Shown: piece after piece, positions 1-64,000 of the stretch
How the letters are laid out: the number at the start of each line of letters is the position of its first letter
Numbering within the stretch: the first letter of the stretch is position 1
IMG/VR virus record: IMGVR_UViG_2609459792_000007
Length of the DNA stretch: 64,000 nt
Reading direction: 5' to 3' (one strand)
Source: a virus
Lineage: Duplodnaviria > Heunggongvirae > Uroviricota > Caudoviricetes
The notes under the pieces: model-generated
What the model was told of the DNA's origin: nothing
The model's database searches: none
The model's input: the letters and a program-made list of their open reading frames with translations, nothing else
Program-made: the position numbers and the translations under genes

Positions 1-1
1 T

Positions 2-133
2 GGAATGATTCTTCATCACCAGATCGACCGCCTTAGTTGTCGTGCTTATTACGGCGGGATGTATCAGAAACATACGACGCATCACTTGCGTCACAGAGAC
101 TTGCTCAAGGGAGATGAGACGTGTCTGAGTTAG
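2..133 (+). CDS. C-terminal fragment of upstream gene, possibly tail assembly protein K-like
   Basis: Frame 2 is open from the window edge to TAG at 131-133; position immediately upstream of gpI-like and gpJ-like genes matches lambda K-I-J synteny. No motif recognised in the 44-aa fragment. Confidence 0.3.
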   Translation, partial: GMILHHQIDRLSCRAYYGGMYQKHTTHHLRHRDLLKGDETCLS

Positions 134-711
134 TTCATGTGCAGCTTGGCGGCCCTATGGCCAAACATTTTGGCCGCCACTGGCATCTAAAGGTGCGCAA
201 TACAAAACAGGCTCTGGATTTAATTGAGGCCAACAAGCCAGGGTTTAAAGCATGGATGAAGCGCAACATCAAAACCTATGACAGATACCACATCCAGATC
301 ACCAATAAACAGGGCCACAAGTGGTCTGTGGACGAGAGTGAATATCAGATGATGGGGCAGTCTGACAATATTGCAAAAATCCGCATTACCCCTGTTCCGC
401 GAGGAAGTGGTGGATCTGCTTTTGGATGGTTTCAGACGGTTGTTGGAGCAGTATTAATGGTTGCCTCGATATGGGTGCCCGCTCTTGCGCCTCTCGGTTT
501 GTCACTGATGATGGGCGGTATAGCGCAAATCATATCTCCGCAAGCCACTAACGAAAGTGTGAGGCAGGCGGATAACTCGAACTCTTATTACTTTGATGGA
601 CCTCAAAACACAACAAACCAGGGGAACCCTGTACAGCTTATCTATGGCGAGGAAATTTTAGTTGGCTCACAGGTCGTGAGTTCTTCTATCACCATCGACC
701 AGCTTATGTAA
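121..711 (+). CDS. tail assembly protein I-like
   Basis: 196 aa; C-terminal segment NSYYFDGPQNTTNQGNPVQLIYGEEILVGSQVVSS parallels lambda gpI (..NTYFSSLDNMVAQGNVLPVLYGEMRVGSRVVSQ..) as recalled; hydrophobic Gly/Ala-rich middle; directly upstream of J-like gene. Confidence 0.75.
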   Translation: MSELVHVQLGGPMAKHFGRHWHLKVRNTKQALDLIEANKPGFKAWMKRNIKTYDRYHIQITNKQGHKWSVDESEYQMMGQSDNIAKIRITPVPRGSGGSAFGWFQTVVGAVLMVASIWVPALAPLGLSLMMGGIAQIISPQATNESVRQADNSNSYYFDGPQNTTNQGNPVQLIYGEEILVGSQVVSSSITIDQLM

Positions 712-722
712 TCAAGGATTTT

Positions 723-3700
723 TTGGACATGGAACAGTTCAAGAAGAAAAAATTACCGCTTCTTATTGCCGGTGCTGGTGGCAAGAAAAGTAAAAGCTCC
801 AGCCGTACCCCGGTTGAAGCTGATGATACTGTCAATTCTCGTGCTATGGCAGCCATCCTCGACCTTCTTGGCGAGGGGGTTATCGGTGGCCTGGTAAATG
901 GCGCAAAGTCGATCTTCATCGACGATTTACCGATCTTGAATGAAGATGGCTCTTCCAACTTCAGCGGTATTACATGGGATTTTCGTGACGGCTCACAAGA
1001 CCAGACGCCAATGGCTGGTTTTGATTTTGTTGAAACGCCTAAGTCCGTAAATATTCAGCTTAAAAAAACACACGACGTTACGGTTTCAATCGATAACGAT
1101 GAAGCTGATCGCGTTCGTGTCATCATGAAATTCCCCTCTTTACGTAGCGTTGATAAAAGCTCTGGCGATACAAATGGCACTACGGTGAAGTACAAATTCC
1201 AGATCGCCAACGGAGACGCAACATTTTCTGATGTAGTGGCAGAAGGTGAGAAAAGCGTTGATATCACGCTAACGGCAAAGAAAACAGGCGTGTATTACCG
1301 TAGCTATGAGCTGAAACTACCTAAGCCTGGTCGTGCATACAAGGTTAGGGTGATTCGTCTTACAGATGATAACAGTAGCCAGTACCTCTACAACGACACA
1401 TGGGTTGATTCCATAGGTGAGATTGTCGACACGCCAATGAACTACCCTAACTCTGCTCTTGTTGGCTTGAAGGTCAATTCAGAGCAGTTTGGTAGCACAA
1501 TGCCTTCCCGTTCGTATTTGGTGCGCGGTATCAAAATCCGAGTACCGTCAAACTACAACGAATACACCAATACTTATGTCGGCGTATGGGACGGTACTTT
1601 TAAGCTGTTGTCTTCTTCAAACCCTGCGTGGATTCTCTACGATTTGCTTACCAATACTCGGTATGGTCTTGGGCAATTTGTGTCGGAATCCATGATTGAC
1701 CTCGGCCAGCTCTACCAGATTGGTCGATATTGTGACGAAGAGGTCGATGATGGCTTTGGGGGTAAAGAGAAACGCTTTGCAATCAATACGCAGATCACCA
1801 GTCGACAAGACGCATACCGATTAATTCAGGATATTGCCGGTGCATTCCGCGGCATGGTGTTTTGGGCTGGTGGCATGGTTAACATCATGCAGGATAGCCC
1901 ATCAGATCCGGTAATGATGTTTACCAACTCCAACGTCAAAGATGGACTGTTTACCTATAAAGGTTCTGCGCGTAAAGATCGCCCATCCGTTGCGCTCGTA
2001 ACCTACAACAACAAGGAGGACGGTTATAAGCAAAATATCGAGTACGTTGAAGATCAGGACGCAATGCGCCGTTATGGTGAGCGTAAAACAGAAGTCGTAG
2101 CATTTGGATGTACAAGCCGAGGCCAGGCTCACCGAGTTGGTTTGTGGCTTTTGTATACCGCCAGAATGGAGTCGGATGTAATTACATTTACTGCCGGCTT
2201 AGACGCCTCATTTCTGATGCCCGGTGAAACCGTTCTGATTCAGAACAAATATCGTGCAGGTAAACGTAACTCCGGTCGAATTGTGGAGTTTACCAAAAAC
2301 AGCATCACTCTCGATGCGCCTGTGTCGTTAGCTAAAAGCGGCAGCTTTATTCGGATATTGAATCAGGAAGGCAAAATCGTTGAACGTGATGTTCTTGAAA
2401 CTGGCGAAAACATAACAAAGGTTACGTTTTCAAAAGCTCTGTCGTCAGCGGAAACGCCTGTTTTGAACGGTGTCTGGACAATTACAGAACCAGATCTCGA
2501 ACCTATGCGCGTTCGCATCGTTAACATCGCGCAGGGGGAAACGCCGGGTAGCTTTGACATCACCGCTGTTGAGAACAATCCGTCTAAATATGAGGCAATC
2601 GACAATGGTGCAACGCTTATCCCGCAGAATACGACGGTATTGGACCCGACTTACTCTAAGCCATCTAATTTGCAAATCACTGAAGGGACTTATCTCTCAA
2701 GCCCGGGCAACCTGTCAGTAAAACTGACTGCAACATGGGAAGGAAAATCTCCAGAGTATTGGATCAGTTGGCGACGTTCTGATGAAAACAATGTATCGAA
2801 CTGGCAATCGGCGCGTGTAACCGAAGAGCAATACGAAATCGTTAATGTCGCGGAGAATGGACGCTACGACTTCCAACTGTATGCGGTTTCATTCAACGGT
2901 AAAAAAACAGAGATTATCAGTACCGTTTATCAGGTGTTGGGCACAATGACACCGCCGGATGCCCCAACGTCATTAACGGCCGTTGGAGACTATCGTAATG
3001 TGATACTGAATTGGGTTAATCCAGATTCGGTAGACCTTGATCACATTAATGTTTACGCATCCCAGACCAACAATCTGGATACGGCGAAACTGATCGCAGA
3101 GTCTGCAAGCACCACCTTTACACATGCTGGTCTTGGGGATAGCGAAACGTGGTATTACTGGGTTCGAGCATCGAACAAGCGAGGTATGTTAAGCCCTCCG
3201 AACTCAAACTTGGGTACAGAGGCGACAACTCGCGATGTACTGTCGTTCCTGGCTGGCAAAATTACATCTTCCGAGCTTGGTCAGGCTCTGCTTGAGGACA
3301 TCAACAGTAAAGCCTCTCAAGAAGCAGTTGACGAGTTAAATGAGCATATCAACCAGAGCGTCGAATCTTTGGAGGGGTCGGTAAACGACGTTAAGGAAGA
3401 TATAGCTGAATTAGATAAGCAGTTCAGCGATAACCTCGCGGGTTTTGAAATAAAATTCAACGAGCGTAGCGATGCTTTGGAGAACGCACAAACCGAGCTT
3501 AAAGGTGAGGTTTCGGCAACGATCGACAAGGTCAATGAAGCGTTTGAAAAAATTGATGCTACTGATGCTGCAATTGTTGAAATCGAAAACACCGTATCTG
3601 AACACGATAAAGCTCTCGCTAATACAGTCGAGGCAATAAAGGCTGCAAGAGACGAAGCGGCGGCTCTTATTGCTAAGGAAAGCGAGGCTCGTGTAGAAGG

Positions 3701-5453
3701 TGATGCCGCAAACGCTAAACAACTGGAAGTGTTGCAGTCGACGGTAGAGGAAAGTTCCGCAGCTGTTGAAGAAATGAAAAAGACGGTTGCAGAGGTCGAT
3801 CGTGCCAGTGCAGAACTGACTACGAACATTGAGGCGTTAGCCAAAACAAATATTGACCTGGCTCTTCGTCAAGATGAAGACCAGCACAAGCAGATGGTCA
3901 ATAACGCGAAGATCGCAACAACACAGAAAACCTTTGCTGATGATATGTCTGCAATGGCCACGAAGGTTGAGGAAATTCGCGTAGAAATTGGCGAAGACAT
4001 TAAGGCCAGTATTCTGGAAGAGTCCACCGCTCGTGCCGATGGCGATGAAGCGTTGGCAAAGCGTGTCACTCAGCTGCAATCTAAGTTTGAAGGAGATATC
4101 AGCGCGGCGATTAGTACAGAACAGGAGGCTCGTACATCTGCCGATGAAGCTTTGACGAAACAAATAACTCAGCTTGAGTCGAAAGTAAGCAACGATATTG
4201 TCGCAGCCATTAAGGAAGAGCAAGAAGCCCGAGCAACGGAAGATTCGGCTCTGGCAAGCCAGATCACCCAACTTCAGGCAAAAGTTGATGATGATATTTC
4301 TGCTGCAATACGCAGTGAGCAGGAGGCGCGTGCGAGCGGAGACTCTGCGTTAGCTAAACAAATAAACCAGCTTCAAGCAAAGGTTGACGGTGATATATCC
4401 GCCGCCATCACTCAGGAGCAGGAGGCCAGAGCAAGTGCTGACGAGGCGCTCTCACGAGAAATTAACAGCCTGCGGGCGCAGACCGGAACTGACATTGCCG
4501 CAGCCGTTGCTGTAGAGACAAAGGCAAGGACTGACGCCGATAGTGCATTGTCCAGCCAGATTACATCTCTTACAGCAAAAGCTAATGATCTCGAGGCGTC
4601 TCTTGCCAAAGAAACAACGGCTCGTGCAGATGGCGATACCGCTTTAACAAAAGAGGTTTCAAGTTTAAAAGCACAGACTGCGAAAGATATTAGTGCGGCC
4701 GTTGCAGTGGAAACGCAGGCTCGAACTGATGCTGACTCGGCGCTATCGTCTCAGATCACCAAGCTGACCTCTCAATACAAAGAGGATATTAAAGCGGCTG
4801 TAGCAACCGAAACGAAAACGCGTACAGAGCAAGATGCGGCACTGGCGACTCAAATCACAAACTTAGAGTCTCAAACAGCAGCCAACATTTCTGCGGCGGT
4901 CACAACTGAAACGACAGCGAGAACGCAGGCAGATAATGCACTAAGTGGGCGAATCGATACTCTGAAAGCAGAGGTGGATGGAAATACCGCGACAATTCAA
5001 CAGCAGGCAACAGCCATTGCTGATACCAACAAAAAAGTCTCAACCGCGTGGACGTTGAAAATGGAGACTTCAACGAGCGGAGGGCAGAAGTATGTTGCCG
5101 GTATTGCGCTTGGTATCGACACCACCGGTCTTTCTCAGTTTTTGGTGCAGGCGGACAGATTTGGTTTGGTCAACTCTGTTAACGGGAAGATCACCACGCC
5201 ATTTGTTATCGAAAACAGTATCGCCTATATGAATGGTGCGTATATCAAGGATGGCACAATCACCAATGCAAAAGTAGGCGATCTGCAATCTACCAATTTT
5301 GTTAGCGGTAGATCTGGATGGCGGTTCGGCAAAAATGGAACGCTTGAGATCAACGGTAATAGCGGCGGCAATGGGCGACTGGTCATAAATGGTCAGCGGA
5401 TTGACGTTTATGACGATAACAACGTCCTACGAGTAAGAATTGGCCTTCTGTGA
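723..5453 (+). CDS. host specificity protein J-like central tail fibre
   Basis: 1576 aa; N-terminal third carries lambda gpJ-like motifs (NPAWILYDLLTNTRYGLG, FRGMVFWAGGMV); central Ala/Glu-rich tandem repeat stalk; follows I-like gene. Confidence 0.85.
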   Translation: MDMEQFKKKKLPLLIAGAGGKKSKSSSRTPVEADDTVNSRAMAAILDLLGEGVIGGLVNGAKSIFIDDLPILNEDGSSNFSGITWDFRDGSQDQTPMAGFDFVETPKSVNIQLKKTHDVTVSIDNDEADRVRVIMKFPSLRSVDKSSGDTNGTTVKYKFQIANGDATFSDVVAEGEKSVDITLTAKKTGVYYRSYELKLPKPGRAYKVRVIRLTDDNSSQYLYNDTWVDSIGEIVDTPMNYPNSALVGLKVNSEQFGSTMPSRSYLVRGIKIRVPSNYNEYTNTYVGVWDGTFKLLSSSNPAWILYDLLTNTRYGLGQFVSESMIDLGQLYQIGRYCDEEVDDGFGGKEKRFAINTQITSRQDAYRLIQDIAGAFRGMVFWAGGMVNIMQDSPSDPVMMFTNSNVKDGLFTYKGSARKDRPSVALVTYNNKEDGYKQNIEYVEDQDAMRRYGERKTEVVAFGCTSRGQAHRVGLWLLYTARMESDVITFTAGLDASFLMPGETVLIQNKYRAGKRNSGRIVEFTKNSITLDAPVSLAKSGSFIRILNQEGKIVERDVLETGENITKVTFSKALSSAETPVLNGVWTITEPDLEPMRVRIVNIAQGETPGSFDITAVENNPSKYEAIDNGATLIPQNTTVLDPTYSKPSNLQITEGTYLSSPGNLSVKLTATWEGKSPEYWISWRRSDENNVSNWQSARVTEEQYEIVNVAENGRYDFQLYAVSFNGKKTEIISTVYQVLGTMTPPDAPTSLTAVGDYRNVILNWVNPDSVDLDHINVYASQTNNLDTAKLIAESASTTFTHAGLGDSETWYYWVRASNKRGMLSPPNSNLGTEATTRDVLSFLAGKITSSELGQALLEDINSKASQEAVDELNEHINQSVESLEGSVNDVKEDIAELDKQFSDNLAGFEIKFNERSDALENAQTELKGEVSATIDKVNEAFEKIDATDAAIVEIENTVSEHDKALANTVEAIKAARDEAAALIAKESEARVEGDAANAKQLEVLQSTVEESSAAVEEMKKTVAEVDRASAELTTNIEALAKTNIDLALRQDEDQHKQMVNNAKIATTQKTFADDMSAMATKVEEIRVEIGEDIKASILEESTARADGDEALAKRVTQLQSKFEGDISAAISTEQEARTSADEALTKQITQLESKVSNDIVAAIKEEQEARATEDSALASQITQLQAKVDDDISAAIRSEQEARASGDSALAKQINQLQAKVDGDISAAITQEQEARASADEALSREINSLRAQTGTDIAAAVAVETKARTDADSALSSQITSLTAKANDLEASLAKETTARADGDTALTKEVSSLKAQTAKDISAAVAVETQARTDADSALSSQITKLTSQYKEDIKAAVATETKTRTEQDAALATQITNLESQTAANISAAVTTETTARTQADNALSGRIDTLKAEVDGNTATIQQQATAIADTNKKVSTAWTLKMETSTSGGQKYVAGIALGIDTTGLSQFLVQADRFGLVNSVNGKITTPFVIENSIAYMNGAYIKDGTITNAKVGDLQSTNFVSGRSGWRFGKNGTLEINGNSGGNGRLVINGQRIDVYDDNNVLRVRIGLL
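4000..4990 (+). repeat. tandem coding repeats of about 93 bp (about 31 aa) inside the J-like gene
   Basis: About 12-14 consecutive units of the form DISAAI..EQEAR..AD.AL..QIT.L.AKV in the translation; predicted coiled coil. Boundaries approximate. Confidence 0.7.
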
Positions 5454-5546
5454 TGGTAGAAAAAAATATTTATATCGGTAAAAATAAGTAGGTACTTACT
5501 TAATGGTGGGCAAGGATAGCCCACCAAATCAAGGAGCATATTCAAC

Positions 5547-8500
5547 ATGTGGTACAGGGAAGGTACTATCACATTTACACAGGGTAGTAATACTCTGGTT
5601 GGGGTTGGGACAGCCTGGAACGTAACAGCTAATGGTGTGTTGCCGGGGATGATCGTCATTGGCCCCGACAATAAGCTGTATGAGATCAAGCGCGTAACAA
5701 GCGATACGAACATTGTTCTCTCAGAACCTTATACCGGTGAAACTCAGTCTGAAGTTCCGTGCCGAATCATTACTACCTATGAAGGCGACTTAACACAGTT
5801 TAGCGCGCGCTTTACCGCGCTAATGTCGCGTATGTCGGCTGATTCCAAGTCCATGCGTAGTTGGTTGACTGCTCTGGATGAGGTGACAATCGAGCGTGAA
5901 GACGGTACAGAAGTGACCGTTAAGCCGCTGATGCAGATCGTCAACGAGCACAACGAAAACGTTGAGTGGTATAAAAATAACACTGACGCGATTGATGCCG
6001 CTGGTGACAAAGCTCGTGAGGCGGCGGCCAGTGCTGCCGCAGCAGCAGAAAGCGCCAATACCGCTGGAGAAAAAGCATCTCAAGCGTCTCAAAGTGCATC
6101 CGCTGCGGCATCCTCACAAAGTGCCGCAAGTGCGAGTGCAACTGCTGCGAAAAAATCTGAAACGAACGCAGAATCAGCATATCTATCGGCAGCAGAATCA
6201 GCGTCTGTAGCGTCGACCAAAGCATCGGAGGCAGCAACATCTGCGTCCAGTGCCTCTGCATCTAAGGATGCAGCCAAAGCATCAGAGACTAACGCTTCAT
6301 CGAGTGCAAACGCGGCTGCATCATTTGCAACAGAAGCTGAAAATTCGTCTAAGGCAGCAAAAGCGTCAGAGACAAACGCAAAAGCATCTGAAACGGCAGC
6401 CGGGCAGAGTGCATCGTCTGCAAACAGTTCGAAATCTGCGGCAGAAGCGTCAGCAAGCGCAGCCTCAGCAAGTGCGGATAGTGCTTCATCAAGTGCAACT
6501 GCGGCAGGAAAATCTGCGGAAAGCGCGTCGTCATCAGCGACAACAGCTACCGCAAAAGCGACTGAGGCGACGAATCAGGCTACAGCTGCTAAAAATTCAG
6601 CATCGGCAGCAAAATCCTCTGAAACAAATGCAAAGGCTTCTGAAGATAATGCCGCTTCCTCTAAAGAGGCAGCTGCTGAATCTGCAAGTTCTGCGTCTGC
6701 ATCAGCCACCTCGGCATCTGCTTCAAAAGATGAGGCGACCAAGCAGGCATCAGCTGCGAAGGGGAGTGCTTCAACGGCATCCACGAAAGCAACAGAGGCG
6801 GCAGGTAGTGCGACGGCTGCATCTCAGAGCAAAGCTGCTGCTGAATCCGCTGCGACCCGTGCAGAAGCTGCCGCTGATCGTGCTGAAGAGATCGCCGGTG
6901 CAGTTGCGATGGAAGACGCAAGCCTTACCACCAAAGGTGTTGTGAAACTTAGCAGTGCTGTCGATAGCACCAGTGAATCGCTGGCCGCAACGCCAAAGGC
7001 AGTTAAAGCAGTCAATGACAATGCGAACAGCAGGGTGCCATCTAACCGAAAAATTAACGGGAAAGCACTGACTGCGGATATCACATTAACGCCGAAAGAT
7101 ATTGGTACTTTAAATTCAATAACGATGTCTTTCTCTGGCGGGGCCGGGTGGTTCAAACTGGCTACTGTTACAATGCCACAAGCGAGTTCCATCGTTTACA
7201 TCGCATTGATTGGTGGCGCTGGTTACAACGTCGGCTCCCCACATCAGGCAGGCATTTCAGAACTGGTTCTACGAGCAGGCAATGGAAACCCCAAAGGGAT
7301 TACAGGTGCTTTGTGGAAGCGTACAGCTGTCGGATTAACGAATTTCGCCTGGATCAACACATCCGGCGATACATATGATATTTACGTTGAAATTGGCAAT
7401 TATGCGACGAGTGTAAATATCCATTGGGATTGTACTGCAAATGCGTCAGTTTCTATTTATACATCGCCAACATATTCAGCGAGTAAGCCTTCCAGCGTTA
7501 CCGATGGTGTTGTTTATACGTTGTATAGCACACATCAGAAACCGACGCCGTTAGATATTGGAGCACTGCCAACAACCGGAGGAACAGTTTCAGGTCCGTT
7601 GTCTGTTACTGGTGGGATCACCGGAACATTAAATGGTAATGCAAGTACAGCAACGAAATTGCAGACGGCAAGATCTATCGGTGGAGTTGTTTTCGACGGT
7701 TCTGCAAATATTAACCTTCCAGGTGTAAACACTACGGGTAATCAGAACACCACTGGTAATGCTGCAACTGCTACAAAACTTCAGACGGCACGCACAATTG
7801 GCGGGGTAGCATTTGATGGCAGTGTCAATATCGACCTGCCGGGCGTGAATAAAGCAGGCAATCAGAGCACTACCGGCAATGCTGCAACCGCTACAAAACT
7901 ACAGACAGCGCGTACAATCAACGGTGTTAAGTTTGATGGTTCTGCGGACATAACGCTGACTCCTGCGAACCTTGACGTATACAGCAAAAGCGAAATAGAC
8001 AATAAAAAAGGGATGAGAAAATACACTTTTTCAGCGCCTGCAAATGCAGTAAGCGGTAAGTGGTATCCTATAGTCTTTCGCCGATCTGGAGGCAGTACCG
8101 ATGAATTAGCCTCACGAGTTGTGATAACTACTTATTCCTCAGCTGGCGGATACGCCATGAATAATTGTGAATTTAATGGGTTTGTTATGCCTGGCGGTTG
8201 GTCTGATCGCGGTTCATATGCGGCTGGTTTTTTCTCAATATATTCTACTGCTGAGCGAGCTATACACTCGATTATTTCAAGTGTGAAAGATGACGATTTG
8301 TGTAGTGTATTTTACGTTGAAGCCAGAGCATTCCCTATCAAGATATTTGCTGAGGAGGGCTTGAACGTAATTGTTCCAACGGCTGATTATGCAGTTGGTC
8401 AAACCACTTATAAGTGGGGGGCAACTGATCCTTTATCAGAAAGTACGAATGCACAGATAATTTTGGACTTTAAAAATGGACGAGGTTATTACTGTTCACA

Positions 8501-9704
8501 TCCATTTATTTCAAGTCTTTCAGGAAATGCTGCTACAGCAACGAAATTGCAGACTGCAAGAACTATCGGCGGCGTGGCCTTCGATGGATCTGCGAACATA
8601 AATTTGCCTGGTGTAAACACGGCAGGTAATCAGAATACAACGGGCAACGCGGCTACTGCTACGAAGTTGCAAACAGCGAGAAACATCAATGGTGTTAAGT
8701 TTGATGGCTCAGGCGATATCAACATTAATACATTGGTATCTCGTGGCCGAGTTACGGCGTTAAGCGGCTCTACTCAAGGCACTGCTGGCATTCAAATGTA
8801 CGAGGCGTACAACAATAGTTATCCGACCACGTATGGCAACGTATTGCACATGAAAGGTGCGAGTGCTGCTGGTGAGGGCGAGTTGCTTATTGGCTGGAGT
8901 GGTACGAGCGGTGCACATGCGCCGGTTTTCATTCGCTCCCGAAGAGATACCACTGATGCGGCATGGTCAGCGTGGGCGCAGGTATATACCGCTAAGGATT
9001 CAATCCCTGGTGTGAATACAACCGGTAATCAGAACACTACTGGTAATGCCGCAACCGCCACAAAATTGCAGACAGCAAGGAAAATTGCTGGTGTGGCGTT
9101 TGATGGCTCTGCCGATATTACTTTGACTGCGGCTAACCTTAATGCTTACACGAAAACAGAGGTAACAAACCTTCTAAGTTCCTATGCAAGCAGATCATCA
9201 CTGACAGGCTATAGTGGCAACCTGGATATTATTGCTGAAACACTGGTTGTCAAATCAGGCGGTAGTGGAGGGTTTGCTATATGGGATATTGGCACAACTA
9301 CTAGCGGTGCCAATATGTACATTGATCCAAACCCAGGTATCAATACAGTTTGGCGTTCAACATCTTCAAGGCGCTATAAAAAGGATATTGAAACATTACA
9401 AGATCGATATGCTGATGAACTTTTGTCATTAAGACCTGTTTGGTATCGTTCAATTTGTCGAGGTGACCGAAAGGATTGGGGGTATTACGGCCTTATTGCT
9501 GAAGAGGTTGGTGAGATTGCCCCGCAATATGTCCATTGGCGTGAACCAACAAATAATGATTCTCCAGAAGATATTTCCTCCAATGGTATGGTCGCTGAAG
9601 GAGTGATGTATGAACGTTTGGTTGTACCACTCATTCATCATATTCAGCAATTGACCAAAAGGGTTGAGGAGCTTGAAAAGAAGTTAAATTCACCTAAAGA
9701 ATAA
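5547..9704 (+). CDS. side tail fibre protein (Stf-like N-terminus, repeat shaft, C-terminal intramolecular chaperone-like domain)
   Basis: 1385 aa; Ala/Ser-rich region ending ..GSASTASTKATEAAGSA..SQSKAAAESAA..KGVVKLSSAVDSTSESLAATPKAVKAV resembles lambda Stf N-terminus as recalled; five or more copies of NAATATKLQTAR..GV.FDGS..I.LPGVNT.GNQNTTG; C-terminal about 130 aa resemble the self-cleaving chaperone domains of tailspikes and L-shaped fibres. Confidence 0.8.
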   Translation: MWYREGTITFTQGSNTLVGVGTAWNVTANGVLPGMIVIGPDNKLYEIKRVTSDTNIVLSEPYTGETQSEVPCRIITTYEGDLTQFSARFTALMSRMSADSKSMRSWLTALDEVTIEREDGTEVTVKPLMQIVNEHNENVEWYKNNTDAIDAAGDKAREAAASAAAAAESANTAGEKASQASQSASAAASSQSAASASATAAKKSETNAESAYLSAAESASVASTKASEAATSASSASASKDAAKASETNASSSANAAASFATEAENSSKAAKASETNAKASETAAGQSASSANSSKSAAEASASAASASADSASSSATAAGKSAESASSSATTATAKATEATNQATAAKNSASAAKSSETNAKASEDNAASSKEAAAESASSASASATSASASKDEATKQASAAKGSASTASTKATEAAGSATAASQSKAAAESAATRAEAAADRAEEIAGAVAMEDASLTTKGVVKLSSAVDSTSESLAATPKAVKAVNDNANSRVPSNRKINGKALTADITLTPKDIGTLNSITMSFSGGAGWFKLATVTMPQASSIVYIALIGGAGYNVGSPHQAGISELVLRAGNGNPKGITGALWKRTAVGLTNFAWINTSGDTYDIYVEIGNYATSVNIHWDCTANASVSIYTSPTYSASKPSSVTDGVVYTLYSTHQKPTPLDIGALPTTGGTVSGPLSVTGGITGTLNGNASTATKLQTARSIGGVVFDGSANINLPGVNTTGNQNTTGNAATATKLQTARTIGGVAFDGSVNIDLPGVNKAGNQSTTGNAATATKLQTARTINGVKFDGSADITLTPANLDVYSKSEIDNKKGMRKYTFSAPANAVSGKWYPIVFRRSGGSTDELASRVVITTYSSAGGYAMNNCEFNGFVMPGGWSDRGSYAAGFFSIYSTAERAIHSIISSVKDDDLCSVFYVEARAFPIKIFAEEGLNVIVPTADYAVGQTTYKWGATDPLSESTNAQIILDFKNGRGYYCSHPFISSLSGNAATATKLQTARTIGGVAFDGSANINLPGVNTAGNQNTTGNAATATKLQTARNINGVKFDGSGDININTLVSRGRVTALSGSTQGTAGIQMYEAYNNSYPTTYGNVLHMKGASAAGEGELLIGWSGTSGAHAPVFIRSRRDTTDAAWSAWAQVYTAKDSIPGVNTTGNQNTTGNAATATKLQTARKIAGVAFDGSADITLTAANLNAYTKTEVTNLLSSYASRSSLTGYSGNLDIIAETLVVKSGGSGGFAIWDIGTTTSGANMYIDPNPGINTVWRSTSSRRYKKDIETLQDRYADELLSLRPVWYRSICRGDRKDWGYYGLIAEEVGEIAPQYVHWREPTNNDSPEDISSNGMVAEGVMYERLVVPLIHHIQQLTKRVEELEKKLNSPKE

Positions 9705-9716
9705 ACAACTTCAATC

Positions 9717-9739
9717 GGGGCTGGAACTAAACCAGCCCC
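9717..9739 (+). terminator. hairpin downstream of tail fibre gene
   Basis: GGGGCTGG-AACTAAA-CCAGCCCC; weak U-tract follows. Confidence 0.4.
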
Positions 9740-9764
9740 TGCTTAAAAGTATAAGGATATATTT

Positions 9765-10019
9765 ATGAGCTATGGTGCACAGGTTTGGTCGCCATCAAGA
9801 CAGGAGATGGTCGATGCGTTGGCCCCTGTTTATTACCTCGATTATTTTACTCCCTCTGGTTCTGGAAGTAGAACATATGAGGTTGAGGCGGGATTGGGAA
9901 TCGACTATTACATAATGGACGTAACCAATGGGAAATACACAAGTCTTACGGTTTCTGGAAATACCATTTCATGGTCTGGAGCTAGTGGCAATTTAAACAT
10001 ATTGGTTTTTCAAAAATAA
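9765..10019 (+). CDS. hypothetical protein
   Basis: 84-aa ORF after the tail fibre gene; AT-rich; no motif recognised. Confidence 0.45.
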   Translation: MSYGAQVWSPSRQEMVDALAPVYYLDYFTPSGSGSRTYEVEAGLGIDYYIMDVTNGKYTSLTVSGNTISWSGASGNLNILVFQK

Positions 10020-10627
10020 TGTACGGAAGCAAGATATATCGATCTGACGGGAAGGTCTGGATGTCTCCTTCTTTGTCTCCTATCGTTTTTCAGAGAAAGC
10101 AGGTTGTTTCTTTGTCTGGCGGGACAGAGTTTAACACCCAAATATCTCCAGATCGTTCACCGATGATTTTTGTTGCCTATTCGAAAGCTGTTTCATTAAT
10201 AGCCAACAGAATAGTGCGTAACAACCAGGTGATTTACAGTTTCGGAGGTCAGGGTAGCGACTCTAGTGCCACGATATACGTATTTTCGAAAGGTATAGCC
10301 AAAAAAGAAACTTGGGGCATGAGTTTTTTCAATGCGCGAGGAGAGGAGATCTATAATACGGCAAATATCCCACTTTCATTTACCTTTCTTAATAATACGG
10401 AGTGGAACAGTTCTGGAGGGCATGTTTTTGATTACCCGCCAGCGATAATCCCAACATATGCAAATGTGTTCGCGGTTCCAGTACCGGGCGGGGCCATGAC
10501 AATGGTTTATGGATATGCGGCATATGGAAATACTGTTAGTTCCATATTCGTAAACCAACTTAATGGCGGCCATAGTTTTAGCGTAAATGGCAGAGTACCG
10601 GTAATAAATAGAAATCTGTATAACTGA
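10019..10627 (+). CDS. hypothetical protein
   Basis: 202-aa ORF, start overlaps previous stop; no motif recognised. Confidence 0.5.
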   Translation: MYGSKIYRSDGKVWMSPSLSPIVFQRKQVVSLSGGTEFNTQISPDRSPMIFVAYSKAVSLIANRIVRNNQVIYSFGGQGSDSSATIYVFSKGIAKKETWGMSFFNARGEEIYNTANIPLSFTFLNNTEWNSSGGHVFDYPPAIIPTYANVFAVPVPGGAMTMVYGYAAYGNTVSSIFVNQLNGGHSFSVNGRVPVINRNLYN

Positions 10628-10637
10628 TGAGTAAACG

Positions 10638-10868
10638 ATGAAAAGATTATTTCTAACAATAGCTGTTGTTCTCTCTCTTACTGGCTGTCAGAAATTGCCG
10701 ACACCCATATGTTATGGTGAGGCTATCATTGGTGGACAGGAGACAGTCATACCTATATATGCTGTTAAAAAGGTTAACGGCTATACCTTATACAAAGCGG
10801 GTAGCATCTATAACTGGCGATGGGTTGGAGTAGGTGCTTTCTCATCAGTGCGTTGCAATGCTGAATGA
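10638..10868 (+). CDS. small lipoprotein
   Basis: 76 aa; N-terminus MKRLFLTIAVVLSLTGCQ is a signal peptide with lipobox L-T-G-C. Confidence 0.55.
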   Translation: MKRLFLTIAVVLSLTGCQKLPTPICYGEAIIGGQETVIPIYAVKKVNGYTLYKAGSIYNWRWVGVGAFSSVRCNAE

Positions 10869-10937
10869 TAAGTAAGTACACACCTACAACAAAAGGGTGA
10901 AATGTGATATAAATCCGCCATCCCGATTTGACTTTTC

Positions 10938-11273
10938 ATGGAGGAAAACATGTCGAACGAGATGGCGGGCGTTACAACAGAGCAAGTTGAGCGTATTGCC
11001 GCGATCGTTGCTCGGGAGGTTGTTGGCAAATTAGGTAAAGAGCTACGTGAAGAAATTGGCCAGGAGGTCAATGATCAGCTGAAAACCTACTTTGGTGATA
11101 TGACCCCGGCGCAACATAGTATTCAACACTCCAATCTGGACAAACTCCTTAACCGGTTAGATTCCATCTCCAGTGGGTTCTTTGGCGGCATTGTTTCTAA
11201 AATAACGTCGTTCATTATTACCGCACTGCTTTTGGGGTTAGCCGCGTATGGCGTAAAAAATGGACTGCAATAA
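10938..11273 (+). CDS. hypothetical membrane protein (holin candidate by position)
   Basis: 111 aa with one C-terminal hydrophobic helix (ITSFIITALLLGLAAYGV); sits at the head of the putative lysis cassette. Confidence 0.4.
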   Translation: MEENMSNEMAGVTTEQVERIAAIVAREVVGKLGKELREEIGQEVNDQLKTYFGDMTPAQHSIQHSNLDKLLNRLDSISSGFFGGIVSKITSFIITALLLGLAAYGVKNGLQ

Positions 11274-11286
11274 CAGGAGATCAAGG

Positions 11287-11979
11287 ATGAAGACTCCGAG
11301 AGGCATTCGTAATAATAACCCCGGTAATCTTGATAAAGGATCACCGTGGCAAGGTCTGGTTGCGAATCCAGACGAACCGCGTTTTTGCACGTTTAAAGAC
11401 CCTGTTTGGGGGATTCGTGCGCTGGCGGTGACTCTAATTACCTACCACGACAAACGTCGCGCAAAAGACGGCTCAAGTATCGATACCATTCGTGAAGTTA
11501 TTGAACGTTGGGCACCGCCGAATGAAAACAACACTGACGCCTACATTAATGAGGTGTCTAAAGCCGTTGGTGTAACCGCAGACATGATCATCGATCTGCA
11601 TGATTACGACATCCTTCGACCTTTGGTTGAGGCAATCATTCGCCACGAGAATGGCCGGGGTCCGCTAAAAACGCTGAACACCTGGTATGCGGCAGAAGTT
11701 ATTGAGGAAGGTCTGCGTCGAGCTGGCGTTGTTAAGCCGGTGAAAACCGTGAAGGCTGTTCCTGTAACTAAAGAAACAGCAGGCGCAACTGTTACAGCAG
11801 GTATTGGTCTGGCGCAACTGGCCGATGTTATGCCGCAGGTTTCCGCTGCTATGGATAAGGCACAAGGCCATATCTCTAGCGGGGATACAGTACGCATCAT
11901 CTTCGGTATTGCCACTATTGTTGTGGCCGGATTCATTGCCTGGTCGCAGGTAAGAAAACACCAGAAAGGGATGGTCTAA
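11287..11979 (+). CDS. hypothetical protein, endolysin candidate by position only
   Basis: ORF-track start is 11260; ATG at 11287 (MKTPRGIRNNNPGN..) has an AGGAG RBS and avoids overlap. C-terminal hydrophobic helix. Lies between holin-like gene and Rz/Rz1-like pair; catalytic family not recognised. Confidence 0.4.
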   Translation: MKTPRGIRNNNPGNLDKGSPWQGLVANPDEPRFCTFKDPVWGIRALAVTLITYHDKRRAKDGSSIDTIREVIERWAPPNENNTDAYINEVSKAVGVTADMIIDLHDYDILRPLVEAIIRHENGRGPLKTLNTWYAAEVIEEGLRRAGVVKPVKTVKAVPVTKETAGATVTAGIGLAQLADVMPQVSAAMDKAQGHISSGDTVRIIFGIATIVVAGFIAWSQVRKHQKGMV

Positions 11980-11980
11980 T

Positions 11981-12232
11981 ATGCTAGGCAGCCTGATGAC
12001 AAAGCTAAAAGTTGCTTTGATTACGCTGGCTGCCGTTCTTTTCGTTCTGGTCGGCGCTTACACGATGGGCGGGAATGCAGCACGACGAGCAATGGAAGAG
12101 AAGGCAAAACAGGAAGACAGAAAACGACTTCAAAGCACAGTGGACGTCAAAAATGAAACACTTGATGAGTTACGGCGCAAGGATGCTTCTTCTGTTCATC
12201 ATGAGTTGCACAATAAGTGGTTGCGTGATTAA
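11981..12232 (+). CDS. Rz-like i-spanin (short)
   Basis: 83 aa; N-terminal TM helix (LKVALITLAAVLFVLVGAY) then charged helical region; overlaps an out-of-frame lipoprotein ORF. Confidence 0.45.
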   Translation: MLGSLMTKLKVALITLAAVLFVLVGAYTMGGNAARRAMEEKAKQEDRKRLQSTVDVKNETLDELRRKDASSVHHELHNKWLRD

Positions 12233-12383
12233 GCCTCAACCCGCTGGTGTGCTTTTCTGCGATGCGGCTACACCGCTATACATCAGCCGTGATGATCTCA
12301 TGACCGAAGAGACTGAAAGAGAGGTGCTTTTTCACAATATGATAGGGGAGCGATTGTGTGGATGGGGCAGAAAAGTACCATAA
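12153..12383 (+). CDS. Rz1-like o-spanin lipoprotein
   Basis: Internal Met of the 12075..12383 ORF gives MKHLMSYGARMLLLFIMSCTISGC (signal peptide plus lipobox I-S-G-C); starts inside and extends beyond the Rz-like gene in another frame. Confidence 0.5.
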   Translation: MKHLMSYGARMLLLFIMSCTISGCVIKPQPAGVLFCDAATPLYISRDDLMTEETEREVLFHNMIGERLCGWGRKVP

Positions 12384-12560
12384 CAGAAGAGGAGTTTTCT
12401 AACATAAAATTTGCATATTATTAGAGCACAAGGTAGATTTGGCACATGGATGTCAAGTAAATCATCCCTTGCATTAATGCTGCGACGCATACTCGTAGCC
12501 TCTAAACCCTGACAAGGGTCGCCGCTATGACATTAAGTTAATACCGGCTAAGGTGGACAC

Positions 12561-12944
12561 ATGCTGAACGAAAAACGTTCTATACAAACAATTCGCGATT
12601 GCACGAGTGTTATCGCAACTCATGTGCTGAATAAGCGCAAACTTGAGGTGCGTAAACTTAACAACGATGCGACTGCGCCAAAAGACACTCGCTTCATCGT
12701 AACTTTCAAAGACGATGTTGAGAATGCTGGTGCCAGTGTAAAACCGTTGGCTGAAGCGATTTTCCTGAACGATCGTGTTCGTTTCATTGTGAAGCCAGCA
12801 AAACAATACCCTGAATTAGCACGGTTTAGTGACCAATTCTCTGAAATTATTGAGAGTGCAATTCGCCGCTTTCTTAATACTCATGGTAGCATTGTCAGCA
12901 ATACAACTGCTGATGGTACTGCTCTAAGATGGCACCTACACTAG
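12561..12944 (+). CDS. hypothetical protein
   Basis: 127-aa ORF; no motif recognised. Confidence 0.45.
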   Translation: MLNEKRSIQTIRDCTSVIATHVLNKRKLEVRKLNNDATAPKDTRFIVTFKDDVENAGASVKPLAEAIFLNDRVRFIVKPAKQYPELARFSDQFSEIIESAIRRFLNTHGSIVSNTTADGTALRWHLH

Positions 12945-13681
12945 AACGCACATACTCTAAAAATCTTTATGAGTTTCCTCACCGTGGGGAAACTCGCGTT
13001 TCACGTTTTGGCTACCTCATCAACGAAGCATCGCTTTTCAAAATATCTGAAATAACCATTATCGAGCCTGATGATGATATCTGTCTGTATATCCTGATGG
13101 AGAAAGTTGGAGCACGAGATCAGGGTGAACTGATGGACTTCATTCTGGACAGAGGCGAAGATGGAATGTCTGATTCGGACATTATTCAAGCAATTCTGCG
13201 TTCCGACATGCTCGATCAGAGCAGAAACACGATAGCAGGCAGAATTGCATTGCGTGAATACACATTCATCGAGGATGGGGTAGAGATTGACTGCTATCAG
13301 ATTGCAGGTGTTGAAACAGAAAGAGCAATAAGGCAAAGGGGACTGTGCAACCTCACGTATCGCTTCCTCCTTCATTGGTACGAACATCTTGTCTGTGATT
13401 ACAATCAGACCATTCCTGGCGCAAAAATCTGGGCCGGTCCATTAATGCGAACAGGTGATGTAAGAATTTACAACGCAAAAACTGAGACGTTCGAGGATGT
13501 GTTAGGCGAATATGGGATGGGAAAAGAAACCGGCTTTTTGCCGTGGAACAGAGGATTGTTACTTGATCCAGAATTAAGCTCTTGGTTTCCAAATAAGGTG
13601 CAAGTTAACGTTGAGAAATTTATCGTACTTATCATCTCCCGCAAAACAAGAACCCCAGTTGGTTTATATCTAAAAGATTAA
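12929..13681 (+). CDS. hypothetical protein
   Basis: 250-aa ORF; no motif recognised. Confidence 0.5.
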   Translation: MAPTLERTYSKNLYEFPHRGETRVSRFGYLINEASLFKISEITIIEPDDDICLYILMEKVGARDQGELMDFILDRGEDGMSDSDIIQAILRSDMLDQSRNTIAGRIALREYTFIEDGVEIDCYQIAGVETERAIRQRGLCNLTYRFLLHWYEHLVCDYNQTIPGAKIWAGPLMRTGDVRIYNAKTETFEDVLGEYGMGKETGFLPWNRGLLLDPELSSWFPNKVQVNVEKFIVLIISRKTRTPVGLYLKD

Positions 13682-13686
13682 CAATT

Positions 13687-13710
13687 AGGCGACTTCTGTC
13701 GCCTTTTTTG
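13687..13710 (+). terminator. rho-independent terminator
   Basis: AGGCGAC-TTCT-GTCGCCT followed by TTTTTTG. Confidence 0.75.
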
Positions 13711-13857
13711 TTAACAGCCATTGATTCTCGCCTAAAAATTCTAAGGCAGCACCTACCATTTAACCTTTACACAGCAGCCGTAGGCATTTAGGCTATATCA
13801 CATATAAGAAAACAAGTTGTTTCAGACAATAATAATAGACGCAAAGGGAACTCTCCA

Positions 13858-14526
13858 ATGACCAAGATCTTTGTGGTTGGCGGCACAAAGGGCGGGCCTG
13901 GCAAATCCACCGTTGCCCAGCAAATTGCCGTTTGCCTGAAAGTCAAAAAGAAGAAGAAGGTTTATATCACTGATATAGATATTCAGCGCACGACAACAAG
14001 CTGGTGTGAAGACCGTCGACAGAACGAAGACCTTGAGCTGATTCCTTTTGCATACGTTCAGGATGACATCATTAAGCACCTAAAATCGCTTCAGGGTAGA
14101 GCTGAGTTTGTAGTGGTAGATGCTGGTGGCTTTGACTCCGAAATTCAGCGACAAGCGATGCTGATGGCCGACGTTATCATTATCCCGCTTCGTCCTAAGC
14201 GTCGTGATTTGAAATCTCTGCGTGACATCGATCCTATTATCGACAATGTTCGTAATGTAAACGATAAAGTGAAGGTCCGCGCGGTCATGAACCAGTGCCC
14301 GGCTTTGCCATCACAAGTGTCTCGCATTCTGGCGGCTAAAGAGATTGTCGAGACGTTTGGCATCGAGTCTGCGCCAGTCAATCTATATAACCGCAACGTC
14401 TACGATGATGCGGAAGAGTCAGGTCGTTCTATCTTTGAAATGACCGGTAGCGAGCGCGACAAAAAGGCGGAAGCCGAGTTTGAAGAATTTGTAGATTATC
14501 TGTTGAGTCTGGAGGAAGAAGAATAA
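13858..14526 (+). CDS. parA: ParA-family partition ATPase (small, type Ib-like)
   Basis: 222 aa; deviant Walker A VVGGTKGGPGKST at the N-terminus, no N-terminal HTH extension; followed by a small basic protein gene. Confidence 0.8.
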   Translation: MTKIFVVGGTKGGPGKSTVAQQIAVCLKVKKKKKVYITDIDIQRTTTSWCEDRRQNEDLELIPFAYVQDDIIKHLKSLQGRAEFVVVDAGGFDSEIQRQAMLMADVIIIPLRPKRRDLKSLRDIDPIIDNVRNVNDKVKVRAVMNQCPALPSQVSRILAAKEIVETFGIESAPVNLYNRNVYDDAEESGRSIFEMTGSERDKKAEAEFEEFVDYLLSLEEEE

Positions 14527-14885
14527 TGTCCATGAAAATGGGTGACCTAGCAAAGCGCAAAGAGCCTGATGCACCGGCTAAGAACACAACTCCTTTGCGC
14601 CAACCAGTCAGACCACAAGGACGCCCGACTCGTGGCAAAGAGAAAATTAAAAGCCGCACTATGTCACTGGAAGACGAATACTTCGAGCTTCTGGAAATGA
14701 TGAAGTTTATCCCTCGTTTCGAGAAGTTCACCCGCTCTGATGTGATTCGTGCTGCTATTTTCCATCTGGCAGAGAAGTCACCGCAGGAAATCGAGGACAT
14801 CGTGAAACTTAACGAGGCGATCACCGCTGCCGATGTCACGATGCGTACCGATGAAATCAAACGAGAGTTGATGAAGAAAGGTTAA
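14526..14885 (+). CDS. small ParB/ParG-like centromere-binding protein (putative)
   Basis: 119 aa; basic N-terminal tail and a ribbon-helix-helix-like segment; start overlaps parA stop (ATGA-type coupling). Confidence 0.5.
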   Translation: MSMKMGDLAKRKEPDAPAKNTTPLRQPVRPQGRPTRGKEKIKSRTMSLEDEYFELLEMMKFIPRFEKFTRSDVIRAAIFHLAEKSPQEIEDIVKLNEAITAADVTMRTDEIKRELMKKG

Positions 14886-14890
14886 AAATC

Positions 14891-14921
14891 ATGCATTGGC
14901 GCGTACATTGCGCCAATGCAT
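14891..14921 (-). terminator. terminator hairpin for the minus-strand GIY-YIG gene
   Basis: 12-bp stem (ATGCATTGGCGC / GCGCCAATGCAT) with 7-nt loop; the A-run upstream on + gives a U-tract for the minus-strand transcript. Confidence 0.5.
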
Positions 14922-14937
14922 AACTACAGTGTCAGCT

Positions 14938-15705
14938 TTATGCCGCGCTAACACTATGTTCAGTCCTAACCACCCCAACCTTCACAAAAGGGCTACCGTA
15001 GCTTGGTGGCTTCTTGATTAATTTGCCTACATACAGTTTTCTAATATGCTCATCGGCTATTCTGCCAACAAATTCATATCGTTTTGTGTCGGGGCCAAGA
15101 GCTATATCCCTTGTAAAGTACTGCTGAGAACCGGCTTTGACCCAGCATTCAATCTGATAAACTTCCATTATTAGCCCACCATATGTAGCGTAGGCATATT
15201 TGAGATTCTCGTCTCTTGGAACCTTTGCCCATACGCCACGCGTAGCTTCATATAATGCCAGAGCGGACATTCCTGATTTGTAGGTGCTGTTTAGCAGGAA
15301 GGCAAGACCGGCGTGCTCAGGAGCAATTTCAGTTTCCTCTTGCAGCACTAAGTGATGGTAGGCGTCCAGTGATATTCTGCCCATCATGGAACCACTTCCT
15401 CGAACCTTATTCGTAAGCTCTCCGACCCCCATAAGGTCGATGCATGTCGCCTCAACAAGTTTGGCTGTGGTTTCATCCATACCATGACGAAGAATATCTA
15501 TGCCTAATTTTTTATTAGCCAAAAGTTCTTTGATCCGCATGGATTTGGGAGAGTCATCGGGATACTTGATGTGATCGAGACAACGAGTCGATTTGCCTTT
15601 TCCTATGTAAAACGGTCTTTTCATCTTGTCTTCTGTATCATAGAGACAGTAAACATAGTATTTAGCCTTATCCAAGGATCTCGCGTATACCGATAAATCG
15701 TCCAT
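14938..15705 (-). CDS. GIY-YIG domain endonuclease with uncharacterised C-terminal domain
   Basis: 255 aa; N-terminus YYVYCLYD..PFYIGKGKSTRCLDH fits the GIY-YIG motif; one of only three minus-strand genes in the window. Confidence 0.7.
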   Translation of the reverse strand: MDDLSVYARSLDKAKYYVYCLYDTEDKMKRPFYIGKGKSTRCLDHIKYPDDSPKSMRIKELLANKKLGIDILRHGMDETTAKLVEATCIDLMGVGELTNKVRGSGSMMGRISLDAYHHLVLQEETEIAPEHAGLAFLLNSTYKSGMSALALYEATRGVWAKVPRDENLKYAYATYGGLIMEVYQIECWVKAGSQQYFTRDIALGPDTKRYEFVGRIADEHIRKLYVGKLIKKPPSYGSPFVKVGVVRTEHSVSAA

Positions 15706-15816
15706 TATTGCATCTCTTAGCTACTGACTAATGCGTTCTATTTTACACATAAGTTTTTAATCAATTTAACAGGCTCAAAGTGTAGAGCTTCTGGGCGTCT
15801 AAGACGACAAGTTATG

Positions 15817-15871
15817 CCTGCTTCTGTATATATAAATAATAAGTAACTTATTAAATATATACGGAAGCAGG
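15817..15871. repeat. long AT-looped hairpin element, copy A
   Basis: CCTGCTTCTGTATATAT..ATATATACGGAAGCAGG, 17-bp arms with one G-T pair; near-identical copy at 62065-62123; followed by T-rich tract. Confidence 0.7.
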
Positions 15872-15978
15872 TCTTTTAAAAGACACCACCAGAACAACTC
15901 CCTTCCGTTTCCACTTCCAAAAACTGCCACCAGTCGCTATCATCCGCTCATTGTGATAAGTAAGTAACTACCTACCAG

Positions 15979-16728
15979 GTGAGCCACATGAGCCAAATCT
16001 TTTTCGATACCATCGACAACGACCAGTACGACTTCATGACAGAGTGGAATACCGCTGTTATGGACAAGTGGGTCGCTGAAAACATTGGTTTGTCGCGCTG
16101 TAAAGACGAGGCTGAACTCTTCGAGACGAAGTGGTTTGATTACCGCGACATGCATCCTCTCATGGCCACCTGTCTTTTTACGGAGGCATACAAACGTCAG
16201 TACTCAAATATCATGCTGACGCACGGTCGCGAACACTTTGAAACAGCTCCGTTCACCACCGGGTTAAAACGCCTGCCTTATCAGGAGTTGTCGACTGCCA
16301 ATAAAACGTCGCTATGGAAAGCACGCCAGTTTGCGGATCGCTATTGCTGCTCATACGACTATTTTATCTCCACCGTTCTTTCCGCAGCTGCACGACGGCT
16401 GTGGGACAAGCTGCCGCGCCCACAGCATTTATGGCAGCCAGAGCTGGTTGAGATATTCGAAGAGAAATTAGCCAGACGCGCAACAACCCGTCTGGATGAC
16501 TCTCTGGTTAGTTTTAAGCATATGGGAGACATGCAGTTCAACCCGATTCAGGAAAGCTATTTTGAGTGGATTCTGGAGCGTTTACGCGCCATCCCCCGCA
16601 GCAAGCGCATACGCGCAATTTTCTCCGCTATCTGGCTAATGGAAATCGTTCCAGAGCGCCTTATTTCCGCCCACTTTCCAGAAGAACTGGAAGAAGCACG
16701 GCGGTTTATTGATCCCCTATCTAATTAA
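15979..16728 (+). CDS. hypothetical protein (first gene of the replication block)
   Basis: 249-aa ORF; no motif recognised. Confidence 0.5.
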   Translation: MSHMSQIFFDTIDNDQYDFMTEWNTAVMDKWVAENIGLSRCKDEAELFETKWFDYRDMHPLMATCLFTEAYKRQYSNIMLTHGREHFETAPFTTGLKRLPYQELSTANKTSLWKARQFADRYCCSYDYFISTVLSAAARRLWDKLPRPQHLWQPELVEIFEEKLARRATTRLDDSLVSFKHMGDMQFNPIQESYFEWILERLRAIPRSKRIRAIFSAIWLMEIVPERLISAHFPEELEEARRFIDPLSN

Positions 16729-16771
16729 CTAATACTAGAAAACAATTTGTTTAAAAAACAAAGGAAAGCAC

Positions 16772-18112
16772 ATGACCGAACTTTGCCATACAGGACGCGG
16801 GCTGTCCGAAGAGTTTGATGAAGATTTCCAGAACAGACTGACGGCATATTTTTGTCGTGATCACGAGTTTCTTACTCGTGCGGGAGATCTGGTTGTGCCT
16901 AGCCAATTTGCCAATGCGGCCAATGCCATATTGGTTAATATGGTTTCGGGCTATTACCGTATGTACAAGAGCGCGCCCTCTTCATCTGCAATTCTGGATA
17001 TGCTTAAGCGTGCGAAACGCGATAAGACTATCCGTGAGGAACTATTCGCCGATGTTGTTGCTGCGTTTAAGCGCATCCTTGCAGAAAAATTGTCCGATAC
17101 CTCGTACATGGTTGACCAGGTATCAACCTTCGCAAAAAGCGTAGCGTTTGATGATGCTCTGATTAAGGCTGCTGAACTGAAAGAGAAAGGCGACTTTCAG
17201 GGGGCGATGGCAATCATGGCCAAGGTTCAGCAGATTGGATCGAACGAAGCGACCGGAATCTATGACTACTACACCTCCGCAAGTGAGCGATTGAAAGCGC
17301 GTGAATATGAGGCTTCAGAGGAGTATGTGCCAAACAGCATTACAACTGGACTCCCTCTGCTCGATAGGTTGCTGTACCAAAAAGGCTGGGCGAAGCGTGA
17401 AATGGTGCTCTTCATGGGGTTCGCTAAATCCGGTAAATCGACCGCAATGGGTGAGTTTTCCATAAACGCAACGCTTGCTGGCTACAATGTTCTGTATCTC
17501 TCGCTGGAGGTTCACACCAACATTTTGTCCGACCGTTTTGATGCAAGATTGTCGGAGACGGAAATGTCCAAGTTGGTGGAACGGCGCGATGAAGTTCATC
17601 GTAAGTTGGCAGAGTTGGGAGCCTCTAAGGGGATTGGTAGTTTGTGGGTTGTTGAGCGTCCGTCAGGAAGTATGTCACCGGCAGATCTGGACCGTATGCT
17701 TAACAGCATGAAAGCCAACGGCATGGTGCCTGACATGGTTGTTGTCGACTACGCAGATTTGATGCGTGCCAGTTATGACCTTCGTGATGATCGCGCCAAC
17801 ATTCGTAGTATCTACACCGATTTACGTGCTCTTTATGACAAGCATAACGTTGCTGGTATCACGGCGTCGCAAACAAACCGTGAAGGTGGCGCGTCAGAAG
17901 TTGCCACAATGATGCACGCTGCCGACAACATCGAAAAAGTACGTATTGCTGACCTGGTAATAACGATCAACAAAACCGAAGAAGAAGAAGCGAAAGGAGA
18001 GGCTCGTCTCTACTTTGCTGGTTCGCGTAACCAGCAGGGAGGGATCAGCATTCGCGTTAAACAAAACCTCGAACAAATGCGCTTCATTGAGCGGATCTTA
18101 GACGTTACCTAA
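16772..18112 (+). CDS. DnaB-like replicative helicase
   Basis: 446 aa; C-terminal RecA-fold with Walker A GFAKSGKST and Walker B-like VVVDYADLM; conserved start context AAAGGAAAGCACATG. Confidence 0.7.
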   Translation: MTELCHTGRGLSEEFDEDFQNRLTAYFCRDHEFLTRAGDLVVPSQFANAANAILVNMVSGYYRMYKSAPSSSAILDMLKRAKRDKTIREELFADVVAAFKRILAEKLSDTSYMVDQVSTFAKSVAFDDALIKAAELKEKGDFQGAMAIMAKVQQIGSNEATGIYDYYTSASERLKAREYEASEEYVPNSITTGLPLLDRLLYQKGWAKREMVLFMGFAKSGKSTAMGEFSINATLAGYNVLYLSLEVHTNILSDRFDARLSETEMSKLVERRDEVHRKLAELGASKGIGSLWVVERPSGSMSPADLDRMLNSMKANGMVPDMVVVDYADLMRASYDLRDDRANIRSIYTDLRALYDKHNVAGITASQTNREGGASEVATMMHAADNIEKVRIADLVITINKTEEEEAKGEARLYFAGSRNQQGGISIRVKQNLEQMRFIERILDVT

Positions 18113-18193
18113 AAAATAAGCGTGGAGAACACCTCCACGCTTGATTCATTGGTGAAACAACTTTTCTTTTGCCAAACCACAAAAGAAAAACAC

Positions 18194-19375
18194 ATGAGCC
18201 TTTATGTTATATCAACATTTAGGTTGGTCACAATATTGCCTGTTAAAAGTGGAATTATCGTGAGCGAGCTGAAAGAGCTAATTACCGAATTAGATTTTGA
18301 ACAATGGTTGGACACTGAAGGTATCGTTTATCGACGTGGAGGCGTGAGTGCTCGCGGTCGTGAAGTGAATATCAAGGAGTGTCCGGTATGCGGCAGCTCC
18401 AACTGGAAGGTATATTTCAATCTGACCAGTGGCGTCGGCAAATGCTTTGCTGGTGATCATCCCGAAGAGATTCAGTTCAATAAGCTGGTCTTCCTCAAGC
18501 ACTACAGCGGTAAATCACGACGACAGTTCGAGGAATATGTGCAGAACGCTCTTCTTTCCCAGGGGTGGGCACCAAAGAAAGAAGAGCTAGTGCTTGCAAG
18601 CACAGTCGAGTTAGAGGGGCCAGTTGCACTCCCTCGTCATTACGAGCTTCCTATAGATGGCCGTCTTCCAGACTATCTGGTTGAACGAAACATATCACCT
18701 GAAATGGCAAAGTATTTTGACCTACGATACTGCGTCGAAGGCAAGCACGCTTATGTAGATCCGTATACAGATCAGGTAAAAGGGCAGATATTCGATATGC
18801 GAGTACTGATACCGGTTTACGATCTGGATGGGGTAATGAAGACATTTCAGGGACGAGACATTACCGGTACAGCAGAACGCCGCTACCTCTTTCCTATGCA
18901 GCTTCCAGCTTCAGGTAAATTTCTCTACAACGGCCATAATGCAGTCGGCAAACAGACTGTAGTTGTCTGTGAGGGTGCGTTCGATGTTATGGGGGTCAAA
19001 CGAGCTATTTTCGACGAAGAAACATTACGTGATTACGTGGAGCCAATAGGAACGTTCGGGATGCATCTATCTGGTAACACCACTCAGGATGCAGAAGATC
19101 AGTTAGGCGCGTTCCTGACGCTCAAGGCGCGTGGGTTACGTAATGTGATCATGATGTGGGATAGTGAAAAGCAAGCTATACGCAACACTATGGCCGCAGC
19201 CAGGCGACTGACCAGTATCGGTCTTAATGTCAAAGTTGCGTGTTTGGGTGAGGAAGGACTCGACCCGGGCGGTGCAACGCCAGAACAAATTATCAAAGCC
19301 TATTATCGGGCAAAACCGTATACCAAACAGTTGGAGTTGCAAAGCAAGGTTTTGGGCATTAAGGCGCTATCGTAA
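18194..19375 (+). CDS. DNA primase (zinc-binding, TOPRIM)
   Basis: Start moved from ORF-track 18122 to the ATG at 18194 preceded by AAAAGAAAAACACATG; CPVCGSS..C..H zinc-binding segment; TOPRIM-like VVCEGAFDVMG and MMWDSE. Confidence 0.6.
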   Translation: MSLYVISTFRLVTILPVKSGIIVSELKELITELDFEQWLDTEGIVYRRGGVSARGREVNIKECPVCGSSNWKVYFNLTSGVGKCFAGDHPEEIQFNKLVFLKHYSGKSRRQFEEYVQNALLSQGWAPKKEELVLASTVELEGPVALPRHYELPIDGRLPDYLVERNISPEMAKYFDLRYCVEGKHAYVDPYTDQVKGQIFDMRVLIPVYDLDGVMKTFQGRDITGTAERRYLFPMQLPASGKFLYNGHNAVGKQTVVVCEGAFDVMGVKRAIFDEETLRDYVEPIGTFGMHLSGNTTQDAEDQLGAFLTLKARGLRNVIMMWDSEKQAIRNTMAAARRLTSIGLNVKVACLGEEGLDPGGATPEQIIKAYYRAKPYTKQLELQSKVLGIKALS

Positions 19376-19450
19376 CAAGTGCCGCTAAAATAAGTAGATG
19401 ATTACTTATCTTTCTGTAAGAATACTTTCATCTGTTAGCTAGGAGTTGGT

Positions 19451-20233
19451 ATGAAAGACGAAATTCACAAATTAGCCTGCGACATCATTGATAAAACTGG
19501 TTTAGAAATCAGCGAGAGCAATCGACTAGACATCATTGAAAAAGCGGTAAAAACAGCAATGGATCATATCGCCACTCGTTTGGTTGAGATCCCGCTACCA
19601 GGGCTACCTTATCTGAAAGTTGAGTTACACGTATGGGGTGAACCTTCTTGTGCACGGCGTTCTGCATTAGTTGTTTTTATTAGCAAAGAAAACCCGCTCA
19701 GTCTTAAAGTGCAGGTTGGTGCATGGATGGATGGCAAAGTGATCTACACAAATACCGTTTTTTGTGCGCCAAACGACAGTATTATTGAAGAGGCTATTCA
19801 GGAATCACTTCTAACTATGCATAGCTTAGTTTTGCTGGAAGACAAGCAAAACTACGAAGAGTACTTACGGTCGATAAAAGGTGAGAGAACATTGTCACTT
19901 AGAGCCGATTTCGTTACCCCGACAAACCTGTTGGAAGTCTTGCTTAATAAAGGGGCTAATGATGCCGTAAATGTAATCAGAGAGAGTGAGTATGCGTCTC
20001 TTTGCGACATGTGCAAAAGCCAGTTGGATCTGGTGCATATCGTTATTGATGCTGGGAAGGCATGTGATGGCGTAATGGCGGAATTTGCTGGGAAGATGGT
20101 CAGGATTGCTAACGAATTACCGATGATAGAGCAAGAGGCTAAATCATACGCCACCAATCATGTCACAGAGCTTCTTGTCCCCTATCGCTTAGAAAGCAAT
20201 CAGCGCAAGATGATTAGCTGGGGAAGTTGGTAA
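19451..20233 (+). CDS. hypothetical protein
   Basis: 260-aa ORF; no motif recognised. Confidence 0.5.
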   Translation: MKDEIHKLACDIIDKTGLEISESNRLDIIEKAVKTAMDHIATRLVEIPLPGLPYLKVELHVWGEPSCARRSALVVFISKENPLSLKVQVGAWMDGKVIYTNTVFCAPNDSIIEEAIQESLLTMHSLVLLEDKQNYEEYLRSIKGERTLSLRADFVTPTNLLEVLLNKGANDAVNVIRESEYASLCDMCKSQLDLVHIVIDAGKACDGVMAEFAGKMVRIANELPMIEQEAKSYATNHVTELLVPYRLESNQRKMISWGSW

Positions 20234-20289
20234 TCTCTCCGCGCGTCGTTTTTTTACGCAAACAATGATAGGTAAGTACAAGATTATTT

Positions 20290-20772
20290 ATGGCGATAGT
20301 TGTGAAAGCTGATTTGTCAAAAATCCCCTCTATTTCAGGAAATAATGGTTATTCACTTCGTTGTGAGGAAGTAAAGATAAACGGTGAGTCGGCATATTGC
20401 AGTTACTCCGTTTGCCAGCACACCATTCTTGCCTTCAAAGAAAACCGTCTTCCTCGAACTTCTTTCCAGTCGTGCGCAACCGCTATTAAAGCAGGCAAAT
20501 GCAAGGCGTTAAAAATGATGGTTGAAGAGATTCGTAAAGGAGAATCTCTGTATTTCGAAGATATGACCGCACTCATTAAGGAGGTTGAAGAACGGAATAA
20601 ACAAGCCAGAACTATAAAACGAAAACGTGACAGTGTAACGATTAATAGCATGGTTAAGAAGAGCGCCACATCACAAACAGCGATCACTGACGTGTATGCG
20701 GCGTTGCTTGAAGAAACAACAAAAGAAACACATGAGCAAATCGATCAACATATGGAGGCAAAACAACAATGA
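20290..20772 (+). CDS. hypothetical protein
   Basis: 160-aa ORF with several Cys; no motif recognised. Confidence 0.45.
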   Translation: MAIVVKADLSKIPSISGNNGYSLRCEEVKINGESAYCSYSVCQHTILAFKENRLPRTSFQSCATAIKAGKCKALKMMVEEIRKGESLYFEDMTALIKEVEERNKQARTIKRKRDSVTINSMVKKSATSQTAITDVYAALLEETTKETHEQIDQHMEAKQQ

Positions 20773-22091
20773 AAAAGTTGATCGCACTTAAGCATAAGCT
20801 GGACGAAATGAAAGCTATGGGAACCAATGCAAAAAAAGAGGCATTGGCCAACATGGATGACTTTGAACAAAGCATGGTTTCATTGATGCTCAACCCTTTC
20901 ATCCGTTTTGGGGTAAAGAAATACAAAGTGGCAGAGCCGCTTAGTGAGTCCGTCCCAAGTGACGAAAAAGCCATTGATGTACTGAATAAGCTGGCCTCTC
21001 GCGAGCTGACGGGGAACGCAGCAATAGTTGCTGTTGAGTCTATCGTAGCGTCAATGTGCGCCGATGGGCAGGACGTGTTCCGTCGTTTCCTCTTAAAAGA
21101 CCCGAAAGCAGGTGTTGGGATTAGCCTATGCAACAAGGTTTTTGAGAATCCCATTCCGAAATTCGAGGTGCAGCTGGCGTCACCGTATAAAGAAAAAGGC
21201 GACAAATACCCCTTCAAGCCAAATCCTAAAGCAAAATGGCCGATGATTGGCAGTCTTAAGCTCGATGGTTTGCGAGTAATTTGCGAGGTTATTGTTGACG
21301 AGGAAGAGGTTAACTTCCTTTCTCGTACTGGTAATCCAATCACGTCTCTCGATCACCTAAAGCCAGCAATGCTCGAATTAGGCAAACTTTCAGGCCACAA
21401 ACACATCTTCTTCGATGGTGAAGGAACAGCCGGTTCATTTAACCAGTCCGTATCTGCATTGCGCAAAAAGAACGTGCAGGCAATTGGCGCTATTTATCAT
21501 GTTTTCGACTTCTTCCTACCGGAATGGCGGGCACAGGCTAAATCCAAAGAGTATGCAAAGACAGGTATGAAGCTGAAAGAGCGCCTGGCTATGCTGGTGG
21601 CGTTGTTCAAAAACGATCGCAGTGAAGGCTACGGACAAGACATTCACCTGCATCCGTTCTATATCATCCATAGCCACGAAGATTTCATCGAACGCTTTAT
21701 GAAACGCCTGGACGATAACGAAGAAGGGGAGATGGGCAAAGATCCGAACTCTGTTTACGAGTTTAAACGTACCCGCAGCTGGTGGAAGTTAAAAGACGAA
21801 GATTCAGAAGATGGTGAAATTATCGACTTTGAGCCGGGCGACCCGGACTCTGGTTTTGCCAACACACTTGGAAAAATTGTTATTCGTCTTGAAAACGGCG
21901 TCATCGTTCGTGCGAGCGGCATTAAGCATAAATATCTGGACGAGATCTGGAACAACAAAGAGAAGTACCGTGGTCGTATTGTTGAGGTTCATTGTCACGA
22001 GAAAACGCCGGATGGCAGCTTACGCCACCCACGACTGAAATGGCCGCGTTGCTTACGCGATACAGAAGATCGAATCGGAGATAAAGAATGA
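20769..22091 (+). CDS. ATP-dependent DNA ligase
   Basis: 440 aa; adenylation motif SLKLDGLRV (KxDG). Confidence 0.7.
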   Translation: MKKLIALKHKLDEMKAMGTNAKKEALANMDDFEQSMVSLMLNPFIRFGVKKYKVAEPLSESVPSDEKAIDVLNKLASRELTGNAAIVAVESIVASMCADGQDVFRRFLLKDPKAGVGISLCNKVFENPIPKFEVQLASPYKEKGDKYPFKPNPKAKWPMIGSLKLDGLRVICEVIVDEEEVNFLSRTGNPITSLDHLKPAMLELGKLSGHKHIFFDGEGTAGSFNQSVSALRKKNVQAIGAIYHVFDFFLPEWRAQAKSKEYAKTGMKLKERLAMLVALFKNDRSEGYGQDIHLHPFYIIHSHEDFIERFMKRLDDNEEGEMGKDPNSVYEFKRTRSWWKLKDEDSEDGEIIDFEPGDPDSGFANTLGKIVIRLENGVIVRASGIKHKYLDEIWNNKEKYRGRIVEVHCHEKTPDGSLRHPRLKWPRCLRDTEDRIGDKE

Positions 22092-22267
22092 TGCTCGGCT
22101 GGATGATTGCATTTTTAGCGGTTGGTTTTTTAATCGGTATTGTGGTGATGTCCAGTTGCATCAATGACTACATTAAAAGCGGTGTTATAGAACGACGCGG
22201 TCGTATTTATCGCATTGTAGAAATAACCCACACAGTGAAGGAGATTAAGGATGATCGTATTAAGTAA
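22088..22267 (+). CDS. small membrane protein (59 aa, below ORF-track cutoff)
   Basis: Read from sequence: MMLGWMIAFLAVGFLIGIVVMSS..GRIYRIVEITH; one TM helix then a basic tail; paralogous pattern to the two small genes that follow. Confidence 0.4.
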   Translation: MMLGWMIAFLAVGFLIGIVVMSSCINDYIKSGVIERRGRIYRIVEITHTVKEIKDDRIK

Positions 22268-22466
22268 GCGGGAGAAGGAAACGCTTCATGAAATCAGTAA
22301 GTGGCCGGAGTTCCCTGAGTACTGGAAGCCTAAAACGCGGGCTAAGTTAGAGCGGTTAGGGTTGGTTGCAAACGTTTCTGAAACGTGGTGTTCGGCCAAC
22401 TACCAGTTAACTGATAAAGGGAAAGTATTGCTACAGCAATTAGTAGAATCAGGAGCGTTAAAATGA
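22251..22466 (+). CDS. hypothetical protein
   Basis: 71-aa ORF; no motif recognised. Confidence 0.4.
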   Translation: MIVLSKREKETLHEISKWPEFPEYWKPKTRAKLERLGLVANVSETWCSANYQLTDKGKVLLQQLVESGALK

Positions 22467-22615
22467 TTCCATACATCTCATTAGCTTTTATGGGTGGCTT
22501 CCTTATTGGCTTCGGCATCTGTCGTGATTTAATTAAGCAGGAACTTAAAACCAAAACACTGTGCATCGGAAAGCGTGTGTATCGGGTAGTTCATGAAACA
22601 AAGGTTAGAAAATGA
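22463..22615 (+). CDS. small membrane protein (50 aa, below ORF-track cutoff)
   Basis: Read from sequence: MIPYISLAFMGGFLIGFGICRD..GKRVYRVVHETK; TM helix plus basic tail. Confidence 0.4.
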   Translation: MIPYISLAFMGGFLIGFGICRDLIKQELKTKTLCIGKRVYRVVHETKVRK

Positions 22616-22902
22616 GCAATTTAACTTCTTGGGACTGGTGGTTGGTCACCTATTTCTTAGCGGCTGGAGTAGCATTCGCCTTTTACGTAGGTCAGTTAGT
22701 CGTAAAACTGTTGCTGATTAAATTTGCTAGTCATAAACGTATCGATGATGGTCTGTGGCGTCTTGGCACCTTGGTGGAAACTCGCTACGGGCAACTTAAG
22801 GAGAACGAAACCATTACTATCCAAGCGAAACGATTCACTGCCACCATCACAAGAACACCTAGTCGTAGAGTGGCCTTGATCAAAAAAGTCACAACCGAAT
22901 AA
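22612..22902 (+). CDS. small membrane protein
   Basis: 96 aa; N-terminal TM helix (WWLVTYFLAAGVAFAFYVG), then ..LGTLVETRYG.. Confidence 0.45.
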   Translation: MSNLTSWDWWLVTYFLAAGVAFAFYVGQLVVKLLLIKFASHKRIDDGLWRLGTLVETRYGQLKENETITIQAKRFTATITRTPSRRVALIKKVTTE

Positions 22903-23681
22903 AAATACAATGATAAGTATTTACTTACTTATCTTATATGTATAAGATGACTTTGTTTTCGTTGAGACGCGACTGTTTGAACTTAAATACAAGTGCAAAC
23001 GAAGAAGTCTATCTGGCAGTAGCCTAATAAGCCAAACACCAGCGAGGTCAGTTTCCAGCCTCGTTACCGAAATGGGACACACTGAGCGAGTGTGATTGCA
23101 GAACGCAGGAGGGAACATTCATGTTCCCTCCGATGAAGTAACAGAATGGGCGGTTGGTATATTTTCAACTCCATATGACTCCCGGATTCTTAGCCACTGA
23201 CCGCCCATTCTGTTACGTCATTTTGTTCAATTATGTCGTTTATACTGGGTTAAAAAGCGGCGACGTAGCCCGGCTGGTATGGTCAGCCAGCACACAACGT
23301 TGAGGCCATTACATTTTTATCAATTCTAAGGTTCTATTCACAGAGATACCGGCGAGCGTTGATATGTAACATGTTGGGCAAACATTCAATCGGAGTAGTG
23401 GCCTCAACGTTGTGAAAATAGGATAGTTGTGTAGGTTTAACCACTGTTGCCATTGGTACCTGTTTTCACAACAAATGATTCCATACATCACATTGTATAA
23501 ATTACAAAGTAGGTGCTGTCCTCAGAAACATCATCTACTTAAATAATTTGCCTTCTACTATTGAGCGAAGTCGAAAGCGTCTGGCACTAACGAAAAGTGC
23601 AAGTAGCGGTGCGTTTCCTGGCAGAAACTAACACCGCCGCGATTGGCACTGTTGAGTAATAAATACTGGCAGTGCTGAATT

Positions 23682-23756
23682 GATGGTGTAGCTCAGCGGT
23701 AGAGCAGTTGGCTGTTAACCAACTGGTCGGTGGTTCGAATCCACCCACCATCGCCA
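23682..23756 (+). tRNA. tRNA-Asn (GTT)
   Basis: Cloverleaf read by hand: acceptor GATGGTG/CACCATC, D-arm GCTC-AGCGGTA-GAGC, anticodon loop CTGTTAA, T-arm GGTGG-TTCGAAT-CCACC, CCA encoded. Confidence 0.85.
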
Positions 23757-23761
23757 ATTTA

Positions 23762-23848
23762 GGGGAGTTAGTCCGTAGAGGTAGCGGGGTAGACTGTAAA
23801 TCTACTGTCATGGAGACTCGGGTGGTTCGACTCCATCACTCCCCACCA
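23762..23848 (+). tRNA. tRNA-Tyr (GTA), long variable arm
   Basis: Acceptor GGGGAGT/ACTCCCC, anticodon stem-loop GTAGA-CTGTAAA-TCTAC, long variable arm, TTCGA T-loop, CCA encoded; D-arm pairing atypical. Confidence 0.7.
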
Positions 23849-23852
23849 AATT

Positions 23853-23928
23853 GCCGGTTTAGCTCAGTTGGTAGAGCGCCTGCCTTGTAAGCAGGATGTC
23901 AGCGGTTCGAGTCCGTTAACCGGCACCA
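23853..23928 (+). tRNA. tRNA-Thr (TGT)
   Basis: Acceptor GCCGGTT/AACCGGC, D-arm GCTC-AGTTGGTA-GAGC, anticodon loop CTTGTAA, T-loop TTCGAGT, CCA encoded. Confidence 0.85.
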
Positions 23929-24142
23929 ATACAACGATAAGATCATTACGGTTAATCGTCGTTCATGTGCACAATGACTGGTCGAAAGGTAGTGATCTTA
24001 CCGTTGTGGTGGATTCGCAGACTGATGCGATAGCTTTCTTGGATGTTAGGGAAATGCGGCCGCAAATCTTCCCTTTCGCGAGCGGTGATCGTCCGTAGTC
24101 CTAATTGGCTGCACCGTATGCCGGAGATTCAGTACCGGCCAC

Positions 24143-24229
24143 CACAACGGCCGGAGAGTAGGGAGCATGGTGCTCAAGCGGTCTTGAAAACCGTCCCATT
24201 GCGCAAGCGATGATGGTTCGATTCCATTA
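24143..24229 (+). tRNA. tRNA-Ser (TGA), class II
   Basis: Acceptor GGAGAGT/ACTCTCC, anticodon stem-loop GCGGT-CTTGAAA-ACCGT, long variable arm, T-loop TTCGATT, CCA encoded; D-arm atypical. Confidence 0.65.
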
Positions 24230-24396
24230 CTCTCCGCCAGACACAGCGTTGAGCGGTTTGGCCTTTTAATCAACTCGATTAAGACTCCGCTAACATAAAC
24301 CAGACCGCTCAACGCTGTGATAGACAATTACGGCAGACGTTCTTAACCATAGCTTGCTAACATCCTAGCAACACTTTTTTTCAGCGCAAAATTCAA

Positions 24397-24418
24397 AGGG
24401 GCTTCGGCCCCTTTTTTG
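24397..24418 (+). terminator. rho-independent terminator after the tRNA cluster
   Basis: AGGGGC-TTCG-GCCCCT followed by TTTTTT. Confidence 0.8.
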
Positions 24419-24460
24419 CAACTGAAAGAGTCAAGTCTACGAACTTTGTAGGGAGAAATA

Positions 24461-24811
24461 ATGACCAGCAAAGAGAACACACCACTAAAAGTCACCCCTG
24501 AACACATTGAACAACTCATTCAAAGTGAACATTATTTCACTGCATATGATGCCAGCCACGGGGATAACTTCATCTCTGTTTACAATTCAAAAACAGATAT
24601 CGACAAAGGTCATGAGTCGTTAAAACTCTTAACGTTCTGCGTTATGGTTCTCAAAAATGGATATACCGTAACGGGAAAATCTGCGTGCGTAAGACCAGAA
24701 ATCTTCAACTTTGATGTTGGTCGTGAGTACGCTCGAAAAGATGCTATCGATCAAATCTGGCCCCTGGAAGGCTATCTCCTGAAGCAAAAGTGGCATGAGG
24801 CAAAGCAATGA
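24461..24811 (+). CDS. hypothetical protein
   Basis: 116-aa ORF; no motif recognised with confidence. Confidence 0.5.
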   Translation: MTSKENTPLKVTPEHIEQLIQSEHYFTAYDASHGDNFISVYNSKTDIDKGHESLKLLTFCVMVLKNGYTVTGKSACVRPEIFNFDVGREYARKDAIDQIWPLEGYLLKQKWHEAKQ

Positions 24812-25053
24812 CGATCACTATCTACGGACGAGATAACTGCTCATACTGCAAACGTGCGGTCGAGCTGGCGAAGCAACTAAAGGGACATGGCTACGGTGAT
24901 TATGAGTACATAGACATCACCACTGCCGGTATCGACAAGAAAAAACTAAGTGAAATTGTTGGTAAACCGGTAGAGACTATCCCCCAAGTACTGATCGATG
25001 GTCAACCGATTGGCGGATACACAGAACTGGCTGCATACGTCAGCACCCTCTGA
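24808..25053 (+). CDS. glutaredoxin (Grx1/NrdC-like)
   Basis: 81 aa; CSYC active site; GKPVETIPQVLIDGQPIGGYTELAAYV closely parallels E. coli Grx1 (GKPVETVPQIFIDQQHIGGYTDFAAWV) as recalled. Confidence 0.85.
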   Translation: MTITIYGRDNCSYCKRAVELAKQLKGHGYGDYEYIDITTAGIDKKKLSEIVGKPVETIPQVLIDGQPIGGYTELAAYVSTL

Positions 25054-25057
25054 TTTT

Positions 25058-25083
25058 AACGGCTCACAGGAGCCGTTTTTATT
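25058..25083 (+). terminator. rho-independent terminator
   Basis: AACGGCTC-ACAG-GAGCCGTT followed by TTTATT. Confidence 0.7.
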
Positions 25084-25133
25084 ACCACCAAACTCACTCC
25101 CATTTCCCTTAAAATTCAAAAAACAACGTCAAA

Positions 25134-25164
25134 ATGATTCCATACCTACTATGTATGGAATCAT
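25134..25164. promoter_or_regulatory. perfect 12-bp inverted repeat upstream of the recombinase gene
   Basis: ATGATTCCATAC-CTACTAT-GTATGGAATCAT; half-site ATGATTCCATAC also at 22463 and 23478; 17-mer ATGTATGGAATCATTAG recurs at 31181-31197. Confidence 0.5.
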
Positions 25165-25263
25165 TAGTGAAAATGAGTTACTTTTACTCTTGATCCTATA
25201 AGAATCTATGCCTAATATACTGTTTACTTATACAGTGAATCGGCGTAACTCGGTGATTGTCAT

Positions 25264-26367
25264 ATGAAAAATAGCTTTGACAGAGCACGCGCTGCGGAGA
25301 ACACCTCAAAAGAGGCGATTGAGTATCTCGAAAGAGCATCTCAAATGCAGGCCGTTATGATCTCGCAGGTTAGCATTGATATGAGATTCTCGGACGCATT
25401 CATGTTATTCACTCGCTTATCTCTGCTGATAACCAGACGTCGGCCAGAGATCGCTGTTCATTGTATTTTGATACATGTTTTGCCGCACATTGCCGATGTA
25501 AAAGTAAGTGACATTAATAGGTTCATGGTGAACCAGCTGGTCAACCCACTAATACTGGATGGCAAAATTGTTATGGGCCGCCGCGTTTTCTCTCTGATGA
25601 AACAGTTCCTTAGCTGGTGCGCCTTCCAGGGGATGATAGACGTGTCACCGTTAAACGATATGTCACTAAACAAAGTTGCCGGTGGCGCAAAGCCCACACC
25701 TCGCGAGCGGAAGCTGACCGACGCAGAGGTATGGGTGTTCTGGAATATATGGGACTACTTCAATGTGTGCGCTGGTACAAAATGGGCGGCCAGGCTGTGT
25801 CTTGTATCAGCAAGACGACCTGACGAAGTACTGCGGGCTAAAAAAAGTGAGTTCAATCTTAAGCGTGGGGTTTGGAATCAAGGCAAGAGAAACAAGTCAG
25901 CACGTGAGCATTCGCTGCCTTTAAGCACATTAATGCGCACATGCATTGAAGAGTTGTTCGAATACGGTAAAGACAGCCAGTGGCTCGTGCCTTCGAATAA
26001 AAAAATCGGGAAAGACCTTCCTATGTCTAAAGTGGCAATAGCCCAGGCATTACGTCGTATTCTGGAACGACCAGAACTGATGGAGCTTGAGCCATTTACA
26101 CCCCGAGATTTGCGCCGTACTGCGCGTAGTTACTTCCCAGCATTAGGCATAAGCCAGGAGGTATCACGCAAAATCATGAACCACAGTCTTGAGGGGATAG
26201 ATCGGGTCTACGACCGGCACGATTATATGGACGAGATGCGAGACGCCTTAGAAAGTTTCTCGACGTACATCGCATCAATCGTAGAGCAACCGGATTTAGA
26301 CGAAATTGACCACAAATTCAAGGGAGATCGTCTATCAACAGAGCTTATTCGTGTAAATTTTTCATAG
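25264..26367 (+). CDS. tyrosine recombinase / integrase (P4-family catalytic domain, atypical N-terminus)
   Basis: 367 aa; C-terminal catalytic residues in RDLRRTARSYF and NHSLEGIDRVYDRHDY; N-terminal about 60 aa do not resemble the usual arm-binding domain. Confidence 0.75.
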   Translation: MKNSFDRARAAENTSKEAIEYLERASQMQAVMISQVSIDMRFSDAFMLFTRLSLLITRRRPEIAVHCILIHVLPHIADVKVSDINRFMVNQLVNPLILDGKIVMGRRVFSLMKQFLSWCAFQGMIDVSPLNDMSLNKVAGGAKPTPRERKLTDAEVWVFWNIWDYFNVCAGTKWAARLCLVSARRPDEVLRAKKSEFNLKRGVWNQGKRNKSAREHSLPLSTLMRTCIEELFEYGKDSQWLVPSNKKIGKDLPMSKVAIAQALRRILERPELMELEPFTPRDLRRTARSYFPALGISQEVSRKIMNHSLEGIDRVYDRHDYMDEMRDALESFSTYIASIVEQPDLDEIDHKFKGDRLSTELIRVNFS

Positions 26368-26748
26368 AGACTTTATGGCCTCAACAACCTTTTGTGATGC
26401 GCCTTTCTCTTTACCGAATCGCTCGTTATACGCAGCAAGAACCTGTTTTTCGTCCTCGTTAAGAGGAGCGGTGCCTTCTTTGTATAAAAATGCTGCGAGT
26501 TCAGGTTGGCGTTCTTCCAGCACCATCATCATAAGACGACTTGGTTCAATACCCAGCGCCAGCGCCAGCGGACGAACCTTATCGATAGGCAAAGGAATTT
26601 TGCCACTTTTAATTAAAGAAAGGTTGTTGGCATTTTTATAACCAATAAGTCTGGCTATTTGGGCCTGACTCATAGGTGAGGATTCAATCAGCCCTGCGAT
26701 AAAAGCAGCATAGCGACTTTCTATAAATTCAATCTTGTTGTCAGACAT
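26362..26748 (-). CDS. HTH (XRE/CI-like) transcriptional repressor
   Basis: 128 aa; helix-turn-helix QAQIARLIGYKNANNLSLIKSG; no S24 peptidase domain; divergent from the downstream + genes across an AT-rich intergenic region. Confidence 0.65.
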   Translation of the reverse strand: MSDNKIEFIESRYAAFIAGLIESSPMSQAQIARLIGYKNANNLSLIKSGKIPLPIDKVRPLALALGIEPSRLMMMVLEERQPELAAFLYKEGTAPLNEDEKQVLAAYNERFGKEKGASQKVVEAIKSL

Positions 26749-26999
26749 TGTTACAACCTTTGCGCGTTTAATTCTCTCTGGTAAGTGCTTACCGATATTA
26801 CATCAAAGGTTAGGGTTGTAAAGCTATTATCATTTTTTTCGGCAGGCACTTGTAAGACCGAGCAAAGGTCCATGCATGGAGAAAAACTAGCCCAAAATAG
26901 GTAAGAAAATTAACTTGCATCTGATATAGATGTATTCAGTATTGATACAAATTTTAGTAGTATTCCTTACCATAGTATAAGTTAGAATGGATTGATTGA

Positions 27000-27212
27000 A
27001 TGAAAACCACTATTTCCAGCCTAATCGCTCTTGAGATCGGACACGTACAGAAATTAGCTGATGAGTGTGTAGCTGACATCCTCACCGATCTACCGAATGA
27101 GCAGATTCAGGTTGGTGTGAATGACACAACTGGCTTTATATTCGAACTTAACAACAAACGCTTCACGCTTCTCAATACCGGCTCCGGGTCTTTAGCCGTC
27201 AGAATCTGTTAA
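27000..27212 (+). CDS. hypothetical protein
   Basis: 70-aa ORF divergent from the repressor gene; no motif recognised. Confidence 0.4.
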   Translation: MKTTISSLIALEIGHVQKLADECVADILTDLPNEQIQVGVNDTTGFIFELNNKRFTLLNTGSGSLAVRIC

Positions 27213-27310
27213 CCCCTCTTCTCCCTGCGCGAATGGCTTAGTTCCCTGTTCGCGCAGTGCTACATTAAACACACTAGTAAATAATTTGTTTTCATAACAA
27301 AGGATTAGCC

Positions 27311-29419
27311 ATGTCTAAAAAACGTTCCATCAAAGAGGTTCAGGACTTCCGTGACAGTGTAAAACGAGTAGTCGCTCTCCTTTCAGGTAAAAACATCCCT
27401 GTTGCAGAACGAGGGGACGACGCTTATGTACGCTATAACGATGATGGAGAGCCAATTCTCGTAAACATCCCATCAATCCCGGATAACGCAACACCGGCAT
27501 TGATGAATGCTGTGCGCGGATTTCTCGATCATGAGGTTGCTCACATTTTGTTTACCGATATTCGTGTGTCCAACAAAATGAGAGAAAAAGGACGCGTTCC
27601 TTCCTGGTCGCTATGGAATGCCTTAGAAGACGTGTTCATCGAGCGAAAAATGGGTCAGGTCTTTAACGGAACAAGACGTAATCTGATGGCAACTCAGCGC
27701 CTTATAATCGAAAAAGTCTTTAAACCAAAGGCTTCAGAGGCTATTGCTTATTGTGGCAAAGATCAGCGCGCGCTTTTTCTAAACTTCTTTCTCTGTCCGG
27801 TTGTAAGAGCCTGGGATGGCCAAGCACCGTTCGTAGATTTCATGGATGAATATTGGCCTGTCATTGAGAAACCAATTTCATTATTAAAAGAACATGGTAT
27901 CGATGTGGCCGTGCGTAACATGTCTTGCACCGAGGATTGTGTAAAGGTGGCTGCGACCATAGCTAAGATCCTCAAAGACACTGAAAGTGAAAGCAAAGGT
28001 AAGGAGTCAGCTCCGGGAAAAACTTCCGATCCTTCAGACGCTGACCAGACGGATGCCTCTGGAGAAAACAATGAAGACAACGAAGATCATGAGACACCCT
28101 CATCGTTAGATAATCACAAATCTATTAAATCAGAGTCACATAGTAAGCACAAACATGATAATAACGACAGTGATGATTCAGATAATCCTGAATCATCAGA
28201 AACAATATTCGATGATACAGAAAATGATAAAGCGGTATCAGATTCTGATGCTTCTGATAACGCGGCGTCAGAATCATTAACCGCTGACCACGAAAAAAGA
28301 AAAACGACAGAAGACGGCTCTTCAGACATTCCAACTCCGTCAAAAATGAGTCTGGAAGAGGCTTTAGAGGAGTTGGATAGCATGGAAGATGAAGTCGGAG
28401 GCATGACAGAAGATGCGCTATCCGAAACGATTAAAAGCGAGTTAACAGAAAGCTCGAAAAGCGAATACAGGCCATACAATCGCTCATACGACTTCATCGG
28501 CTCGATTGATCAGGCAGAAGCCCATATCAAACGGCTTATTAAAACATTCTCCGATATTGATTTAGGTGGATATCCAATCAGCCGTTATCGCATCGTTCCT
28601 GAAGGCAACCAACTCTTCGACAAATATATTGAAAAGCACCTTTCGTCAGGTGTTTCGTCGACGCTGGCAAAAGACCTGGAACGTGCAATAGCAAGCAGAA
28701 ACAGAGTTCAGTTTATACCTGGCCAGCGTCGGGGGCGCATTCATGGTTCAAGTATCTACAGATTAACAATGAATGATGATCGCGTGTTTCGTAAAAAAGA
28801 AGAATCTAAAGCCGTTAACGCCTGTGTTCAACAAGTGATTGATTTATCGGGTTCAATGAGTGGCGAAACGATAAAACTAGCTCTTGCAAGTGCATATACC
28901 ATCGCCGATGCACTTGATCGAATAAATGTTCCCAACATTATCACCGGCTTCACTACATTTGGCAGTCATATGGCAGCAGGAGAACTTAAGGCTATCAAAT
29001 ATGAGTTCTCTCGCTTTGAATCTTTAATGCTACCTATCATCAAAAATTGGAATGAAAAAGCAAATTCTCGCGAAGTTCGCTCACGTATGGGGTGCGTAGG
29101 CTACACATTCCCACTTCTTAATAACGTGGATGGTGAAAGCATAGCCAGCCTTGCATCGTTATTTTCCGGTCGCTTGGAGGACAGGAAGATCATGCTTGTT
29201 CTGAGCGATGGCGCGCCGTGGGCTGTTGGGAGAGGTTTTGACGCCCATTTGCGTTCGGTTACGAAGCAAATTGAAACGCAGACTGACATTGATTTGATGG
29301 CAATTGGCATCATGACTGATGCACCGGAGAGATTTTACGCAAATCATGCCCTGGTAACTAGTGTTGATAGTCTTGGTTCATCTGTAGTTACTGAACTATC
29401 TCGTATCATTTTGAAGTAA
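27311..29419 (+). CDS. CobT-like protein with C-terminal von Willebrand factor A domain
   Basis: 702 aa; long acidic Asp/Ser/Glu-rich linker; vWA MIDAS-like motif VIDLSGSMSG near the C-terminus. Confidence 0.65.
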   Translation: MSKKRSIKEVQDFRDSVKRVVALLSGKNIPVAERGDDAYVRYNDDGEPILVNIPSIPDNATPALMNAVRGFLDHEVAHILFTDIRVSNKMREKGRVPSWSLWNALEDVFIERKMGQVFNGTRRNLMATQRLIIEKVFKPKASEAIAYCGKDQRALFLNFFLCPVVRAWDGQAPFVDFMDEYWPVIEKPISLLKEHGIDVAVRNMSCTEDCVKVAATIAKILKDTESESKGKESAPGKTSDPSDADQTDASGENNEDNEDHETPSSLDNHKSIKSESHSKHKHDNNDSDDSDNPESSETIFDDTENDKAVSDSDASDNAASESLTADHEKRKTTEDGSSDIPTPSKMSLEEALEELDSMEDEVGGMTEDALSETIKSELTESSKSEYRPYNRSYDFIGSIDQAEAHIKRLIKTFSDIDLGGYPISRYRIVPEGNQLFDKYIEKHLSSGVSSTLAKDLERAIASRNRVQFIPGQRRGRIHGSSIYRLTMNDDRVFRKKEESKAVNACVQQVIDLSGSMSGETIKLALASAYTIADALDRINVPNIITGFTTFGSHMAAGELKAIKYEFSRFESLMLPIIKNWNEKANSREVRSRMGCVGYTFPLLNNVDGESIASLASLFSGRLEDRKIMLVLSDGAPWAVGRGFDAHLRSVTKQIETQTDIDLMAIGIMTDAPERFYANHALVTSVDSLGSSVVTELSRIILK

Positions 29420-29514
29420 TTAAAACAGCCTTAATGATAAGTAACTACTTACCATAGTTAATGGTATATTTATATAAGAACTTGAACGCTCATTAGAGAA
29501 CAAAGGAAAAGCGC

Positions 29515-30750
29515 ATGACTACTACTGCACTGCAAAATGATAAAAATCCTTCTGATTACCTTGTTTGCAAGTGGTGCGGCAAATCATTTCACTATTTTAA
29601 GTCCCATGTAGCCAATGGTAATTGCGAGGGCATTCCTGAGTCAGTAAAAGATGCCGATCCTGACACCGTACTGAAAATGTACACAACGCAGTTTCCAGAT
29701 GAACCAACGCTATCGAAAAAGGCACTTGATGCAATTCAAGCTAAACGTGCCGAGCAAAAAAGCGAAATGGCGAAATCTTCTGGCTTGACCAGTAGCCCAG
29801 GCTACACAGGCACAGTTGAGTACAAGACAGATCTGGTCGCAGCTCACGAACTGCTAAACGTAACGGTGGAAGAACTCGGAACAAAACGTGGGACGCCGCT
29901 CATGGTTAGCGTCAACGTCAATACGCCGTATCCAGAGTTCGTTCCAGAAGTGAAGAAGGGCTACGTATATGGCGACTTCGAACTTATCAAAGATATTTTC
30001 ATGATGCTTGAACTTGGCATACCTGGCTATTTGTGGGGTCATGCAGGAACAGGCAAATCGTCATTGCCTACACAGCTATGTGCTTTGCTCAATCGTCCGT
30101 TGATCCGTGCCCAACATACAGCATCAATGGAAGAGGCACATGTTACGGGGCAAATTCTGGCGCGTGATGGCTCTACGTATTTCGAGCCTGGCTTGCTTGC
30201 GCTCGCAATGAAGCATGGCTGGGTTTACCTCGCGGATGAATACGACTTTGCGTTTCCACAAATTCTTGGCGTGTATCAGCCAGTGCTGGAAGGTGAGGCG
30301 TTGGTCATCAAAGAGGCAACTCCAGAATGGCGTCGCATTACTCCGCATGAACGGTTTGCTTTCATTGGCACTGGCAACACAAACGGTTCTGGTGATGAAA
30401 CCGGCTTGTACCAGGGTACAAACATCCAGAACGCCGCGAACTTTTCACGTTTTGGCATCGTTTCGAATGTGAAATACATGAGCAAAGAGGCAGAGATCAA
30501 CATGTTGATAAATGCCGGTATCGTGGATGAATACGCAGAAAAGATGGTTAAGTTTGCCGGTATCGTTCGCGATGGATACGAAGAACACCTTATCAGTCAG
30601 CCAATTGGCCCTCGTGAACTTTTGTTGTCGGCCAAGATTGGAATGATGCGAGGCGACTTTGTGACAGGTATTGAGCGTTCTTTCATTAACAAACTCCCTT
30701 CAGCTTCTGCACAAGCGGCTCGTGAAGTTGTTCAAAAAATATTTGGTTAA
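29515..30750 (+). CDS. CobS/MoxR-like AAA+ ATPase
   Basis: 411 aa; Walker A GHAGTGKSS, Walker B VYLADEYD; N-terminal Cys/His cluster (CKWCGKSFHYFKSH..C); immediately downstream of the vWA partner. Confidence 0.7.
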   Translation: MTTTALQNDKNPSDYLVCKWCGKSFHYFKSHVANGNCEGIPESVKDADPDTVLKMYTTQFPDEPTLSKKALDAIQAKRAEQKSEMAKSSGLTSSPGYTGTVEYKTDLVAAHELLNVTVEELGTKRGTPLMVSVNVNTPYPEFVPEVKKGYVYGDFELIKDIFMMLELGIPGYLWGHAGTGKSSLPTQLCALLNRPLIRAQHTASMEEAHVTGQILARDGSTYFEPGLLALAMKHGWVYLADEYDFAFPQILGVYQPVLEGEALVIKEATPEWRRITPHERFAFIGTGNTNGSGDETGLYQGTNIQNAANFSRFGIVSNVKYMSKEAEINMLINAGIVDEYAEKMVKFAGIVRDGYEEHLISQPIGPRELLLSAKIGMMRGDFVTGIERSFINKLPSASAQAAREVVQKIFG

Positions 30751-30802
30751 TCGTGCGTAAAGGATGTTTCGGCTCTCTTATCGCTGCTTCTGAAACTGGT
30801 AA

Positions 30803-30829
30803 GGCTTGTCTGGTGTGTCCAGACAAGCC
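30803..30829. promoter_or_regulatory. perfect hairpin in the cobS-dnaE intergenic region
   Basis: GGCTTGTCTGG-TGTGT-CCAGACAAGCC (11-bp stem); no U-tract. Confidence 0.4.
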
Positions 30830-30929
30830 CGATTGTCACCAATCAGCAAAAGAAGTTGCGATTTCGATGCATGGGAAGTTCGTAGGCTTCCCCAATGACA
30901 AAATCAAAAAACCAGAAAGGTAAAAACAC

Positions 30930-33900
30930 ATGAAGGCACTGATGGTTCGAACTGACTTCTCACTTGGGGAGTCGGCTCTAAAAGCAGAAAACGCGGTGAA
31001 GATTGCCAGAGAAGCTGGCTACACCGCTGTAATTTCAGCAGATAGCATGAATATTGCGAGCGTTATTCCACTACAACGTGCCGCTGGTGACGACATGGCG
31101 GTTATTTGTGGTGTGAAACTAAACATTGTTGATGATCCCACATACGAGCACCGGGCTAAACTTGCTAAAGAATCTATGAGATGTATGGAATCATTAGAGC
31201 GGGGACGTAACTACTCGTTTACCGCTCTAATTAAAAATGAGCAAGGATATCGCGACATCTGCGAACTAATGACGGCGGCCAACACACGAGAACAGTTCTA
31301 CTTTGTACCGCGTCTCTCGCTCGAACAGTTGGTTTCTACATATGCCAAAGGCAACATCATCCTGCTTACTTCCGACATCGGTAGCGTGTTCCAACGCAAC
31401 GATTTTGCAAAAATCATAAGCACACTGATTACAGCGGGTGGAAAAGACAACTTCTATAGTGTGGTTTATCCGCACCCTACCCCATTCTACGACCAGATTA
31501 ACGTCCGGGCGATGAAAGTCGCCAGCGCATTGAAAATAGAGCCAGTGGCGTTCTATCCCGCTTATTACGAATCGATCGACGATGCAGACATTAAAGACAT
31601 TGCGCACATGGTTACGAACAACATAAAAATCGACCAGCCGCATCGTCTGCGTATCCCCCACCAGCGAGATAACGCCGTCAATGGTCGCCGCCATCTCCTT
31701 GAGGCGCTTAAAGCCTTCTCCGTTCGCATGGATGTGCCGGTAACAGCTGCAATGGCCTCAACAACGCAGGACTCCATTATCGAAGCCTGTACATGGCGCT
31801 GGCATGAATTGCCACCAGCACTGCCCAAGATGGCAGACGACGAGCCTGCAACGCTGATGAAACTGGCTGTTGCAGGGCTGCGCAAACGTCTTACCACAAA
31901 AGAGTTTGGCTACACACCACCGGCTTCTGAGAACAGGGTTTATGTTGAGCGACTTAAGTACGAAATGGACACGCTTACTCGCCTGGGATTTTGTGGTTAC
32001 TTCCTGATGGTACGCGATCTGATGAATCACAGCCGTGAAACTGGCATTCCTGTCGGGCCTGGTCGTGGTTCCTCTGCCGGTTCTCTGGTGGCGTGGTGCA
32101 TAGGCATAACCAACGTCGACCCAATCCGTCACGGTCTTCTGTTTGAGCGTTTCATCAACCCTGAGCGTCTCGACTTGCCGGATGCGGACTTGGACTTCAG
32201 CCAGGCACGTCGCCATGAGGTGATCGAGTATCTGAATGAACGCTACGGCGAAGATTACGTTGCAGGCATTCCGAACTTCACCTACCTGGGCGCAGCCTCT
32301 GCACTACGTGATACCGCTCGTATTTATGGTGTGGAGTCCGCAGATATGGCGGTATCAAAAGAACTGAAGAACGCTGAGGATGATAGCCTTCCATTGGAAG
32401 AACTGCGCGAACAACTGGCAAGTCTCGACAAATACGCAACAAAATATCCTGATGCATTCAATGCAGCCTGCAAGTTACAAAGCCTTATGCGTGGCTTTGG
32501 TAGACATGCGGCAGGGATGATCGTAGCAGGTGTTCCTCTGACAGAACGTACACCGGTTGAGCGCCGTGGTGACGCGCGTTGTATCGCATTTGACAAGCGT
32601 TACTGCGAGGCTATGGGCCTAATTAAGCTGGACGTGCTTGGCCTGGCAACTCTCGATTTGCTCGATAGTGCAAAACGCTACATAAAAGAGAACACAGGTG
32701 AAGATATCAATCTTGATGCCATTTCTCTTGAAGATCGCAAGGTGCTGGATGGTTTTGCTGCTGGGTACACTCAAGGTGTTTTCCAGCTTGAATCAGGCCC
32801 AATGCGCAAGCTGCTTAAAGATTTAGGTGGTGGAATTGAGCCAATGAGCTTTAAAACGGTCGTCGCTACAACTGCGCTCTTCCGGCCGGGGCCAATTCAA
32901 TCAGGCATGTTGGATGACTATGTTTCTGTCGCCAAAGGCTTTATGACGCCGGAATCATTACACCCCGTTCTTGATGAACTTACCGCGGAAACAAATGGCG
33001 TGATTCTCTATCAGGAACAGACGATGAACGCGACTCGATTGCTTGCCGGCTTCACAATGGCTGAAGCTGACGCTGTGCGTTCCGCAATCGGTAAGAAGAA
33101 CATGGAAAAAATGAAGAGCATGGGCGAGAAGTTCATCGTTCAGGCTCAAGCTGGCTGGATAGACGTTGAGCTGGAAGATGGCACTACACAGCGCATTCAC
33201 CGTGCGGAACATTTTAAATGCGAAGACGGAACTCTGAAAACTGTCGAAGAGGCACTTGAGCACGGCGCAAAACTACCTATAAACGCAGTACGCGTTACAG
33301 CGTCACATCCAGGGCTATCAGAGATGAAAGCGAAGGAGATCTGGACCGCATTCGAAAAGAATGGTGCCTACCAGTTCAACAAATCACACTCTGTTGCTTA
33401 CTCCTTAATCAGCTATCAATCTATGTGGTTGAAAACTCATTATCCCGCAGAGTTTTTCGCTGCTGCTCTCACTATTCTTGGCGAAGATAAACACCAGGGG
33501 CTGGTTAAAGATGCGCTGACCTATGGTATTCGCGTATTGCCACCAGACGTTAACGTGTCATCTAACCGAATTGAGATCCGCACGCTTGAAGATGGCAGCC
33601 AGGTGCTGTATGCGCCCTTCTCTGCTGTGAAGGGGTGTTCTGAGAATGGCTGCCAGGCCATCATGAGAGCGCGAGAAAAGGTTGGTGGCAAATTCGAGTC
33701 ACTTGCGCAATTCGAAGAAGCTGTCGAGAAACGTGCCTGTAATAGTCGAGTGCGCGAATCGCTGCAAAAAGTAGGGGCGTTTGCATCCATCGAGCCAGGT
33801 AGTCTGCCAGCAACTGATCCAGAGCGCCTCCGCGACCAGGCAGAATTGATGGGAAACCTTGTCATAGACGCAGTTAAAGCCTCACGTCCGTTTGAGATGA

Positions 33901-34448
33901 ACCCCAAACGATCGGCTGAAATTAACGCACTCATGACACGGATGGCGGCTGAAATGGGCTTAGGTGATGAACTAATCCGCCCCAGCATTGGTATTAAGCC
34001 GAAAATCATGATCATTCTGGACAATGCAAACGGCAATGATGCTCGAACCGGTTACTTCATGGAGAACGGATACGACGATTTTAAGGCCAAGCTGTTGACG
34101 GCTGGAGATTTGCGCATGGGCGATCTCTATGTCACAGGCGTTTGCAAAAAGGTGAAAGACAAAGAAAAGGACTACACCAAAGACGAGATCGGCCAGTTCA
34201 CCGACTTTATGCGTGAAGAGATCAATCTGGTACGTCCGACCTATGTGCTGACGTGTGGCAGTCGGGCAACGGCATTGTTTAACAACAAAAACAAGCCATC
34301 CGATTTAGTCGGTAGGAAGGAGTATCTTCCAGACCTTGACGTTACAGTCTTTTACGGGTTTAACCCCAACATTCTTTACTTCAGACCTGAAGAGGGAGAA
34401 CGACTAGAAGCGATATTAGCCGACGTAGCAGAAACTATTAAGTCGTGA
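30930..34448 (+). CDS. dnaE: DNA polymerase III alpha-like (DnaE-type, N-terminal PHP domain)
   Basis: 1172 aa; polymerase core segment GFCGYFLMVRDLMNHSRETGIPVGPGRGSSAGSLVAWCIGITNVDPI and downstream DnaE-like blocks. Confidence 0.8.
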   Translation: MKALMVRTDFSLGESALKAENAVKIAREAGYTAVISADSMNIASVIPLQRAAGDDMAVICGVKLNIVDDPTYEHRAKLAKESMRCMESLERGRNYSFTALIKNEQGYRDICELMTAANTREQFYFVPRLSLEQLVSTYAKGNIILLTSDIGSVFQRNDFAKIISTLITAGGKDNFYSVVYPHPTPFYDQINVRAMKVASALKIEPVAFYPAYYESIDDADIKDIAHMVTNNIKIDQPHRLRIPHQRDNAVNGRRHLLEALKAFSVRMDVPVTAAMASTTQDSIIEACTWRWHELPPALPKMADDEPATLMKLAVAGLRKRLTTKEFGYTPPASENRVYVERLKYEMDTLTRLGFCGYFLMVRDLMNHSRETGIPVGPGRGSSAGSLVAWCIGITNVDPIRHGLLFERFINPERLDLPDADLDFSQARRHEVIEYLNERYGEDYVAGIPNFTYLGAASALRDTARIYGVESADMAVSKELKNAEDDSLPLEELREQLASLDKYATKYPDAFNAACKLQSLMRGFGRHAAGMIVAGVPLTERTPVERRGDARCIAFDKRYCEAMGLIKLDVLGLATLDLLDSAKRYIKENTGEDINLDAISLEDRKVLDGFAAGYTQGVFQLESGPMRKLLKDLGGGIEPMSFKTVVATTALFRPGPIQSGMLDDYVSVAKGFMTPESLHPVLDELTAETNGVILYQEQTMNATRLLAGFTMAEADAVRSAIGKKNMEKMKSMGEKFIVQAQAGWIDVELEDGTTQRIHRAEHFKCEDGTLKTVEEALEHGAKLPINAVRVTASHPGLSEMKAKEIWTAFEKNGAYQFNKSHSVAYSLISYQSMWLKTHYPAEFFAAALTILGEDKHQGLVKDALTYGIRVLPPDVNVSSNRIEIRTLEDGSQVLYAPFSAVKGCSENGCQAIMRAREKVGGKFESLAQFEEAVEKRACNSRVRESLQKVGAFASIEPGSLPATDPERLRDQAELMGNLVIDAVKASRPFEMNPKRSAEINALMTRMAAEMGLGDELIRPSIGIKPKIMIILDNANGNDARTGYFMENGYDDFKAKLLTAGDLRMGDLYVTGVCKKVKDKEKDYTKDEIGQFTDFMREEINLVRPTYVLTCGSRATALFNNKNKPSDLVGRKEYLPDLDVTVFYGFNPNILYFRPEEGERLEAILADVAETIKS

Positions 34449-34456
34449 TCCAATAA

Positions 34457-34484
34457 ACATGGCCTCTATGGCCATGTTTTCTCT
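34457..34484 (+). terminator. rho-independent terminator
   Basis: ACATGGCC-TCTAT-GGCCATGT followed by TTTCTCTT. Confidence 0.65.
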
Positions 34485-34573
34485 TATCCCCTCATATCCC
34501 CTATCCTCGAACTCCTTGCCTTATCATCACAATGATATAATCAATATAAGATGATAAGTAAAAAGGAAAGCAC

Positions 34574-35005
34574 ATGATCACCGATATTTACGAGAAAATA
34601 ATGTCTGATCTCGAGTTTGACCGAGACAATCTGGAGGAAGTCTGGCGTAGACAACCCCGCCTTTTAATGGAGTATGGCTCAAAACTCGCTCATGCAGAAA
34701 GAAGTGTCGCAGAGGCAAAACTTAACCTTGAAGCTGTTGAAGCAAAGCTATACGACACAGAGCGTAAGAACTTGAGTATGAACGGCATTAAGTTCAACGA
34801 GTCTGTACTGGACGCTAAGGTTAAAACGAACCCACAGTATCTATCTAAACGGCAGAAGTTGGATGAAGCACGGCACATCGCAGACATATACAAACATGCT
34901 GTCGCCGCCTTCACGCATCGCCGAGACATGATCGTTCAGGCGTCGAAGATGGCCATCGTTGAATTAGAGCGATTAGGCTCTGAACGCTTTATTACTCCCC
35001 GTTGA
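34574..35005 (+). CDS. hypothetical protein, possibly UvsY-like recombination mediator
   Basis: 143 aa, helical; weak resemblance to T4 UvsY as recalled (shared KV.T..QY segment and similar spacing); sits beside gp32-like SSB and RecA-like genes. Confidence 0.35.
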   Translation: MITDIYEKIMSDLEFDRDNLEEVWRRQPRLLMEYGSKLAHAERSVAEAKLNLEAVEAKLYDTERKNLSMNGIKFNESVLDAKVKTNPQYLSKRQKLDEARHIADIYKHAVAAFTHRRDMIVQASKMAIVELERLGSERFITPR

Positions 35006-35122
35006 TTTTTGATAGATAATAAGTAAGTACTGATCTATCATTTAACAGCTCGAAAGAGCCACGAATGAACGAAAGCCCAACGCGCATAGCGCCATCGGCC
35101 AAATCACAACAAGGAGAAACAC

Positions 35123-36151
35123 ATGTCTAAGACATTACTTGATTTGCTTAACAAAACTCGTGAAGACATTGCTGCCAAACGTGGTAACAACGTTGATCTG
35201 ACTCGCTTAAAAGACGGCGTCAACTATATCCGCATCTTCCCGAATAAAGACGACCCAAACGGTAAGTTCTTCCAGACTTTCGGTATGCACTACGTTAAGT
35301 ATCAGAACGAGGAAGGTAAAGAAGCAACCAACGCTTATATTTGTGAGCAACATACTCACGGTCGCGCTTGTCAGCTATGCGAAATGGTTATGGAAGGTCG
35401 CGCTCGTCACAAGGGTAACAAAGCAATGGAAGAACGCATCGGTCAAATGCGTGCCACTCCTCGCTACCTGGTCAACGGCATTCTTTCTGCTCGTGAGGAT
35501 TTCGCAGATGCTGAGAAATGCCAGTTAATCGAGCTACCGTCTACTGTATTCGATGATATCTGCAAAGCAATCACCGAAGACATCGCTGATGATATCGGTA
35601 ATCCACTGAGCAAAGAGGAAGGCTACGCATTCCTGATTAAACGTACTGGCTCTGGTCGCGATACCAAATATGACGTCTCGCCTAAGCGTAAAGTCTACAA
35701 AGGCGATATCGAAGATAAATTCTGGAACACCCAGCATGATCTGATCGCATACGCAAATCAGGCTGATGAAACTCGTCTTCTGTCGACAGTTCGCACTATG
35801 GGTCGTCTGATTGGCATCGCTGCACCAACTGCCGCAGCATCTGCACCAGCAATTTCCTCAACCGCGAAAACATCGGCTGCGGCACTACCTGGATTTGGCT
35901 CTGTCACTGGTCATACGGAGGGTGCGACTGCTGTAGCAACCGCTCACACCCCAGCTTCTGAACCAACCAGTCTGGTTGATGAAGAAATCCTCCGTGCCGT
36001 TGAAACTGAATTTAAACCAGAAGCAAGTTCCGCTGCCGTTGCCGTATCAGTCAAAGAGTCTGAAGCAGTCGCAGCGACATCTGTAGCAACCGCATCTGCG
36101 ACGGAAGATGAAGGTCTGGATGACCTACTGAGAGAGCTGGACTCTCTGTAA
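35123..36151 (+). CDS. single-stranded DNA-binding protein, T4 gp32-like
   Basis: 342 aa; Cys-X3-His-X5-Cys-X2-Cys zinc motif (CEQHTHGRACQLC); IRIFPNKDDPNGKFF parallels gp32 IRFLPSKNDEQAPFA as recalled; acidic C-terminal tail. Confidence 0.7.
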   Translation: MSKTLLDLLNKTREDIAAKRGNNVDLTRLKDGVNYIRIFPNKDDPNGKFFQTFGMHYVKYQNEEGKEATNAYICEQHTHGRACQLCEMVMEGRARHKGNKAMEERIGQMRATPRYLVNGILSAREDFADAEKCQLIELPSTVFDDICKAITEDIADDIGNPLSKEEGYAFLIKRTGSGRDTKYDVSPKRKVYKGDIEDKFWNTQHDLIAYANQADETRLLSTVRTMGRLIGIAAPTAAASAPAISSTAKTSAAALPGFGSVTGHTEGATAVATAHTPASEPTSLVDEEILRAVETEFKPEASSAAVAVSVKESEAVAATSVATASATEDEGLDDLLRELDSL

Positions 36152-36211
36152 TCCCATTACGTGACCAGTAAGGCGTCTACGGACGCCTTACTTTTTGGAA
36201 GGAATGTACCG

Positions 36212-37156
36212 GTGATTTATCTCTTCGTAGATGGCAATAGCCTGGGTTATTACCACCAACAATCTGACAAATTGCACAACGGCGAAATGGAAGTACAGGC
36301 TGCTTTCGGCTTTGTTAAGAACGTCCGTCGTTATGCCTCCATCCTCCATGCCCGACCTATGATTCTTTGGGATGGATTTAGTGACAAGCGTCGCGACTTT
36401 TACCCGGACTACAAAGCAAATCGCGACGACGATCCTGATATGAAAAAGATGAAGGAAGGCTTTGCTGTCCAGAAGCCATACATCCTCAAAATGATGACCG
36501 CGCTTGGTGTTAACCAAATCATTGCAAAAGATGCAGAAGCGGATGATCTGGCCGGGCTGCTGGTATCCCGCATGGCACCGCAGCCAACCGTTGAACACAT
36601 CTATCTGTTAACAGGCGATAGCGACTGGCTTCAGTTAGTTCGTGAAAACGTAAGCTGGGTAAGCCTGCGTGAAGACGCCAAAAACAAGCAGGTTAATTTT
36701 GAGCAATTTGCGGAGCTGACAGGATTCGCCACGCCTCGCGCATTTTTGGAAGCAAAAGCATTACAAGGCGATAACTCGGACAACATTAGCGGTGTTGGAG
36801 GCATTGGTGCTGGCGGTGCGAAAGAGCTGCTGCATGAATGGGGAAGTGTCGCAACGATGGTACGCGGCATCAACGACGGCTCAATCGTGGTTAATAAAGG
36901 GCGTCATAAGACCGCCTTCAACAAACTAGCGAAGAATGCCTTCAACGAGAAAACAGGCTGTCGAATGCTCGAAGCGTTCAAGAGAAACATCACGCTAATG
37001 AACCTGATTGAGACGAAGTTTCCGCCTACCGAAATCGAAACAATCAAAGGCAATCGTGACGTGAAAGCATTCGAGCAACTGTGCTACGAGCTGAATTTCC
37101 GTTCGTTCCTTGAAGACCTTGAAGTGTTTGTTCTTCCATTCGAAAGGTATTGCTAA
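36212..37156 (+). CDS. 5'-3' exonuclease / flap endonuclease
   Basis: PIN-like N-terminus VIYLFVDGNSLG and H3TH motif LQGDNSDNISGVGGIG. Start placed at GTG 36212 (RBS GGAAGGA) because the ORF-track start 36161 overlaps the upstream terminator hairpin. Confidence 0.75.
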   Translation: MIYLFVDGNSLGYYHQQSDKLHNGEMEVQAAFGFVKNVRRYASILHARPMILWDGFSDKRRDFYPDYKANRDDDPDMKKMKEGFAVQKPYILKMMTALGVNQIIAKDAEADDLAGLLVSRMAPQPTVEHIYLLTGDSDWLQLVRENVSWVSLREDAKNKQVNFEQFAELTGFATPRAFLEAKALQGDNSDNISGVGGIGAGGAKELLHEWGSVATMVRGINDGSIVVNKGRHKTAFNKLAKNAFNEKTGCRMLEAFKRNITLMNLIETKFPPTEIETIKGNRDVKAFEQLCYELNFRSFLEDLEVFVLPFERYC

Positions 37157-37422
37157 TGCTTAAATCGATTATTAATGGCGCTACAACCACCCCTACCCAA
37201 CTGGCAAAAGAGATTGTCTTTTATCACGGTGAGTACGCTGTCATCGCACTGCCGTCAATTCTAGGCGCTGCCGGAATGAAAGCGACAGATCGCGAGTTTG
37301 GATTAGTCAGCGAGCAGGTCGTAAAAATCCTCGCTCGTGTATCCAGACTCCTTAACCACGATGCGATTGTATTCGACGAATCCGCCGCTTTAAAACGAAT
37401 CAACGAAACAAAAGGAGCCTGA
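37150..37422 (+). CDS. hypothetical protein
   Basis: 90-aa ORF; no motif recognised. Confidence 0.4.
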   Translation: MLMLKSIINGATTTPTQLAKEIVFYHGEYAVIALPSILGAAGMKATDREFGLVSEQVVKILARVSRLLNHDAIVFDESAALKRINETKGA

Positions 37423-37424
37423 TC

Positions 37425-38498
37425 ATGGCAAAAGGAAAATCCGCACTGGCACTTGCTCTGAAAAAGAAAATCGGTAGCAACGACGAAATTCAGAAAGTAA
37501 CTCATTGGATTGACACAGGCTTTCCTCCGTTAAACAAAGCTATTTCCGGTCGTTACGATGGCGGTTTCCCATGTGGTCGTATCGTAGAAGTATTCGGGCC
37601 GCCAAGCGCGGGGAAAACCTTTTTGGCAACAGCAGCAATGATCTCCGCTCAGAAACAAGATGGTCTGGCGGTATTCCTCGATCATGAGAACAGTTTTGAC
37701 GTTGGCCTGGCGGTAGCCAATGGCTTGAATGCAGATGAGGATGACGGTCAGTGGGTATACAAGCAGCCAGATACCTTCGAAGACTCTGTAGAGTTGATCG
37801 GCACAATACTTAAATTGGTACGTGATGAAGAGCTTATCCCTGAATCAGCACCTATCTGTATCGTGGCTGACTCACTTGCGTCTATGGTTCCGAACTCCAA
37901 AGCCGAGAAGTTCGAAAAGATGGCTGAAGGCACTGCTAAAGACAAAGATCAGCTAAACATGAACGACAATACGGCGCTTGCTCGTGCGACGAGCGCAAAC
38001 TTCCCCACTCTGGCTTTGTGGGCACGCAAATATAACGCCTGCATTATTTTCTTGAATCAGGTTCGCACAAAAATCGGTGTAATGTTTGGCGACCCTACGA
38101 CGTCGCCAGGCGGCGATTCACCGAAGTTTTACGCTTCTGTGCGCATCCGTCTCGGTGCATCGGTGATGAAGGATGGTAAAGAGAAGATCGGTCAGGACGT
38201 AGGCGCAGAGTGCATCAAAAACAAAGTTGCACCACCGTATGGCAAGTGCACCTGGAAATTCTACTTCGATCCTACTCGTGGCCTCGACGTTATCGAATCG
38301 CTCGTCGAGTACATGCTGGAAGAAGGATACCTGCCAAAGAACGCCAGCGGTCGAGTAGAAATTGGTGACAAGAAATACACCAAATCACAGATCGTCGAGA
38401 TGTATCGGGAGAAGCCACTAGCTGAAATCATTGCGGCTTTACAGGCAATCGACGACCGGAGATCAAAAGACAATCCCACCGAGTCAGTAGAAGAGTAA
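37425..38498 (+). CDS. RecA-like recombinase
   Basis: 357 aa; Walker A GPPSAGKTF; IVADSLASMVP and FLNQVRTKIGVMFGDPTTSPGG..KFYASVRIRL parallel bacterial RecA blocks as recalled. Confidence 0.8.
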   Translation: MAKGKSALALALKKKIGSNDEIQKVTHWIDTGFPPLNKAISGRYDGGFPCGRIVEVFGPPSAGKTFLATAAMISAQKQDGLAVFLDHENSFDVGLAVANGLNADEDDGQWVYKQPDTFEDSVELIGTILKLVRDEELIPESAPICIVADSLASMVPNSKAEKFEKMAEGTAKDKDQLNMNDNTALARATSANFPTLALWARKYNACIIFLNQVRTKIGVMFGDPTTSPGGDSPKFYASVRIRLGASVMKDGKEKIGQDVGAECIKNKVAPPYGKCTWKFYFDPTRGLDVIESLVEYMLEEGYLPKNASGRVEIGDKKYTKSQIVEMYREKPLAEIIAALQAIDDRRSKDNPTESVEE

Positions 38499-38513
38499 AC
38501 ACAAGGCGTCCAC

Positions 38514-38539
38514 AGGACGCCTTTTTTATCTCTTGAAAA
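38514..38539 (+). terminator. rho-independent terminator
   Basis: AGGCGTCC-ACAG-GGACGCCT followed by TTTTTT. Confidence 0.8.
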
Positions 38540-38590
38540 TATATAAGTACTTACTTATCATTTTCACATAACAACCACATAGGAAAACAC

Positions 38591-38791
38591 ATGATCAAAA
38601 TCTATCTATTGGCAGTAGCCACAGGCCTTTCAGTGGCTCTCATCTACGGATTACTGGTTCCGTCGCTGATTTCTGCAAAGAGTGATTTGGCCGTCATGCT
38701 TGGAGTTATTGTTGGTTTTGGCGCTCCAGTAATCGGTCTTATTGGTGGTCGTAAGTTTATTAACTCATTAATCAAAGCAAAGGGGAAATAA
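38591..38791 (+). CDS. small integral membrane protein
   Basis: 66 aa with two hydrophobic helices; immediately upstream of the SPFH lipoprotein gene. Confidence 0.5.
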   Translation: MIKIYLLAVATGLSVALIYGLLVPSLISAKSDLAVMLGVIVGFGAPVIGLIGGRKFINSLIKAKGK

Positions 38792-38794
38792 GTA

Positions 38795-39625
38795 ATGAAG
38801 AAAGGTTTACTTGCAGTTGCTCTGGCGGCTATTTGCACAATGGGTCTTACTGGCTGTGATCGCGTAGAGCCTGGATACGTTGGCATCAAAGTAAACAAAT
38901 TAGGTGAAGACAAAGGGATTGGTGAAGTGGTTGGCGTTGGTCGCCAATGGACAGGTCTTAACACCGAACTTTACGTATTCCCGACCTTCAAACAAATGAA
39001 GACCTACGACGAGCCGTTCACATTCCAGATGAGTGACGGTACTGCTATTGGTCACAAAATTGGCGTTGCGTATCTGGTTAATCGTGACAAGGTAACGACG
39101 GTGTTCCAGACCTATCGCAAAGGCGTAGACGATATCACCGAATCAGATCTGCGTCAGAAAATTGCCGACTCTCTAAACCGTTTGGCCAGCCGTATGACCA
39201 CTGACTCATTTATCGACGGTGGTAAGGCACAATTGTTGGACAACGCACTGAAAGATATTCAGAAAGAGATGTCTCCGGTTGGTATTGAGGTACTGAGCCT
39301 GTCATGGGTTGGAAAGCCTGATTACCCAAAAACCGTCATTGAATCTATCAACGCCAAAGTAACGGCTAACCAGCGTACTCTGCAACGTCAGCAGGAAGTC
39401 GAACAGCGTAAAGCTGAGGCGAATATGCTGCGTGAACAGGCTAATGGTGAAGCTGATGCTATCCGTGCTCGTGCGCAAGCAGAAGCAGACGCCATTCGTC
39501 TGCGCGGTGAAGCTCTGCGTCAAAACCCGAACGTTATGGAACTGGAAGCCATCAATAAATGGAATGGCCAGTTACCGCAGTACATGACTCAAGGGGCTAA
39601 CACTCCTTTCATTACAGTGAAATAA
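38795..39625 (+). CDS. SPFH/band-7 domain lipoprotein
   Basis: 276 aa; signal peptide with lipobox L-T-G-C; central band-7-like region and C-terminal Ala/Glu/Arg-rich coiled coil. Confidence 0.6.
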   Translation: MKKGLLAVALAAICTMGLTGCDRVEPGYVGIKVNKLGEDKGIGEVVGVGRQWTGLNTELYVFPTFKQMKTYDEPFTFQMSDGTAIGHKIGVAYLVNRDKVTTVFQTYRKGVDDITESDLRQKIADSLNRLASRMTTDSFIDGGKAQLLDNALKDIQKEMSPVGIEVLSLSWVGKPDYPKTVIESINAKVTANQRTLQRQQEVEQRKAEANMLREQANGEADAIRARAQAEADAIRLRGEALRQNPNVMELEAINKWNGQLPQYMTQGANTPFITVK

Positions 39626-39643
39626 CTCTCTTTAAGAAGATCA

Positions 39644-39669
39644 GGCGTCCAGTTGGACGCCGTTTTATT
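39644..39669 (+). terminator. rho-independent terminator
   Basis: GGCGTCC-AGTT-GGACGCC followed by GTTTTATT. Confidence 0.8.
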
Positions 39670-39720
39670 CTCGTTATTATCACATACAAGAAAACAATTT
39701 GTTAAAAGGTAAAGTTAATT

Positions 39721-40545
39721 ATGCCCAACCACATTACAAACGAAATCCGAGTCATAGGTGGTACAAATAAACAACGCTTAGATTTCATACGTGCCATAAC
39801 TAACAAAAAAGGTCTAATTGACTTTAATACCATTTGCAGACGTCCGAAAAGTATAGAAATGGAAGAAAACAATCATATCAGGCGCATGGCCTCTGCAATG
39901 GCGGGCGAAACAGTTTACGACTACATGTTCGGTGAATTAAAGACTCCAGAACAGGTCGAATTAGCTATGCGTGAATCTGGAATGACACGCAAGGAAATTC
40001 GCAAAATCAAAGAGCAGGCTCTTATGCGGCTTGAGAATTATCGTCGCTATGGCTATTACTCATGGTTTGACTGGTCGCGAGCTAATTGGGGAACAAAATG
40101 GAATGCCTACAACATCGAAATGCCCGTAAAACGTATCCCTACACGTATTAAGTACGGCCATAATTTCCGCCATACACACATTCGAGCATATGCAAAACGA
40201 ATCTATAAAAAACGTCTTGCAAGACATGCCGCAACTGGTGGTGAGTTGGTGATTCGCTTTGAAACAGCCTGGTCTATGCCAAAACCAATTTATCAAGCGA
40301 TGGCTAGAAAGTTCCCGCACCTTGAGTTTGTAATACGTTATGCAGACGAAGACTTCGGCAATAACTGCGGATTCATTTTACTTCGCAACGGCAAATGGGA
40401 ATATGACTACATTGCACCGGCGAATAACGAACAATCGTCAGAAGAAAAAATCAAATGGCGCAAGTTCGCCTTTGAGTTATGTTGTCCTGGTATCACTCCA
40501 CAAGAATACGGTCTAAATGAAGAATACGAATACGCCGGATATTAA
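39721..40545 (+). CDS. hypothetical protein, possibly DUF1281/Api92-like
   Basis: 274 aa; N-terminal HITNEIRV and SRANWGTKWNAY resemble a motif pair I associate with DUF1281-type plasmid/phage proteins; recollection only. Confidence 0.4.
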   Translation: MPNHITNEIRVIGGTNKQRLDFIRAITNKKGLIDFNTICRRPKSIEMEENNHIRRMASAMAGETVYDYMFGELKTPEQVELAMRESGMTRKEIRKIKEQALMRLENYRRYGYYSWFDWSRANWGTKWNAYNIEMPVKRIPTRIKYGHNFRHTHIRAYAKRIYKKRLARHAATGGELVIRFETAWSMPKPIYQAMARKFPHLEFVIRYADEDFGNNCGFILLRNGKWEYDYIAPANNEQSSEEKIKWRKFAFELCCPGITPQEYGLNEEYEYAGY

Positions 40546-40578
40546 AGAATTGTCATTTGGCTTTACGCTCGAAGCATA

Positions 40579-41331
40579 GTGGTTAAGAAGATGAAAAGAA
40601 AAATTGAAGAACCAAAAACGACACTTAATAAACATGGGGAAAAAATTCAAACACACCCAGCGTTCGGTCTTGTGAAAACAAGCCGTGTTAGCACGACTGG
40701 CATTCGTCTATTTGATTCAGAACTGGAACATAGAGACTATATTGAAATAGGCGTTTACGAGGCTGAACTGTCCTTAGACAATGAACGAACCCGGCCACAA
40801 AGGAGTAGCAATAGACGGCCTTTAGTTGAAATTAGACTTAGCCAGGCACAATGGGCTGCTATGGTTAGCAGTTTTGGTGTGGGCGAAGGTGTGCCATGCA
40901 CTATTTCATATAAAACCATTGGCGACTCAATTAGAGTTCATGATATTGCCGAGCAAAAAAGTATTCGGCAAAAATTCAACGATCAAATAAAGGCAGCTAC
41001 GAATAGTGAGATTGATCGACTTAATCAGCAAGTTTCAGAGCTAGGTGAGCTTGTGAAAAAAGGAAGAGCTGGAAAACGTGACCTTGAAGAACTATATAGA
41101 AAACTTGCATCTGCTGTAGCTAACCTTCCTGAAAATCTGTGCTTTGCTACCGAATTAATGCAGGAGCAAATGGATGAAATTGTCTCATCTGGAAAGGCGG
41201 AGATTGAGGCGTATGTTGCAGGCACTGTTATGCGTAAAGGGTTAGCAGCATTAGGCACAGAATCATGCATTAACGATGATCCTACTGTCTCTATCACCAA
41301 AATGGAAAGCGGTAAAGAATTACTGCCATAA
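40579..41331 (+). CDS. hypothetical protein
   Basis: 250-aa ORF; no motif recognised. Confidence 0.5.
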   Translation: MVKKMKRKIEEPKTTLNKHGEKIQTHPAFGLVKTSRVSTTGIRLFDSELEHRDYIEIGVYEAELSLDNERTRPQRSSNRRPLVEIRLSQAQWAAMVSSFGVGEGVPCTISYKTIGDSIRVHDIAEQKSIRQKFNDQIKAATNSEIDRLNQQVSELGELVKKGRAGKRDLEELYRKLASAVANLPENLCFATELMQEQMDEIVSSGKAEIEAYVAGTVMRKGLAALGTESCINDDPTVSITKMESGKELLP

Positions 41332-41351
41332 ATGCATCTGAGGTACTGACA

Positions 41352-41741
41352 ATGCTTTTAATTCAACCTGGTTTCGGTTTAAAGATAAAAAAAGGGCATA
41401 TGTTTGGTGAGCGAGATTCCAAACGAAAAATTCTGTCTATTCGATTACCATTTATCACCATTCATTGGTTAAACAGAGAGTCAACCGATTATTGGTATAA
41501 ATGCGCAAGAGCAGCATTTAACGACCCTGACTGGTTTGTAGAAAATCACCACGCGGTTCGTCAGGCAAAAAGAAAGGCTAATACGACATATATGAAGGCA
41601 TATCAGGATGCCTGGGAAGAACATCGTGGCCGATACCAAAAAAACATTGAAAAACTTGAATCAGAAAATATGGACCTAAGAAGAAAACTCGGTGAAGCAC
41701 GTCGAGACATCGAAGCATATAAACGTCTTGTATCGGAGTGA
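41352..41741 (+). CDS. hypothetical protein
   Basis: 129-aa ORF; basic, C-terminal coiled coil. Confidence 0.45.
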   Translation: MLLIQPGFGLKIKKGHMFGERDSKRKILSIRLPFITIHWLNRESTDYWYKCARAAFNDPDWFVENHHAVRQAKRKANTTYMKAYQDAWEEHRGRYQKNIEKLESENMDLRRKLGEARRDIEAYKRLVSE

Positions 41742-41904
41742 ATATGACTTTACGTTGTTTTTTCAAAGGGCATAGTTTTTCACTATACAGAAACAGAAAT
41801 AATAATGGGGCATTCTACATATGTAGTAAATGTGGGAGGACAAAATATCTTCCAGATGTCAAATTTGAAGGTCCTTAAATGTTTGCATTAAATGGGCAAT
41901 ACAG

Positions 41905-42321
41905 ATGATCACAACAGACTTTTCTAAATTAAGTGATTTTGAAATTAACAGACGAGTATGTGAGGCTTTAGATATGGAGGAGTATTTCTTCATACCTGAT
42001 GACGAAGCAAATTTCGATTCGGAGATCCCCACTGACGAAAGAGGTCCTGTTTGGCAGACGTCAAAAAGGGATATTAATGGCTTCCGTGCTTCAAACGGAA
42101 ATTGCTTCAATCCTTGCAACAACCCGGCGGACGCAAAGCCTATTATCGTAGAGAACAGAATTGGCATTATTCCTGCGCCAGAAAATGGATTATGGAAGGC
42201 TGCGCATAGAAAGATTGGTAACGATAATACTCCATACCATATGACTCAAAATGTAAATCCACTCCGCGCCGCCATGATTGTCTTTCTGATGATGAAAGAA
42301 AGTGAGAGTTGTACCGATTAA
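41905..42321 (+). CDS. hypothetical protein
   Basis: 138-aa ORF; no motif recognised. Confidence 0.45.
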   Translation: MITTDFSKLSDFEINRRVCEALDMEEYFFIPDDEANFDSEIPTDERGPVWQTSKRDINGFRASNGNCFNPCNNPADAKPIIVENRIGIIPAPENGLWKAAHRKIGNDNTPYHMTQNVNPLRAAMIVFLMMKESESCTD

Positions 42322-42620
42322 TGAATATATACGATTTTTTTAAAAAACCTAACACATGTGTCAGAAAAGGGTATAGACCGTCAGTCATCGATTGCTGGTC
42401 GCTATCAGCAAATAATCTCAACAATGTATTCAAAATGCATTGGGAGTTTCTTTGTGAAGCGCGCGGCGTTCTCGACATGACAGTCAGAGAAGCAATTATC
42501 TGGATTCTTTGGTTTCCGGTAAGAACATTTATGACTCTGACGTACCCATTTATCTTCTGGATTTGGGGAACCGTCCTTTATTTCATATTAAAAGGAGAAG
42601 TAAAACATGGCAGCAATTAA
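42309..42620 (+). CDS. hypothetical membrane protein
   Basis: 103-aa ORF with Trp/Phe-rich hydrophobic segments. Confidence 0.4.
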   Translation: MYRLMNIYDFFKKPNTCVRKGYRPSVIDCWSLSANNLNNVFKMHWEFLCEARGVLDMTVREAIIWILWFPVRTFMTLTYPFIFWIWGTVLYFILKGEVKHGSN

Positions 42621-43032
42621 GAAACTCTACGATGCCGCAAACGCGGCTCTGGATGTTATTGATGATGAAGTATCAAAAGGCTTTCCTGAACCTGATTGGG
42701 CGCATCAACTACGAAATGCTATCGCCGAAATGAATCCACCAGATCCGACCACCGACGAGACAGACTGGCAGCGATTTATCCGTATGTACGCTCAGGAAAT
42801 AGGTCCAACGCCAACGGCAGAGCAAGCAATGCTGCTGAAATACTTCAAAGAGGCGGGAGAGGATTTACCAATTGATGACTCAGCATATTGGTTCCACTGC
42901 GCATGGCGTAAGTATGACGTGATATTCACACAAGGCATGGGGAGCAAAGATATGGTTGTGTGGCATCTACTCCATATAGACACAGCCGTTGACAGAGTCA
43001 TTGAACAGTTTTTCCCTAAACAAGAAGATTGA
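42607..43032 (+). CDS. hypothetical protein
   Basis: 141-aa ORF; no motif recognised. Confidence 0.45.
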   Translation: MAAIKKLYDAANAALDVIDDEVSKGFPEPDWAHQLRNAIAEMNPPDPTTDETDWQRFIRMYAQEIGPTPTAEQAMLLKYFKEAGEDLPIDDSAYWFHCAWRKYDVIFTQGMGSKDMVVWHLLHIDTAVDRVIEQFFPKQED

Positions 43033-43087
43033 TCGCCTATTCATAACTAACAAAATAAGTAAACACTAACCACAAAAGGAAAAACAC

Positions 43088-43363
43088 ATGAGAGTTTTAG
43101 TTCGAATCGTTACCAGCACTGTCTATGACGTGTTTCCGCTTTTTATGGTCAAAGCCGATGGTCTTAACGACGAAGAAACTGACGCGCTGATCCAGCGTAT
43201 TCTCGTTGAATATACAGGTCATGACGCTGATTCAGTGATGGTTGATGATGATGGTGTTTGTTGGCATAACGGCAACTGTTGGTACGTAGAAGAGACTCAA
43301 CAAATCAGTGATGAAGATGCCGCACATCTTGAGCGTATTTTAAGCATCAGCACTTTTGAGTGA
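43088..43363 (+). CDS. hypothetical protein
   Basis: 91-aa ORF; conserved start context AAAAGGAAAAACACATG. Confidence 0.5.
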   Translation: MRVLVRIVTSTVYDVFPLFMVKADGLNDEETDALIQRILVEYTGHDADSVMVDDDGVCWHNGNCWYVEETQQISDEDAAHLERILSISTFE

Positions 43364-43402
43364 GTTTACAGTAAAATTTATATAAGTTAGTATCTACCTA
43401 TC

Positions 43403-43582
43403 ATGAAGATTTTTATTGAATACTTGTTACTCATCGTGTCAATAGCTTTTGTCATCGACTGCATTTTCACTGGTGTCATTCGTAAAGTCTTTTCCCCGGT
43501 GAACGACGTAGTCATAAACGCTTTGGCTATCGTGCTCGTATTTAATTCAGCATTTGATGTAATCAAAGAGGTGGCAGCATGA
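43403..43582 (+). CDS. small membrane protein (59 aa, below ORF-track cutoff)
   Basis: Read from sequence: MKIFIEYLLLIVSIAFVIDCIFTGV..; two hydrophobic helices; stop overlaps the next start (ATGA). Confidence 0.35.
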   Translation: MKIFIEYLLLIVSIAFVIDCIFTGVIRKVFSPVNDVVINALAIVLVFNSAFDVIKEVAA

Positions 43583-43914
43583 AGGCCATCCCATTTGCGC
43601 TGTTGTTCCTTTCTTCGATCGTTGTGGCCGACACCACTGTTTATCAGTGTGAAATGTCTGTAGCCGACGTTAAGAATGGCGCTCTTACCGACGTCATAAA
43701 AGCACCATATGGAGCGATGGTCGTAGACAGCGGCGACCAGTTCTATGTTGTGCGTGACGATCGAGTGTTGTCATCCCCATATCTCACAAATCGTAATGGC
43801 AAATTAACCGGCGTCGGAGAAGACCACTTCGTATACAACAAATACAAGGGCTTCTATGGCGTTCACGCTTCTCAGCAAAGCTACCTTTTCGATGACTGCA
43901 AGGAGGTTGGATAA
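43579..43914 (+). CDS. hypothetical secreted protein
   Basis: 111 aa; N-terminal signal-peptide-like MKAIPFALLFLSSIVVA. Confidence 0.45.
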   Translation: MKAIPFALLFLSSIVVADTTVYQCEMSVADVKNGALTDVIKAPYGAMVVDSGDQFYVVRDDRVLSSPYLTNRNGKLTGVGEDHFVYNKYKGFYGVHASQQSYLFDDCKEVG

Positions 43915-44126
43915 TGGCATTAACACTGGCAGGTCTGGAAATCGAGAAAACAAGCGGCTACTGGCGTGCTAAGGGTTTCAAGCAGCCTGGCATTCTTGAG
44001 CGTCTGGAACGTGAAGATGGGTATATCGTCCACCAGCGGCGTGAATGGCGTATGTACGATCCAGAAACAGGAAAACTGACTACAAAAGCCGGAACACTTT
44101 GGGGTCTGTTGAAGAAAATACACTAA
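43914..44126 (+). CDS. hypothetical protein
   Basis: 70-aa ORF; no motif recognised. Confidence 0.4.
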   Translation: MALTLAGLEIEKTSGYWRAKGFKQPGILERLEREDGYIVHQRREWRMYDPETGKLTTKAGTLWGLLKKIH

Positions 44127-44133
44127 TAGCACC

Positions 44134-44616
44134 AACCACTGCGGTGAGTAGTCTACTCACCGCATTCGTATCCAGCTCATTATCCACTGTAGTCAGTAAC
44201 AAAACCTTCCTACATATCTGCTAACCACTGTAGCGAGTAGACAGCCTTTCATTCGCATCAAACAACCACTATGGTGAGTATTGGAGTGAGATGTCCAGCG
44301 GGTATCCACTATGGTGAGTAAGCCTTTGCTGTTTTCAGTGGATATCCACTCGCCACAGTGGATACGCTCAAAGATGAGGGCGACAACAACCACTATAGAC
44401 AGTAAATTTTCCAAGATACCCAGTGACCACTAACCTCGCAGCCCTTGTTTCATCAGTGTTAGTGATCACTAACATTTAATTCAGTATTTGCATTCTACTG
44501 CCTACAGTGGTTATCAACAGATAACGATACTCACTATAGTGGATAGCGAATTACAGATATAAGTAAGGCTCACTACAGTGGATAGTGAGTCTTACTACTA
44601 ACTACAGTGGTTGGGC
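44134..44616. repeat. iteron array downstream of repA (incA-like)
   Basis: About 10 copies of a 9-bp core CCACTRTAG in both orientations, e.g. AACCACTGCGGTGAGTA, ATCCACTGTAGTCAGTA, CACTATAGTGGATAG, AACTACAGTGGTTGG. Confidence 0.8.
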
Positions 44617-45671
44617 TATTTGCGAGTCTTTGCCTTGCGCAACTCTTCGAGAAGCGCCAGTTCTTCTTTACTCAACATGACCATTTTGCCTTCTTTTTCG
44701 TCAGGCACAACGTCGATAATGTCATCTTGATTCTCATCTGGGAGGCTATATTCCGTCTCATCATTATCGATTTTTGTTGATATTTGTGCCTGGCGTAACT
44801 TTGGCCGCCTATAGTGGATGACGAAGTAGACCGAGTTTCCGCGCTTAACTTCCGTGTAATCGAGATATCCTATCTCTCGCAGCTGTTCCATAGCCTTTCT
44901 TACCGTCGCATTCTGAGTAATAGTGCGACTTGTCAGATTAAGTCTGGCGCGTAAACGGGCTAGTGATATTGGTGCCGGATCAGGCGGCAAACTTTCAATA
45001 AAAGTATAAAGCGCCTGAGCGGATTCTTTTCTTGAGAGTTCGTTTATAGCCCGGAGTTGCAGAAGAACCTTTTTGTCGAACTGGTAGAGTTCGAAAATCT
45101 TGGGATCTGCTTTCAGTTCGACCGTATCGTGCTTGACACTATATTTTGCCGTTTGCACAAGATGCGTTACGTAAAACTCATCAGAGCCTTTGCTACGGAA
45201 CGAGATGGTATTTGTGGCAATACGGCTTAGCGAACTGTCCAGGCGTTTGCGTAACTTCGCTGATGACCTGGCGGTCGGAATGCCACACAGCCTTACAAAC
45301 TCAACGAACGGCAACGTGACAGTATCGCCAACGACCTTGTGTTTGGCAAACGCGTGGATTATTCCCACCCACGTTTTAAAGTCGTTATCCATATCAAGCC
45401 GAAGGCCAGAGATCCTTATGTCTTCGTACCCTTCGGCTTTTGCCAGAGACAGCTGTTTGAGTTCAGCAGAGGCATCCATAGAGACCATTTGCCCCTTTCT
45501 TCCTCTGGATGTCGATTTCAGCGTCGGAACGAAGAGGCCCAGACGCATCAAAGCAACAGGCTGAACAGTGTTATTAGTGTTAGGAACCAACGTAACAACT
45601 TCGCCTGTCTTTTTATCTGTTTCTGAAAATGCTTCAACGATCGCTATGTTTTTATTGCCGTTTTCGCTCAT
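44616..45671 (-). CDS. repA: plasmid replication initiator RepA (P1 RepA-like)
   Basis: 351 aa; [49 protein letters not shown] and [12 protein letters not shown] parallel P1 RepA as recalled; flanked on both sides by iterons. Confidence 0.85.
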
Positions 45672-45715
45672 TCCAAATGTCTCTTGTTATTCGACGGCTT
45701 TGGTGGCCTTTGCTG

Positions 45716-46330
45716 ATTACAGTGGATAGTAGCACTCATCACAGCGGTTATCCTACCGTCTATAGTGGTTTTTCTCCTCTCTATAGTGGTTGCTTTGCTC
45801 CCTATAGTGGATTGTTCGCTCTCTATAGTGGATATCGATCATGTCTGAAGGCAGATGGCACAACGGTTTGAGGTGGGCGGGGATCTTATTGGGTCTTTAT
45901 GGGTCTCTTTGGTTCTCTTTGTGATCTGAATTACTGGATCGGGCCTGTGGATAAAAATCAGAGAATTTCAAGAACAGGTAACTCTACTCTTCTGTGGATA
46001 TTTAAGGACATAAGAATCATGACTAAGAGTAGAGTTTAAAATATATCTATGTATATCAGTATGTTAATGAAGAATTAAGTCATTAAGTTATCCATAAAAG
46101 ACAATGTGCTCTACTCTCTACAGTGGATATATACAGCTCTCCAGAGTGGTTGTTTTACTCTTCATAGCGGTTATTCAGCTCTCTACAGAGGTTTCTTTGC
46201 TCTCCATAGTGGATGGCAACACCCTTTCAGACCAGTAACCGCAACGGCTAGAGGCGATCGGGGATCTCTTTGGATCTTCTATTTGATCTTACTTGGGATC
46301 TCTTATTTGGATCTATCCAGTGGATAACTG
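45716..46330. other. iteron-type replication origin upstream of repA (iterons, DnaA boxes, GATC cluster, AT-rich tract)
   Basis: About 11 iterons (CTCTATAGTGGTT-type) at roughly 20-bp spacing in two groups (45716-45836, 46119-46215); DnaA box TGTGGATAA at 45946-45954 and near-consensus at 45994-46002 and 46319-46327; six GATC within 46257-46313; AT-rich 46020-46100. Confidence 0.8.
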
Positions 46331-46414
46331 GGATAAGTAAAACAGGCAAATGCAGATTAAGGTATGCCTAATGAGTTATCGTAGCATCGGCCAATAACTA
46401 CTGAAAAAACGATT

Positions 46415-47059
46415 ATGGATCTAAAACGCACGCGCTGGGTTCGTCGTCTTGAGGACGGCTCCTACACTATCGAATCAAATTCCAACCTGAATAAGCAGAA
46501 GTTACTTTGTGATATCTGCGGTATAGCGGCGAAGTGCCCGATCTACGAAACCAGAATTAAACTTGATAAGGCTGGTGTGAACTTTCATTTGAATAGTTGT
46601 ATCAGGTACGTTCCATTGCTCGCATTTCGTAAACCGATCATCGGATTGGATGCGCCCTACTTCAACACACTCCGTTCAGGGGTAACGTGGCGAGATCGTT
46701 TATCACCAGACAAGCTGATTTGCCTCGTATCCGCAGACACAGGGAAAATCATCCGTTTTGGGAAAGTAGACAAGGTTTACTCAGGCCCAGTTGACGAGAT
46801 GTTGCGGAAACACAGCCGGTTTAATCACCTCTGCATGGGTGGTGAGAAAATCGAGAAGGTTGAAGAAGTGATCCGCAAATCCTACGGACACTTCCTGACC
46901 AAAGATAGCCTGCTCACTGCAATCTACATCAGACATGTAAAACGTGAGTTCGACCTTGAATACCATAGCGAAGAAGAACTGAACCTTGTCGATCCACGTC
47001 CTAAAGCTGGCGTCATAAGCATAAATGCAGCGCGTAAAAAGCCCACTGACGCGCTGTAA
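46415..47059 (+). CDS. hypothetical protein
   Basis: 214-aa ORF; no motif recognised. Confidence 0.5.
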   Translation: MDLKRTRWVRRLEDGSYTIESNSNLNKQKLLCDICGIAAKCPIYETRIKLDKAGVNFHLNSCIRYVPLLAFRKPIIGLDAPYFNTLRSGVTWRDRLSPDKLICLVSADTGKIIRFGKVDKVYSGPVDEMLRKHSRFNHLCMGGEKIEKVEEVIRKSYGHFLTKDSLLTAIYIRHVKREFDLEYHSEEELNLVDPRPKAGVISINAARKKPTDAL

Positions 47060-47313
47060 CCCTCCAGATCGTATATTGGCGTAGATAGAATCTACGCCCC
47101 CTCAAAATAGCTCTCATAGCGTTCTACAGTGATCCTGTCTTATTTTTAGTCATACAGACAAGCAAAGTTGCGCCACGATAAATAGGTATATACTTACTTA
47201 TAAATTTTGTATATTAAGGCGCTCGTTTCATTCCTAACATACCGTTATGCATAGTTGTTTACCTCCTCATTGCTCTTAGAATTTGTATCAAAATAACCAC
47301 AAAGGAAAAACAC

Positions 47314-48399
47314 ATGACTTTGCCATACGGCGTCATTTCTGACTGCCACTACCACAAATGGGATGCGTTCTCCACGACGAACGCTGAGGGGCTTAACTCC
47401 AGACTTGAAATACAGTTGGAAGCAACGAAAGAAGCAGCCATCGCCATGAAGAAGGCCGGTTGTAAGTACATGTTGGTTGCCGGTGATACATTTCACGTCC
47501 GAGGAACTGTGTCCCCTTCTGTTTTGCATTACGTAACTGAAACGTACAAGTGGATTATCAACGAGCTTGATCTGACAGTAGTAATGCTGGCCGGTAATCA
47601 CGATCTTGAAACCAACGATTCAGTATATAGCGCCAACGCAGCAGCATCGCTGAGTTCTATCGGCGTGGTAATCGTATGTGGCAAGCGCCCACACTCAATA
47701 AAAATTGGTGATGTGACTGTCCACCTGATTAGCTGGCGTAACAATCATGCGGAGCTTATCAGCGATCTGAAAGCATTACGTAAGAGCGTAGAAGGTGATA
47801 ATCATGACGTTGTTATCCATACATCCATTAACAAAGCCATTCCAACAATGCCTGACGTCGGTATCGATGCGCAGGAGTTAAAGGATATCGGCTTTCGTCT
47901 CGTGCTTAGTGGGCATTACCACAACCACAAAGAGGTCATTCCTGGAGTTATCAGTGTCGGTGCACTGACTCATCAAAATTGGGGAGATGTTGGATCTCTG
48001 GCTGGCTACATGATCGTAAACCCGGACGGCAGTTTCAGTCACTACGAAACCAGTGCGCCTAAATTCATTAACCTGGAAGATGATGTTGCTGATGACCAAA
48101 TTCGCGGCAACTACGTGCGTTTCCGCGCCTTAATTGAGAACGATGAAGAAGGCATTAAGTACCAGAACATCCTCAAAACAATGGGTGCAAAAGGTGTCGT
48201 GTGCAACTTCATCCGTAAGTCATCAATGATGGAAGGTACAGCCAGCACAACTGAAACCAGCAAAATCGATAGCCTTGGAGAGTCGGTATCTGCTTATTGC
48301 AAGATTGTCCACGATACTGACGGCGGATTTGATCTGAGCAAATTGGATATTTTGTGTCAGGAAATCCTCACCGAAGCGGAGAGTTCGGAGGCTGTGTGA
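47314..48399 (+). CDS. SbcD/Mre11-like nuclease (T4 gp47-like)
   Basis: 361 aa; metallophosphoesterase motifs VAGDTFH and LAGNHD; followed by SbcC-like ATPase gene. Confidence 0.75.
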   Translation: MTLPYGVISDCHYHKWDAFSTTNAEGLNSRLEIQLEATKEAAIAMKKAGCKYMLVAGDTFHVRGTVSPSVLHYVTETYKWIINELDLTVVMLAGNHDLETNDSVYSANAAASLSSIGVVIVCGKRPHSIKIGDVTVHLISWRNNHAELISDLKALRKSVEGDNHDVVIHTSINKAIPTMPDVGIDAQELKDIGFRLVLSGHYHNHKEVIPGVISVGALTHQNWGDVGSLAGYMIVNPDGSFSHYETSAPKFINLEDDVADDQIRGNYVRFRALIENDEEGIKYQNILKTMGAKGVVCNFIRKSSMMEGTASTTETSKIDSLGESVSAYCKIVHDTDGGFDLSKLDILCQEILTEAESSEAV

Positions 48400-48628
48400 A
48401 GCAAAGTCGTTATGGGAGCTTTCGAGACTTTGCCATCACGATGAAAAGACTTGAACGAGGCCAGACGGTGATTTTTCACAAGCCCTCCCCGCCACAAGGA
48501 AATCCCGTAGCGTTTTATCTTGGAAGGTTAACAAGAAAAGGCGTATTGAGGCGCAGATCCTTCCCGGCGCATACGGAGTTCAGATTGAAAGAAGGCCAAA
48601 AGCTAACACACGGTATCAGAGGTGTTAT

Positions 48629-50545
48629 ATGAAGTTTTTAAAGCTCCAGGTTGAGAATTTTATGGCTATCGCCAGCGCGGAGGTCGAGTTAGATCAGCGT
48701 GGTTTAGTGCTTATTCAGGGTGTTAATAGTGATGATAGTTCCGCATCAAGTAATGGCTCTGGAAAGTCAACTCTAATGAATAGCCTGATGTGGTGTCTTT
48801 ATGGCGAAACAGCTCATGGTGTGAAGGGTGACGATGTGTTGTCTACCGACCATGAAAAGAACTGTCGTGTTGCAGTAACCATCGAGGATGAAGGCAAGAG
48901 ATACGCAATCATTCGTCACCGTAAACACAAAGAGTTCAAAAATCGTCTTATCGTTCGTGGTGAAGATGGCGATATGACGAAAGGCAAAGATGCGCTGACG
49001 CAGGAGTTCGTCGAGCGTCTGATCGGTGCATCTAAAGAGGTTTTCATGGCTTCCATCTATGCGAGCCAAGAAGCTATGCCAGATTTACCTGGAATGTCCG
49101 ACAAAAACCTCAAAACCATCGTAGAAGAAGCCGCTGGCGTTGACAGACTGACACGCGCCTACGCTATTGCTCGTGAGCGAGCTAATGCAGCTGCCGCACG
49201 TATGGATGTGGTTAAAACCAAATTGGAGTCGACAATCTCGACCATTGAGGCAACACAGTCAGAAATTGAGTCAGCGAAAGCCTCCTCTGAATCATGGGAG
49301 CAAGAGCGTTCTAAACGTTATGACGATGCCCTGGCTGGGCTGGCCAGTGCCGAAGTTGAGTTAACGGAAGTTGAACTTGAGATCCGCACTCTTCCCGAAC
49401 AGATACGTGATACCGAGAAGGCAATCGAAAGTGAGCGCAAAAAGTTAGCCTCAAAAGAAGAACATGACGCCAAGTTGCTCAAAGTTCGTGGTGCGATAAC
49501 TGATATTCGGGCAAGCATCAAAGCTACAGAAAATAGTCAGGCTGATGCAATGAACCGCGCGCGTAATTTTAAGACCAAAGCAGAAGAGGTTGGTACTAAA
49601 GTGGGATCACCATGCCCTACTTGTGGCAAAGCCTACTGCGAAGAAGATCTATCAACGGTGAAGGAGAGTTTCATTGAACAAGCACGTCAGGAAATTGGTC
49701 AGGCGAAGACACTTGCAGAGGCAATGGCTAAACACAAAACGAATCTTGAGAAAGCGTTAAGCATTGAGTCTGCCCTTGTTAAAACGACACCTGATGTAAC
49801 GGCTATCATTGCCCGGATTGAAGAGCTTACGAAACAACTCTCATCTTTGCGTCATCGTGAGAAGGAGGTTGTTGCTATTGAGTCTCTTGTGACTCGTGCT
49901 CGTACTGAGGTCGATCGTATATCAAAAGAGATTAATCCGTTTATTGCTCTTATCGCCAGACACGAAGATAACTTGGTATCCAGTAAGTCTACCTTCAAGT
50001 CCTTAAAAGATGAGTTGAAGGCTATTCAGGAACAAACGTTGCTATTGGAAAAAGCTCGTCAGGTCTACTCTCCTGCCGGGGTGCGTTCTCATATTTTGAC
50101 GTCTGTTACGCCTTTCCTGAATACACGCACTGCCGAGTATCTCAATACGTTGTCTGACGGGAATATTACTGCTGAGTGGTCGACGATGGATGTCACTAAA
50201 AAAGGTGAGTATCGCGACAAATTCAACATTAGTGTGCAGAAGAAAGGTTCAAGTAAGTCGTTCCAGACCCTCTCTGGTGGTGAGAAGCGGAAGGTTCGCA
50301 TTGCGTGTTCTTTGGCATTGCAGGATCTGGTTAGTAACCGGGCGAGTAAAAACATCGATTTGTTTATCGGCGACGAAATTGACGATGCACTCGATACAGC
50401 CGGTCTTGAACGCCTCATGGGTATTCTGGAGTCCAAAGCTCGCGAGCGAGGTACTGTGCTGATTATCTCCCATAAAGAGATGAAGTCATGGTTCCGGGAA
50501 ACTATTACGCTGGAAGTTAAAGAGGGGCGCAGCTATGTCGTTTAA
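48629..50545 (+). CDS. SbcC/Rad50-like ATPase (T4 gp46-like)
   Basis: 638 aa; Walker A NGSGKST, long coiled coil with CPTCGKAYC zinc-hook-like motif, ABC signature LSGGEKRKV and Walker B LFIGDEID. Confidence 0.8.
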   Translation: MKFLKLQVENFMAIASAEVELDQRGLVLIQGVNSDDSSASSNGSGKSTLMNSLMWCLYGETAHGVKGDDVLSTDHEKNCRVAVTIEDEGKRYAIIRHRKHKEFKNRLIVRGEDGDMTKGKDALTQEFVERLIGASKEVFMASIYASQEAMPDLPGMSDKNLKTIVEEAAGVDRLTRAYAIARERANAAAARMDVVKTKLESTISTIEATQSEIESAKASSESWEQERSKRYDDALAGLASAEVELTEVELEIRTLPEQIRDTEKAIESERKKLASKEEHDAKLLKVRGAITDIRASIKATENSQADAMNRARNFKTKAEEVGTKVGSPCPTCGKAYCEEDLSTVKESFIEQARQEIGQAKTLAEAMAKHKTNLEKALSIESALVKTTPDVTAIIARIEELTKQLSSLRHREKEVVAIESLVTRARTEVDRISKEINPFIALIARHEDNLVSSKSTFKSLKDELKAIQEQTLLLEKARQVYSPAGVRSHILTSVTPFLNTRTAEYLNTLSDGNITAEWSTMDVTKKGEYRDKFNISVQKKGSSKSFQTLSGGEKRKVRIACSLALQDLVSNRASKNIDLFIGDEIDDALDTAGLERLMGILESKARERGTVLIISHKEMKSWFRETITLEVKEGRSYVV

Positions 50546-51278
50546 ATTAAGCCGCTCGCAGTTTTTGCAGGTATTTGCAGTGATGCAGTCGATAAAACTG
50601 ATCAATGGGCATACTTCCAATGGTGCGGCTCCACGTATTCTGTGGGGCAGCAACAATATTGACGGAGTACAATTCGCCGCGTTGCTTGGTCTAATATCCG
50701 AGACGCCATTGATGCAAAGTTTGAAATCACTACCACCTGGATGTATTGCGCCGATCCTGATTAATCCTTTTGTTGAGGGGGGATATCTTCCCAACGTCGG
50801 GCCTGGGTTTATTGCATCCCATGAAACTGAAGATCTTAACATTAATAGCGAAGGGTTCTTTGGGGGAATGGGTGCGCATCACTGTATGGCTTTCACGAAC
50901 CTTATTCGACTTGCCAATAAGCGGGTGGATAGTTTGGCATCGCCAGGTGATGCTTTTACTGGTTTCCTTATCCAAAGGAGGGATAAAAAGTACAGTGCGG
51001 ACAAACTACAGTTTGTTGGTAAGTATGGAGAAATGGTAGAAATCGAACTTCAGCTCCCTCATGTTTTAGCAAACGATAGTGCAGACAGTCGGAGGCTATT
51101 GGGCATCATGCGTCATTTCATAGCAAGTGGTGTTAAACATGCCGCAGATAAACGTGTCACGCAGGAAAATGAGTATTCAGACTTTGCAAACTATCCCCAA
51201 CCAACGTTGCAAACGGCAATAGTAGCCAATTCGTTGGAGGCGAGATTATTGGAAAACCCTATATGGGGAACATGGTAA
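50535..51278 (+). CDS. hypothetical protein
   Basis: 247-aa ORF; no motif recognised. Confidence 0.5.
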   Translation: MSFKLSRSQFLQVFAVMQSIKLINGHTSNGAAPRILWGSNNIDGVQFAALLGLISETPLMQSLKSLPPGCIAPILINPFVEGGYLPNVGPGFIASHETEDLNINSEGFFGGMGAHHCMAFTNLIRLANKRVDSLASPGDAFTGFLIQRRDKKYSADKLQFVGKYGEMVEIELQLPHVLANDSADSRRLLGIMRHFIASGVKHAADKRVTQENEYSDFANYPQPTLQTAIVANSLEARLLENPIWGTW

Positions 51279-51287
51279 GGAGACTAT

Positions 51288-51857
51288 ATGAGTAAAAAAA
51301 TCAGCGTAGTTGGTGTTGATCCCTCAATGAGCAACTTTGGGCTTGCTGTGGGCACTTTAGACCTTGAGACGGACGAACTTGAGATTCACGGCCTTACTCT
51401 TGTTGAGACTAAAGCGGGGAGTAACAAAAAGACCGTTCGTGTGAACAGTGACGATCTGCGCCGCGCCAGTGAAATATGGCGTGTTGCGAAGCCAATCATT
51501 GATAAGGCAAATATGGTTTTTTGTGAGCTACCGGTTGGGAGCCAAAACTCTCGTTCGCAGACGTCTTACGGTATTTGTATCGGTGTACTTGCGTGTGTGG
51601 ATAAGCCATTGATCCAGGTTACTCCAAACGAAATCAAGCATTTTGTCGGCAATAAACTTACTACATCGAAAGAAGAGATTATCCAGTGGGCTACGAAAAA
51701 ACACCCTAAAGCACCGTGGCTGCGTCGTAAGCAATCTGGACAGGATGTTCTCGTGAACAAAAACGAACATTTGGCTGATGCGGTGGCTGCCATCCATACC
51801 GGTATGCAAACAGATCAGTTCCGCCAGGTGCGCGATGTTCTTAAGTCTCTCATTTGA
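51288..51857 (+). CDS. RuvC-like Holliday junction resolvase (putative)
   Basis: 189 aa; VVGVDPSMSNFGLAV parallels RuvC ILGIDPG..TGYGV; acidic FCELP; C-terminal EHLADAVAAIHTG parallels RuvC DAADALAIAITH. Confidence 0.55.
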   Translation: MSKKISVVGVDPSMSNFGLAVGTLDLETDELEIHGLTLVETKAGSNKKTVRVNSDDLRRASEIWRVAKPIIDKANMVFCELPVGSQNSRSQTSYGICIGVLACVDKPLIQVTPNEIKHFVGNKLTTSKEEIIQWATKKHPKAPWLRRKQSGQDVLVNKNEHLADAVAAIHTGMQTDQFRQVRDVLKSLI

Positions 51858-51891
51858 TTTCATTGATAGGTAAGTGCTTATCTATTAACAT

Positions 51892-51922
51892 GGGCCACTA
51901 TATTTAGTGGCCCTCTTTATTT
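51892..51922 (+). terminator. terminator-like hairpin upstream of nrdA
   Basis: GGGCCACT-ATATTT-AGTGGCCC followed by TCTTTATTT. Confidence 0.55.
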
Positions 51923-51930
51923 GGTGATAC

Positions 51931-54246
51931 ATGATAAGCATCGTAAAACGTAACGGCCAAACAGAGCCGTTATCCGAAGAAAAATACAACCGCGTCGTAA
52001 TGTATGGCGTAGAAGGCATTCGTGGTGTAAGCGCATCCGCTGTAGCAATGGGAGCTGCGGCCAGCATTTTTGATGGGATTACCACCAGCCAGTTGCATGA
52101 GGCTTTGGTTAAATCTGCCGCTGATTTGATCTCACCAGAAGCACCAAATTACTCACAGGTGGCTGCCCGCCTGAACATTTTTAAAATCCGCAAAGATGCC
52201 TTCGGTCGTTACGACTATCCGAACTTCTACCAACACATTGTCAAGAACGTTAACAAGGGCGTTTATGACAAGGATTTGCTGACACATTATTCGTTTGAAG
52301 AGATCGAAGAACTCGGCAATTACATTAAGCCGAAACGTGACGATCTTTTTGGCTATGCAGCTACGGTGCAGTTGCAAAGCAAATACCTCGTTCAAAACCG
52401 TGTTACTGGTGAGATTCATGAGGGGCCGCAACATATCTATATGCTGGTAGGCATGTGTCTGTTCCAGAATTGGGAAGACGACTGCGCTGGCAAAACACGT
52501 ATGGAGATGGTCAAAGGTTTCTATGACGTTACAAGTACGTTCAAACTGTCTCTGCCCACACCAATCATGGCCGGCGTCCGTACTCCAACCCGTCAGTTCT
52601 CCAGTTGTGTGCTGATTGAGTCTGGCGATAGTCTGAAAGGGATTAGTGCAGCTTCAGCCGCAATTATCGACTACGTTTCACGTCGTGCTGGAATTGGTAT
52701 TGGTTTTGGCCGTATCCGTGCGCTGGGCAGCGAGATCCGCAATGGTGAAGCCACCCATACTGGAGTTATTCCATTCCTGAAGCATTTCCAGACGGCTGTT
52801 AAATCTTGTTCGCAAGGTGGTGTTCGTGGTGGCGCAGCAACAGCGTTTTACCCGATCTGGCATCTTGAAGTTGAAAGTCTGCTGGTGGTGAAAAATAACC
52901 GTGGTATTGATGAAAACCGCGTTCGCCATCTTGATTACGGCGTCATGAGTAACCGTCTAATGTACCGTCGACTCGTCAGAAGCGAGAACATCACTCTGTT
53001 CAGCCCGCATGATGTGCCTGATATGTACGAAGCCTTCTTCACAGACCAGGAGCTGTTTGAAAAGCTGTACCATAAATACGAAGCCGATGATTCAATTCGC
53101 AAGAAGTCAGTACCTGCCATTGAGCTGTTCTCATCTCTGATGCAGGAACGAGCGTCCACGGGCCGAATTTATATTGCGAACGTCGATCATATTAACGAGC
53201 ATGGCGCTTTCATTCCTGCTCTTGCACCTGTTCGCCAGTCAAACCTGTGCATGGAGATCACTCTACCCACTCGTCCACTGGCATTTACCGACGACCCGAA
53301 CGGTGAGATCGCGCTATGCACTTTATCCGCTTTTAACCTCGGAGCCATCCGTTCACTGGAGTCTCTTAAAGAGGTGGCGTTCTATGCCGTTGCTGCACTG
53401 GATTCGTTACTGGATTATCAAGACTATCCGATGGAGGCAGCCGAAGTGCCTGCCAAAGCTCGTCGTAGCTTGGGAATTGGTGTAACCAACTTTGCTTATT
53501 ACCTGGCAAAGAATGGCGTTCGTTATTCTGATACCGCTGGCAATAAACTGGTGCATGAAACGTTCGAAGCTATCCAGTATTACCTTCTTGATGCCAGCTG
53601 CCGACTTGCTGAAGCAAAAGGTGAGTGTGACTGGTTTGAGCAGACCAAGTACGCAATTGGTCAGTTGCCGATCGACCATTACCGTTCTTCATTAGACGAA
53701 AGTGGCGAAACCAACTTTGAGTTAAAGATGCCGTGGGAAGAACTGCGTGAACGTATTGCAAAATACGGCCTTCGCAACTCCACACTGACGGCACAAATGC
53801 CATGCGAGACTTCCAGCCAGATCACTAATTCCACCAACGGCATCGAACCGCCTCGTGGACCGGTGTCGGTGAAATCTTCTAAGGACGGCATCGTTAAGAT
53901 GGTCGTGCCTGAGTTTGAAAAACTGAAGGAACAGTATGAATACCTGTGGGATATGCCGGACAACCGCGGCTATCTGACAAAGGTGGCGATCATCCAGAAG
54001 TTCTTTGACCAGGCTATTTCAGCCAATACCAACTATGACCCTTCTCGCTTTGAAGGCGATAAAGTCCCAATGATGACGCTACTGTCAGATTTGCTTCTCG
54101 CCTACAAGATGGGAGTTAAAACGCTTTACTACCACAACACCAGAGATGGGGCAGGAAAGCGTGATGACGACGAACCGCAGAATCCACTGACGCAAGCTGT
54201 AGCCGTCGAGCCAGAAGATGAGTGCGACGGAGCCTGCAAAATCTGA
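51931..54246 (+). CDS. nrdA: ribonucleoside-diphosphate reductase large subunit (class Ia)
   Basis: 771 aa; near-colinear with E. coli NrdA as recalled (KYLVQNRVTGEI, SCSQGGVRGGAAT, NLC.EI, C-terminal ..CDGACKI). Confidence 0.95.
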   Translation: MISIVKRNGQTEPLSEEKYNRVVMYGVEGIRGVSASAVAMGAAASIFDGITTSQLHEALVKSAADLISPEAPNYSQVAARLNIFKIRKDAFGRYDYPNFYQHIVKNVNKGVYDKDLLTHYSFEEIEELGNYIKPKRDDLFGYAATVQLQSKYLVQNRVTGEIHEGPQHIYMLVGMCLFQNWEDDCAGKTRMEMVKGFYDVTSTFKLSLPTPIMAGVRTPTRQFSSCVLIESGDSLKGISAASAAIIDYVSRRAGIGIGFGRIRALGSEIRNGEATHTGVIPFLKHFQTAVKSCSQGGVRGGAATAFYPIWHLEVESLLVVKNNRGIDENRVRHLDYGVMSNRLMYRRLVRSENITLFSPHDVPDMYEAFFTDQELFEKLYHKYEADDSIRKKSVPAIELFSSLMQERASTGRIYIANVDHINEHGAFIPALAPVRQSNLCMEITLPTRPLAFTDDPNGEIALCTLSAFNLGAIRSLESLKEVAFYAVAALDSLLDYQDYPMEAAEVPAKARRSLGIGVTNFAYYLAKNGVRYSDTAGNKLVHETFEAIQYYLLDASCRLAEAKGECDWFEQTKYAIGQLPIDHYRSSLDESGETNFELKMPWEELRERIAKYGLRNSTLTAQMPCETSSQITNSTNGIEPPRGPVSVKSSKDGIVKMVVPEFEKLKEQYEYLWDMPDNRGYLTKVAIIQKFFDQAISANTNYDPSRFEGDKVPMMTLLSDLLLAYKMGVKTLYYHNTRDGAGKRDDDEPQNPLTQAVAVEPEDECDGACKI

Positions 54247-54352
54247 CATATGGTGGGGGATATCCCCACCTTCTCTTTGATTTGTAAGCCTTGTTTAAAC
54301 ATATAAGATAACAACTTGTTTAAACGCACCAAAAAAGAAAAAGGAAAAACAC

Positions 54353-55495
54353 ATGTCATATTCAACGTTCCGTTTGGGTGCTAATGATGCAACCAAAGAG
54401 CCTATGTTCCTCGGACAATCTGTCAACGTGGCACGTTACGATCAGCAAAAATACCGTGATTTTGAAAAGTTGATTGAACGTCAATTGTCTTTCTTCTGGC
54501 GGCCGGAAGAAGTTGATATTTCGAGCGATCGTATCGACTTCAACACGAAGCTGCGGGACCACGAACGTCACATTTTTCTGAGCAATCTCCGTTATCAAAC
54601 GTTACTCGATTCAGTTCAGGGACGTAGCCCAAATGCAACGCTGCTGCCGCTTATCTCTATTCCTGAACTGGAAACGTGGGTTGAAACATGGTCTTTCTCT
54701 GAGACTATCCATAGCCGCAGCTACACCCACATTATTCGTGGCATGGTGGACGATCCGAGCATTGTTTTTGACGGTATTGTTACGGATGAAGAAATCATCA
54801 ACCGAGCGATCAGTATCTCTGCTGAATATGACAGGCTTTATGGGATGACCTGCGAGCGCCAGTCGTTAGGTGAGAAGGAGTTTGAACGTCTGTACGTAAA
54901 TGAATATGGCTGGGAGCCATACCCTTTGCACCGTCAGCTTTTCCGCACGTTGGTGTCCATTAATGCGCTTGAGGCGATCCGTTTCTATGTAAGTTTTGCA
55001 TGTACGTTTGCCTTTGGCGAACGGAAGTTGCTTGAGGGTAACACCAAAATTATGCGCTTTATTGCCCGTGATGAAGCTCTGCATTGCGAAGGAACTGAAC
55101 GCATGATCCGCTTCATGCGTACCGGTCGCGAAGGTTTATTGTGGAAAGAGATTGCTGCTGATGAAGAAAACGTCATTTACGACACCATGAAATCAGTCGC
55201 CGAACAAGAAATGAACTGGGCAGACTATCTCTTCAAAGACGGTTCGATGATTGGTTTAAACGCGGATATTCTCAAAACCTATGTAAAATACCGCACCAAT
55301 CTGGCTATGAATCGTCTTGGCCTGAAGGCTTTATTTCCAGAGGTTACCACCGATCCGCTGGTCTGGATGAACAAGTGGTTGTTAACCGACACACTGCAAA
55401 TTGCACCACAAGAGGCAGAGCAAAGCACATATCTGGTAGGTCAGATCGATTCTACCGTGGATAAGGCTTCTCTAAGCCAGTTTGCTGACCTGTAA
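54353..55495 (+). CDS. nrdB: ribonucleoside-diphosphate reductase small subunit (class Ia)
   Basis: 380 aa; near-colinear with E. coli NrdB as recalled ([59 protein letters not shown]). Confidence 0.95.
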
Positions 55496-55572
55496 ACCGA
55501 TACAAAGCATTATGTGGCCTGGCAACGCTGGGCCACAATGGATCACAAGAATTAAGAAGGAACAAAACTAGC

Positions 55573-56442
55573 ATGAACTTTACCAAACTGACTGACCACC
55601 TGAAACTTGCCACCGATCGACTCATTGGATTTAAGCCAGAACCATATGAGTTGCATGAAGGTCATGGTGTAGCTACTGAAAGTATTTACAAGATGGTCGA
55701 TCAGTTTCATGAACTCTTCCAGCATCCGAGACGCGTTATGCCGACACCAGAGCTGCTTCGTCTCCGTGCAAGCCTGATTCATGAAGAAGCTGTAGTGGAA
55801 GGTATTCCAGCCGCAATGAATGGGGATATTGAGCAACTGCTGGATGCAATGGCCGACTTTTTATACGTTGGTGTTGGTACGATGGTCGCCATCAAAGGTG
55901 GTATTTCTACCGGCATGACCTATTACACGCAGGAACAGAGCATTGATCGCTTTATGCAGACAATTTTTGTGCCTGGTAACACTGTTTTCGATGATATGGC
56001 AATGCCATTTCAGGAAGCTCGTGAGGCGTCATGTATGCTCGAAGAGCTGGCAGATAAACTTGAGAACAAGACTGTTAAGGATTCTGAGCTGATTCAGGAA
56101 CTGCGCCGTGTCATGAACAAAATCTATGTGGCGTGCATGATGACCTATCGACTGGCTGATTTCCTCGGTATCAATGTAGTCGAGCTGGTTGGCGAAATTC
56201 ATCGGTCTAACATGACAAAATTATGGCCTGCTGATGTTGAGGAACGTCGCCAGGCTGTGGCCAACTGCAAATACGACTCTTCAGATCTGGGATTCCGCCA
56301 TGCTGATGGCACCGATAAGATGATCGGTTTTCGAATTTCCGATGGAAAGATTCTGAAGTCTCCAACCTATAGTGATGTCGATTTATCCTCCTTTGTTGAG
56401 CAAGCTAAAGCCTCGGCAATGTACGGAATGATCAAAAAATAA
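55573..56442 (+). CDS. hypothetical protein, possibly all-alpha NTP pyrophosphohydrolase (MazG-like)
   Basis: 289 aa; acidic pattern LIHEEAVVEG..DIEQLLDAMADFLYV resembles MazG-type EExxE..ExxD spacing; weak. Confidence 0.3.
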   Translation: MNFTKLTDHLKLATDRLIGFKPEPYELHEGHGVATESIYKMVDQFHELFQHPRRVMPTPELLRLRASLIHEEAVVEGIPAAMNGDIEQLLDAMADFLYVGVGTMVAIKGGISTGMTYYTQEQSIDRFMQTIFVPGNTVFDDMAMPFQEAREASCMLEELADKLENKTVKDSELIQELRRVMNKIYVACMMTYRLADFLGINVVELVGEIHRSNMTKLWPADVEERRQAVANCKYDSSDLGFRHADGTDKMIGFRISDGKILKSPTYSDVDLSSFVEQAKASAMYGMIKK

Positions 56443-56510
56443 TTGTAGGTAGTTATCTATCTGTGTATATTGCGTTGGCGCGTTAAATTTCTGAAACAAC
56501 TATTCGTTTT

Positions 56511-56537
56511 TGGTGGCCTATGGCCACCATTTTTTTA
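56511..56537 (+). terminator. rho-independent terminator
   Basis: TGGTGGCC-TAT-GGCCACCA followed by TTTTTTTA. Confidence 0.75.
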
Positions 56538-56613
56538 TCTGTCTGGTCTTGTTCTCTCAATAAATGTAAACTCACGCAATGAATAAGTGGTTACTTATCT
56601 TTGTGAGGTTTTT

Positions 56614-57717
56614 GTGTCACTCCTTTTGAATCGTGAGCATACGAACGGTCAGGTAACAAACGCATCGTATGCAAAAGTTATTGAGACGGTGCTTAAAAGC
56701 GGCGTGCAGGCTGATGATCGCACAGGCACTGGTACTTTAAGCACCTGCTACGTTCCCTCTTACTACATGCTTACTGGTGGGACTGTGCCGCTTATTTCTG
56801 GAAAGGCGGTAAATCTTAAGCCACTGCTTGTCGAACTTGAGTGGTATCTGAAAGGCACGGGCAACATCCAATTTCTCAAGGATAACGGCGTTAAGATTTG
56901 GGATGCATGGGCCGATGAGAATGGCGATTTGGGGCCGGTTTACGGTAAGCAGTGGCGTCGATGGGAAGATACCCGCATCGTGAGCCATAGTGAATATCTG
57001 AGCAAGATCGATACTTTCCGTGAACGCGGGTACAAAGTCGAGGGATACCTGGGTATCAGTGAAGATCGCGTAGTGCTGTCCCGTGAAATCGATCAGCTAC
57101 AGCGTATTGTCGATACACTGCGCACGAACCCTACCGATCGTCGCATCATGCTTAACGCATGGAACGTAGGCGAGCTTGAGGATATGAAACTGCCACCTTG
57201 CCACTTTGTCTTCTCTTTGTGGAGTCGTGAGCTTGATTTTGAAACCCGTTTAACGATGGCAACTGACATTGGTCTTCAACACAGTCGCCTCGGTTATGAG
57301 TCTATCTACACCAAGATGCTATACGATCTGGAGATGGACGGCAGTGTTACTGAAACTGAACTGGATGAACTTGGAATCCCCAAACGCATCCTCAACTCCT
57401 GCCTCGTACAGCGTAGCGTAGACACTTTTGTTGGTATGCCATTCAATATTGCTGGCTATGGCATTCTCACTCATTTTCTCGCGAAGATTACGGGTCACAT
57501 GGCCGGTGCATTTGTGCATTTTGGCTTTGACGTGCATTTATACAATAACCACATGGAAAGTGTGTGTGAGCTAATGAAACGACAGGCTCCAGAGCATTCA
57601 GATCCGGTCGTTATTTTCCCTCATGAATGGTCTGAGCTGGATGATTTCAAATGGGACGATATTCTGATTCTTGGCTATGACCCTCTACCGTGGATCAAGG
57701 TTCCAGTGGCGGTGTGA
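56614..57717 (+). CDS. thyA: thymidylate synthase (ThyA family, with insertions)
   Basis: DRTGTGT, GDLGPVYGKQWRRW, catalytic LPPCH, RSVDTFVGMPFNIAGY. Start moved to GTG 56614 (RBS GAGG) because the ORF-track start 56587 lies inside the intergenic motif. Pyrimidine hydroxymethylase not excluded. Confidence 0.8.
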   Translation: MSLLLNREHTNGQVTNASYAKVIETVLKSGVQADDRTGTGTLSTCYVPSYYMLTGGTVPLISGKAVNLKPLLVELEWYLKGTGNIQFLKDNGVKIWDAWADENGDLGPVYGKQWRRWEDTRIVSHSEYLSKIDTFRERGYKVEGYLGISEDRVVLSREIDQLQRIVDTLRTNPTDRRIMLNAWNVGELEDMKLPPCHFVFSLWSRELDFETRLTMATDIGLQHSRLGYESIYTKMLYDLEMDGSVTETELDELGIPKRILNSCLVQRSVDTFVGMPFNIAGYGILTHFLAKITGHMAGAFVHFGFDVHLYNNHMESVCELMKRQAPEHSDPVVIFPHEWSELDDFKWDDILILGYDPLPWIKVPVAV

Positions 57718-57730
57718 TATGGCAAGAGGT

Positions 57731-58132
57731 ATGTATGTCTTATGCGAAATTGAAGGTGTGCTGGCAAATACAAGCCATCGTAAATCTGTATCTGACGCGG
57801 ATGCAGGCCAGCTCATTGCCGGTGATGAACTCATTTTCCCCACCAGCCGTATGTTGCGTGGTTTTGCTCGCTCAGGGGCTGAAGTGGTGCTTATCAGTAG
57901 CCGCTCTGAAACTCTTGAAGCGCCAACTAAACGATGGCTGAAAGATTTTGGCGTTGATTATGACTGGCTTCATCTCGTACCGAATGGCACCAGTTATGAG
58001 AAGCATATTAAGCGCACATTAGCGGAGCATAAAGGCGATCTGCTTATCGCTGCGCTGGTGCACGATCCTCGACTCCGTGCCGCTTTAGCCGACTCTCACC
58101 ATCGACCGGTCATCTATGAGGTGAGCAAATGA
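57731..58132 (+). CDS. hypothetical protein
   Basis: Start chosen at ATG 57731 (RBS AAGAGG) within the 57671..58132 ORF; no confident motif. Confidence 0.4.
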   Translation: MYVLCEIEGVLANTSHRKSVSDADAGQLIAGDELIFPTSRMLRGFARSGAEVVLISSRSETLEAPTKRWLKDFGVDYDWLHLVPNGTSYEKHIKRTLAEHKGDLLIAALVHDPRLRAALADSHHRPVIYEVSK

Positions 58133-58605
58133 AGATGATCGCTGCTGTTGGCCGTAACTATGAGATCGGCATAGCGAATGAACTCCCCTGGCGTTGTTCT
58201 ACCGATCTGAAGCTATTTAAGAGACTCACCAAAAACGCCACTGTCGTTATGGGGCGTAAAACGATGGAAAGTCTCAAACGCCCTCTTCCAGAGCGTCATA
58301 ACCTCGTTTTGACGCGCTCTCATGGCTTTGTACCAAATGGATTCTACCCTGCTGGTGTGGATGATGTGTTGCGATTACCAGAGCCTGTGTGGGTGATTGG
58401 CGGGGAACAAATTTACTCGCTATTCATGCCGCATGTTGAAGAGATTTGGCTCTCCCACATCGGCGTTGATGTGCCAAACGCTGATGCATTCTTCCCGGCA
58501 AGCATGATGCGTAACTTAGGCTTTGTGCCTGTTGAAACAGCTTATACCCAACGAGCCAGCGAGGAAGAGCCTGGCTTTTCGCAGATCGTATACAGAAGGT
58601 CGTAA
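58129..58605 (+). CDS. folA: dihydrofolate reductase
   Basis: 158 aa; MIAAVGRNYEIG..LPW..DLKLFKRLT..VVMGRKT..SL.RPLPERHN and VIGGEQIY parallel E. coli FolA as recalled. Confidence 0.85.
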   Translation: MKMIAAVGRNYEIGIANELPWRCSTDLKLFKRLTKNATVVMGRKTMESLKRPLPERHNLVLTRSHGFVPNGFYPAGVDDVLRLPEPVWVIGGEQIYSLFMPHVEEIWLSHIGVDVPNADAFFPASMMRNLGFVPVETAYTQRASEEEPGFSQIVYRRS

Positions 58606-59249
58606 TGGATTACCGGATTGGGATCACTGGTGCTCAGGGCAGTGGGAAAACAACCCTGGCTAAATATATCGACAAACATTACGGAATCCCTTACGTGGAT
58701 GCTGGTGTCGGAAGTTTGATGAGCCGCCTCGGTGTTCGAGTAGGTGAGTCTATGACTCTATATGAGCGGCTTCAGATTCAAATGGAAATAGCAAAGCATA
58801 TAGAGCTACTTACGCGTGGTGTTGAAGGCTTTGTTATCGATCGCACACCTGCTGATGTTATGGCCTACACGTTGGATTTGGTCGGCCATACCAATGAAGA
58901 TCGGTGTATTGAGTTAGCCCTCGATATCGAAAAGTTTTGCCACAAAACTGCTATTTCAAACTTTAACGCCATTGCTGGCTTACGCCCGGGAGTCGCTCTC
59001 TCCGAGCGAGATTACTTGCGTTCACAACGAGCATCATTAGACCGTCTGTATGTCGCTCGTATTGATGCGTTGATGTGCGGGGAACTGACAAAAATTCACC
59101 TACATCCGCAAAGGGGAGATCTGCAAACCTTCGTCGTTTCCAACCGATATCGCACAGTTGAAGCAAGAGCCAGATCAGTAATGAGAATGCTAGATAACGC
59201 AGTAGAAAAGATAGAAAACCGCTTCTGTGGCCGAGTGACCGTTCATTAG
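58605..59249 (+). CDS. P-loop NTPase, putative (deoxy)nucleotide kinase
   Basis: 214 aa; Walker A GITGAQGSGKTT at the N-terminus; located in the nucleotide-metabolism cluster. Confidence 0.5.
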   Translation: MDYRIGITGAQGSGKTTLAKYIDKHYGIPYVDAGVGSLMSRLGVRVGESMTLYERLQIQMEIAKHIELLTRGVEGFVIDRTPADVMAYTLDLVGHTNEDRCIELALDIEKFCHKTAISNFNAIAGLRPGVALSERDYLRSQRASLDRLYVARIDALMCGELTKIHLHPQRGDLQTFVVSNRYRTVEARARSVMRMLDNAVEKIENRFCGRVTVH

Positions 59250-59310
59250 AAATTGTTCGCCTCTTCGACATTGCAACAATAAAACTCTCAAAATGGGTTA
59301 AGGATAAAAA

Positions 59311-59730
59311 ATGTTTAGTGAAATGTTGCTTGAAGATGAACTGGATCGGAAAACAACAGAGGCTTTGATTCGTGTAGCGGACGAACATTCCCGGTCGCTT
59401 ATGACCGATCGAGAGGCTCGTCTGGCTATTCGTGCCATATTCGAAACTGCGCAGGGGCTTGTTGGCGCACAAGTAGGTGAAGCCATTAACATCGCCATGT
59501 CTCAGTTCAGTGAAGACAGTAAAAAGCCTCTGTTTCCTATGCATTTGATGCTGGCTGGTGGCACGGTGCTTTATATCTCTGTTTGTCTGGATAGCAACCA
59601 AATCAATATTCTCAACACTGCGTCAGGTAAGTGGAAAGATCCGATTGTCTGTGAAACCAGTGAAGAAACTTTGAAAAAAGCGGCTCAATTTGTACGTAGC
59701 GCACTACTTAAGGGCGCTAAGAAGTTGTAA
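59311..59730 (+). CDS. hypothetical protein
   Basis: 139-aa ORF; no motif recognised. Confidence 0.45.
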   Translation: MFSEMLLEDELDRKTTEALIRVADEHSRSLMTDREARLAIRAIFETAQGLVGAQVGEAINIAMSQFSEDSKKPLFPMHLMLAGGTVLYISVCLDSNQINILNTASGKWKDPIVCETSEETLKKAAQFVRSALLKGAKKL

Positions 59731-59739
59731 GGAGTTCTG

Positions 59740-60297
59740 ATGACAACGATTGTTGCAGGCATCGATATCGAGTCTACGGGACTGGATTTCCTTGCTGGTC
59801 ATAAAATTATTGAAATCGCAATTACCCGCTATGAACTGGAGACACAGAGACATATTGATAGTCTGGAGATGCGTTTTAACCCTCGCAGAAACATAGATCC
59901 GAAAGCTCAAGCCGTTCATGGCATTTCATTGGAACAGCTCGCAGCTGAACCTTTGTTGTCAAATCATGCCAGCGAAATTGGCGCTTATATGGGGGCATGT
60001 AGTGCGTGGATTGCTCATAACGGTGAAGCGTTTGATATACCATTTATTCGACACGAGTTTTCAGGGTATGGAGTAAGACTGCCAGATGTTCCTGTTATAG
60101 ATACTATGTTATCGGGATTGTGGGCCACAGAAGACGGTAAACGTCCCCGCCTTGAAGAGTTGGCCTTCTCTCTTGGCTTTATATACGATCATGCCAAAGC
60201 ACATAGCGCCTTATATGACACAAACTTAATGATGCAATGCTTCTTTAAGGCACGTAATAAGTACGGATTTTTTAAATTACCCTCTGAAATTGTGTAA
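59740..60297 (+). CDS. DnaQ-like 3'-5' exonuclease (DEDDh)
   Basis: 185 aa; Exo I GIDIESTGL, Exo II AHNGEAFDIPFI, C-terminal H..YD. Confidence 0.7.
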   Translation: MTTIVAGIDIESTGLDFLAGHKIIEIAITRYELETQRHIDSLEMRFNPRRNIDPKAQAVHGISLEQLAAEPLLSNHASEIGAYMGACSAWIAHNGEAFDIPFIRHEFSGYGVRLPDVPVIDTMLSGLWATEDGKRPRLEELAFSLGFIYDHAKAHSALYDTNLMMQCFFKARNKYGFFKLPSEIV

Positions 60298-60303
60298 AGC
60301 AAA

Positions 60304-60341
60304 AGCCTACTTTAAAGAGAGTTTAAAGTAGGCTTTCTTTT
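60304..60341 (+). terminator. rho-independent terminator
   Basis: AGCCTACTTTAAA-loop-TTTAAAGTAGGCT followed by TTCTTTT. Confidence 0.7.
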
Positions 60342-60457
60342 AAAGAACAGTCGCCTTTCAATCATTTCCTGCCTGTATTTAATACTTTTCCGCCTGATAG
60401 GTTTAGTCAAAATGTAGCCATCGAAACGCAAATGTAACCAAACAGAAGGAGACTTAC

Positions 60458-61267
60458 ATGAGTTCGGTTGAAAATGTAATGACAAATGATGATCTGGACG
60501 AACTGACAGCTATGTTGCAATCACTTGATGAACCGGTAAAAAAAGCTGCACAGGTTGAGAATACTGATGATATTGACGATCTGCTTCTAGGCCTCGATGC
60601 TGGCGTAGCCATGAGTTCTGATGATGTTGCCGAAGAACTGTTCAATGAAGAAAAAGCAGGTGATTTCAGCTCCGCTTTAAATGAGTTGGAGTTAGCGCAT
60701 GAGCCTATAAACGTAATTAACACTGAAAGTGGTGAAGCTGCCGAAAACGAGCCAGAACAATTGGGATTTATTGAGGTTGAAGATTGTGTTGAGGTTAATG
60801 ATGAATTAAAAGTTCAACAGTCAAATGATAGCAATACAAATAAAAAAGCTCGTACTGCAAGAGGTCCTCGTTTTACTTTAAGTGATAAAGATGATTCGTT
60901 TTTCAATAAAGCAGGCTTAGAAAAAGATATTTTCTTAGACGCTTACGAAAACGCGCCTGTCAAAGCAAAGGATAAGATATTAAACCTTCTTAATTGGTTT
61001 AGCGGAGGTCCAGATATTAGTGTTTACACGGTAATTTCCATGAGACACCTTCTCACAGAAAAGAAGGCTACAAGTAATAGTATTAAGATTGCTTTAATGA
61101 GCAATCCAGAAAAACCGTATCCGCTTAACACTGCGTCAACTCAGGCTGGGCAAATGATGGCTGTATTTCCAGCTACAGGAATTGCTGTTAGAGACGGTGG
61201 AAATCTAACATTGAACGAAGAATCACCGATCGTTAAGAAGTTTGTCGCGGAGTACACTATTGGATGA
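60458..61267 (+). CDS. hypothetical acidic protein
   Basis: 269 aa; highly acidic N-terminal half. Confidence 0.5.
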   Translation: MSSVENVMTNDDLDELTAMLQSLDEPVKKAAQVENTDDIDDLLLGLDAGVAMSSDDVAEELFNEEKAGDFSSALNELELAHEPINVINTESGEAAENEPEQLGFIEVEDCVEVNDELKVQQSNDSNTNKKARTARGPRFTLSDKDDSFFNKAGLEKDIFLDAYENAPVKAKDKILNLLNWFSGGPDISVYTVISMRHLLTEKKATSNSIKIALMSNPEKPYPLNTASTQAGQMMAVFPATGIAVRDGGNLTLNEESPIVKKFVAEYTIG

Positions 61268-61343
61268 CGTTCCCCTACTGAAAATAAAGCCCATAGAGAG
61301 CTTTATAGTGCTGGGTAAGCTAACCCATACCCAGCACCACAAA

Positions 61344-61389
61344 AACGCGTCAGAGAGCTTCTCGTTTGCATTTCTGGCGCGTTTTATTT
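61344..61389 (+). terminator. terminator-like hairpin
   Basis: AACGCGTCAGA..TCTGGCGCGTT (one mismatch) followed by TTATTTG. Confidence 0.5.
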
Positions 61390-61449
61390 GATTGCCAGAC
61401 ATAAAATCAAATGCAAAAATAGGTATTTACTTACCTATCGAGAAAGAAG

Positions 61450-62043
61450 ATGATTGCAGCCGAAAAAATCAAACAGCGAAAGCGCGACAACTCTCTTCGT
61501 GACCTCTGGAGAACACCTGATTGGCTGTTTTCTGCCATTCAACGTTATCTTGGAGTGACATTTGATGTTGACGTTGCCTGCAACAAGGACAATGCAAAGC
61601 TGCCTAATTTCATAGGCGTTGAGCGTGATGCTTTGAAATCTGAATGGGGACAGCCAGGTACAATTGCCTTCCTCAATCCACCCTACTCCAAAATCTCCCC
61701 CTGGATTGATGCGGCTATACGTGAGCAGGCTCGCGGAGTTACAACAGTGATGCTAATTCCTCAATCCCTAGATACAAAGTGGTATGAGCGTGCAACAGAG
61801 TGTGCGAATGAGACGATTATTCTGTCTGGTGGCCGCGTAGCGTTTGTCGAGCCTGACGTCAATCTGGGTCAGGTAGAAGTAAACATCAACCCAGGTGGCA
61901 GTATGCTCGTTGTTTTTCGAGGATTCTGTCAGGACGCTGGGCACTCTATAAGCAAGATCCCTTTGGACGTCATGAAAAGTCTGGGAGGGTATGATCCTGC
62001 GAATGTGATCAGGAAAAAAAGACCATCAAAGAAGGCTGCTTAG
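61450..62043 (+). CDS. dam: DNA N6-adenine methyltransferase (phage Dam-type)
   Basis: 197 aa; catalytic motif FLNPPYS; size and motif fit the small phage N6-adenine methyltransferase family; target specificity not determinable. Confidence 0.7.
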   Translation: MIAAEKIKQRKRDNSLRDLWRTPDWLFSAIQRYLGVTFDVDVACNKDNAKLPNFIGVERDALKSEWGQPGTIAFLNPPYSKISPWIDAAIREQARGVTTVMLIPQSLDTKWYERATECANETIILSGGRVAFVEPDVNLGQVEVNINPGGSMLVVFRGFCQDAGHSISKIPLDVMKSLGGYDPANVIRKKRPSKKAA

Positions 62044-62064
62044 TTTGTTCTGGCGTCTGTAATT

Positions 62065-62123
62065 AGCCTGCTTCTGTATATATAAATAACTACATATTAA
62101 TTATTAATATACGGAAGCAGGCT
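62065..62123. repeat. long AT-looped hairpin element, copy B
   Basis: AGCCTGCTTCTGTATATAT..ATATACGGAAGCAGGCT; shares flanking TTCTGGCGTCT with copy A at 15817-15871; followed by GTTTTGT. Confidence 0.7.
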
Positions 62124-62204
62124 GTTTTGTATCAGAGACTCCAGACCTGAACATCACTACAGAATCCACTAGAACCCCTTCCCAGACGCTTTAAAATCGA
62201 TTTT

Positions 62205-62459
62205 ATGAATCACTTTAAGGAAACTAACATGTCATACCCGACTAATGTCGTTGCGCTCGTAGAGAGCGATTTTCTGGCCCAGGCCCGTGAAATGATGAAA
62301 GATCGCGAGCAGGCTTTCAACTTGTACGAATGGGCAATTAAGTGCTTGCATCTTGGGGAGCATCGCGAACTTGTTGAACAGCTTTTAGGTGAGTTGATCA
62401 ACGAGGTGTTTGCCTTGAATGTTCAACTACATGGTCGAGAAAATAATCAATCGAAATGA
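62205..62459 (+). CDS. hypothetical protein
   Basis: 84-aa ORF; no motif recognised. Confidence 0.45.
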   Translation: MNHFKETNMSYPTNVVALVESDFLAQAREMMKDREQAFNLYEWAIKCLHLGEHRELVEQLLGELINEVFALNVQLHGRENNQSK

Positions 62460-63043
62460 TAGATAAGTACAAACTATTCATAAAGTGAATTGTAAGTGCT
62501 AAGATCTGATAGTTTCCAGTCGTAGACTGGAGACTCGACCTGATGGGTGGGGGTAAGCGTCACTGGCGTCAGGTTTAAAAAAGCTCACTACCAGCGTAGA
62601 ACCGGTGCCGTTTAGGTGTCGGGGAAGGGGGAACCAAAGTGAGCGGAGACAAGGGTCACTTTATGATTGTCGAGTCTGGGGTGTTTCGAGAGGTTGAATC
62701 CAGTACTCCCCTTCATAAAGTGTGGGAAGATCTCGGTTCTGGGGTGCTGTCATCCATAACTTCCCAAGTCTAAGCTGGCAGTAGACTTAGGCCATAACTT
62801 TTCAGGTTATGAAACGACCAGGTTGGTGAGGGATTTTTATACTCACCTCCCTGGGAGAGTATTACCTGAAAAGACAACCTCTCACTTCGTTCGAGGTGAA
62901 CTTCACTCACTTCGTTCGTTCAGTTCAGGTTTATAAAAACCTGTTCTGGGAAGTAATTTGTTTATTTTAATAATTATTAACACGCACGCGTGTGCGCACG
63001 CGCGAGGAAAAAAATCGGCGCGGCGCTTGATTCAGGAGTTTAT

Positions 63044-63634
63044 ATGACGACGAAGACACCAGCCCGATCGCAAGAAAAAACTCGCAAAAAAGCCAAAAAC
63101 AAAACTTCTCCCCGCACCAATTCCACAACGCCTGTCGTAGAGTTCAATCCCCAGCTTAAAACCGTGAAAATCTTCAGTGATGGCTCTTGCCTTAAAAATC
63201 CGGGTGGCCCGGGCGGTTACGGTATAGTTCTCCAGTATCGTGGTGAGGAACGCGAGTTCTCAGATGGTTTTCATAGCACCACCAATAACCGCATGGAGAT
63301 GATGGGGGCACTTATCGGGCTGGAGCGTTTGAAATATCCATGCAACGTTATTTTGCACTCTGATAGCCAGTATCTGAAAAACGGCATGACACTGTGGATG
63401 AAATGGTGGAAACGCAATGGATGGATGACTTCTGACAAAAAACCGGTAAAGAATGTTGATCTGTGGAAGCGTCTGGATGAGGCCGCAAGTCGACATAATG
63501 TTCGCTGGAAGTGGGTTAAAGGCCACGCCGGGCATCGTGAAAATGAAATATGTGATCGACTCGCGAAGATCGCAGCTTTTTCCGCAGCAGATATGCCTCA
63601 CAAGAAAGATATTGGTTTTGTTTATAACAAATAG
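63044..63634 (+). CDS. rnhA: ribonuclease HI
   Basis: [69 protein letters not shown] parallels E. coli RnhA as recalled; start placed at ATG 63044 (RBS CAGGAG) rather than ORF-track 62990, which lies in a GC palindrome. Confidence 0.85.
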
Positions 63635-63782
63635 TAAGTAAGTCTTTACCTATCATTTTAAATCATGTATCTTATCGGCGTCAGGATGACAATGTGTCGG
63701 TAAGACACAGTTCCAGGATGGAACGAGAAAGGCGGCTGGCAATCGCCAGCCGCAACTCTTTCTGACACTGGATGGAGTCCAC

Positions 63783-64000
63783 ATGGCACGTCAAACCTAT
63801 TTCACTTCTGCAACTAAACGTCCTCGTTCACTACGTCAAATTTTGGCCGAATTATTTAGCGGTCGTGTTCTGTCACGTCTTGATGAACTAGAGACTGCCG
63901 TTCGGTTGCTGAATGAACGTTTAGATAAGCAAGCGTCAGTTGTTGCGAACGTGGGGGCGATTGTTACCTCTGGTTCTTCACGCGAAGCGAAAAGTACACG
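63783..64000 (+). CDS. hypothetical protein, N-terminal fragment running off the window
   Basis: ATG at 63783 (MARQTYFTSATKRP..) open to the window edge; no motif recognised. Confidence 0.35.
   Translation, partial: MARQTYFTSATKRPRSLRQILAELFSGRVLSRLDELETAVRLLNERLDKQASVVANVGAIVTSGSSREAKST

What the first reader, a model, noticed from the sequence alone, without database searches (positions are those of the whole stretch)
39721..44126. Block of nine uncharacterised genes next to the incA-like iteron array
Between the SPFH lipoprotein gene and the replicon lies a co-oriented run of small to mid-size ORFs with no recognisable enzymatic motifs: one possible DUF1281/Api92-like protein (HITN..NWGTKW), a 44-aa zinc-ribbon-like ORF at 41744-41878 (Cys and His pairs) missed by the ORF track, a Trp-rich membrane protein, a secreted protein and several others. 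If this window hides an undescribed system (anti-defence, host takeover or superinfection control), this block is the most plausible location, but nothing here identifies a function.
Basis: inference. Interest (0 to 1): 0.65.

Follow-up and report, generated by a model that had tools for sequence, protein, structure and literature searches.

The report
Accessory gene run in a phage-plasmid
The flagged block is a real run of eleven small genes of unknown function in an SSU5-type phage-plasmid of E. coli: a conserved five-gene backbone next to the replicon, plus a rare 2.9-kb insert of lambdoid-phage-type early genes, and not a single new system.

Summary
The window is an SSU5-like phage-plasmid (about 98% identical to roughly 110-kb E. 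coli and E. albertii plasmids). Interval 39721-44126 holds eleven co-oriented, tightly packed genes, not nine. All have family-level homologues or show purifying selection, including the 44-aa Cys/His ORF and a 99-aa aromatic-rich ORF that RefSeq annotations of relatives omit.

The block has two layers.
- **Backbone (o7-o11):** a DUF7238 protein, an acidic 91-aa protein, a 59-aa membrane protein, a 111-aa protein with a signal peptide, and a P1 Cra homologue. It is in 203 of 5,426 complete E. coli genomes, always on plasmids, and syntenic in Salmonella and Klebsiella relatives.
- **Cargo (o1-o6):** present in only 8-15 of those genomes. It sits exactly between a conserved promoter/operator-like palindrome and the o7 ribosome-binding site. 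Relatives of its genes lie in lambdoid prophage pL (N-proximal) and nin regions.

No gene matches a known defence model. The one anti-defence protein I could test (the putative T5 Rad homologue) did not match, and no solved structure with a known function matched either. Components occur independently, so this is not one system.

The most likely reading is lytic-programme accessory genes, with o9-o11 possibly expressed from their own promoter. Functions remain untested. Interest is low to moderate.

The parts
39644..39661 (+). Intrinsic-terminator-like hairpin (GGCGTCC-AGTT-GGACGCC followed by a T-run) that ends the upstream tm66-SPFH unit
   Evidence: A hairpin of the same kind lies at 38503-38523, after recA.
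39686..39709 (+). Conserved promoter/operator-like motif ACAAGAAAACAATTTGTTAAAAGG (core palindrome AAACAAnTTGTTT), 12 nt upstream of the o1 start
   Evidence: There are five such sites in the window, each 29-48 nt upstream of a + strand gene start: 7 matches against 0.46 expected. The same motif sits after the SPFH terminator in Cyrano, L028, L029 and Klebsiella L093. Cyrano has about 18 sites genome-wide, none inside the structural module.
39721..40545 (+). o1, 274 aa, DUF1281/Api92-superfamily protein (cargo)
40591..41331 (+). o2, 246 aa, N-terminal beta domain plus a long helical hairpin (cargo; phrog_6452)
   Evidence: 64 homologues, mostly on ~100-110-kb phage-plasmid contigs. Conserved THPAFG and LSxAQWAAxVSSxGxGxGVPCT. 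AF2 pLDDT 81. Full-length structural matches only to uncharacterised phage proteins, including Microbacterium phage Cinna. PDB hits match the helical hairpin only.
41352..41741 (+). o3, 129 aa, lambdoid nin-region gene (cargo; phrog_1511)
   Evidence: 82% nucleotide identity to the gene between ninE and ninF of HK630, Stx phages and hundreds of E. coli prophages.
41744..41878 (+). o4, 44 aa, C-H-C-C zinc-ribbon-like mini-protein (cargo; unannotated in relatives)
   Evidence: A homologue lies in a lambdoid prophage nin region between DnaB and NinB. Present in 12 related plasmids plus one Proteus chromosome-sized record. No tblastn hit in the phage collection.
41905..42321 (+). o5, 138 aa, NinX (DUF2591) family (cargo)
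   Evidence: Pfam PF10765 1.4e-16. Segments are 89-96% identical to NinX genes of different chromosomal prophages, so the gene is mosaic.
42321..42620 (+). o6, 99 aa, aromatic-rich protein with a hydrophobic C-terminus (cargo; phrog_2638; unannotated in relatives)
   Evidence: phrog_2638 1.8e-17. 29-37% identity to hypothetical proteins of Kagunavirus and Dickeya jumbo phages. Its start overlaps the o5 stop (TAATG).
42607..43032 (+). o7, 141 aa, acidic DUF7238 protein (semi-conserved backbone; first gene of the unit where the slot is empty)
   Evidence: Pfam DUF7238 6e-38. Homologues are almost only on ~100-110-kb phage-plasmid contigs. Absent from Klebsiella L093 and partial in L044.
43088..43363 (+). 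o8, 91 aa, very acidic (pI 4.15) backbone protein (phrog_2209)
   Evidence: Orthologues in SSU5 (76%) and Klebsiella (43%). dN/dS about 0.07-0.10.
43365..43393 (+). Conserved sigma-70-like promoter TTTACA-17-TAGTAT directly upstream of o9; the leader is short and has no Shine-Dalgarno
   Evidence: The two hexamers stay conserved while the spacer varies across E. coli and Salmonella lineages, even where the flanking genes have diverged.
43403..43582 (+). o9, 59 aa, small membrane protein (phrog_2535)
   Evidence: Two hydrophobic segments, best Kyte-Doolittle mean 2.68. Conserved 64-100% across E. coli and Salmonella relatives.
43579..43914 (+). o10, 111 aa, protein with an N-terminal signal peptide and two Cys (phrog_2077)
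   Evidence: Overlaps the o9 stop (ATGA). Orthologues in SSU5 (74%) and Klebsiella (27%).
43914..44126 (+). o11, 70 aa, basic protein homologous to phage P1 Cra (Cre-associated protein; phrog_804)
   Evidence: 43.5% identity to P1 Cra over 62 aa. phrog_804 6.5e-34. Found in 1,426 plasmid records; the rows listed are SSU5-like or P1-sized.
44131..44613 (.). incA-like iteron array downstream of repA, starting 5 bp after the o11 stop; copies in both orientations
   Evidence: families D2-D6. No terminator-like site is predicted between o11 and the array.

Best explanation
**What it is.** The interval is one stretch of the early (replication, recombination, nucleotide-metabolism) arm of an SSU5-type phage-plasmid. 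It has two layers.

- **Backbone, o7-o11:** a DUF7238 protein, an acidic 91-aa protein, a 59-aa membrane protein, a 111-aa protein with a signal peptide, and a Cra homologue. It belongs to the element's conserved core next to the replicon.
- **Cargo, o1-o6:** 2.9 kb inserted precisely between the unit's promoter/operator-like palindrome and the ribosome-binding site of o7. The incoming genes are therefore read from the resident signal. The cargo is a mosaic of gene types whose relatives sit in the pL (N-proximal) and nin regions of lambdoid prophages, and part of it was exchanged with them recently.

**How it most likely works (inferred, not shown).**
- The palindrome also heads the parA, helicase, CobT-like and RNR-beta units and others. 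It marks units that are switched on together in the lytic programme. By analogy with the dispersed C1 operators of P1, these units would be held off in the plasmid state.
- o1-o8 would therefore be made early after infection or induction. They would act as separate small accessory proteins (host takeover or counter-defence), not as one machine.
- o9-o11 have their own conserved sigma-70-like promoter with a short leader that lacks a Shine-Dalgarno. They may be expressed from the resident plasmid, which suits an envelope or exclusion role for o9/o10 and a regulatory role for Cra.
For: **Identity of the element**
- 97-98% identity to ~110-kb E. coli and E. albertii plasmids and to phages CMS-2020a, Cyrano and PhiR41_1.
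- Synteny with SSU5 and a Klebsiella phage-plasmid.

**Two layers**
- The SPFH-to-o7 gap is 95 bp in about 23 IMG/VR loci, 2.18 kb (o1-o3) in 3 loci and 2.99 kb in the window type.
- In 5,426 complete E. coli genomes, the core is in 203, o1-o2 in 15, and the full o3-o6 stretch in 8.

**Exact insertion point**
- The same leader precedes o1 in the window and o7 in empty-site relatives. TTAAAAGG occurs at both junctions.

**All genes are real**
- Family hits and pN far below pS.

**Lambdoid connection**
- o3 is 82% identical at nucleotide level to the gene between ninE and ninF.
- NinX segments are 89-96% identical to prophage copies.
- An o4 homologue lies in a nin region.
- An o1 homologue lies downstream of N and upstream of cIII.

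**Shared regulatory motif**
-.

**Own promoter for o9**
-.

**Not one system**
- o1 occurs without o2. o2 occurs without o1.
Against: - No expression data exist. Neither the palindrome nor the o9 promoter is experimentally defined, and the simple sigma-70 scan found no more sites than expected by chance in the region overall.
- No gene has a demonstrated function, and no anti-defence profile library was available, so 'takeover or counter-defence' rests only on where relatives are located.
- The backbone genes are conserved and lie next to incA. That could equally point to a plasmid-maintenance role.
- o1 and o2 stay adjacent at 66% and 61% identity in Salmonella elements, so a two-gene functional unit is not excluded.
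Confidence: 0.55

Rival explanations
1. The whole block is a single multi-gene system (anti-defence, defence or superinfection control) whose parts work together.
For: Eleven co-oriented genes with overlapping or closely spaced boundaries and no internal terminator. All are uncharacterised.
Against: The components have independent distributions. The core is in 203 genomes, o1-o2 in 15 and o3-o6 in 8. o1 stands alone in lambdoid prophages. o2 stands alone in other phages and in Klebsiella elements. o3, o4 and o5 are separate nin-region genes. There are no PADLOC hits.
Confidence: 0.04
2. o9, o10 and possibly o11 form a module expressed from the resident plasmid. It would alter the cell envelope to exclude superinfecting relatives or other phages (superinfection exclusion or lysogenic conversion).
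For: - A small membrane protein plus a protein with a signal peptide and two Cys.
- Their own conserved sigma-70-like promoter with a short leader that lacks a Shine-Dalgarno.
- In L028 the o8-o11 products are 52-83% identical while the flanking SPFH, RepA and ASCH proteins are 98.6-99.7% identical. That is allelic replacement, as expected for specificity or conflict genes.
Against: No similarity to any known exclusion protein. Promoter activity is untested. Strong purifying selection (dN/dS about 0.07-0.11) does not by itself indicate an arms race.
Confidence: 0.2
3. The backbone genes, especially the Cra homologue o11, serve plasmid maintenance (copy-number, incompatibility or multimer-resolution control) rather than phage-host conflict.
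For: - o11 ends 5 bp before the incA-like iterons, with no predicted terminator between them.
- Cra homologues were found only in SSU5-like and P1-like phages in the phage collection (33 records).
- They are also in 1,426 plasmids; the rows listed are mostly ~80-140 kb, the size of phage-plasmids.
- The position next to the replicon holds even when the replicon type differs: RepA is 100% or about 50% identical on near-identical backbones.
Against: In P1, cra lies next to cre-lox, not next to the replicon (annotations). No DNA-binding domain was detected. The function of P1 Cra itself is unknown.
Confidence: 0.15
4. Some or all of the small ORFs (o4, o6, o9) are chance ORFs and the region is partly non-coding.
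For: RefSeq annotations of close relatives do not call them.
Against: o4 has homologues with conserved Cys and His. o6 matches phrog_2638 and proteins of unrelated phages. o9 matches phrog_2535 at 1.4e-31 and has pN 0.15 against pS 0.85 versus SSU5.
Confidence: 0.02

Closest known systems
nin region and pL (N-proximal) accessory genes of lambdoid phages (lambda, P22, HK630, Stx phages)
   Same: - The cargo includes direct relatives of these genes: o3 matches the gene between ninE and ninF (82% nucleotide identity), o5 is NinX, an o4 homologue lies in a nin region, and an o1 homologue lies downstream of N.
- Like those regions, the cargo is a run of small, dispensable-looking, mosaic genes read from an early promoter.
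   Different: - Here the genes sit in a siphovirus-type phage-plasmid next to its replicon.
- They are not between the replication genes and Q.
- None of the nin genes with a known function (NinB/Orf, NinG/Rap, NinI phosphatase) is present.
Variable accessory ('plasmid-like') gene repertoires of phage-plasmids (Pfeifer et al. 2021, PMC7969092; SSU5 supergroup survey, bioRxiv 10.1101/2025.09.12.675607)
   Same: A conserved phage backbone carries a variable cargo region. The element belongs to the SSU5 group described in those papers.
   Different: - Those surveys report resistance, defence and anti-defence genes detected by existing models.
- In the passages I searched, the 2025 survey never uses the words 'SPFH', 'hotspot' or 'variable region'.
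- For Escherichia and Shigella SSU5 elements it names only Rad among known anti-defence genes. Rad is not in this block.
Api92 / DUF1281 (PDB 2ijr, Yersinia pseudotuberculosis)
   Different: Only 14% identity. No Pfam family other than DUF1281_C was reported for o1 at E up to 0.1. o1 has a long helical insert. Api92 itself has no known function.
Phage P1 Cra (Cre-associated protein)
   Same: o11 is a homologue (43.5% identity, phrog_804). It is of similar size and basic.
   Different: It is adjacent to repA/incA rather than to cre-lox. The function of Cra is unknown, so the name carries no mechanism.
Dispersed C1 repressor operators of phage P1 (my own knowledge of the P1 literature, not tested here)
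   Same: A short conserved DNA motif recurs upstream of many separate transcription units of a plasmid prophage, including the unit that holds this block.
   Different: The sequence is unrelated (palindrome AAACAAnTTGTTT). No binding protein has been identified, and no evidence was obtained here that it is an operator rather than part of a promoter.

Membership tests
DUF1281/Api92-like (o1) | Pfam DUF1281_C (PF18406) above the gathering score | tested here: met
   58.5 bits against a cut-off of 22.8. All listed homologues carry PF18406.
DUF1281/Api92-like (o1) | Fold similarity to the solved Api92 structure (2ijr) | tested here: met
DUF1281/Api92-like (o1) | A second, N-terminal DUF1281 Pfam domain (accession recalled from memory, not checked here) | tested here: not met
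   DUF1281_C was the only Pfam family reported for o1 at E up to 0.1.
NinX / DUF2591 (o5) | Pfam Phage_P22_NinX above the gathering score | tested here: met
   61.3 bits against 22.6, covering the full profile.
DUF7238 (o7) | Pfam PF23885 above the gathering score | tested here: met
   129.8 bits against 27.
P1 Cra (o11) | Sequence homology to P1 Cra | tested here: met
   tblastn 43.5% identity over residues 8-69, E 1e-4. phrog_804 6.5e-34.
P1 Cra (o11) | Location directly upstream of cre-lox | tested here: not met
   o11 lies next to the incA-like iterons and repA. No cre is adjacent.
Lambdoid nin-region genes (o3, o4, o5) | Homologues located between the replication genes and Q in lambdoid phages | tested here: met
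   o3: HK630 gp55, between ninE and ninF, and PA28. o4: a homologue between DnaB and NinB. o5: the NinX family.
Known anti-phage defence systems (PADLOC) | Significant match of any block protein to a defence-system model | tested here: not met
   Only two weak coiled-coil matches to LmuB (E 0.007-0.015) among the ten proteins scanned, o1-o10. o11 was not scanned against PADLOC.
Rad anti-retron protein (reported in 16-22% of Escherichia/Shigella SSU5 elements) | Homology to the T5-family TOPRIM-type Rad (189 aa) | tested here: not met
   No block ORF matches T5 20-70 kb, which includes T5.076. T5.076 has no significant match in the window. That T5.076 is the Rad homologue is my inference from the paper's description.
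Other known anti-defence families (Ocr, Ard, Acr, Tad, Gad and others) | Match to curated anti-defence profiles | not testable with these tools
   No anti-defence HMM library was available. Indirectly, a DefenseFinder-based screen of 1,227 SSU5-group contigs reported only Rad.
Moron (autonomous promoter-gene-terminator insert) | Own sigma-70 promoter and own terminator flanking the inserted genes | tested here: not met
   The cargo has no terminator and no strong promoter of its own. It uses the resident leader. The neighbouring tm66-SPFH unit does fit this pattern.

The most novel reading that the evidence does not exclude
o1 may belong to an undescribed enzyme family that phages deploy early against a host function, possibly together with its conserved neighbour o2.
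- After Met removal the protein would start with an invariant proline, as in tautomerase-superfamily enzymes.
- The family also has an invariant ADED acidic cluster and an invariant TKWN-Y stretch.
- Relatives lie downstream of N in a lambdoid pL operon, and the gene is rare cargo in phage-plasmids.

This fits counter-defence or host takeover, but it is speculation built on conservation and gene position only.
Probability: 0.12. Interest if true: 0.7.

Novelty: new member of a known kind. Interest (0 to 1): 0.28.

Why it matters
SSU5-type phage-plasmids are common in E. coli, Shigella sonnei, Salmonella Typhi, Klebsiella and Yersinia pestis (pMT1), yet almost nothing is known about their regulation or accessory genes.

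The practical results are these.
- **A corrected gene map.** There are eleven genes. Two or three of them are missing from RefSeq annotations of relatives.
- **A defined cargo slot.** It lies immediately behind a recurrent promoter/operator-like palindrome and exchanges genes with lambdoid prophages.
- **A short list of candidates for anti-defence or exclusion screens.** These are o1 (with o2), the o9-o10 envelope pair and Cra.

None of this overturns current views. It narrows where to look.

Tried and rejected
- **PADLOC defence models:** nothing for o1-o10.
- **NCBIfam:** only sub-threshold hits.
- **PDB sequence searches:** single sequences or profiles for o1, o2, o3, o5, o7 and o10 gave nothing meaningful.
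- **Fold search of o2 against the PDB:** only generic helical-hairpin matches such as Skp, prefoldin, ESCRT-III and designed bundles. I do not read these as homology.
- **Fold search of o2 against BFVD:** only uncharacterised phage proteins.
- **AFDB Foldseek library:** not available.
- **One of o1-o3 might be the Rad anti-retron gene** reported in Shigella sonnei SSU5 elements. Rejected: Rad is a 189-aa TOPRIM protein and no block ORF matches the T5 region that contains the TOPRIM gene T5.076.
- **o4 as NinF:** rejected. There was no Pfam hit, and o4's C-H-C-C pattern differs from what I recall of NinF.
- **A close link between o1 and conjugative-plasmid leading regions**, suggested by the UniRef name 'YubB ferredoxin-like'. 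tblastn found o1-like genes on only 47 plasmids, 43 of them non-mobilisable, so the link is at most remote.
- **Literature searches** for DUF1281, Api92, YubB, NinX, DUF7238 and SSU5 operators: no functional information.

Full report
**What the window is.** The interval and its flanks are 97-98% identical to ~110-kb non-mobilisable plasmids of E. coli and E. albertii and to Escherichia phages CMS-2020a, Cyrano and PhiR41_1. They are about 75% identical to Salmonella phage SSU5. The surrounding genes are a T4-like SSB, a 5'-3' exonuclease, RecA, SbcCD, RNR, ThyX and a P1-type RepA with iterons. They match the annotated SSU5/Cyrano map. The element is therefore an SSU5-type phage-plasmid, and the finding lies in its early replication/recombination arm, where nearly all genes read on the + strand.

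**Checking the observation.** Between the SPFH lipoprotein gene (38795-39625) and the iteron array (from 44131) there are eleven + strand genes, not nine.

| Gene | Coordinates | Size | Note |
|---|---|---|---|
| o1 | 39721-40545 | 274 aa | |
| o2 | 40591-41331 | 246 aa | a GTG at 40579 is possible |
| o3 | 41352-41741 | 129 aa | |
| o4 | 41744-41878 | 44 aa | |
| o5 | 41905-42321 | 138 aa | |
| o6 | 42321-42620 | 99 aa | from the internal ATG |
| o7 | 42607-43032 | 141 aa | |
| o8 | 43088-43363 | 91 aa | |
| o9 | 43403-43582 | 59 aa | |
| o10 | 43579-43914 | 111 aa | |
| o11 | 43914-44126 | 70 aa | |

- Gaps run from -14 to +55 nt, with several stop/start overlaps.
- Every gene has a PHROG or Pfam family, except o4, which has only weak hits there.
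- o4 nevertheless has small-protein homologues of 35-67 aa at 36-51% identity. C5, H10, C27 and G31 are invariant, and C30 is kept in five of six. It also has a GGAG Shine-Dalgarno 5 nt upstream.
- o6 matches phrog_2638 (1.8e-17) and proteins of Kagunavirus and Dickeya jumbo phages.
- Against orthologues in SSU5, a Salmonella-type locus and a divergent E. coli locus, non-synonymous divergence is 0.04-0.24 while synonymous sites are near saturation. Where it can be computed, dN/dS is 0.03-0.11.
- RefSeq annotations of close relatives omit o4, o6 and o9.
Copies lie in both orientations from 44131 to 44613, downstream of repA, and two further clusters lie upstream of repA.

**Two layers.** I mapped the eleven proteins onto 84 related loci.
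- In E. coli-type elements the distance from the SPFH stop to the o7 start is 95 bp in about 23 loci, 2.18 kb (o1-o3) in three, and 2.99 kb (o1-o6) only in the window type.
- Salmonella-type elements carry NinX alone (about 0.5 kb) or o1+o2+NinX (2.1 kb).
- One lineage carries o2 alone.
- A Klebsiella phage-plasmid has a different set of small genes, including an o2 homologue, in the same slot. These are followed by o8-, o10- and o11-like genes and a convergent rep gene.
- Among 5,426 complete E. coli genomes, the o7-o11 segment is in 203, always on plasmids. o1-o2 is in 15, and the complete o3-o6 stretch is in 8.

So o7-o11 (most strictly o8-o11) is backbone and o1-o6 is rare cargo.

**The insertion point.**
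- After the SPFH stop there is a terminator-like hairpin (39644-39661), then the sequence ACAAGAAAACAATTTGTTAAAAGG, then the o1 start.
- In empty-site relatives the same leader runs directly into the o7 ribosome-binding site and ATG.
- In the window, o7 keeps that ribosome-binding site (AAAAGGAGAAGTAAAACATG), and TTAAAAGG occurs at both junctions.
- The cargo therefore lies between the resident upstream signal and the first resident gene.

**The upstream signal.**
- The palindrome AAACAAnTTGTTT, usually preceded by A(A/T)AGA, occurs at five sites in the window: 13810, 16740, 27279, 39692 and 54309.
- Each site lies 29-48 nt before the start of a + strand gene. These are an ORF at 13858 (the parA counterpart in Cyrano), the helicase, a CobT-like gene, o1 and RNR-beta.
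- That is seven strand-matches against 0.46 expected.
- The motif is at the equivalent position after the SPFH terminator in Cyrano, L028, a Salmonella-type locus and the Klebsiella element. The Klebsiella element has a second copy before its o8 homologue.
- In the complete Cyrano genome there are about 18 sites. None lies inside the 29-kb structural/lysis module, although two lie just before the terminase gene.
- With 6-bp arms and a 1-nt spacer it cannot act as an RNA hairpin, so it is a DNA-level signal.
- I infer that it marks co-regulated transcription units, either as part of a phage-specific promoter or as the operator of a global repressor in the manner of the dispersed C1 operators of P1. 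I found no description of it in the searchable literature.

**A second, internal signal.**
- The 39-nt o8-o9 spacer holds TTTACA-17-TAGTAT.
- Both hexamers are conserved across E. coli and Salmonella lineages while the spacer varies, even where the flanking genes have diverged.
- The -10 element ends 9 nt before the o9 ATG, and there is no Shine-Dalgarno.
- o9-o10-o11 may therefore be transcribed separately, on an mRNA with a very short or absent leader.

**What the proteins are.**
- **o2** has conserved THPAFG and LSxAQWAAxVSS motifs. It has a beta-rich N-terminal domain and a long helical hairpin. Its full-length structural relatives are uncharacterised phage proteins, including one from an actinophage. 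PDB matches are to the hairpin only.
- **o3** is 82% identical at nucleotide level to the gene between ninE and ninF in HK630, Stx phages and hundreds of E. coli prophages.
- **o4** has a homologue in a nin region.
- **o5** is NinX. It has segments 89-96% identical to different chromosomal prophages, so it is mosaic.
- **o7** is DUF7238, a family almost confined to these phage-plasmids.
- **o8** is strongly acidic (pI 4.15). **o9** is a small membrane protein. **o10** has a signal peptide and two Cys.
- **o11** is a homologue of P1 Cra (43.5% identity). In the phage collection this family was found only in SSU5-like and P1-like phages. It is also in 1,426 plasmid records. Many of the listed SSU5-type records place it about 1.6 kb from the record start, presumably next to repA as in the window. 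The function of Cra is unknown.

**What it is not.**
- There are no PADLOC defence hits for o1-o10 and no informative NCBIfam or PDB sequence hits.
- A recent survey reports the Rad anti-retron gene in 16-22% of Escherichia and Shigella SSU5 elements. Shigella sonnei elements also carry o1-o3, so I tested whether one of these is Rad.
- Rad is a 189-aa TOPRIM protein. No block ORF matches the T5 region that holds the TOPRIM gene T5.076, and T5.076 has no significant match in the window.
- The parts of the block occur independently of one another. That argues against a single multi-gene system.

**Most likely mechanism.**
- Shown: the gene set, the two-layer structure, the insertion point, the lambdoid relationships and the recurrence of the motif.
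- Inferred: o1-o8 are read from the palindrome-associated signal together with replication and nucleotide-metabolism genes in the lytic programme. They act as separate accessory proteins, the class to which pL-proximal and nin-region genes belong.
- Inferred: o9-o11 may be expressed from the resident plasmid, which would suit an envelope or exclusion role for o9/o10.
- In one E. coli-type locus (L028) the o8-o11 products are only 52-83% identical while SPFH, RepA and ASCH are 98.6-99.7% identical. This backbone segment is therefore itself exchanged between lineages.
- A maintenance role for Cra, next to incA, is a live alternative.

**Verdict.** This is an ordinary, if poorly understood, accessory region of a common phage-plasmid family. 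It yields a few concrete leads: the cargo slot, the regulatory palindrome, the o1 family and the Cra family.

Noticed in passing
window 13810-13822, 16740-16752, 27279-27291, 39692-39704, 54309-54321: A recurrent palindrome AAACAAnTTGTTT, usually preceded by A(A/T)AGA, lies 29-48 nt upstream of five + strand gene starts. The complete Cyrano genome has about 18 sites, none inside the structural module. It is a candidate global operator or promoter element of SSU5-type phage-plasmids. I found no description of it in the searchable literature.
   Followed up: partly
window 38503-39661: The 66-aa membrane protein gene and the SPFH lipoprotein gene look like an autonomous moron. A sigma-70-like promoter (TTGAAA-17-TATCAT, 38533-38561, 10 of 12 matches) precedes them. 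Two terminator hairpins with the same GGCGTCC/GGACGCC stem flank them (38503-38523 and 39644-39661).
   Followed up: partly
window 23682-24239: The tRNA cluster is Asn, Tyr, Thr, Ser, whereas phage Cyrano annotates only Asn, Thr, Ser at the equivalent place. The extra tRNA-Tyr is notable because a T5-family tRNA-Tyr has been reported to cancel retron Ec78 (PtuAB) defence (bioRxiv 10.1101/2023.03.15.532788).
   Followed up: partly
window 37425-38498; L002 559-2898; L003 1-1899: The window's RecA gene is intein-free (357 aa). In Cyrano and in plasmid NZ_CP027369 the gene is 2,340 bp, and RefSeq annotates it as a LAGLIDADG homing endonuclease, which indicates an intein insertion.
   Followed up: no
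window 44616-45671 (repA) and loci L003, L005-L027: Near-identical backbones (SPFH and ASCH proteins 97-100% identical) carry one of two replication initiators at the same site. One is the window's RepA (100%, IncFIB typing). The other is about 50% identical and annotated as RepB family (rep_cluster_488). The replicon is therefore an exchangeable cassette next to the block.
   Followed up: partly
L028 10408-11443 (IMGVR_UViG_2724679538_000004): In an element whose SPFH, RepA and ASCH proteins are 98.6-99.7% identical to the window, the o8, o9, o10 and o11 products are only 52%, 71%, 76% and 83% identical. The backbone segment has been locally replaced by a different allele set.
   Followed up: partly
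window 44131-44613, 45709-45838, 46110-46219: There are three iteron clusters with a core like CT(A/C)TAGTGGATA. The first lies downstream of repA and has copies in both orientations. The other two are arrays at 21-bp spacing upstream of repA, separated by about 360 bp, and each is followed by a similar 37-nt repeat (45861 and 46242).
   Followed up: no
L002 4119-4129 (phage Cyrano 58625-58635): In Cyrano the o7 start codon reads ATA instead of the ATG (or GTG in L028) found in the other 27 related loci examined. The database entry instead starts the gene at an ATT two codons downstream.
   Followed up: yes

Follow-up and report, generated by a model that had tools for sequence, protein, structure and literature searches.

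With high confidence, we identify the locus around repA in the 64-kb window (the whole 64,000-nt stretch of viral DNA that was analysed) as the replicon by which an SSU5-like phage-plasmid of the Cyrano/pLF82 type persists as a plasmid prophage; it belongs to the iteron-controlled theta replicons of the P1 RepA/RepFIB family. This confidence covers the identity of the replicon and its general mechanism, and the split of roles within the origin region is judged separately. The element itself is already known and the replicon is not new as a discovery. It is ordinary apart from the tandem doubling of its origin module: the region upstream of repA consists of two tandem paralogous P1-oriR-like modules, in each of which five or six iterons are joined to a cluster of GATC repeats and a DnaA box. 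The overall arrangement is the one that the initial annotation, made from the letters of the window, had described as a P1-type replicon, with repA flanked by an origin-side and an incA-like array, and the layout of P1 indeed matches. All the elements which that annotation listed were confirmed at its coordinates or close to them. The anatomy of the locus, its homology and its conservation are direct observations.

Identity, spread and initiator of the replicon

Across all 2,301 bp of the region, the window is 99.8% identical to Escherichia phage Cyrano (= pLF82), in which repA is annotated, and approximately 60 E. coli and E. albertii plasmids show the same 99.8% identity over the region. SSU5 is 83% identical over the region, and pHCM2 and pMT1 are approximately 81% identical over the 743-bp upstream region. 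The neighbours of the locus, a cra-like ORF to one side and genes for ASCH and SbcCD to the other, are also the same as in records of Cyrano and the SSU5 group. Outside the replicon region there are places at which the window departs from Cyrano.

The locus is carried by roughly 335 plasmids from five genera, and 129 of 5,426 complete E. coli genomes (approximately 2%) carry the replicon, always on a plasmid and never on a chromosome. The matching plasmids examined have the MOB-suite type IncFIB, which is also the sole replicon type that MOB-suite gives for the examined phage-plasmid records; the SSU5 (IncFIB) replication gene has already been included in typing tools (10.1101/2025.09.12.675607). 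Maintenance as a plasmid, first proposed to be at low copy number, is supported by this plasmid-only occurrence and by the measured copy number of Cyrano, 5.5 per cell (PMC9928086).

The gene repA (44616-45671, minus strand) is predicted from its sequence to encode a Rep_3-family (WH1-WH2) iteron-binding replication initiator of 351 aa. WH1 is recognised by Pfam Rep3_N (PF01051) at 1.3e-10, with 42.2 bits against a cut-off of 22.4. The match of WH2 to Rep3_C (PF21205) is barely over threshold (1.3e-4; 22.6 bits, with the cut-off at 21.1), and the assignment is supported because P1 RepA aligns over its full length. By BLASTP, RepA shares 130 of 267 positions (49%, E 5e-93) with residues 21-283 of the 286 residues of P1 RepA, an alignment that upholds the resemblance between the two proteins noted at the outset. 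Identity rises to 60% with the E. coli RepFIB RepA (E 5e-143) and to 69% with the Rep of a Pantoea megaplasmid. RepA also matches PHROG 775 at 6.8e-146, no family was matched in a scan against NCBIfam, and a sequence search against solved structures returned nothing at E ≤ 0.01. The identity of repA to its relatives is 94/96/66% by codon position, which points to purifying selection.

The putative repA promoter has a weak P1-like -10 and a poor -35, and was not recovered by a consensus promoter scan. Its candidate -10, TAGGAT (45750..45755, minus strand), is placed purely by positional homology, lies between the second and third iterons from repA and does not vary among five relatives. The annotated -10 of P1 PrepA has this hexamer too, and the distance to the ATG is 79 nt here and 73 nt in P1. 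The only strong minus-strand promoter in the consensus scan, at 46067..46040, was rejected as the repA promoter: it lies in non-conserved spacer, and its hexamers are not retained in SSU5 or pHCM2.

Iteron arrays and a duplicated origin module

A matrix trained on the 11 upstream iterons only was scanned over the 64 kb and found 25 iteron sites, all within 44133-46215 and each scoring at least 15.4 bits, compared with 13.7 bits for the best match elsewhere in the 64 kb. The downstream sites were recovered independently by this upstream-trained matrix. The iteron consensus is CTCTCTAYAGTGGWT. All 11 upstream iterons have one orientation and a spacing of 21-23 bp. The count of about 11 upstream iterons in the initial annotation stands, but they are not one array and are instead divided between two tandem origin modules.

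The proximal (repA-side, incC-like) array of origin module 1 holds six direct iterons on the plus strand (45713..45834; starts at 45713, 45735, 45756, 45777, 45798 and 45819) with a spacing of 21-22 bp, about two helical turns. It is 88-89% identical to its relatives and is likely to be the repA operator. The distal array of origin module 2 holds five direct iterons, also on the plus strand (46114..46215; starts at 46114, 46137, 46158, 46179 and 46200), spaced by 21-23 bp and 85-88% identical to relatives.

Downstream of repA lies an incA-like array of 12 iterons (16-nt cores, 44133..44613, 15.4-21.8 bits), six in each orientation, where about 10 in mixed orientation had been counted before. 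Those of minus polarity start at 44133, 44181, 44222, 44263, 44303 and 44387, and those of plus polarity at 44329, 44349, 44498, 44530, 44569 and 44598, the last of which overlaps the stop codon of repA. With SSU5, pHCM2 and pMT1 the array shares 79-80% identity, compared with 64-68% for neutral spacer, and the number of iterons varies from 12 here to 13 in pHCM2, 14 in pMT1 and 15 in SSU5. A further iteron-like site, CCGCCTATAGTGGATG (44805..44820, plus strand, 16.4 bits), lies within the 3' part of repA and is found at the same place in SSU5, pHCM2 and pMT1. It codes for residues conserved with the C-terminus of P1 RepA, and coding constraint alone could explain its conservation.

Each upstream array is followed by T-rich repeats that carry Dam (GATC) sites. 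The distal cluster (46256..46313, approximately 58 bp) has six sites at 46256, 46263, 46273, 46285, 46297 and 46310 with a spacing of 7-13 bp. It corresponds to the six upstream GATC sites in 57 bp of the initial annotation and is the densest 60-bp stretch among the 273 GATC sites of the window (Poisson expectation approximately 0.02 per 64 kb). By analogy with P1, it is presumed to be the methylation-controlled DNA-opening region. Over its heptamers and DnaA boxes, the distal module shares 70% identity with the matching stretch of P1 oriR, and the cluster is approximately 79% conserved in Klebsiella phage-plasmids despite their different iterons. At the outer end of the distal module there are two tandem DnaA-box-like sites on the minus strand (46319..46336), AGTGGATAA at 46319-46327 with one mismatch and CTGGGATAA at 46328-46336 with two; SSU5, pHCM2 and pMT1 have the perfect box TGTGAATAA at this position. 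A stretch of 21 nt at this end, TTGGATCTATCCAGTGGATAA, is identical to P1 oriR at the annotated DnaA-binding site.

The proximal repeat cluster and its DnaA box (45882..45954) consist of six T-rich repeats with a spacing of 10-14 bp, of which three keep GATC (45882, 45923 and 45937) and the others read GGTC, GGTC and GTTC, followed directly by the perfect DnaA box TGTGGATAA at 45946-45954, where one had been reported. All five relatives carry the altered repeats unchanged, and repeats and box together form the best-conserved non-coding piece of the locus, with 93-95% identity to SSU5, pHCM2, pMT1 and Enterobacter. The window contains two perfect DnaA boxes against 2.8 expected, a count not above chance, so it is the placement of the box, and its retention in relatives, that give it weight. 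The inter-module spacer (45955..46113), with 72% A+T in this window, includes two sites that each differ from a DnaA box by one mismatch, TGTGGATAT at 45993-46001 and TTATCCATA at 46088-46096. It is 64-67% identical to relatives, near the neutral rate, except for short conserved islands at the box-like sites.

The two modules repeat with a period of approximately 380 bp and share 72.6% identity across 219 columns; their alignment scores 129, compared with 6.5 +/- 3.8 for shuffled sequences. Both are retained in SSU5, pHCM2, pMT1, Enterobacter and another E. coli plasmid, and two modules are also found in the Pantoea megaplasmid, whereas P1, classical RepFIB and the Klebsiella and Shigella relatives have one. 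The E. coli plasmid pTB212 was rejected as an example lacking the proximal iterons, given that its record is merely cut there by the coordinate origin. Between Pantoea and the SSU5 group, module similarity is approximately 70% in every pairing, which fits a shared or an independent duplication alike.

Both modules are conserved far above neutral sequence. Functional pieces of the locus are 79-95% identical to relatives, compared with 64-68% for spacer, leader and repA third-codon positions, in a comparison that amounts to approximately one deep split (the lineage of the window versus the SSU5/pHCM2/pMT1 group, whose members are closely related) and is therefore statistically shallow. The GC skew does not switch at the locus, a result that carries no information here since almost all genes run in the same direction.

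Proposed mechanism, alternatives and significance

We infer the steps of binding, opening, methylation and control from P1 and RepFIB. RepA monomers would bind the direct, 21-bp-spaced iterons upstream of repA, host DnaA would occupy the outer-end boxes, and the T-rich GATC repeats that separate these from the iterons would melt for helicase loading. Full Dam methylation of the GATC repeats would be needed, and hemimethylated repeats would be sequestered by SeqA after firing, both as in P1 oriR, which is reportedly dependent on and controlled by Dam methylation. RepA bound to the repA-proximal iterons would repress its own weak promoter, and the downstream two-orientation array would lower the copy number through RepA titration and handcuffing with the origin iterons; this incA-like array would also be the main incompatibility determinant.

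For the two modules, we tentatively prefer, with somewhat less than even confidence, a division in which the proximal module would serve as repA promoter and operator and the distal module as the main methylation-controlled origin. The distal module could also be an extra RepA-binding control site. Possible, without being probable, is the same replicon with these roles reversed or shared: either the proximal module is the origin and the distal module a cis-acting site of negative control or handcuffing, or both are origins that differ in Dam/SeqA sensitivity. Such a reversal would fit the conservation of the proximal cluster and its perfect DnaA box, the most conserved non-coding stretch at 93-95%, which makes the proximal module poorly compatible with a mere relic and means that it could be the real origin, and it would fit the position of the origin next to repA in every single-module relative. 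Extra iterons in iteron plasmids generally reduce the copy number. They have this effect in FIB plasmids (PMC11983097). However, it is the distal module that keeps all six Dam sites, compared with three of six left in the proximal one, as well as the P1-identical DnaA-box end, that has box-like sites on both flanks as in P1 oriR, and whose type of GATC and DnaA segment is retained in the single-module Klebsiella and Shigella relatives. We consider it rather unlikely that the modules are two functional tandem origins with different Dam/SeqA dependence, or an origin with a built-in cis control copy. On this reading, purifying selection acts on the two modules alike, which have drifted apart in their Dam-site content (six distal, three proximal).

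Two further readings are more distant. The window codes for a DnaB-like helicase, a primase, a ligase and a Pol III alpha subunit, and given this helicase, primase and alpha subunit RepA is probably not the only replication mode. That the RepA/iteron locus is vestigial or accessory, with the element kept mainly by another system such as its own helicase, primase and polymerase, is nevertheless very improbable, considering the purifying selection on repA (94/96/66% by codon position), the conservation of iterons, GATC repeats and boxes well beyond neutral, and IncFIB as the sole MOB-suite type of the examined phage-plasmid records for a locus found on roughly 335 plasmids in five genera. We give even less credence, indeed hardly any, to the repeat arrays being partition (centromere) sites or transcriptional operators with no role in replication. 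Plasmid centromeres, too, typically show iterated short repeats around the gene of a DNA-binding protein, and no binding site was identified for the partner protein of the ParA in the window. Yet these arrays flank the gene of a Rep_3 initiator with homology to P1 RepA, next to the repeats come a GATC cluster and DnaA boxes that share sequence identity with P1 oriR, and the par genes (13858-14885) are 30 kb distant.

The initial annotation had drawn in two further loci. The proposed parA locus at 13858-14885 does contain a ParA-like ATPase, at 13858-14526, which matches Pfam MipZ, AAA_31 and CbiA and PHROG 164 ('ParA-like partition protein'). It is a small (222 aa) ATPase of the ParA/MinD type but not P1-type, and no P1-type ParA was found in the window by tblastn with the N-terminal 210 aa of P1 ParA. 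The Dam-type methyltransferase at 61450-62043 was correctly recognised and matches PF05869 'Dam' at 2.5e-38. That this phage Dam might free origin methylation from the host is speculation; as far as is known, the enterobacterial hosts named here encode their own Dam.

As an iteron-controlled plasmid replicon, the reading we hold with high confidence, the locus maintains SSU5-like phage-plasmids such as pLF82/Cyrano of adherent-invasive E. coli and pHCM2 of S. Typhi, and pMT1 of Y. pestis is linked to the group via the shared replicon. The map of iterons, Dam sites and DnaA boxes can be used for curing cassettes and incompatibility probes as well as for mini-replicons and the reading of copy-number mutants. 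The doubled module offers a clean natural test case in which iteron number and origin methylation can be set against copy number. If true, either of these functional two-module arrangements would extend iteron-plasmid control in a way not yet described, common to the SSU5, pHCM2, pMT1 and pLF82 replicons and the Pantoea megaplasmids, and might relate to the approximately 5 copies per cell of Cyrano. The searchable literature, with the 1998 pMT1 sequence papers and a 2026 RepA/copy-number preprint outside its scope, gave no account of a double origin, and a search for literature on pMT1 iterons found nothing relevant.

Comparison with known systems

Within the SSU5 group (Cyrano = pLF82, SSU5, S. 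Typhi pHCM2 and Y. pestis pMT1), gene order and both modules are the same and there is no substantive difference, with only the number of downstream iterons varying from 12 to 15. P1 has the same succession of five direct iterons at 21-bp spacing, GATC repeats and DnaA boxes at the outer end, and the spacing of its incC iterons (21, 21, 21 and 22 bp) resembles the 21-22 bp of the proximal array. The likeness extends to the 21-nt identity at the DnaA-box end, the candidate -10 hexamer TAGGAT at a similar distance from the ATG, and the downstream iteron over the repA stop codon; in both incA arrays the sites near repA point the same way as the origin sites, and those farther away the opposite way. 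The iterons themselves differ, with a centre of TAGTGG here and GCACAC in P1. The P1 iteron GATGTGTGCTGGAGGGAAA is absent, 8 of 15 core positions being common to CTCTCTAYAGTGGWT and the reverse complement of the P1 iteron. Because of this unlike core, an incompatibility specificity other than that of P1 (IncY) is expected. P1 further differs in having one origin module instead of two, a RepA without the 58-aa C-terminal tail found here, and a par operon that adjoins incA, whereas the ParA here is of the small type and 30 kb off.

Judged by RepA identity, the nearest characterised relative is not P1 (49%) but RepFIB (P307, F and pO157 type; 60%, C-terminal tail included). Its layout is also alike, with origin iterons upstream that are accompanied by five GATC repeats and a DnaA box, and a downstream control array (PMC11983097), and in the RepFIB model the upstream iterons are the origin and the downstream iterons serve control and displacement (PMC11983097). 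The iterons have the CTAYAG part in common but differ in the 3' half (YTTAT in RepFIB versus TGGWT here), and RepFIB has a single origin module and is found on conjugative F-type plasmids, not on a phage-plasmid. The doubled origin has its counterpart in large Pantoea agglomerans plasmids (for example pASB05p2, 207 kb), whose Rep is 69% identical and whose iteron core is the same, with two tandem modules upstream of rep, each comprising five iterons together with a GATC cluster and a DnaA box. These are megaplasmids and not phage-plasmids of the approximately 100-kb SSU5 type, and in contrast to the replicon described here they keep most GATC sites in both modules (four and five).

Identity of the replicon and its initiator

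Over the 2.3-kb region carrying repA, identity is 99.8% to Escherichia phage Cyrano and to approximately 60 plasmids (100–126 kb) from E. coli and E. albertii, and 83% to Salmonella phage SSU5; the 743-bp upstream region is approximately 81% identical to pHCM2 (S. Typhi) and pMT1 (Y. pestis). The replicon region occurs in 129 of the 5,426 complete E. coli genomes in RefSeq, plasmid-borne in every case, and the matching plasmids examined are typed IncFIB by MOB-suite. In the Crohn's-associated strain LF82, Cyrano is plasmid pLF82; it makes virions and is present at 5.5 copies per cell (PMC9928086), and the SSU5 (IncFIB) replication gene is already in typing databases (10.1101/2025.09.12.675607). 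The initial annotation is confirmed and its P1-type reading supported; the replicon is already known and widely typed.

The product of repA (44616–45671, minus strand) is 351 aa long and contains both winged-helix domains typical of Rep_3 initiators (Rep3_N, 1.3e-10; Rep3_C, 1.3e-4), and its homologue in Cyrano is annotated RepA. The proposed likeness to P1 RepA holds on alignment, given that BLASTP against the protein of the annotated P1 record returned 130/267 identities (49%, E 5e-93) over P1 residues 21–283 of 286. RepA of the classical RepFIB replicon (E. coli F-type plasmids) is 60% identical, including a C-terminal tail that P1 RepA lacks; judged by sequence, the closest characterised relative of the replicon is RepFIB, not P1. 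PHROG 775 and several RefSeq phage records, P1 RepA included (P1, P7 and SSU5 records), label RepA homologues 'replication helicase', which is a spreading annotation error because the proteins so named are Rep_3 initiators, not helicases.

Iterons and tandem origin modules

A position matrix trained solely on the 11 upstream repeats (consensus CTCTCTAYAGTGGWT) finds 25 sites of ≥15.4 bits in the 64-kb window, all within 44133–46215, and scores no higher than 13.7 in the rest of the 64 kb. The approximately 11 iterons reported upstream of repA are present as six proximal (45713–45834) and five distal sites (46114–46215, farther from repA), all of one polarity and 21–23 bp apart. This corresponds to approximately two helical turns and matches the spacing annotated in P1 incC. 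The sites do not form the single array first described but belong to two modules: the segments 45713–45975 (proximal) and 46114–46345 (distal) are 72.6% identical over 219 columns, with an alignment score of 129 against 6.5 ± 3.8 for shuffled sequence. The region upstream of repA is a tandem duplication of an origin module. Each module comprises iterons, a short G+C-rich spacer, six T-rich repeats at 7–14 bp and a DnaA box, and three of the six proximal repeats carry GGTC, GGTC and GTTC in place of GATC.

Both modules and the three altered repeats are near-invariant in SSU5, pHCM2, pMT1 and one Enterobacter plasmid, and a less closely related E. coli plasmid has both modules too. Within the SSU5 group, module identities are 85–97% (proximal–proximal), 80–94% (distal–distal) and 68–76% (proximal–distal); since like copies are closer than proximal is to distal, the duplication is older than the group. 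Conservation was compared with relatives across essentially one deep split, which limits its statistical depth, and identities are 88–89% for the proximal iterons, 93–95% for the proximal repeats and DnaA box, 85–88% for the distal iterons and 79–80% for both the distal repeats and boxes and the downstream array. Both origin modules look constrained because their identities exceed those of the inter-module spacer (64–67%), the leader of the next gene (66–68%) and repA third-codon positions (66%). The tandem origin module is the sole feature for which we found no description in the literature searched.

The window holds 273 GATC sites, and the reported cluster of six upstream of repA (46256–46313) is the densest 60-bp window of the 64 kb, with approximately 0.02 such clusters expected per window (Poisson). 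P1 oriR aligns with this stretch at 70% identity in the same orientation, and 21 nt at its end (TTGGATCTATCCAGTGGATAA) are identical to the annotated DnaA-binding site of P1. The perfect DnaA box TGTGGATAA is indeed present at 45946–45954, but the count of perfect boxes in the window is not above chance (2 versus 2.8 expected); its weight therefore comes from its position and from the consensus box that relatives keep there, not from rarity.

Downstream of repA, where approximately 10 mixed-orientation iterons had been claimed, there are 12 in both orientations (44133–44613). The four nearest to repA have origin polarity, the five farthest are inverted and the three between are mixed, a pattern equal to that of P1 incA (three sites in origin polarity, then inverted ones). 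The iteron at 44598 and the repA stop codon overlap, an arrangement shared with iteron 9 of P1, and one more site (44805) lies inside repA. The number of downstream sites is 12 here, 13 in pHCM2, 14 in pMT1 and 15 in SSU5. The inverted half (44133–44402; matching parts of relatives L004, L005 and L009) gains or loses units of approximately 40 bp between relatives, which suggests unequal recombination among iterons; array size may possibly go with differences in copy number.

Partition, methyltransferase and neighbouring genes

The proposed parA locus does contain a small ParA/MinD-type ATPase (222 aa, 13858–14526), but it is not a P1-type ParA. The translationally coupled 119-aa ORF (14526–14885) has no Pfam match, falls in a PHROG of unknown function and is labelled 'RelE/ParE putative toxin' in Cyrano; its position beside parA suggests a ParA partner, a centromere-binding protein, rather than a toxin. 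The surroundings (12900–15800) are not collinear with Cyrano (L016), with parA at 13858 here versus 13290 in Cyrano-aligned coordinates. A 255-aa minus-strand ORF (14938–15705), the N terminus of which resembles a GIY-YIG nuclease motif by eye (YVYCLYD...PFYIGKGK), lies where Cyrano has other genes.

The methyltransferase at 61450–62043 belongs to the Dam family as proposed (PF05869, 2.5e-38), with putative GATC specificity and a hypothetical role at the origin; as far as is known, the enterobacterial hosts listed encode their own Dam. The Cyrano annotation (CYRAN_32–49; window 16000–35000) includes a helicase, a primase, a ligase, a Pol III alpha subunit and three tRNAs, together with UvsY, a gp32-like SSB and RecA-like recombination proteins. 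These presumably make up a lytic replication apparatus distinct from the RepA replicon. Directly past the downstream array, a 70-aa ORF (43914–44126; no Pfam hit; PHROG 804, unknown function) is named 'P1 Cra protein' in the Cyrano annotation and 'Cre-associated protein' in that of SSU5, and is kept beside the replicon in SSU5, pMT1 and Klebsiella relatives.

Module roles and comparison with known replicons

By homology with P1 and RepFIB, RepA would most likely bind the origin iterons and DnaA the outer boxes, and the T-rich GATC repeats would then open. Firing would need Dam methylation, which is established for P1 oriR, and hemimethylation would permit sequestration. RepA would repress its own promoter within the proximal iterons, and the downstream array would curb copy number through titration and handcuffing and be the main incompatibility determinant. 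For FIB replicons, recent work supports such a division, in which upstream iterons serve as origin and downstream iterons as control sites (PMC11983097).

Of the two modules, the distal one appears to be the fuller P1-type origin: it has six Dam sites, its box end is identical to that of P1, and a box-like site, TTATCCATA (46088–46096), lies on its inner flank. The proximal module likely carries the repA promoter: a candidate −10 (TAGGAT, 45755–45750, minus strand), assigned by positional homology, is the same as the annotated −10 of P1 PrepA (73 nt from the ATG in P1 versus 79 nt here) and is invariant in relatives, with a poor −35. We tentatively place the methylation-controlled origin in the distal module and take the proximal module to be operator and auxiliary site. 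The proximal module also has the only perfect DnaA box of the two and is the better conserved of the pair, and reversed roles, or two working origins, are a less likely alternative.

A single origin module is found in P1, in classical RepFIB replicons (E. coli, Salmonella and Klebsiella) and in Klebsiella and Shigella SSU5-like phage-plasmids. The Klebsiella elements have a distal-type GATC and DnaA segment (approximately 79% identical) beside quite different iterons. Because this origin segment is kept while Rep is only 53% identical and the iterons differ, it looks as if a rep-plus-iteron cassette was swapped beside a conserved origin core in the Klebsiella and Shigella phage-plasmids. The stretch 46245–46406, spanning the distal GATC/DnaA segment and the next-gene leader, is approximately 70–79% identical in these elements (records L007, 2501–2663, and L008, 2501–2682). 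Parts of the upstream region match 88 Pantoea records, and the module similarity matrix fits either one duplication event or two for Pantoea and the SSU5 group. The 207-kb Pantoea agglomerans plasmid pASB05p2 (L012, 1963–2600), the Rep of which is the closest outside the SSU5 group (69% identical), likewise carries a pair of modules, which share the iteron core seen here and each retain four or five GATC sites.

Follow-up and report, generated by a model that had tools for sequence, protein, structure and literature searches.

A large structured RNA beside rnhA in SSU5/pHCM2-type phage-plasmids and its possible role in lytic replication

Replication of plasmid ColE1 uses a pre-primer RNA of approximately 500-600 nt; RNase H cuts its RNA:DNA hybrid, Pol I extends it, and the antisense RNA I of the system is approximately 108 nt in length. 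Among phage-plasmids, P1 sets a precedent in that a repressor-controlled promoter drives its lytic origin. Models for folds used as single-stranded DNA are the single-strand origins (sso) of rolling-circle plasmids and the complementary-strand origins of G4 and M13. Phage-plasmids similar to SSU5 and pHCM2 are common in clinical Enterobacteriaceae and carry resistance genes; a literature search for a non-coding RNA or lytic origin in SSU5/pHCM2, or for the motif sequence described below, found nothing. The window analysed here (a stretch of 64,000 nucleotides of phage DNA) contains, upstream of an RNase HI gene (rnhA), a region of about 570 bp that a preliminary description had proposed to be a structured RNA, a long leader of rnhA or a second origin. 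This region holds a previously undescribed, large RNA of approximately 445 nt with an intricate fold. New classes of large structured RNA are rare and have repeatedly opened new biochemistry, and its higher conservation compared with the proteins encoded around it makes this RNA a strong candidate for a central role.

Structure and conservation of the RNA

As the preliminary description had stated, no ORF of more than 60 aa lies wholly inside the region between an upstream 76-aa ORF and rnhA; the largest internal ORFs are 46 aa (- strand) and 44 aa (+ strand). A hidden small protein or pseudogene was considered and rejected: no frame is conserved, and the longest ORF varies among copies in frame, strand and length (46-75 aa). 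Variable columns are spread over the codon phases as 82/79/70, without periodicity. The Rfam scan that had been suggested was run over the whole window with the 4227 models of Rfam 15 (including RNAI, C4, GOLLD, ROOL, RNase P, tmRNA, 6S, group I/II introns and ribozymes). At gathering thresholds only three tRNAs (23682-23925) were reported and no family matched the element, while the best score in a permissive scan of 62300-63200 was 21 bits against a threshold of 56. ARAGORN predicted no tRNA or tmRNA gene in 62300-63200, a consensus scan found no intrinsic terminator in the element, and the element has no similarity or complementarity of at least 12 nt elsewhere in the 64-kb window in either orientation. 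Nor does the locus resemble a retron, as the downstream protein matches only Pfam RNase_H and no reverse transcriptase is found among the annotated neighbours.

Comparison of copies points to a folded transcript of the + strand. In the element alignment (468 columns), pairs on one strand are kept by compensatory and wobble changes beyond controls: among 21 diverse copies, the 104 proposed pairs of 17 helices are paired in 99.2% of cells. Compensatory changes occur at 31 of these 104 pairs, against 1-5 in slid controls, most double changes coming from one diverged clade (Cronobacter, four sequences) so that independent events are fewer than cells. None of 500 shuffles reached the observed values. 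Folding energy and G.U pairs both favour the + strand. The consensus (alifold) energy is -94 on this strand versus -54 on the other, with minimum free energies of -168.7 (z = -4.7 against shuffles) and -138.3 kcal/mol, respectively; G.U makes up 12.7% of paired cells, with many changes between AU, GU and GC. Because the base pairs covary, the G.U pairs point to one strand, the flanking genes are less well conserved and no coding signal is seen, the earlier suggestion of a structured non-coding RNA is strongly supported, and positions 62512-62955 (+ strand, with a predicted 3' end) are very probably a stand-alone gene for it.

In the predicted fold, a hairpin at the 5' terminus and a G-rich hairpin come first; a multi-helix domain with at least one pseudoknot forms the centre, and two hairpins in tandem present the loop UCACUNCGUUC in the 3' part. 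The 5'-terminal hairpin (62512-62534; inverted repeat I7) starts at the predicted +1 and is clade-specific in sequence with complementarity kept (CCAG/CUGG, CCGG/CCGG, UCGA/UCGA and GGCAG/CUGCC). Helix 2, the G-rich hairpin (62538-62574), pairs GAUGGGUGGGGG with CGUCACUGGCGUC through 13 pairs that are 100% paired, four of them compensatory, and helices 3-4 (62584-62643) enclose the G-rich loop GGGGAAGGGGGAACC, with three compensatory pairs in helix 3. A candidate pseudoknot, GGAACC/GGUUCU (62630-62635/62735-62740), is 100% paired, with one compensatory pair and wobble changes. The central domain (62652-62867), closed by 62652-62654/62865-62867, contains helices at 62657-62722, 62676-62703, 62723-62766, 62742-62755, 62768-62792, 62793-62811 and 62818-62854; every helix of at least five pairs has compensatory changes and 96-100% pairing. 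The hairpin AAGTCTA/TAGACTT of the preliminary description is present (62766-62772/62782-62788), but the register supported by evolution is shifted, pairing 62768-62777 with 62782-62792 in a 10-bp helix with one bulge, four compensatory pairs and 100% pairing. Further candidate long-range pairings join 62532-62539 to 62669-62676 and the loop 62799-62804 to 62868-62873. A pairing of 62756-62766 with 62947-62957 (I11) was rejected as it is lost in the Cronobacter clade.

The first of the tandem hairpins is the module CCUC-UCACUuCGUUC-GAGG (62878-62896; inverted repeat I14), which is invariant across copies except for the central loop base, where all four bases occur. The 5' flank of the module together with its 5' strand, CAACCUCU (62875-62882), could pair with the invariant AGAGGUUG (62689-62696) as well, to which it is complementary. 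The second hairpin (62897-62927; repeat D3) has the stem UGAACU/AGUUCA with three compensatory pairs, and its loop repeats UCACUUCGUUC, a motif with no other occurrence in approximately 120 kb of the element. This is where a direct repeat had been noticed earlier; the 13-nt repeat CTCACTTCGTTCG is indeed exact, although its copies, at 62881-62893 and 62906-62918, are shifted rightward by 4 nt from the positions given before. The calculated chance expectation for such a repeat pair in 570 nt is approximately 0.002. A small hairpin, GGUUU/AAACC, and the conserved tail UUCUGGGAAGUAA follow (62928-62956), and strong conservation stops at this point. The small stem varies with its pairing kept, being GGG/CCC in one relative (L013), GGGA/UCCU in another (L033) and GGUUU/AAACC in Cronobacter.

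Between E. coli, Salmonella/Enterobacter and Klebsiella copies, identity in the RNA core is 90-95% (Enterobacter, 95.5%; Salmonella, 95.3%; Klebsiella, 89.8%), compared to 72-80% for the flanking genes. Conservation is very high in loops as well as stems, and loops that are nearly invariant suggest specific partners, which a mere primer would not need. In PLSDB, the element was found in 687 plasmids, and together with its flanks in 686; among complete E. coli genomes, 232 of 5426 (4.3%) carry it. The element thus belongs to the core of SSU5/pHCM2-type phage-plasmids, being present in essentially every relative, and is not a disrupted gene, an outcome that the preliminary description had left to comparison with relatives. 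In a sister Klebsiella clade, the same slot is occupied by a structured RNA of unrelated sequence (type 2). An nhmmer comparison of the two types detected no similarity, they have no motifs in common, the hairpin module is absent from type 2, and type 2 matches nothing in Rfam at E-values up to 5.

Flanking sequences and gene exchange

The ORF that always lies directly 5' of the element (62229-62459, + strand) encodes a 76-aa protein of a narrow family (29 clusters, all from Enterobacterales) that was detected in 728 plasmids using tblastn. It matches only phrog_5343 and no Pfam family. The AlphaFold2 model (pLDDT: 78.6) predicts three helices and has no match among PDB folds (best E-value: 5); a Rop-like role was rejected on these grounds. 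Between this ORF and the RNA is an operator-like half palindrome, ATAAGTACAAAC (62463-62474), which is the perfect palindrome GGTAAGTACTTACC in Salmonella and Enterobacter copies. Across the window, RTAAGTANNTAC is matched 44 times versus 4.8 expected, mostly ahead of operons, and occurs again at 63638 after rnhA; from this recurrence we assign it to a putative repressor and its operators. A candidate sigma-70 promoter (62477-62505, + strand) was read from the sequence and is absent from the output of a consensus promoter scan of the region. It consists of a -35 element TTCATA (62477-62482), a 17-nt spacer and an extended -10 element TGcTAAGAT (62497-62505), and it predicts a transcription start at approximately 62511-62512. 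Despite surroundings of only 45-58% identity, the -10-like element is kept among clades, as TGnTAnnAT in E. coli, Salmonella/Enterobacter and Cronobacter and as TAGAAT without the TG in Klebsiella.

Downstream of the RNA is an AT-rich tract (62957-62980; A or T at 23 of 24 bases) that is 64-77% identical among close clades. The GC-rich palindrome of the preliminary description is located as it had claimed, at 62981-63004 (inverted repeat I5), and is a perfectly alternating pyrimidine-purine tract of overlapping short palindromes, length-polymorphic in relatives (approximately 9-24 nt) and Z-DNA-prone by its composition. Next is AGGAAAAAAATCG (63005-63017), the right-hand limit of a segment that remains linked to the element in copies with a different downstream gene; in three relatives (L008, L091 and L097), homology stops directly after AAAAAAATCG. 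The rnhA gene (63044-63634, + strand) starts with an ATG at 63044 preceded by the Shine-Dalgarno sequence AGGAG (63034-63038), and its product has a basic N-terminal extension of approximately 40 aa ahead of the RNase_H domain (residues 40-178, Pfam E-value: 6.8e-44). Several database records extend the rnhA start into the element, and in these the annotation should be corrected as it is called too far upstream.

No promoter or terminator was seen between the RNA and rnhA, either by reading the sequence or in a consensus scan of the window, and the two are probably co-transcribed. While rnhA is the next gene in most copies of either RNA type, it is replaced by a GmrSD-type gene in two relatives (L008 and L097) and by a Tad2-like gene with its own promoter in a third (L004), with the element intact in each case. 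Similarly, two genomes (L273 and L274) keep the type-2 RNA even though the next gene is convergent. Because the element is kept where rnhA has been replaced or, for type 2, where the next gene is convergent, the suggestion that it serves as a leader of rnhA is not upheld. Sequence comparison establishes an RNA-level structure, its strand, boundaries defined by conservation, independence of rnhA and the distribution of the element.

Possible role in replication and alternatives

Copies of the hairpin module CCUC-UCACUNCGUUC-GAGG (18 specified bases matched exactly, central N free) occur in a further 52 IMG/VR contigs and at over 120 loci in metagenomes; their lower stems differ in sequence yet remain complementary. 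The module lies on the sense strand in the inter-domain linker of phage replication-initiator/organizer genes from approximately five unrelated families (the exact count depends on PHROG family grouping), preceded there by iterons and, in several of them, by a purine-rich tract. The lambda ori lies within gene O at the corresponding position. Approximately 80% of the metagenomic contexts are not visibly origin-like, some loci adjoin tRNA genes in the opposite orientation, and across metagenomes the module is found in both orientations relative to transcription. Rfam scans of 26 module loci returned nothing relevant, and no GenBank phages similar to two module-bearing contigs (L130 and L101) were found. 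A host origin of the module was rejected: 232 of 234 hairpin-query matches in complete E. coli genomes are on plasmids and only two are chromosomal, so that the module does not belong to the core sequence of the chromosome. A 19-nt module common to the ori position of several initiator families provides a testable handle and is possibly a general origin component.

From these observations we infer a function, tentatively, at the initiation of lytic replication, with the RNA acting as an origin or pre-primer RNA. The element lies within a replication and nucleotide-metabolism module encoding a clamp-loader-like ATPase, an epsilon-like exonuclease, Dam and RNase HI, with NrdAB, ThyA and DHFR upstream. 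The phage has genes for a DnaB-like helicase, a primase, a polymerase and a ligase of its own, and annotated records show only a plasmid-type RepA replicon. Rightward transcription would start at the RNA's own promoter beside the recurrent palindromic operator; because of this position, lifting of repression would lead to synthesis of the RNA together with the early replication genes. The transcript would then mark or open an origin at the element as an R-loop or pre-primer, which the RNase H of the phage or host would trim, and/or it would be a scaffold offering two hairpins to replisome proteins. For the second origin with an RNase H-processed primer suggested earlier, support is indirect and comes from the module common to origin regions in initiator genes, the replication-module neighbourhood and the co-transcription with rnhA in most copies. 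Against an origin, its putative DNA part (the AT-rich, GC and A-run segment) is the weakly conserved portion of the locus. Iterons, an adjacent initiator gene and a ColE1-like antisense partner are likewise missing, the type-2 RNA in the same slot lacks the hairpin module, and most metagenomic contexts of the module do not look like origins. GC skew over the approximately 120-kb reconstructed plasmid is monotonic with no inflection here, which is uninformative because the genes are co-oriented.

Nearly as likely is a trans-acting structured RNA with no replication role, be it the RNA component of a ribonucleoprotein, one that titrates a host or defence protein as a sponge or decoy, or a self-assembling RNA as among other large phage-associated RNAs, in which the hairpin would be a generic protein-binding or structural module. 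The discrete unit with its predicted promoter and 5' hairpin, the conservation of loops together with stems and the many module contexts that are not origin-like all fit such an RNA, as does a position that is kept while the downstream slot swaps defence and anti-defence genes (GmrSD, Tad2-like). The different structured RNA in the sister clade's slot is likewise what would be expected of fast-evolving specificity determinants. However, neither a partner nor a target is seen in the 64-kb window (where no complementarity reaches 12 nt), there is no Rfam family, no fold recognisable as RNA-binding is seen in the small protein encoded upstream, and the recurrence of the module at initiator-gene linkers is left unexplained.

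Control of the expression or stability of rnhA and later genes by a cis-acting leader or processing element is unlikely. Probable co-transcription and the usual presence of rnhA as the next gene would agree with it, but the same element stands unchanged before GmrSD and before a Tad2-like gene that has an operator and a promoter to itself (and type 2 before a convergent gene), its 445 nt and approximately 17 helices are far beyond known leaders, and conservation drops in the final 90 nt before the start codon, where translational control would act. It is also improbable that the fold is used as single-stranded DNA, in a single-strand initiation signal or lagging-strand origin. The structure is strand-specific, and the module lies at origins and in either orientation to transcription; on the other hand, the G.U(T) pairs, some of them invariant, are common in RNA folds but weaken a DNA helix, the strand that folds is the sense strand of transcription and follows a conserved predicted promoter and 5'-terminal hairpin, and the phage's own primase and helicase serve general priming. 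A gene in decay, or a neutral spacer whose hairpins arose by chance, would agree with the fact that all records lack an annotation here and has nothing else in its favour. It is refuted by conservation above the neighbouring genes and the 31 compensatory pairs, to which can be added the lack of a frame-consistent ORF remnant or codon periodicity and the presence of the element in essentially every relative.

Returning to a role in replication, a more specific and rather doubtful proposal is that no initiator protein is involved when lytic replication of SSU5-type phage-plasmids begins. The derepressed 445-nt RNA would be the origin-specific initiator, acting via an R-loop or primer and via recruitment of the replisome by the two UCACUNCGUUC hairpins. 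If this were true, the same hairpin would be a strand-specific element that has so far gone unrecognised in many lambda-type origins of phages from across the bacterial phyla.

Comparison with described systems

Like RNA II of ColE1/pMB1, the element would give a structured sense transcript of approximately 500 nt that runs from a promoter to an A-run beside a GC-rich segment (here from the predicted start at 62512 to 63007-63013, with rnhA next), and folding of the whole RNA is under selection in both. RNase H acts in ColE1, and here it is encoded directly downstream. In contrast to ColE1/pMB1, no antisense (- strand) promoter was predicted inside 62530-62960 as would be needed for an RNA I, Rfam gave no RNAI match and there is no sequence similarity; furthermore, the phage-plasmid carrying the element is 110 kb in size and possesses a RepA replicon already, and rnhA is dispensable in some copies. 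The lytic replicon of P1 (oriL in repL, under the C1-controlled promoter P53) belongs to a phage-plasmid with separate plasmid and lytic replication, and has a transcription unit among early genes behind an operator of a scattered-operator repressor system, as we suppose here. While oriL is located within a protein-coding gene and depends on RepL, the present locus has no ORF and only a folded RNA.

R-loop origins at which RNase H acts, such as T4 ori(uvsY) and ori(34) and the mitochondrial LSP-CSBII primer with RNase H1 (PMC6317783), resemble the locus in having a promoter-driven transcript with early G-clusters (here GGGUGGGGG and GGGGAAGGGGG), an RNase H nearby and no required initiator protein. 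They do not need an elaborate conserved RNA fold, however, and the G-runs here lie mostly within helices of the consensus structure. Phage immunity antisense RNAs (P1/P7 c4, P4 CI and N15 CB; Rfam C4) are also regulatory RNAs upstream of early genes, and an anti-repressor gene lies approximately 1.3 kb downstream of the element in SSU5; these RNAs are approximately 80-200 nt in length, and the element has no C4 match and no complementary target in the window.

In the lambda-type origin (iterons, a purine-rich AT tract and an inverted repeat within O), an array of at least three initiator-binding direct repeats beside an AT-rich region is accompanied by a cognate initiator gene. Here, an AT-rich tract is present (62957-62980), but repeats in 62400-63100 occur in two copies only, no O-like, Rep or other initiator gene is adjacent, and the module sits inside a 445-nt folded RNA; the inverted repeat of lambda itself differs in sequence. 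The likeness lies in the position of the module, which is found on the sense strand at exactly that place in O-like and DnaD-like initiator genes, after iterons and sometimes a purine tract, and here after GAAAAGACAA. Finally, although it has no Rfam match and is restricted to Enterobacterales phage-plasmids, the RNA is comparable to GOLLD, ROOL, OLE and raiA in its size class, its many covarying helices, its pseudoknots and its location in phages and plasmids.

Structured RNA in the gap upstream of rnhA

The gap between the gene for a 76-aa protein (62229-62459) and rnhA (63044-63634) has no annotation at 62460-63043 in any record examined and, as the preliminary description stated, no ORF over 60 aa lies wholly inside it. 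A BLAST search with the gap alone indicated that its core is conserved better than its coding flanks: in alignment, 62535-62955 is 95.5%, 95.3% and 89.8% identical to the window in Enterobacter, Salmonella pHCM2 and Klebsiella, respectively, as compared to 72-80% for the small ORF and rnhA. Sixty-four distinct copies of the element (62512-62955, + strand, approximately 445 nt) from IMG/VR, PLSDB and GTDB genomes were reduced to 21 representatives, including a Cronobacter clade that is just ~60-68% identical. For the + strand of these representatives, RNAalifold predicts 100 pairs in 17 helices, with 99.2% of cells paired and compensatory double changes at 30 pairs. Slid controls (partners moved by 1-3 columns) gave 32-49% paired cells and 1-5 compensatory pairs, and none of 500 shuffles matched the observed pairing values. 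As one diverged clade, Cronobacter, accounts for most of the double changes, the independent events are fewer than the cell counts suggest; helices that also vary within enteric clades include the 5' hairpin, helices 2, 3, 7, 8 and 12 and a GGUUU/AAACC hairpin.

The + strand is favoured by both the consensus energy (-94 versus -54 for the - strand) and the minimum free energy (-169 versus -138 kcal/mol). G.U accounts for 12.7% of paired cells, and many of the changes are AU<->GU<->GC exchanges workable on the + strand only. Across the element copies no coding signal was found, and the element contains no tRNA or tmRNA. The structured ncRNA suggested in the preliminary description is thus supported by pairing, compensation, strand preference and the comparison with relatives that it proposed, while the Rfam scan that it also proposed matched no Rfam 15 family. 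On these comparisons the element is a real and well-supported structured RNA of large size, and belongs to the core of a phage-plasmid family widespread in clinical settings. It is apparently undescribed so far; no description was found in Rfam 15 or the searchable literature.

Among the smaller features noted previously, the 13-nt direct repeat is present as exact copies at 62881 and 62906. The quoted hairpin also exists, but the register supported by evolution differs, pairing 62768-62777 with 62782-62792. The GC "palindrome" is correctly placed at 62981-63004, but is instead an alternating pyrimidine-purine tract: its 24 nt alternate perfectly, are Z-DNA-prone by composition and vary from ~9 to 24 nt across relatives, like a slippage-prone simple repeat. 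Further candidate contacts are a pseudoknot (GGAACC 62630-62635/GGUUCU 62735-62740; 100% pairing kept, one compensatory pair) and three long-range pairings that fit the alignment: 62532-62539 with 62669-62676, where all changes are wobbles; loop 62799-62804 with 62868-62873, where Cronobacter shows compensation; and AGAGGUUG (62689-62696) with CAACCUCU (62875-62882), which does not vary.

Upstream of the RNA is an operator-like palindrome (62463-62474), degenerate in the window and perfect (GGTAAGTACTTACC) in Salmonella and Enterobacter copies. A -10-like element is present in all clades, with an extended TG in three of four, amid surroundings that are 45-58% identical. The predicted start (~62512) is the first base of the 5' hairpin, whose sequence differs in each clade with complementarity maintained. 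Strong conservation stops at ~62955, past the tail UUCUGGGAAGUAA. No intrinsic terminator lies 3' of the RNA, so it and rnhA probably share a transcript in the window, from which the RNA is possibly processed. The operator motif RTAAGTANNTAC has 44 overlapping matches in the window (4.8 expected). It is a palindrome (consensus ~ATAAGTAnnTACTTAT) found repeatedly ahead of operons, for example at 5484-5503, 10868-10883, 15956-15975, 22913-22932, 29437-29452, 38543-38558, 47182-47201 and 61419-61434, often overlapping a -35-like TTTACC; one site directly follows rnhA (63638-63649). These palindromes resemble the operators of a scattered-operator repressor of the P1 C1 kind.

Phage-plasmid context and the downstream slot

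The sequence surrounding the element shares 98-99.7% identity with Escherichia phages CMS-2020a, Cyrano and PhiR41_1. It also has matches in ~690 IncFIB plasmids, ~110 kb in size and classed as "non-mobilizable", whose hosts are Escherichia, Klebsiella, Enterobacter, Salmonella, Citrobacter and Cronobacter. These are SSU5/pHCM2-type phage-plasmids. The element is found in 687 plasmids and the element with its flanks in 686, so it is core. It lies within a rightward-transcribed block for replication and nucleotide metabolism (NrdAB, ThyA, DHFR, clamp-loader-like ATPase, epsilon-like exonuclease, Dam, 76-aa ORF, gap, RNase HI), 19 kb from the plasmid-type RepA replicon; SSU5 has its own DnaB-like helicase, primase, ligase, polymerase and SSB genes. 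Three adjacent tRNA genes occur at 23682-23925 (+ strand; Rfam scores 75.5, 43.5 and 74.9 bits). A plasmid of the same type (NZ_CP020118.1; L276:2594-5885) carries host-like apbC and metG (methionine-tRNA ligase) in a region beyond the window.

Some public records place the rnhA start upstream, inside the 3' flank of the element (window 62990-63043; SSU5 record NC_018843, 79147-79911), using GTG or other codons to give a CDS of 648-765 nt; the start is most likely the ATG at 63044, behind AGGAG. A Salmonella Tennessee plasmid (L008) and Kluyvera sichuanensis (L097) retain the whole element as far as AAAAAAATCG, with a GmrSD-type restriction gene (L008:2366-3483) next in line. The next gene in the Cronobacter clade encodes a Tad2-like (Thoeris anti-defence) protein (L004:3607-3918) and has its own operator and promoter. 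The element, called a long leader in the preliminary description, is thus judged from these arrangements not to be a leader of rnhA. The slot downstream, held by RNase HI in the window (63044-63634) and by a convergent hypothetical gene in a Klebsiella plasmid (L273:1487-1933), is by this comparison a hotspot for accessory-gene exchange, with its breakpoint directly after the alternating tract and A-run (63007-63013). A copy on a Buttiauxella gaviniae contig (L091:4834-5164) has unrelated coding-like sequence in place of its 5' third (junction ~window 62636) and is probably rearranged or defective.

A tblastn search matched the small ORF to 728 plasmids, with identity <60% in 39. These include 30 Klebsiella pCAV1099-111-like plasmids that preserve the order Dam, small ORF, gap, RNase H. 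Their gap differs in sequence but has the same layout: operator palindrome, -35/-10, a 5' hairpin that covaries, and a ~480-nt body. For this type-2 RNA (L269:2726-3270, L270 and L272-L275), 145 pairs are predicted, and 17 of these are compensatory across only six sequences. It shows no detectable sequence similarity to the window RNA and no match to Rfam, and is kept where the next gene is convergent. The most distant small-ORF relative (45% identity), on a Moellerella wisconsensis plasmid (L271:2837-4148), has a further small ORF and ~970 nt without annotation downstream of it.

A hairpin module shared with other phages

Conservation within the RNA is highest at the hairpin CCUC-UCACUNCGUUC-GAGG (62878-62896), whose loop is repeated in the next hairpin. 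In its DNA form, CCTC-TCACTNCGTTC-GAGG, each of the four bases occurs at the central N in one copy or another: T in enteric copies; A, G or C in those of Cronobacter. Searched with an exclusion pattern avoiding SSU5-like flanks, this module was found in 52 other IMG/VR contigs and at least 120 metagenome loci (L100-L228 include loci of both kinds), with 58 distinct immediate contexts among the matches listed; we estimate that only a few matches would be expected by chance. Its lower stems are different yet complementary in many contexts.

In nine contexts among the matches listed, the module occupies the linker between domains of phage replication-initiator/organizer genes, on the sense strand. 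These appear to represent about five unrelated families, a count that varies with PHROG grouping: Pfam Phage_rep_O (L100/L104), phrog_391 O-like (L130/L203), another O-like protein (L179), phrog_1408/16167 (L111 and L027/L185) and DnaD-like (L165/L195). At L100, the sole locus tested, the gene after the initiator encodes a DnaC-like loader. In the initiator genes the module is 3' of iterons and, in several cases, of a purine-rich tract, the same position as the ori of lambda, which lies within gene O. At least three repeats occur upstream of the module in 8/46 contexts and downstream in 1/46. The abundant L101-type context is intergenic and likewise iteron-rich and AT-rich. The amino acid at the N codon varies (T/S/A/P) with the nucleotides fixed, and non-coding DNA carries the module as well, so selection acts on the nucleic acid. 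Approximately 80% of metagenomic contexts among the matches listed are not visibly origin-like. At four loci (L126, L132, L156 and L186) the module caps a long hairpin with a terminator after it; at four others (L149, L205, L225 and L228) it adjoins the 3' end of a tRNA gene on the other strand; and at L167 it forms a 46-nt tandem array. The module is, as judged from these contexts, a widespread element across environments whose commonest recognisable setting within viral contigs is an origin.

Possible role in replication

A role for the RNA in initiating lytic replication is plausible and testable, and is the reading we favour by a small margin, though tentatively. The RNA would be expressed from a repressor-controlled early promoter, and derepression would produce a transcript through the element. 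As with ColE1 RNA II, the way it folds would favour a lasting RNA:DNA hybrid or display two hairpins to a phage helicase or primase, and phage or host RNase H would trim the RNA into a primer. Such a role is favoured by location in the replication module, the origin-associated hairpin module with a short purine tract 5' of it, the AT-rich tract (62957-62980) and A-run that travel with the element, and probable co-transcription of rnhA in both RNA types. The P1 lytic origin, fired by a repressor-controlled promoter, is a precedent. Against it, no iterons, initiator or antisense partner were found at the element, the AT/GC tract is weakly conserved, the type-2 RNA lacks the hairpin module and that module has many non-origin contexts.

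These last contexts would suit a trans-acting RNA with a role outside replication, which the origin-like settings would not; we regard this as nearly as likely. A cis leader would accord with the probable shared transcript, but is very improbable given the exchange of the gene downstream. A single-stranded-DNA signal is made highly unlikely by the G.U pairs, typical of RNA and destabilising in DNA. Neutral DNA is scarcely credible for a core with compensatory changes.

The element does not belong among iteron origins, retrons or C4-type immunity RNAs, or in any Rfam family. In its proposed way of working it is closest to ColE1 RNA II and R-loop origins (T4, mitochondrial LSP/CSBII), but it differs from ColE1 in having no RNA I and no sequence similarity. 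As an object, it is similar to the orphan large RNAs GOLLD and ROOL.
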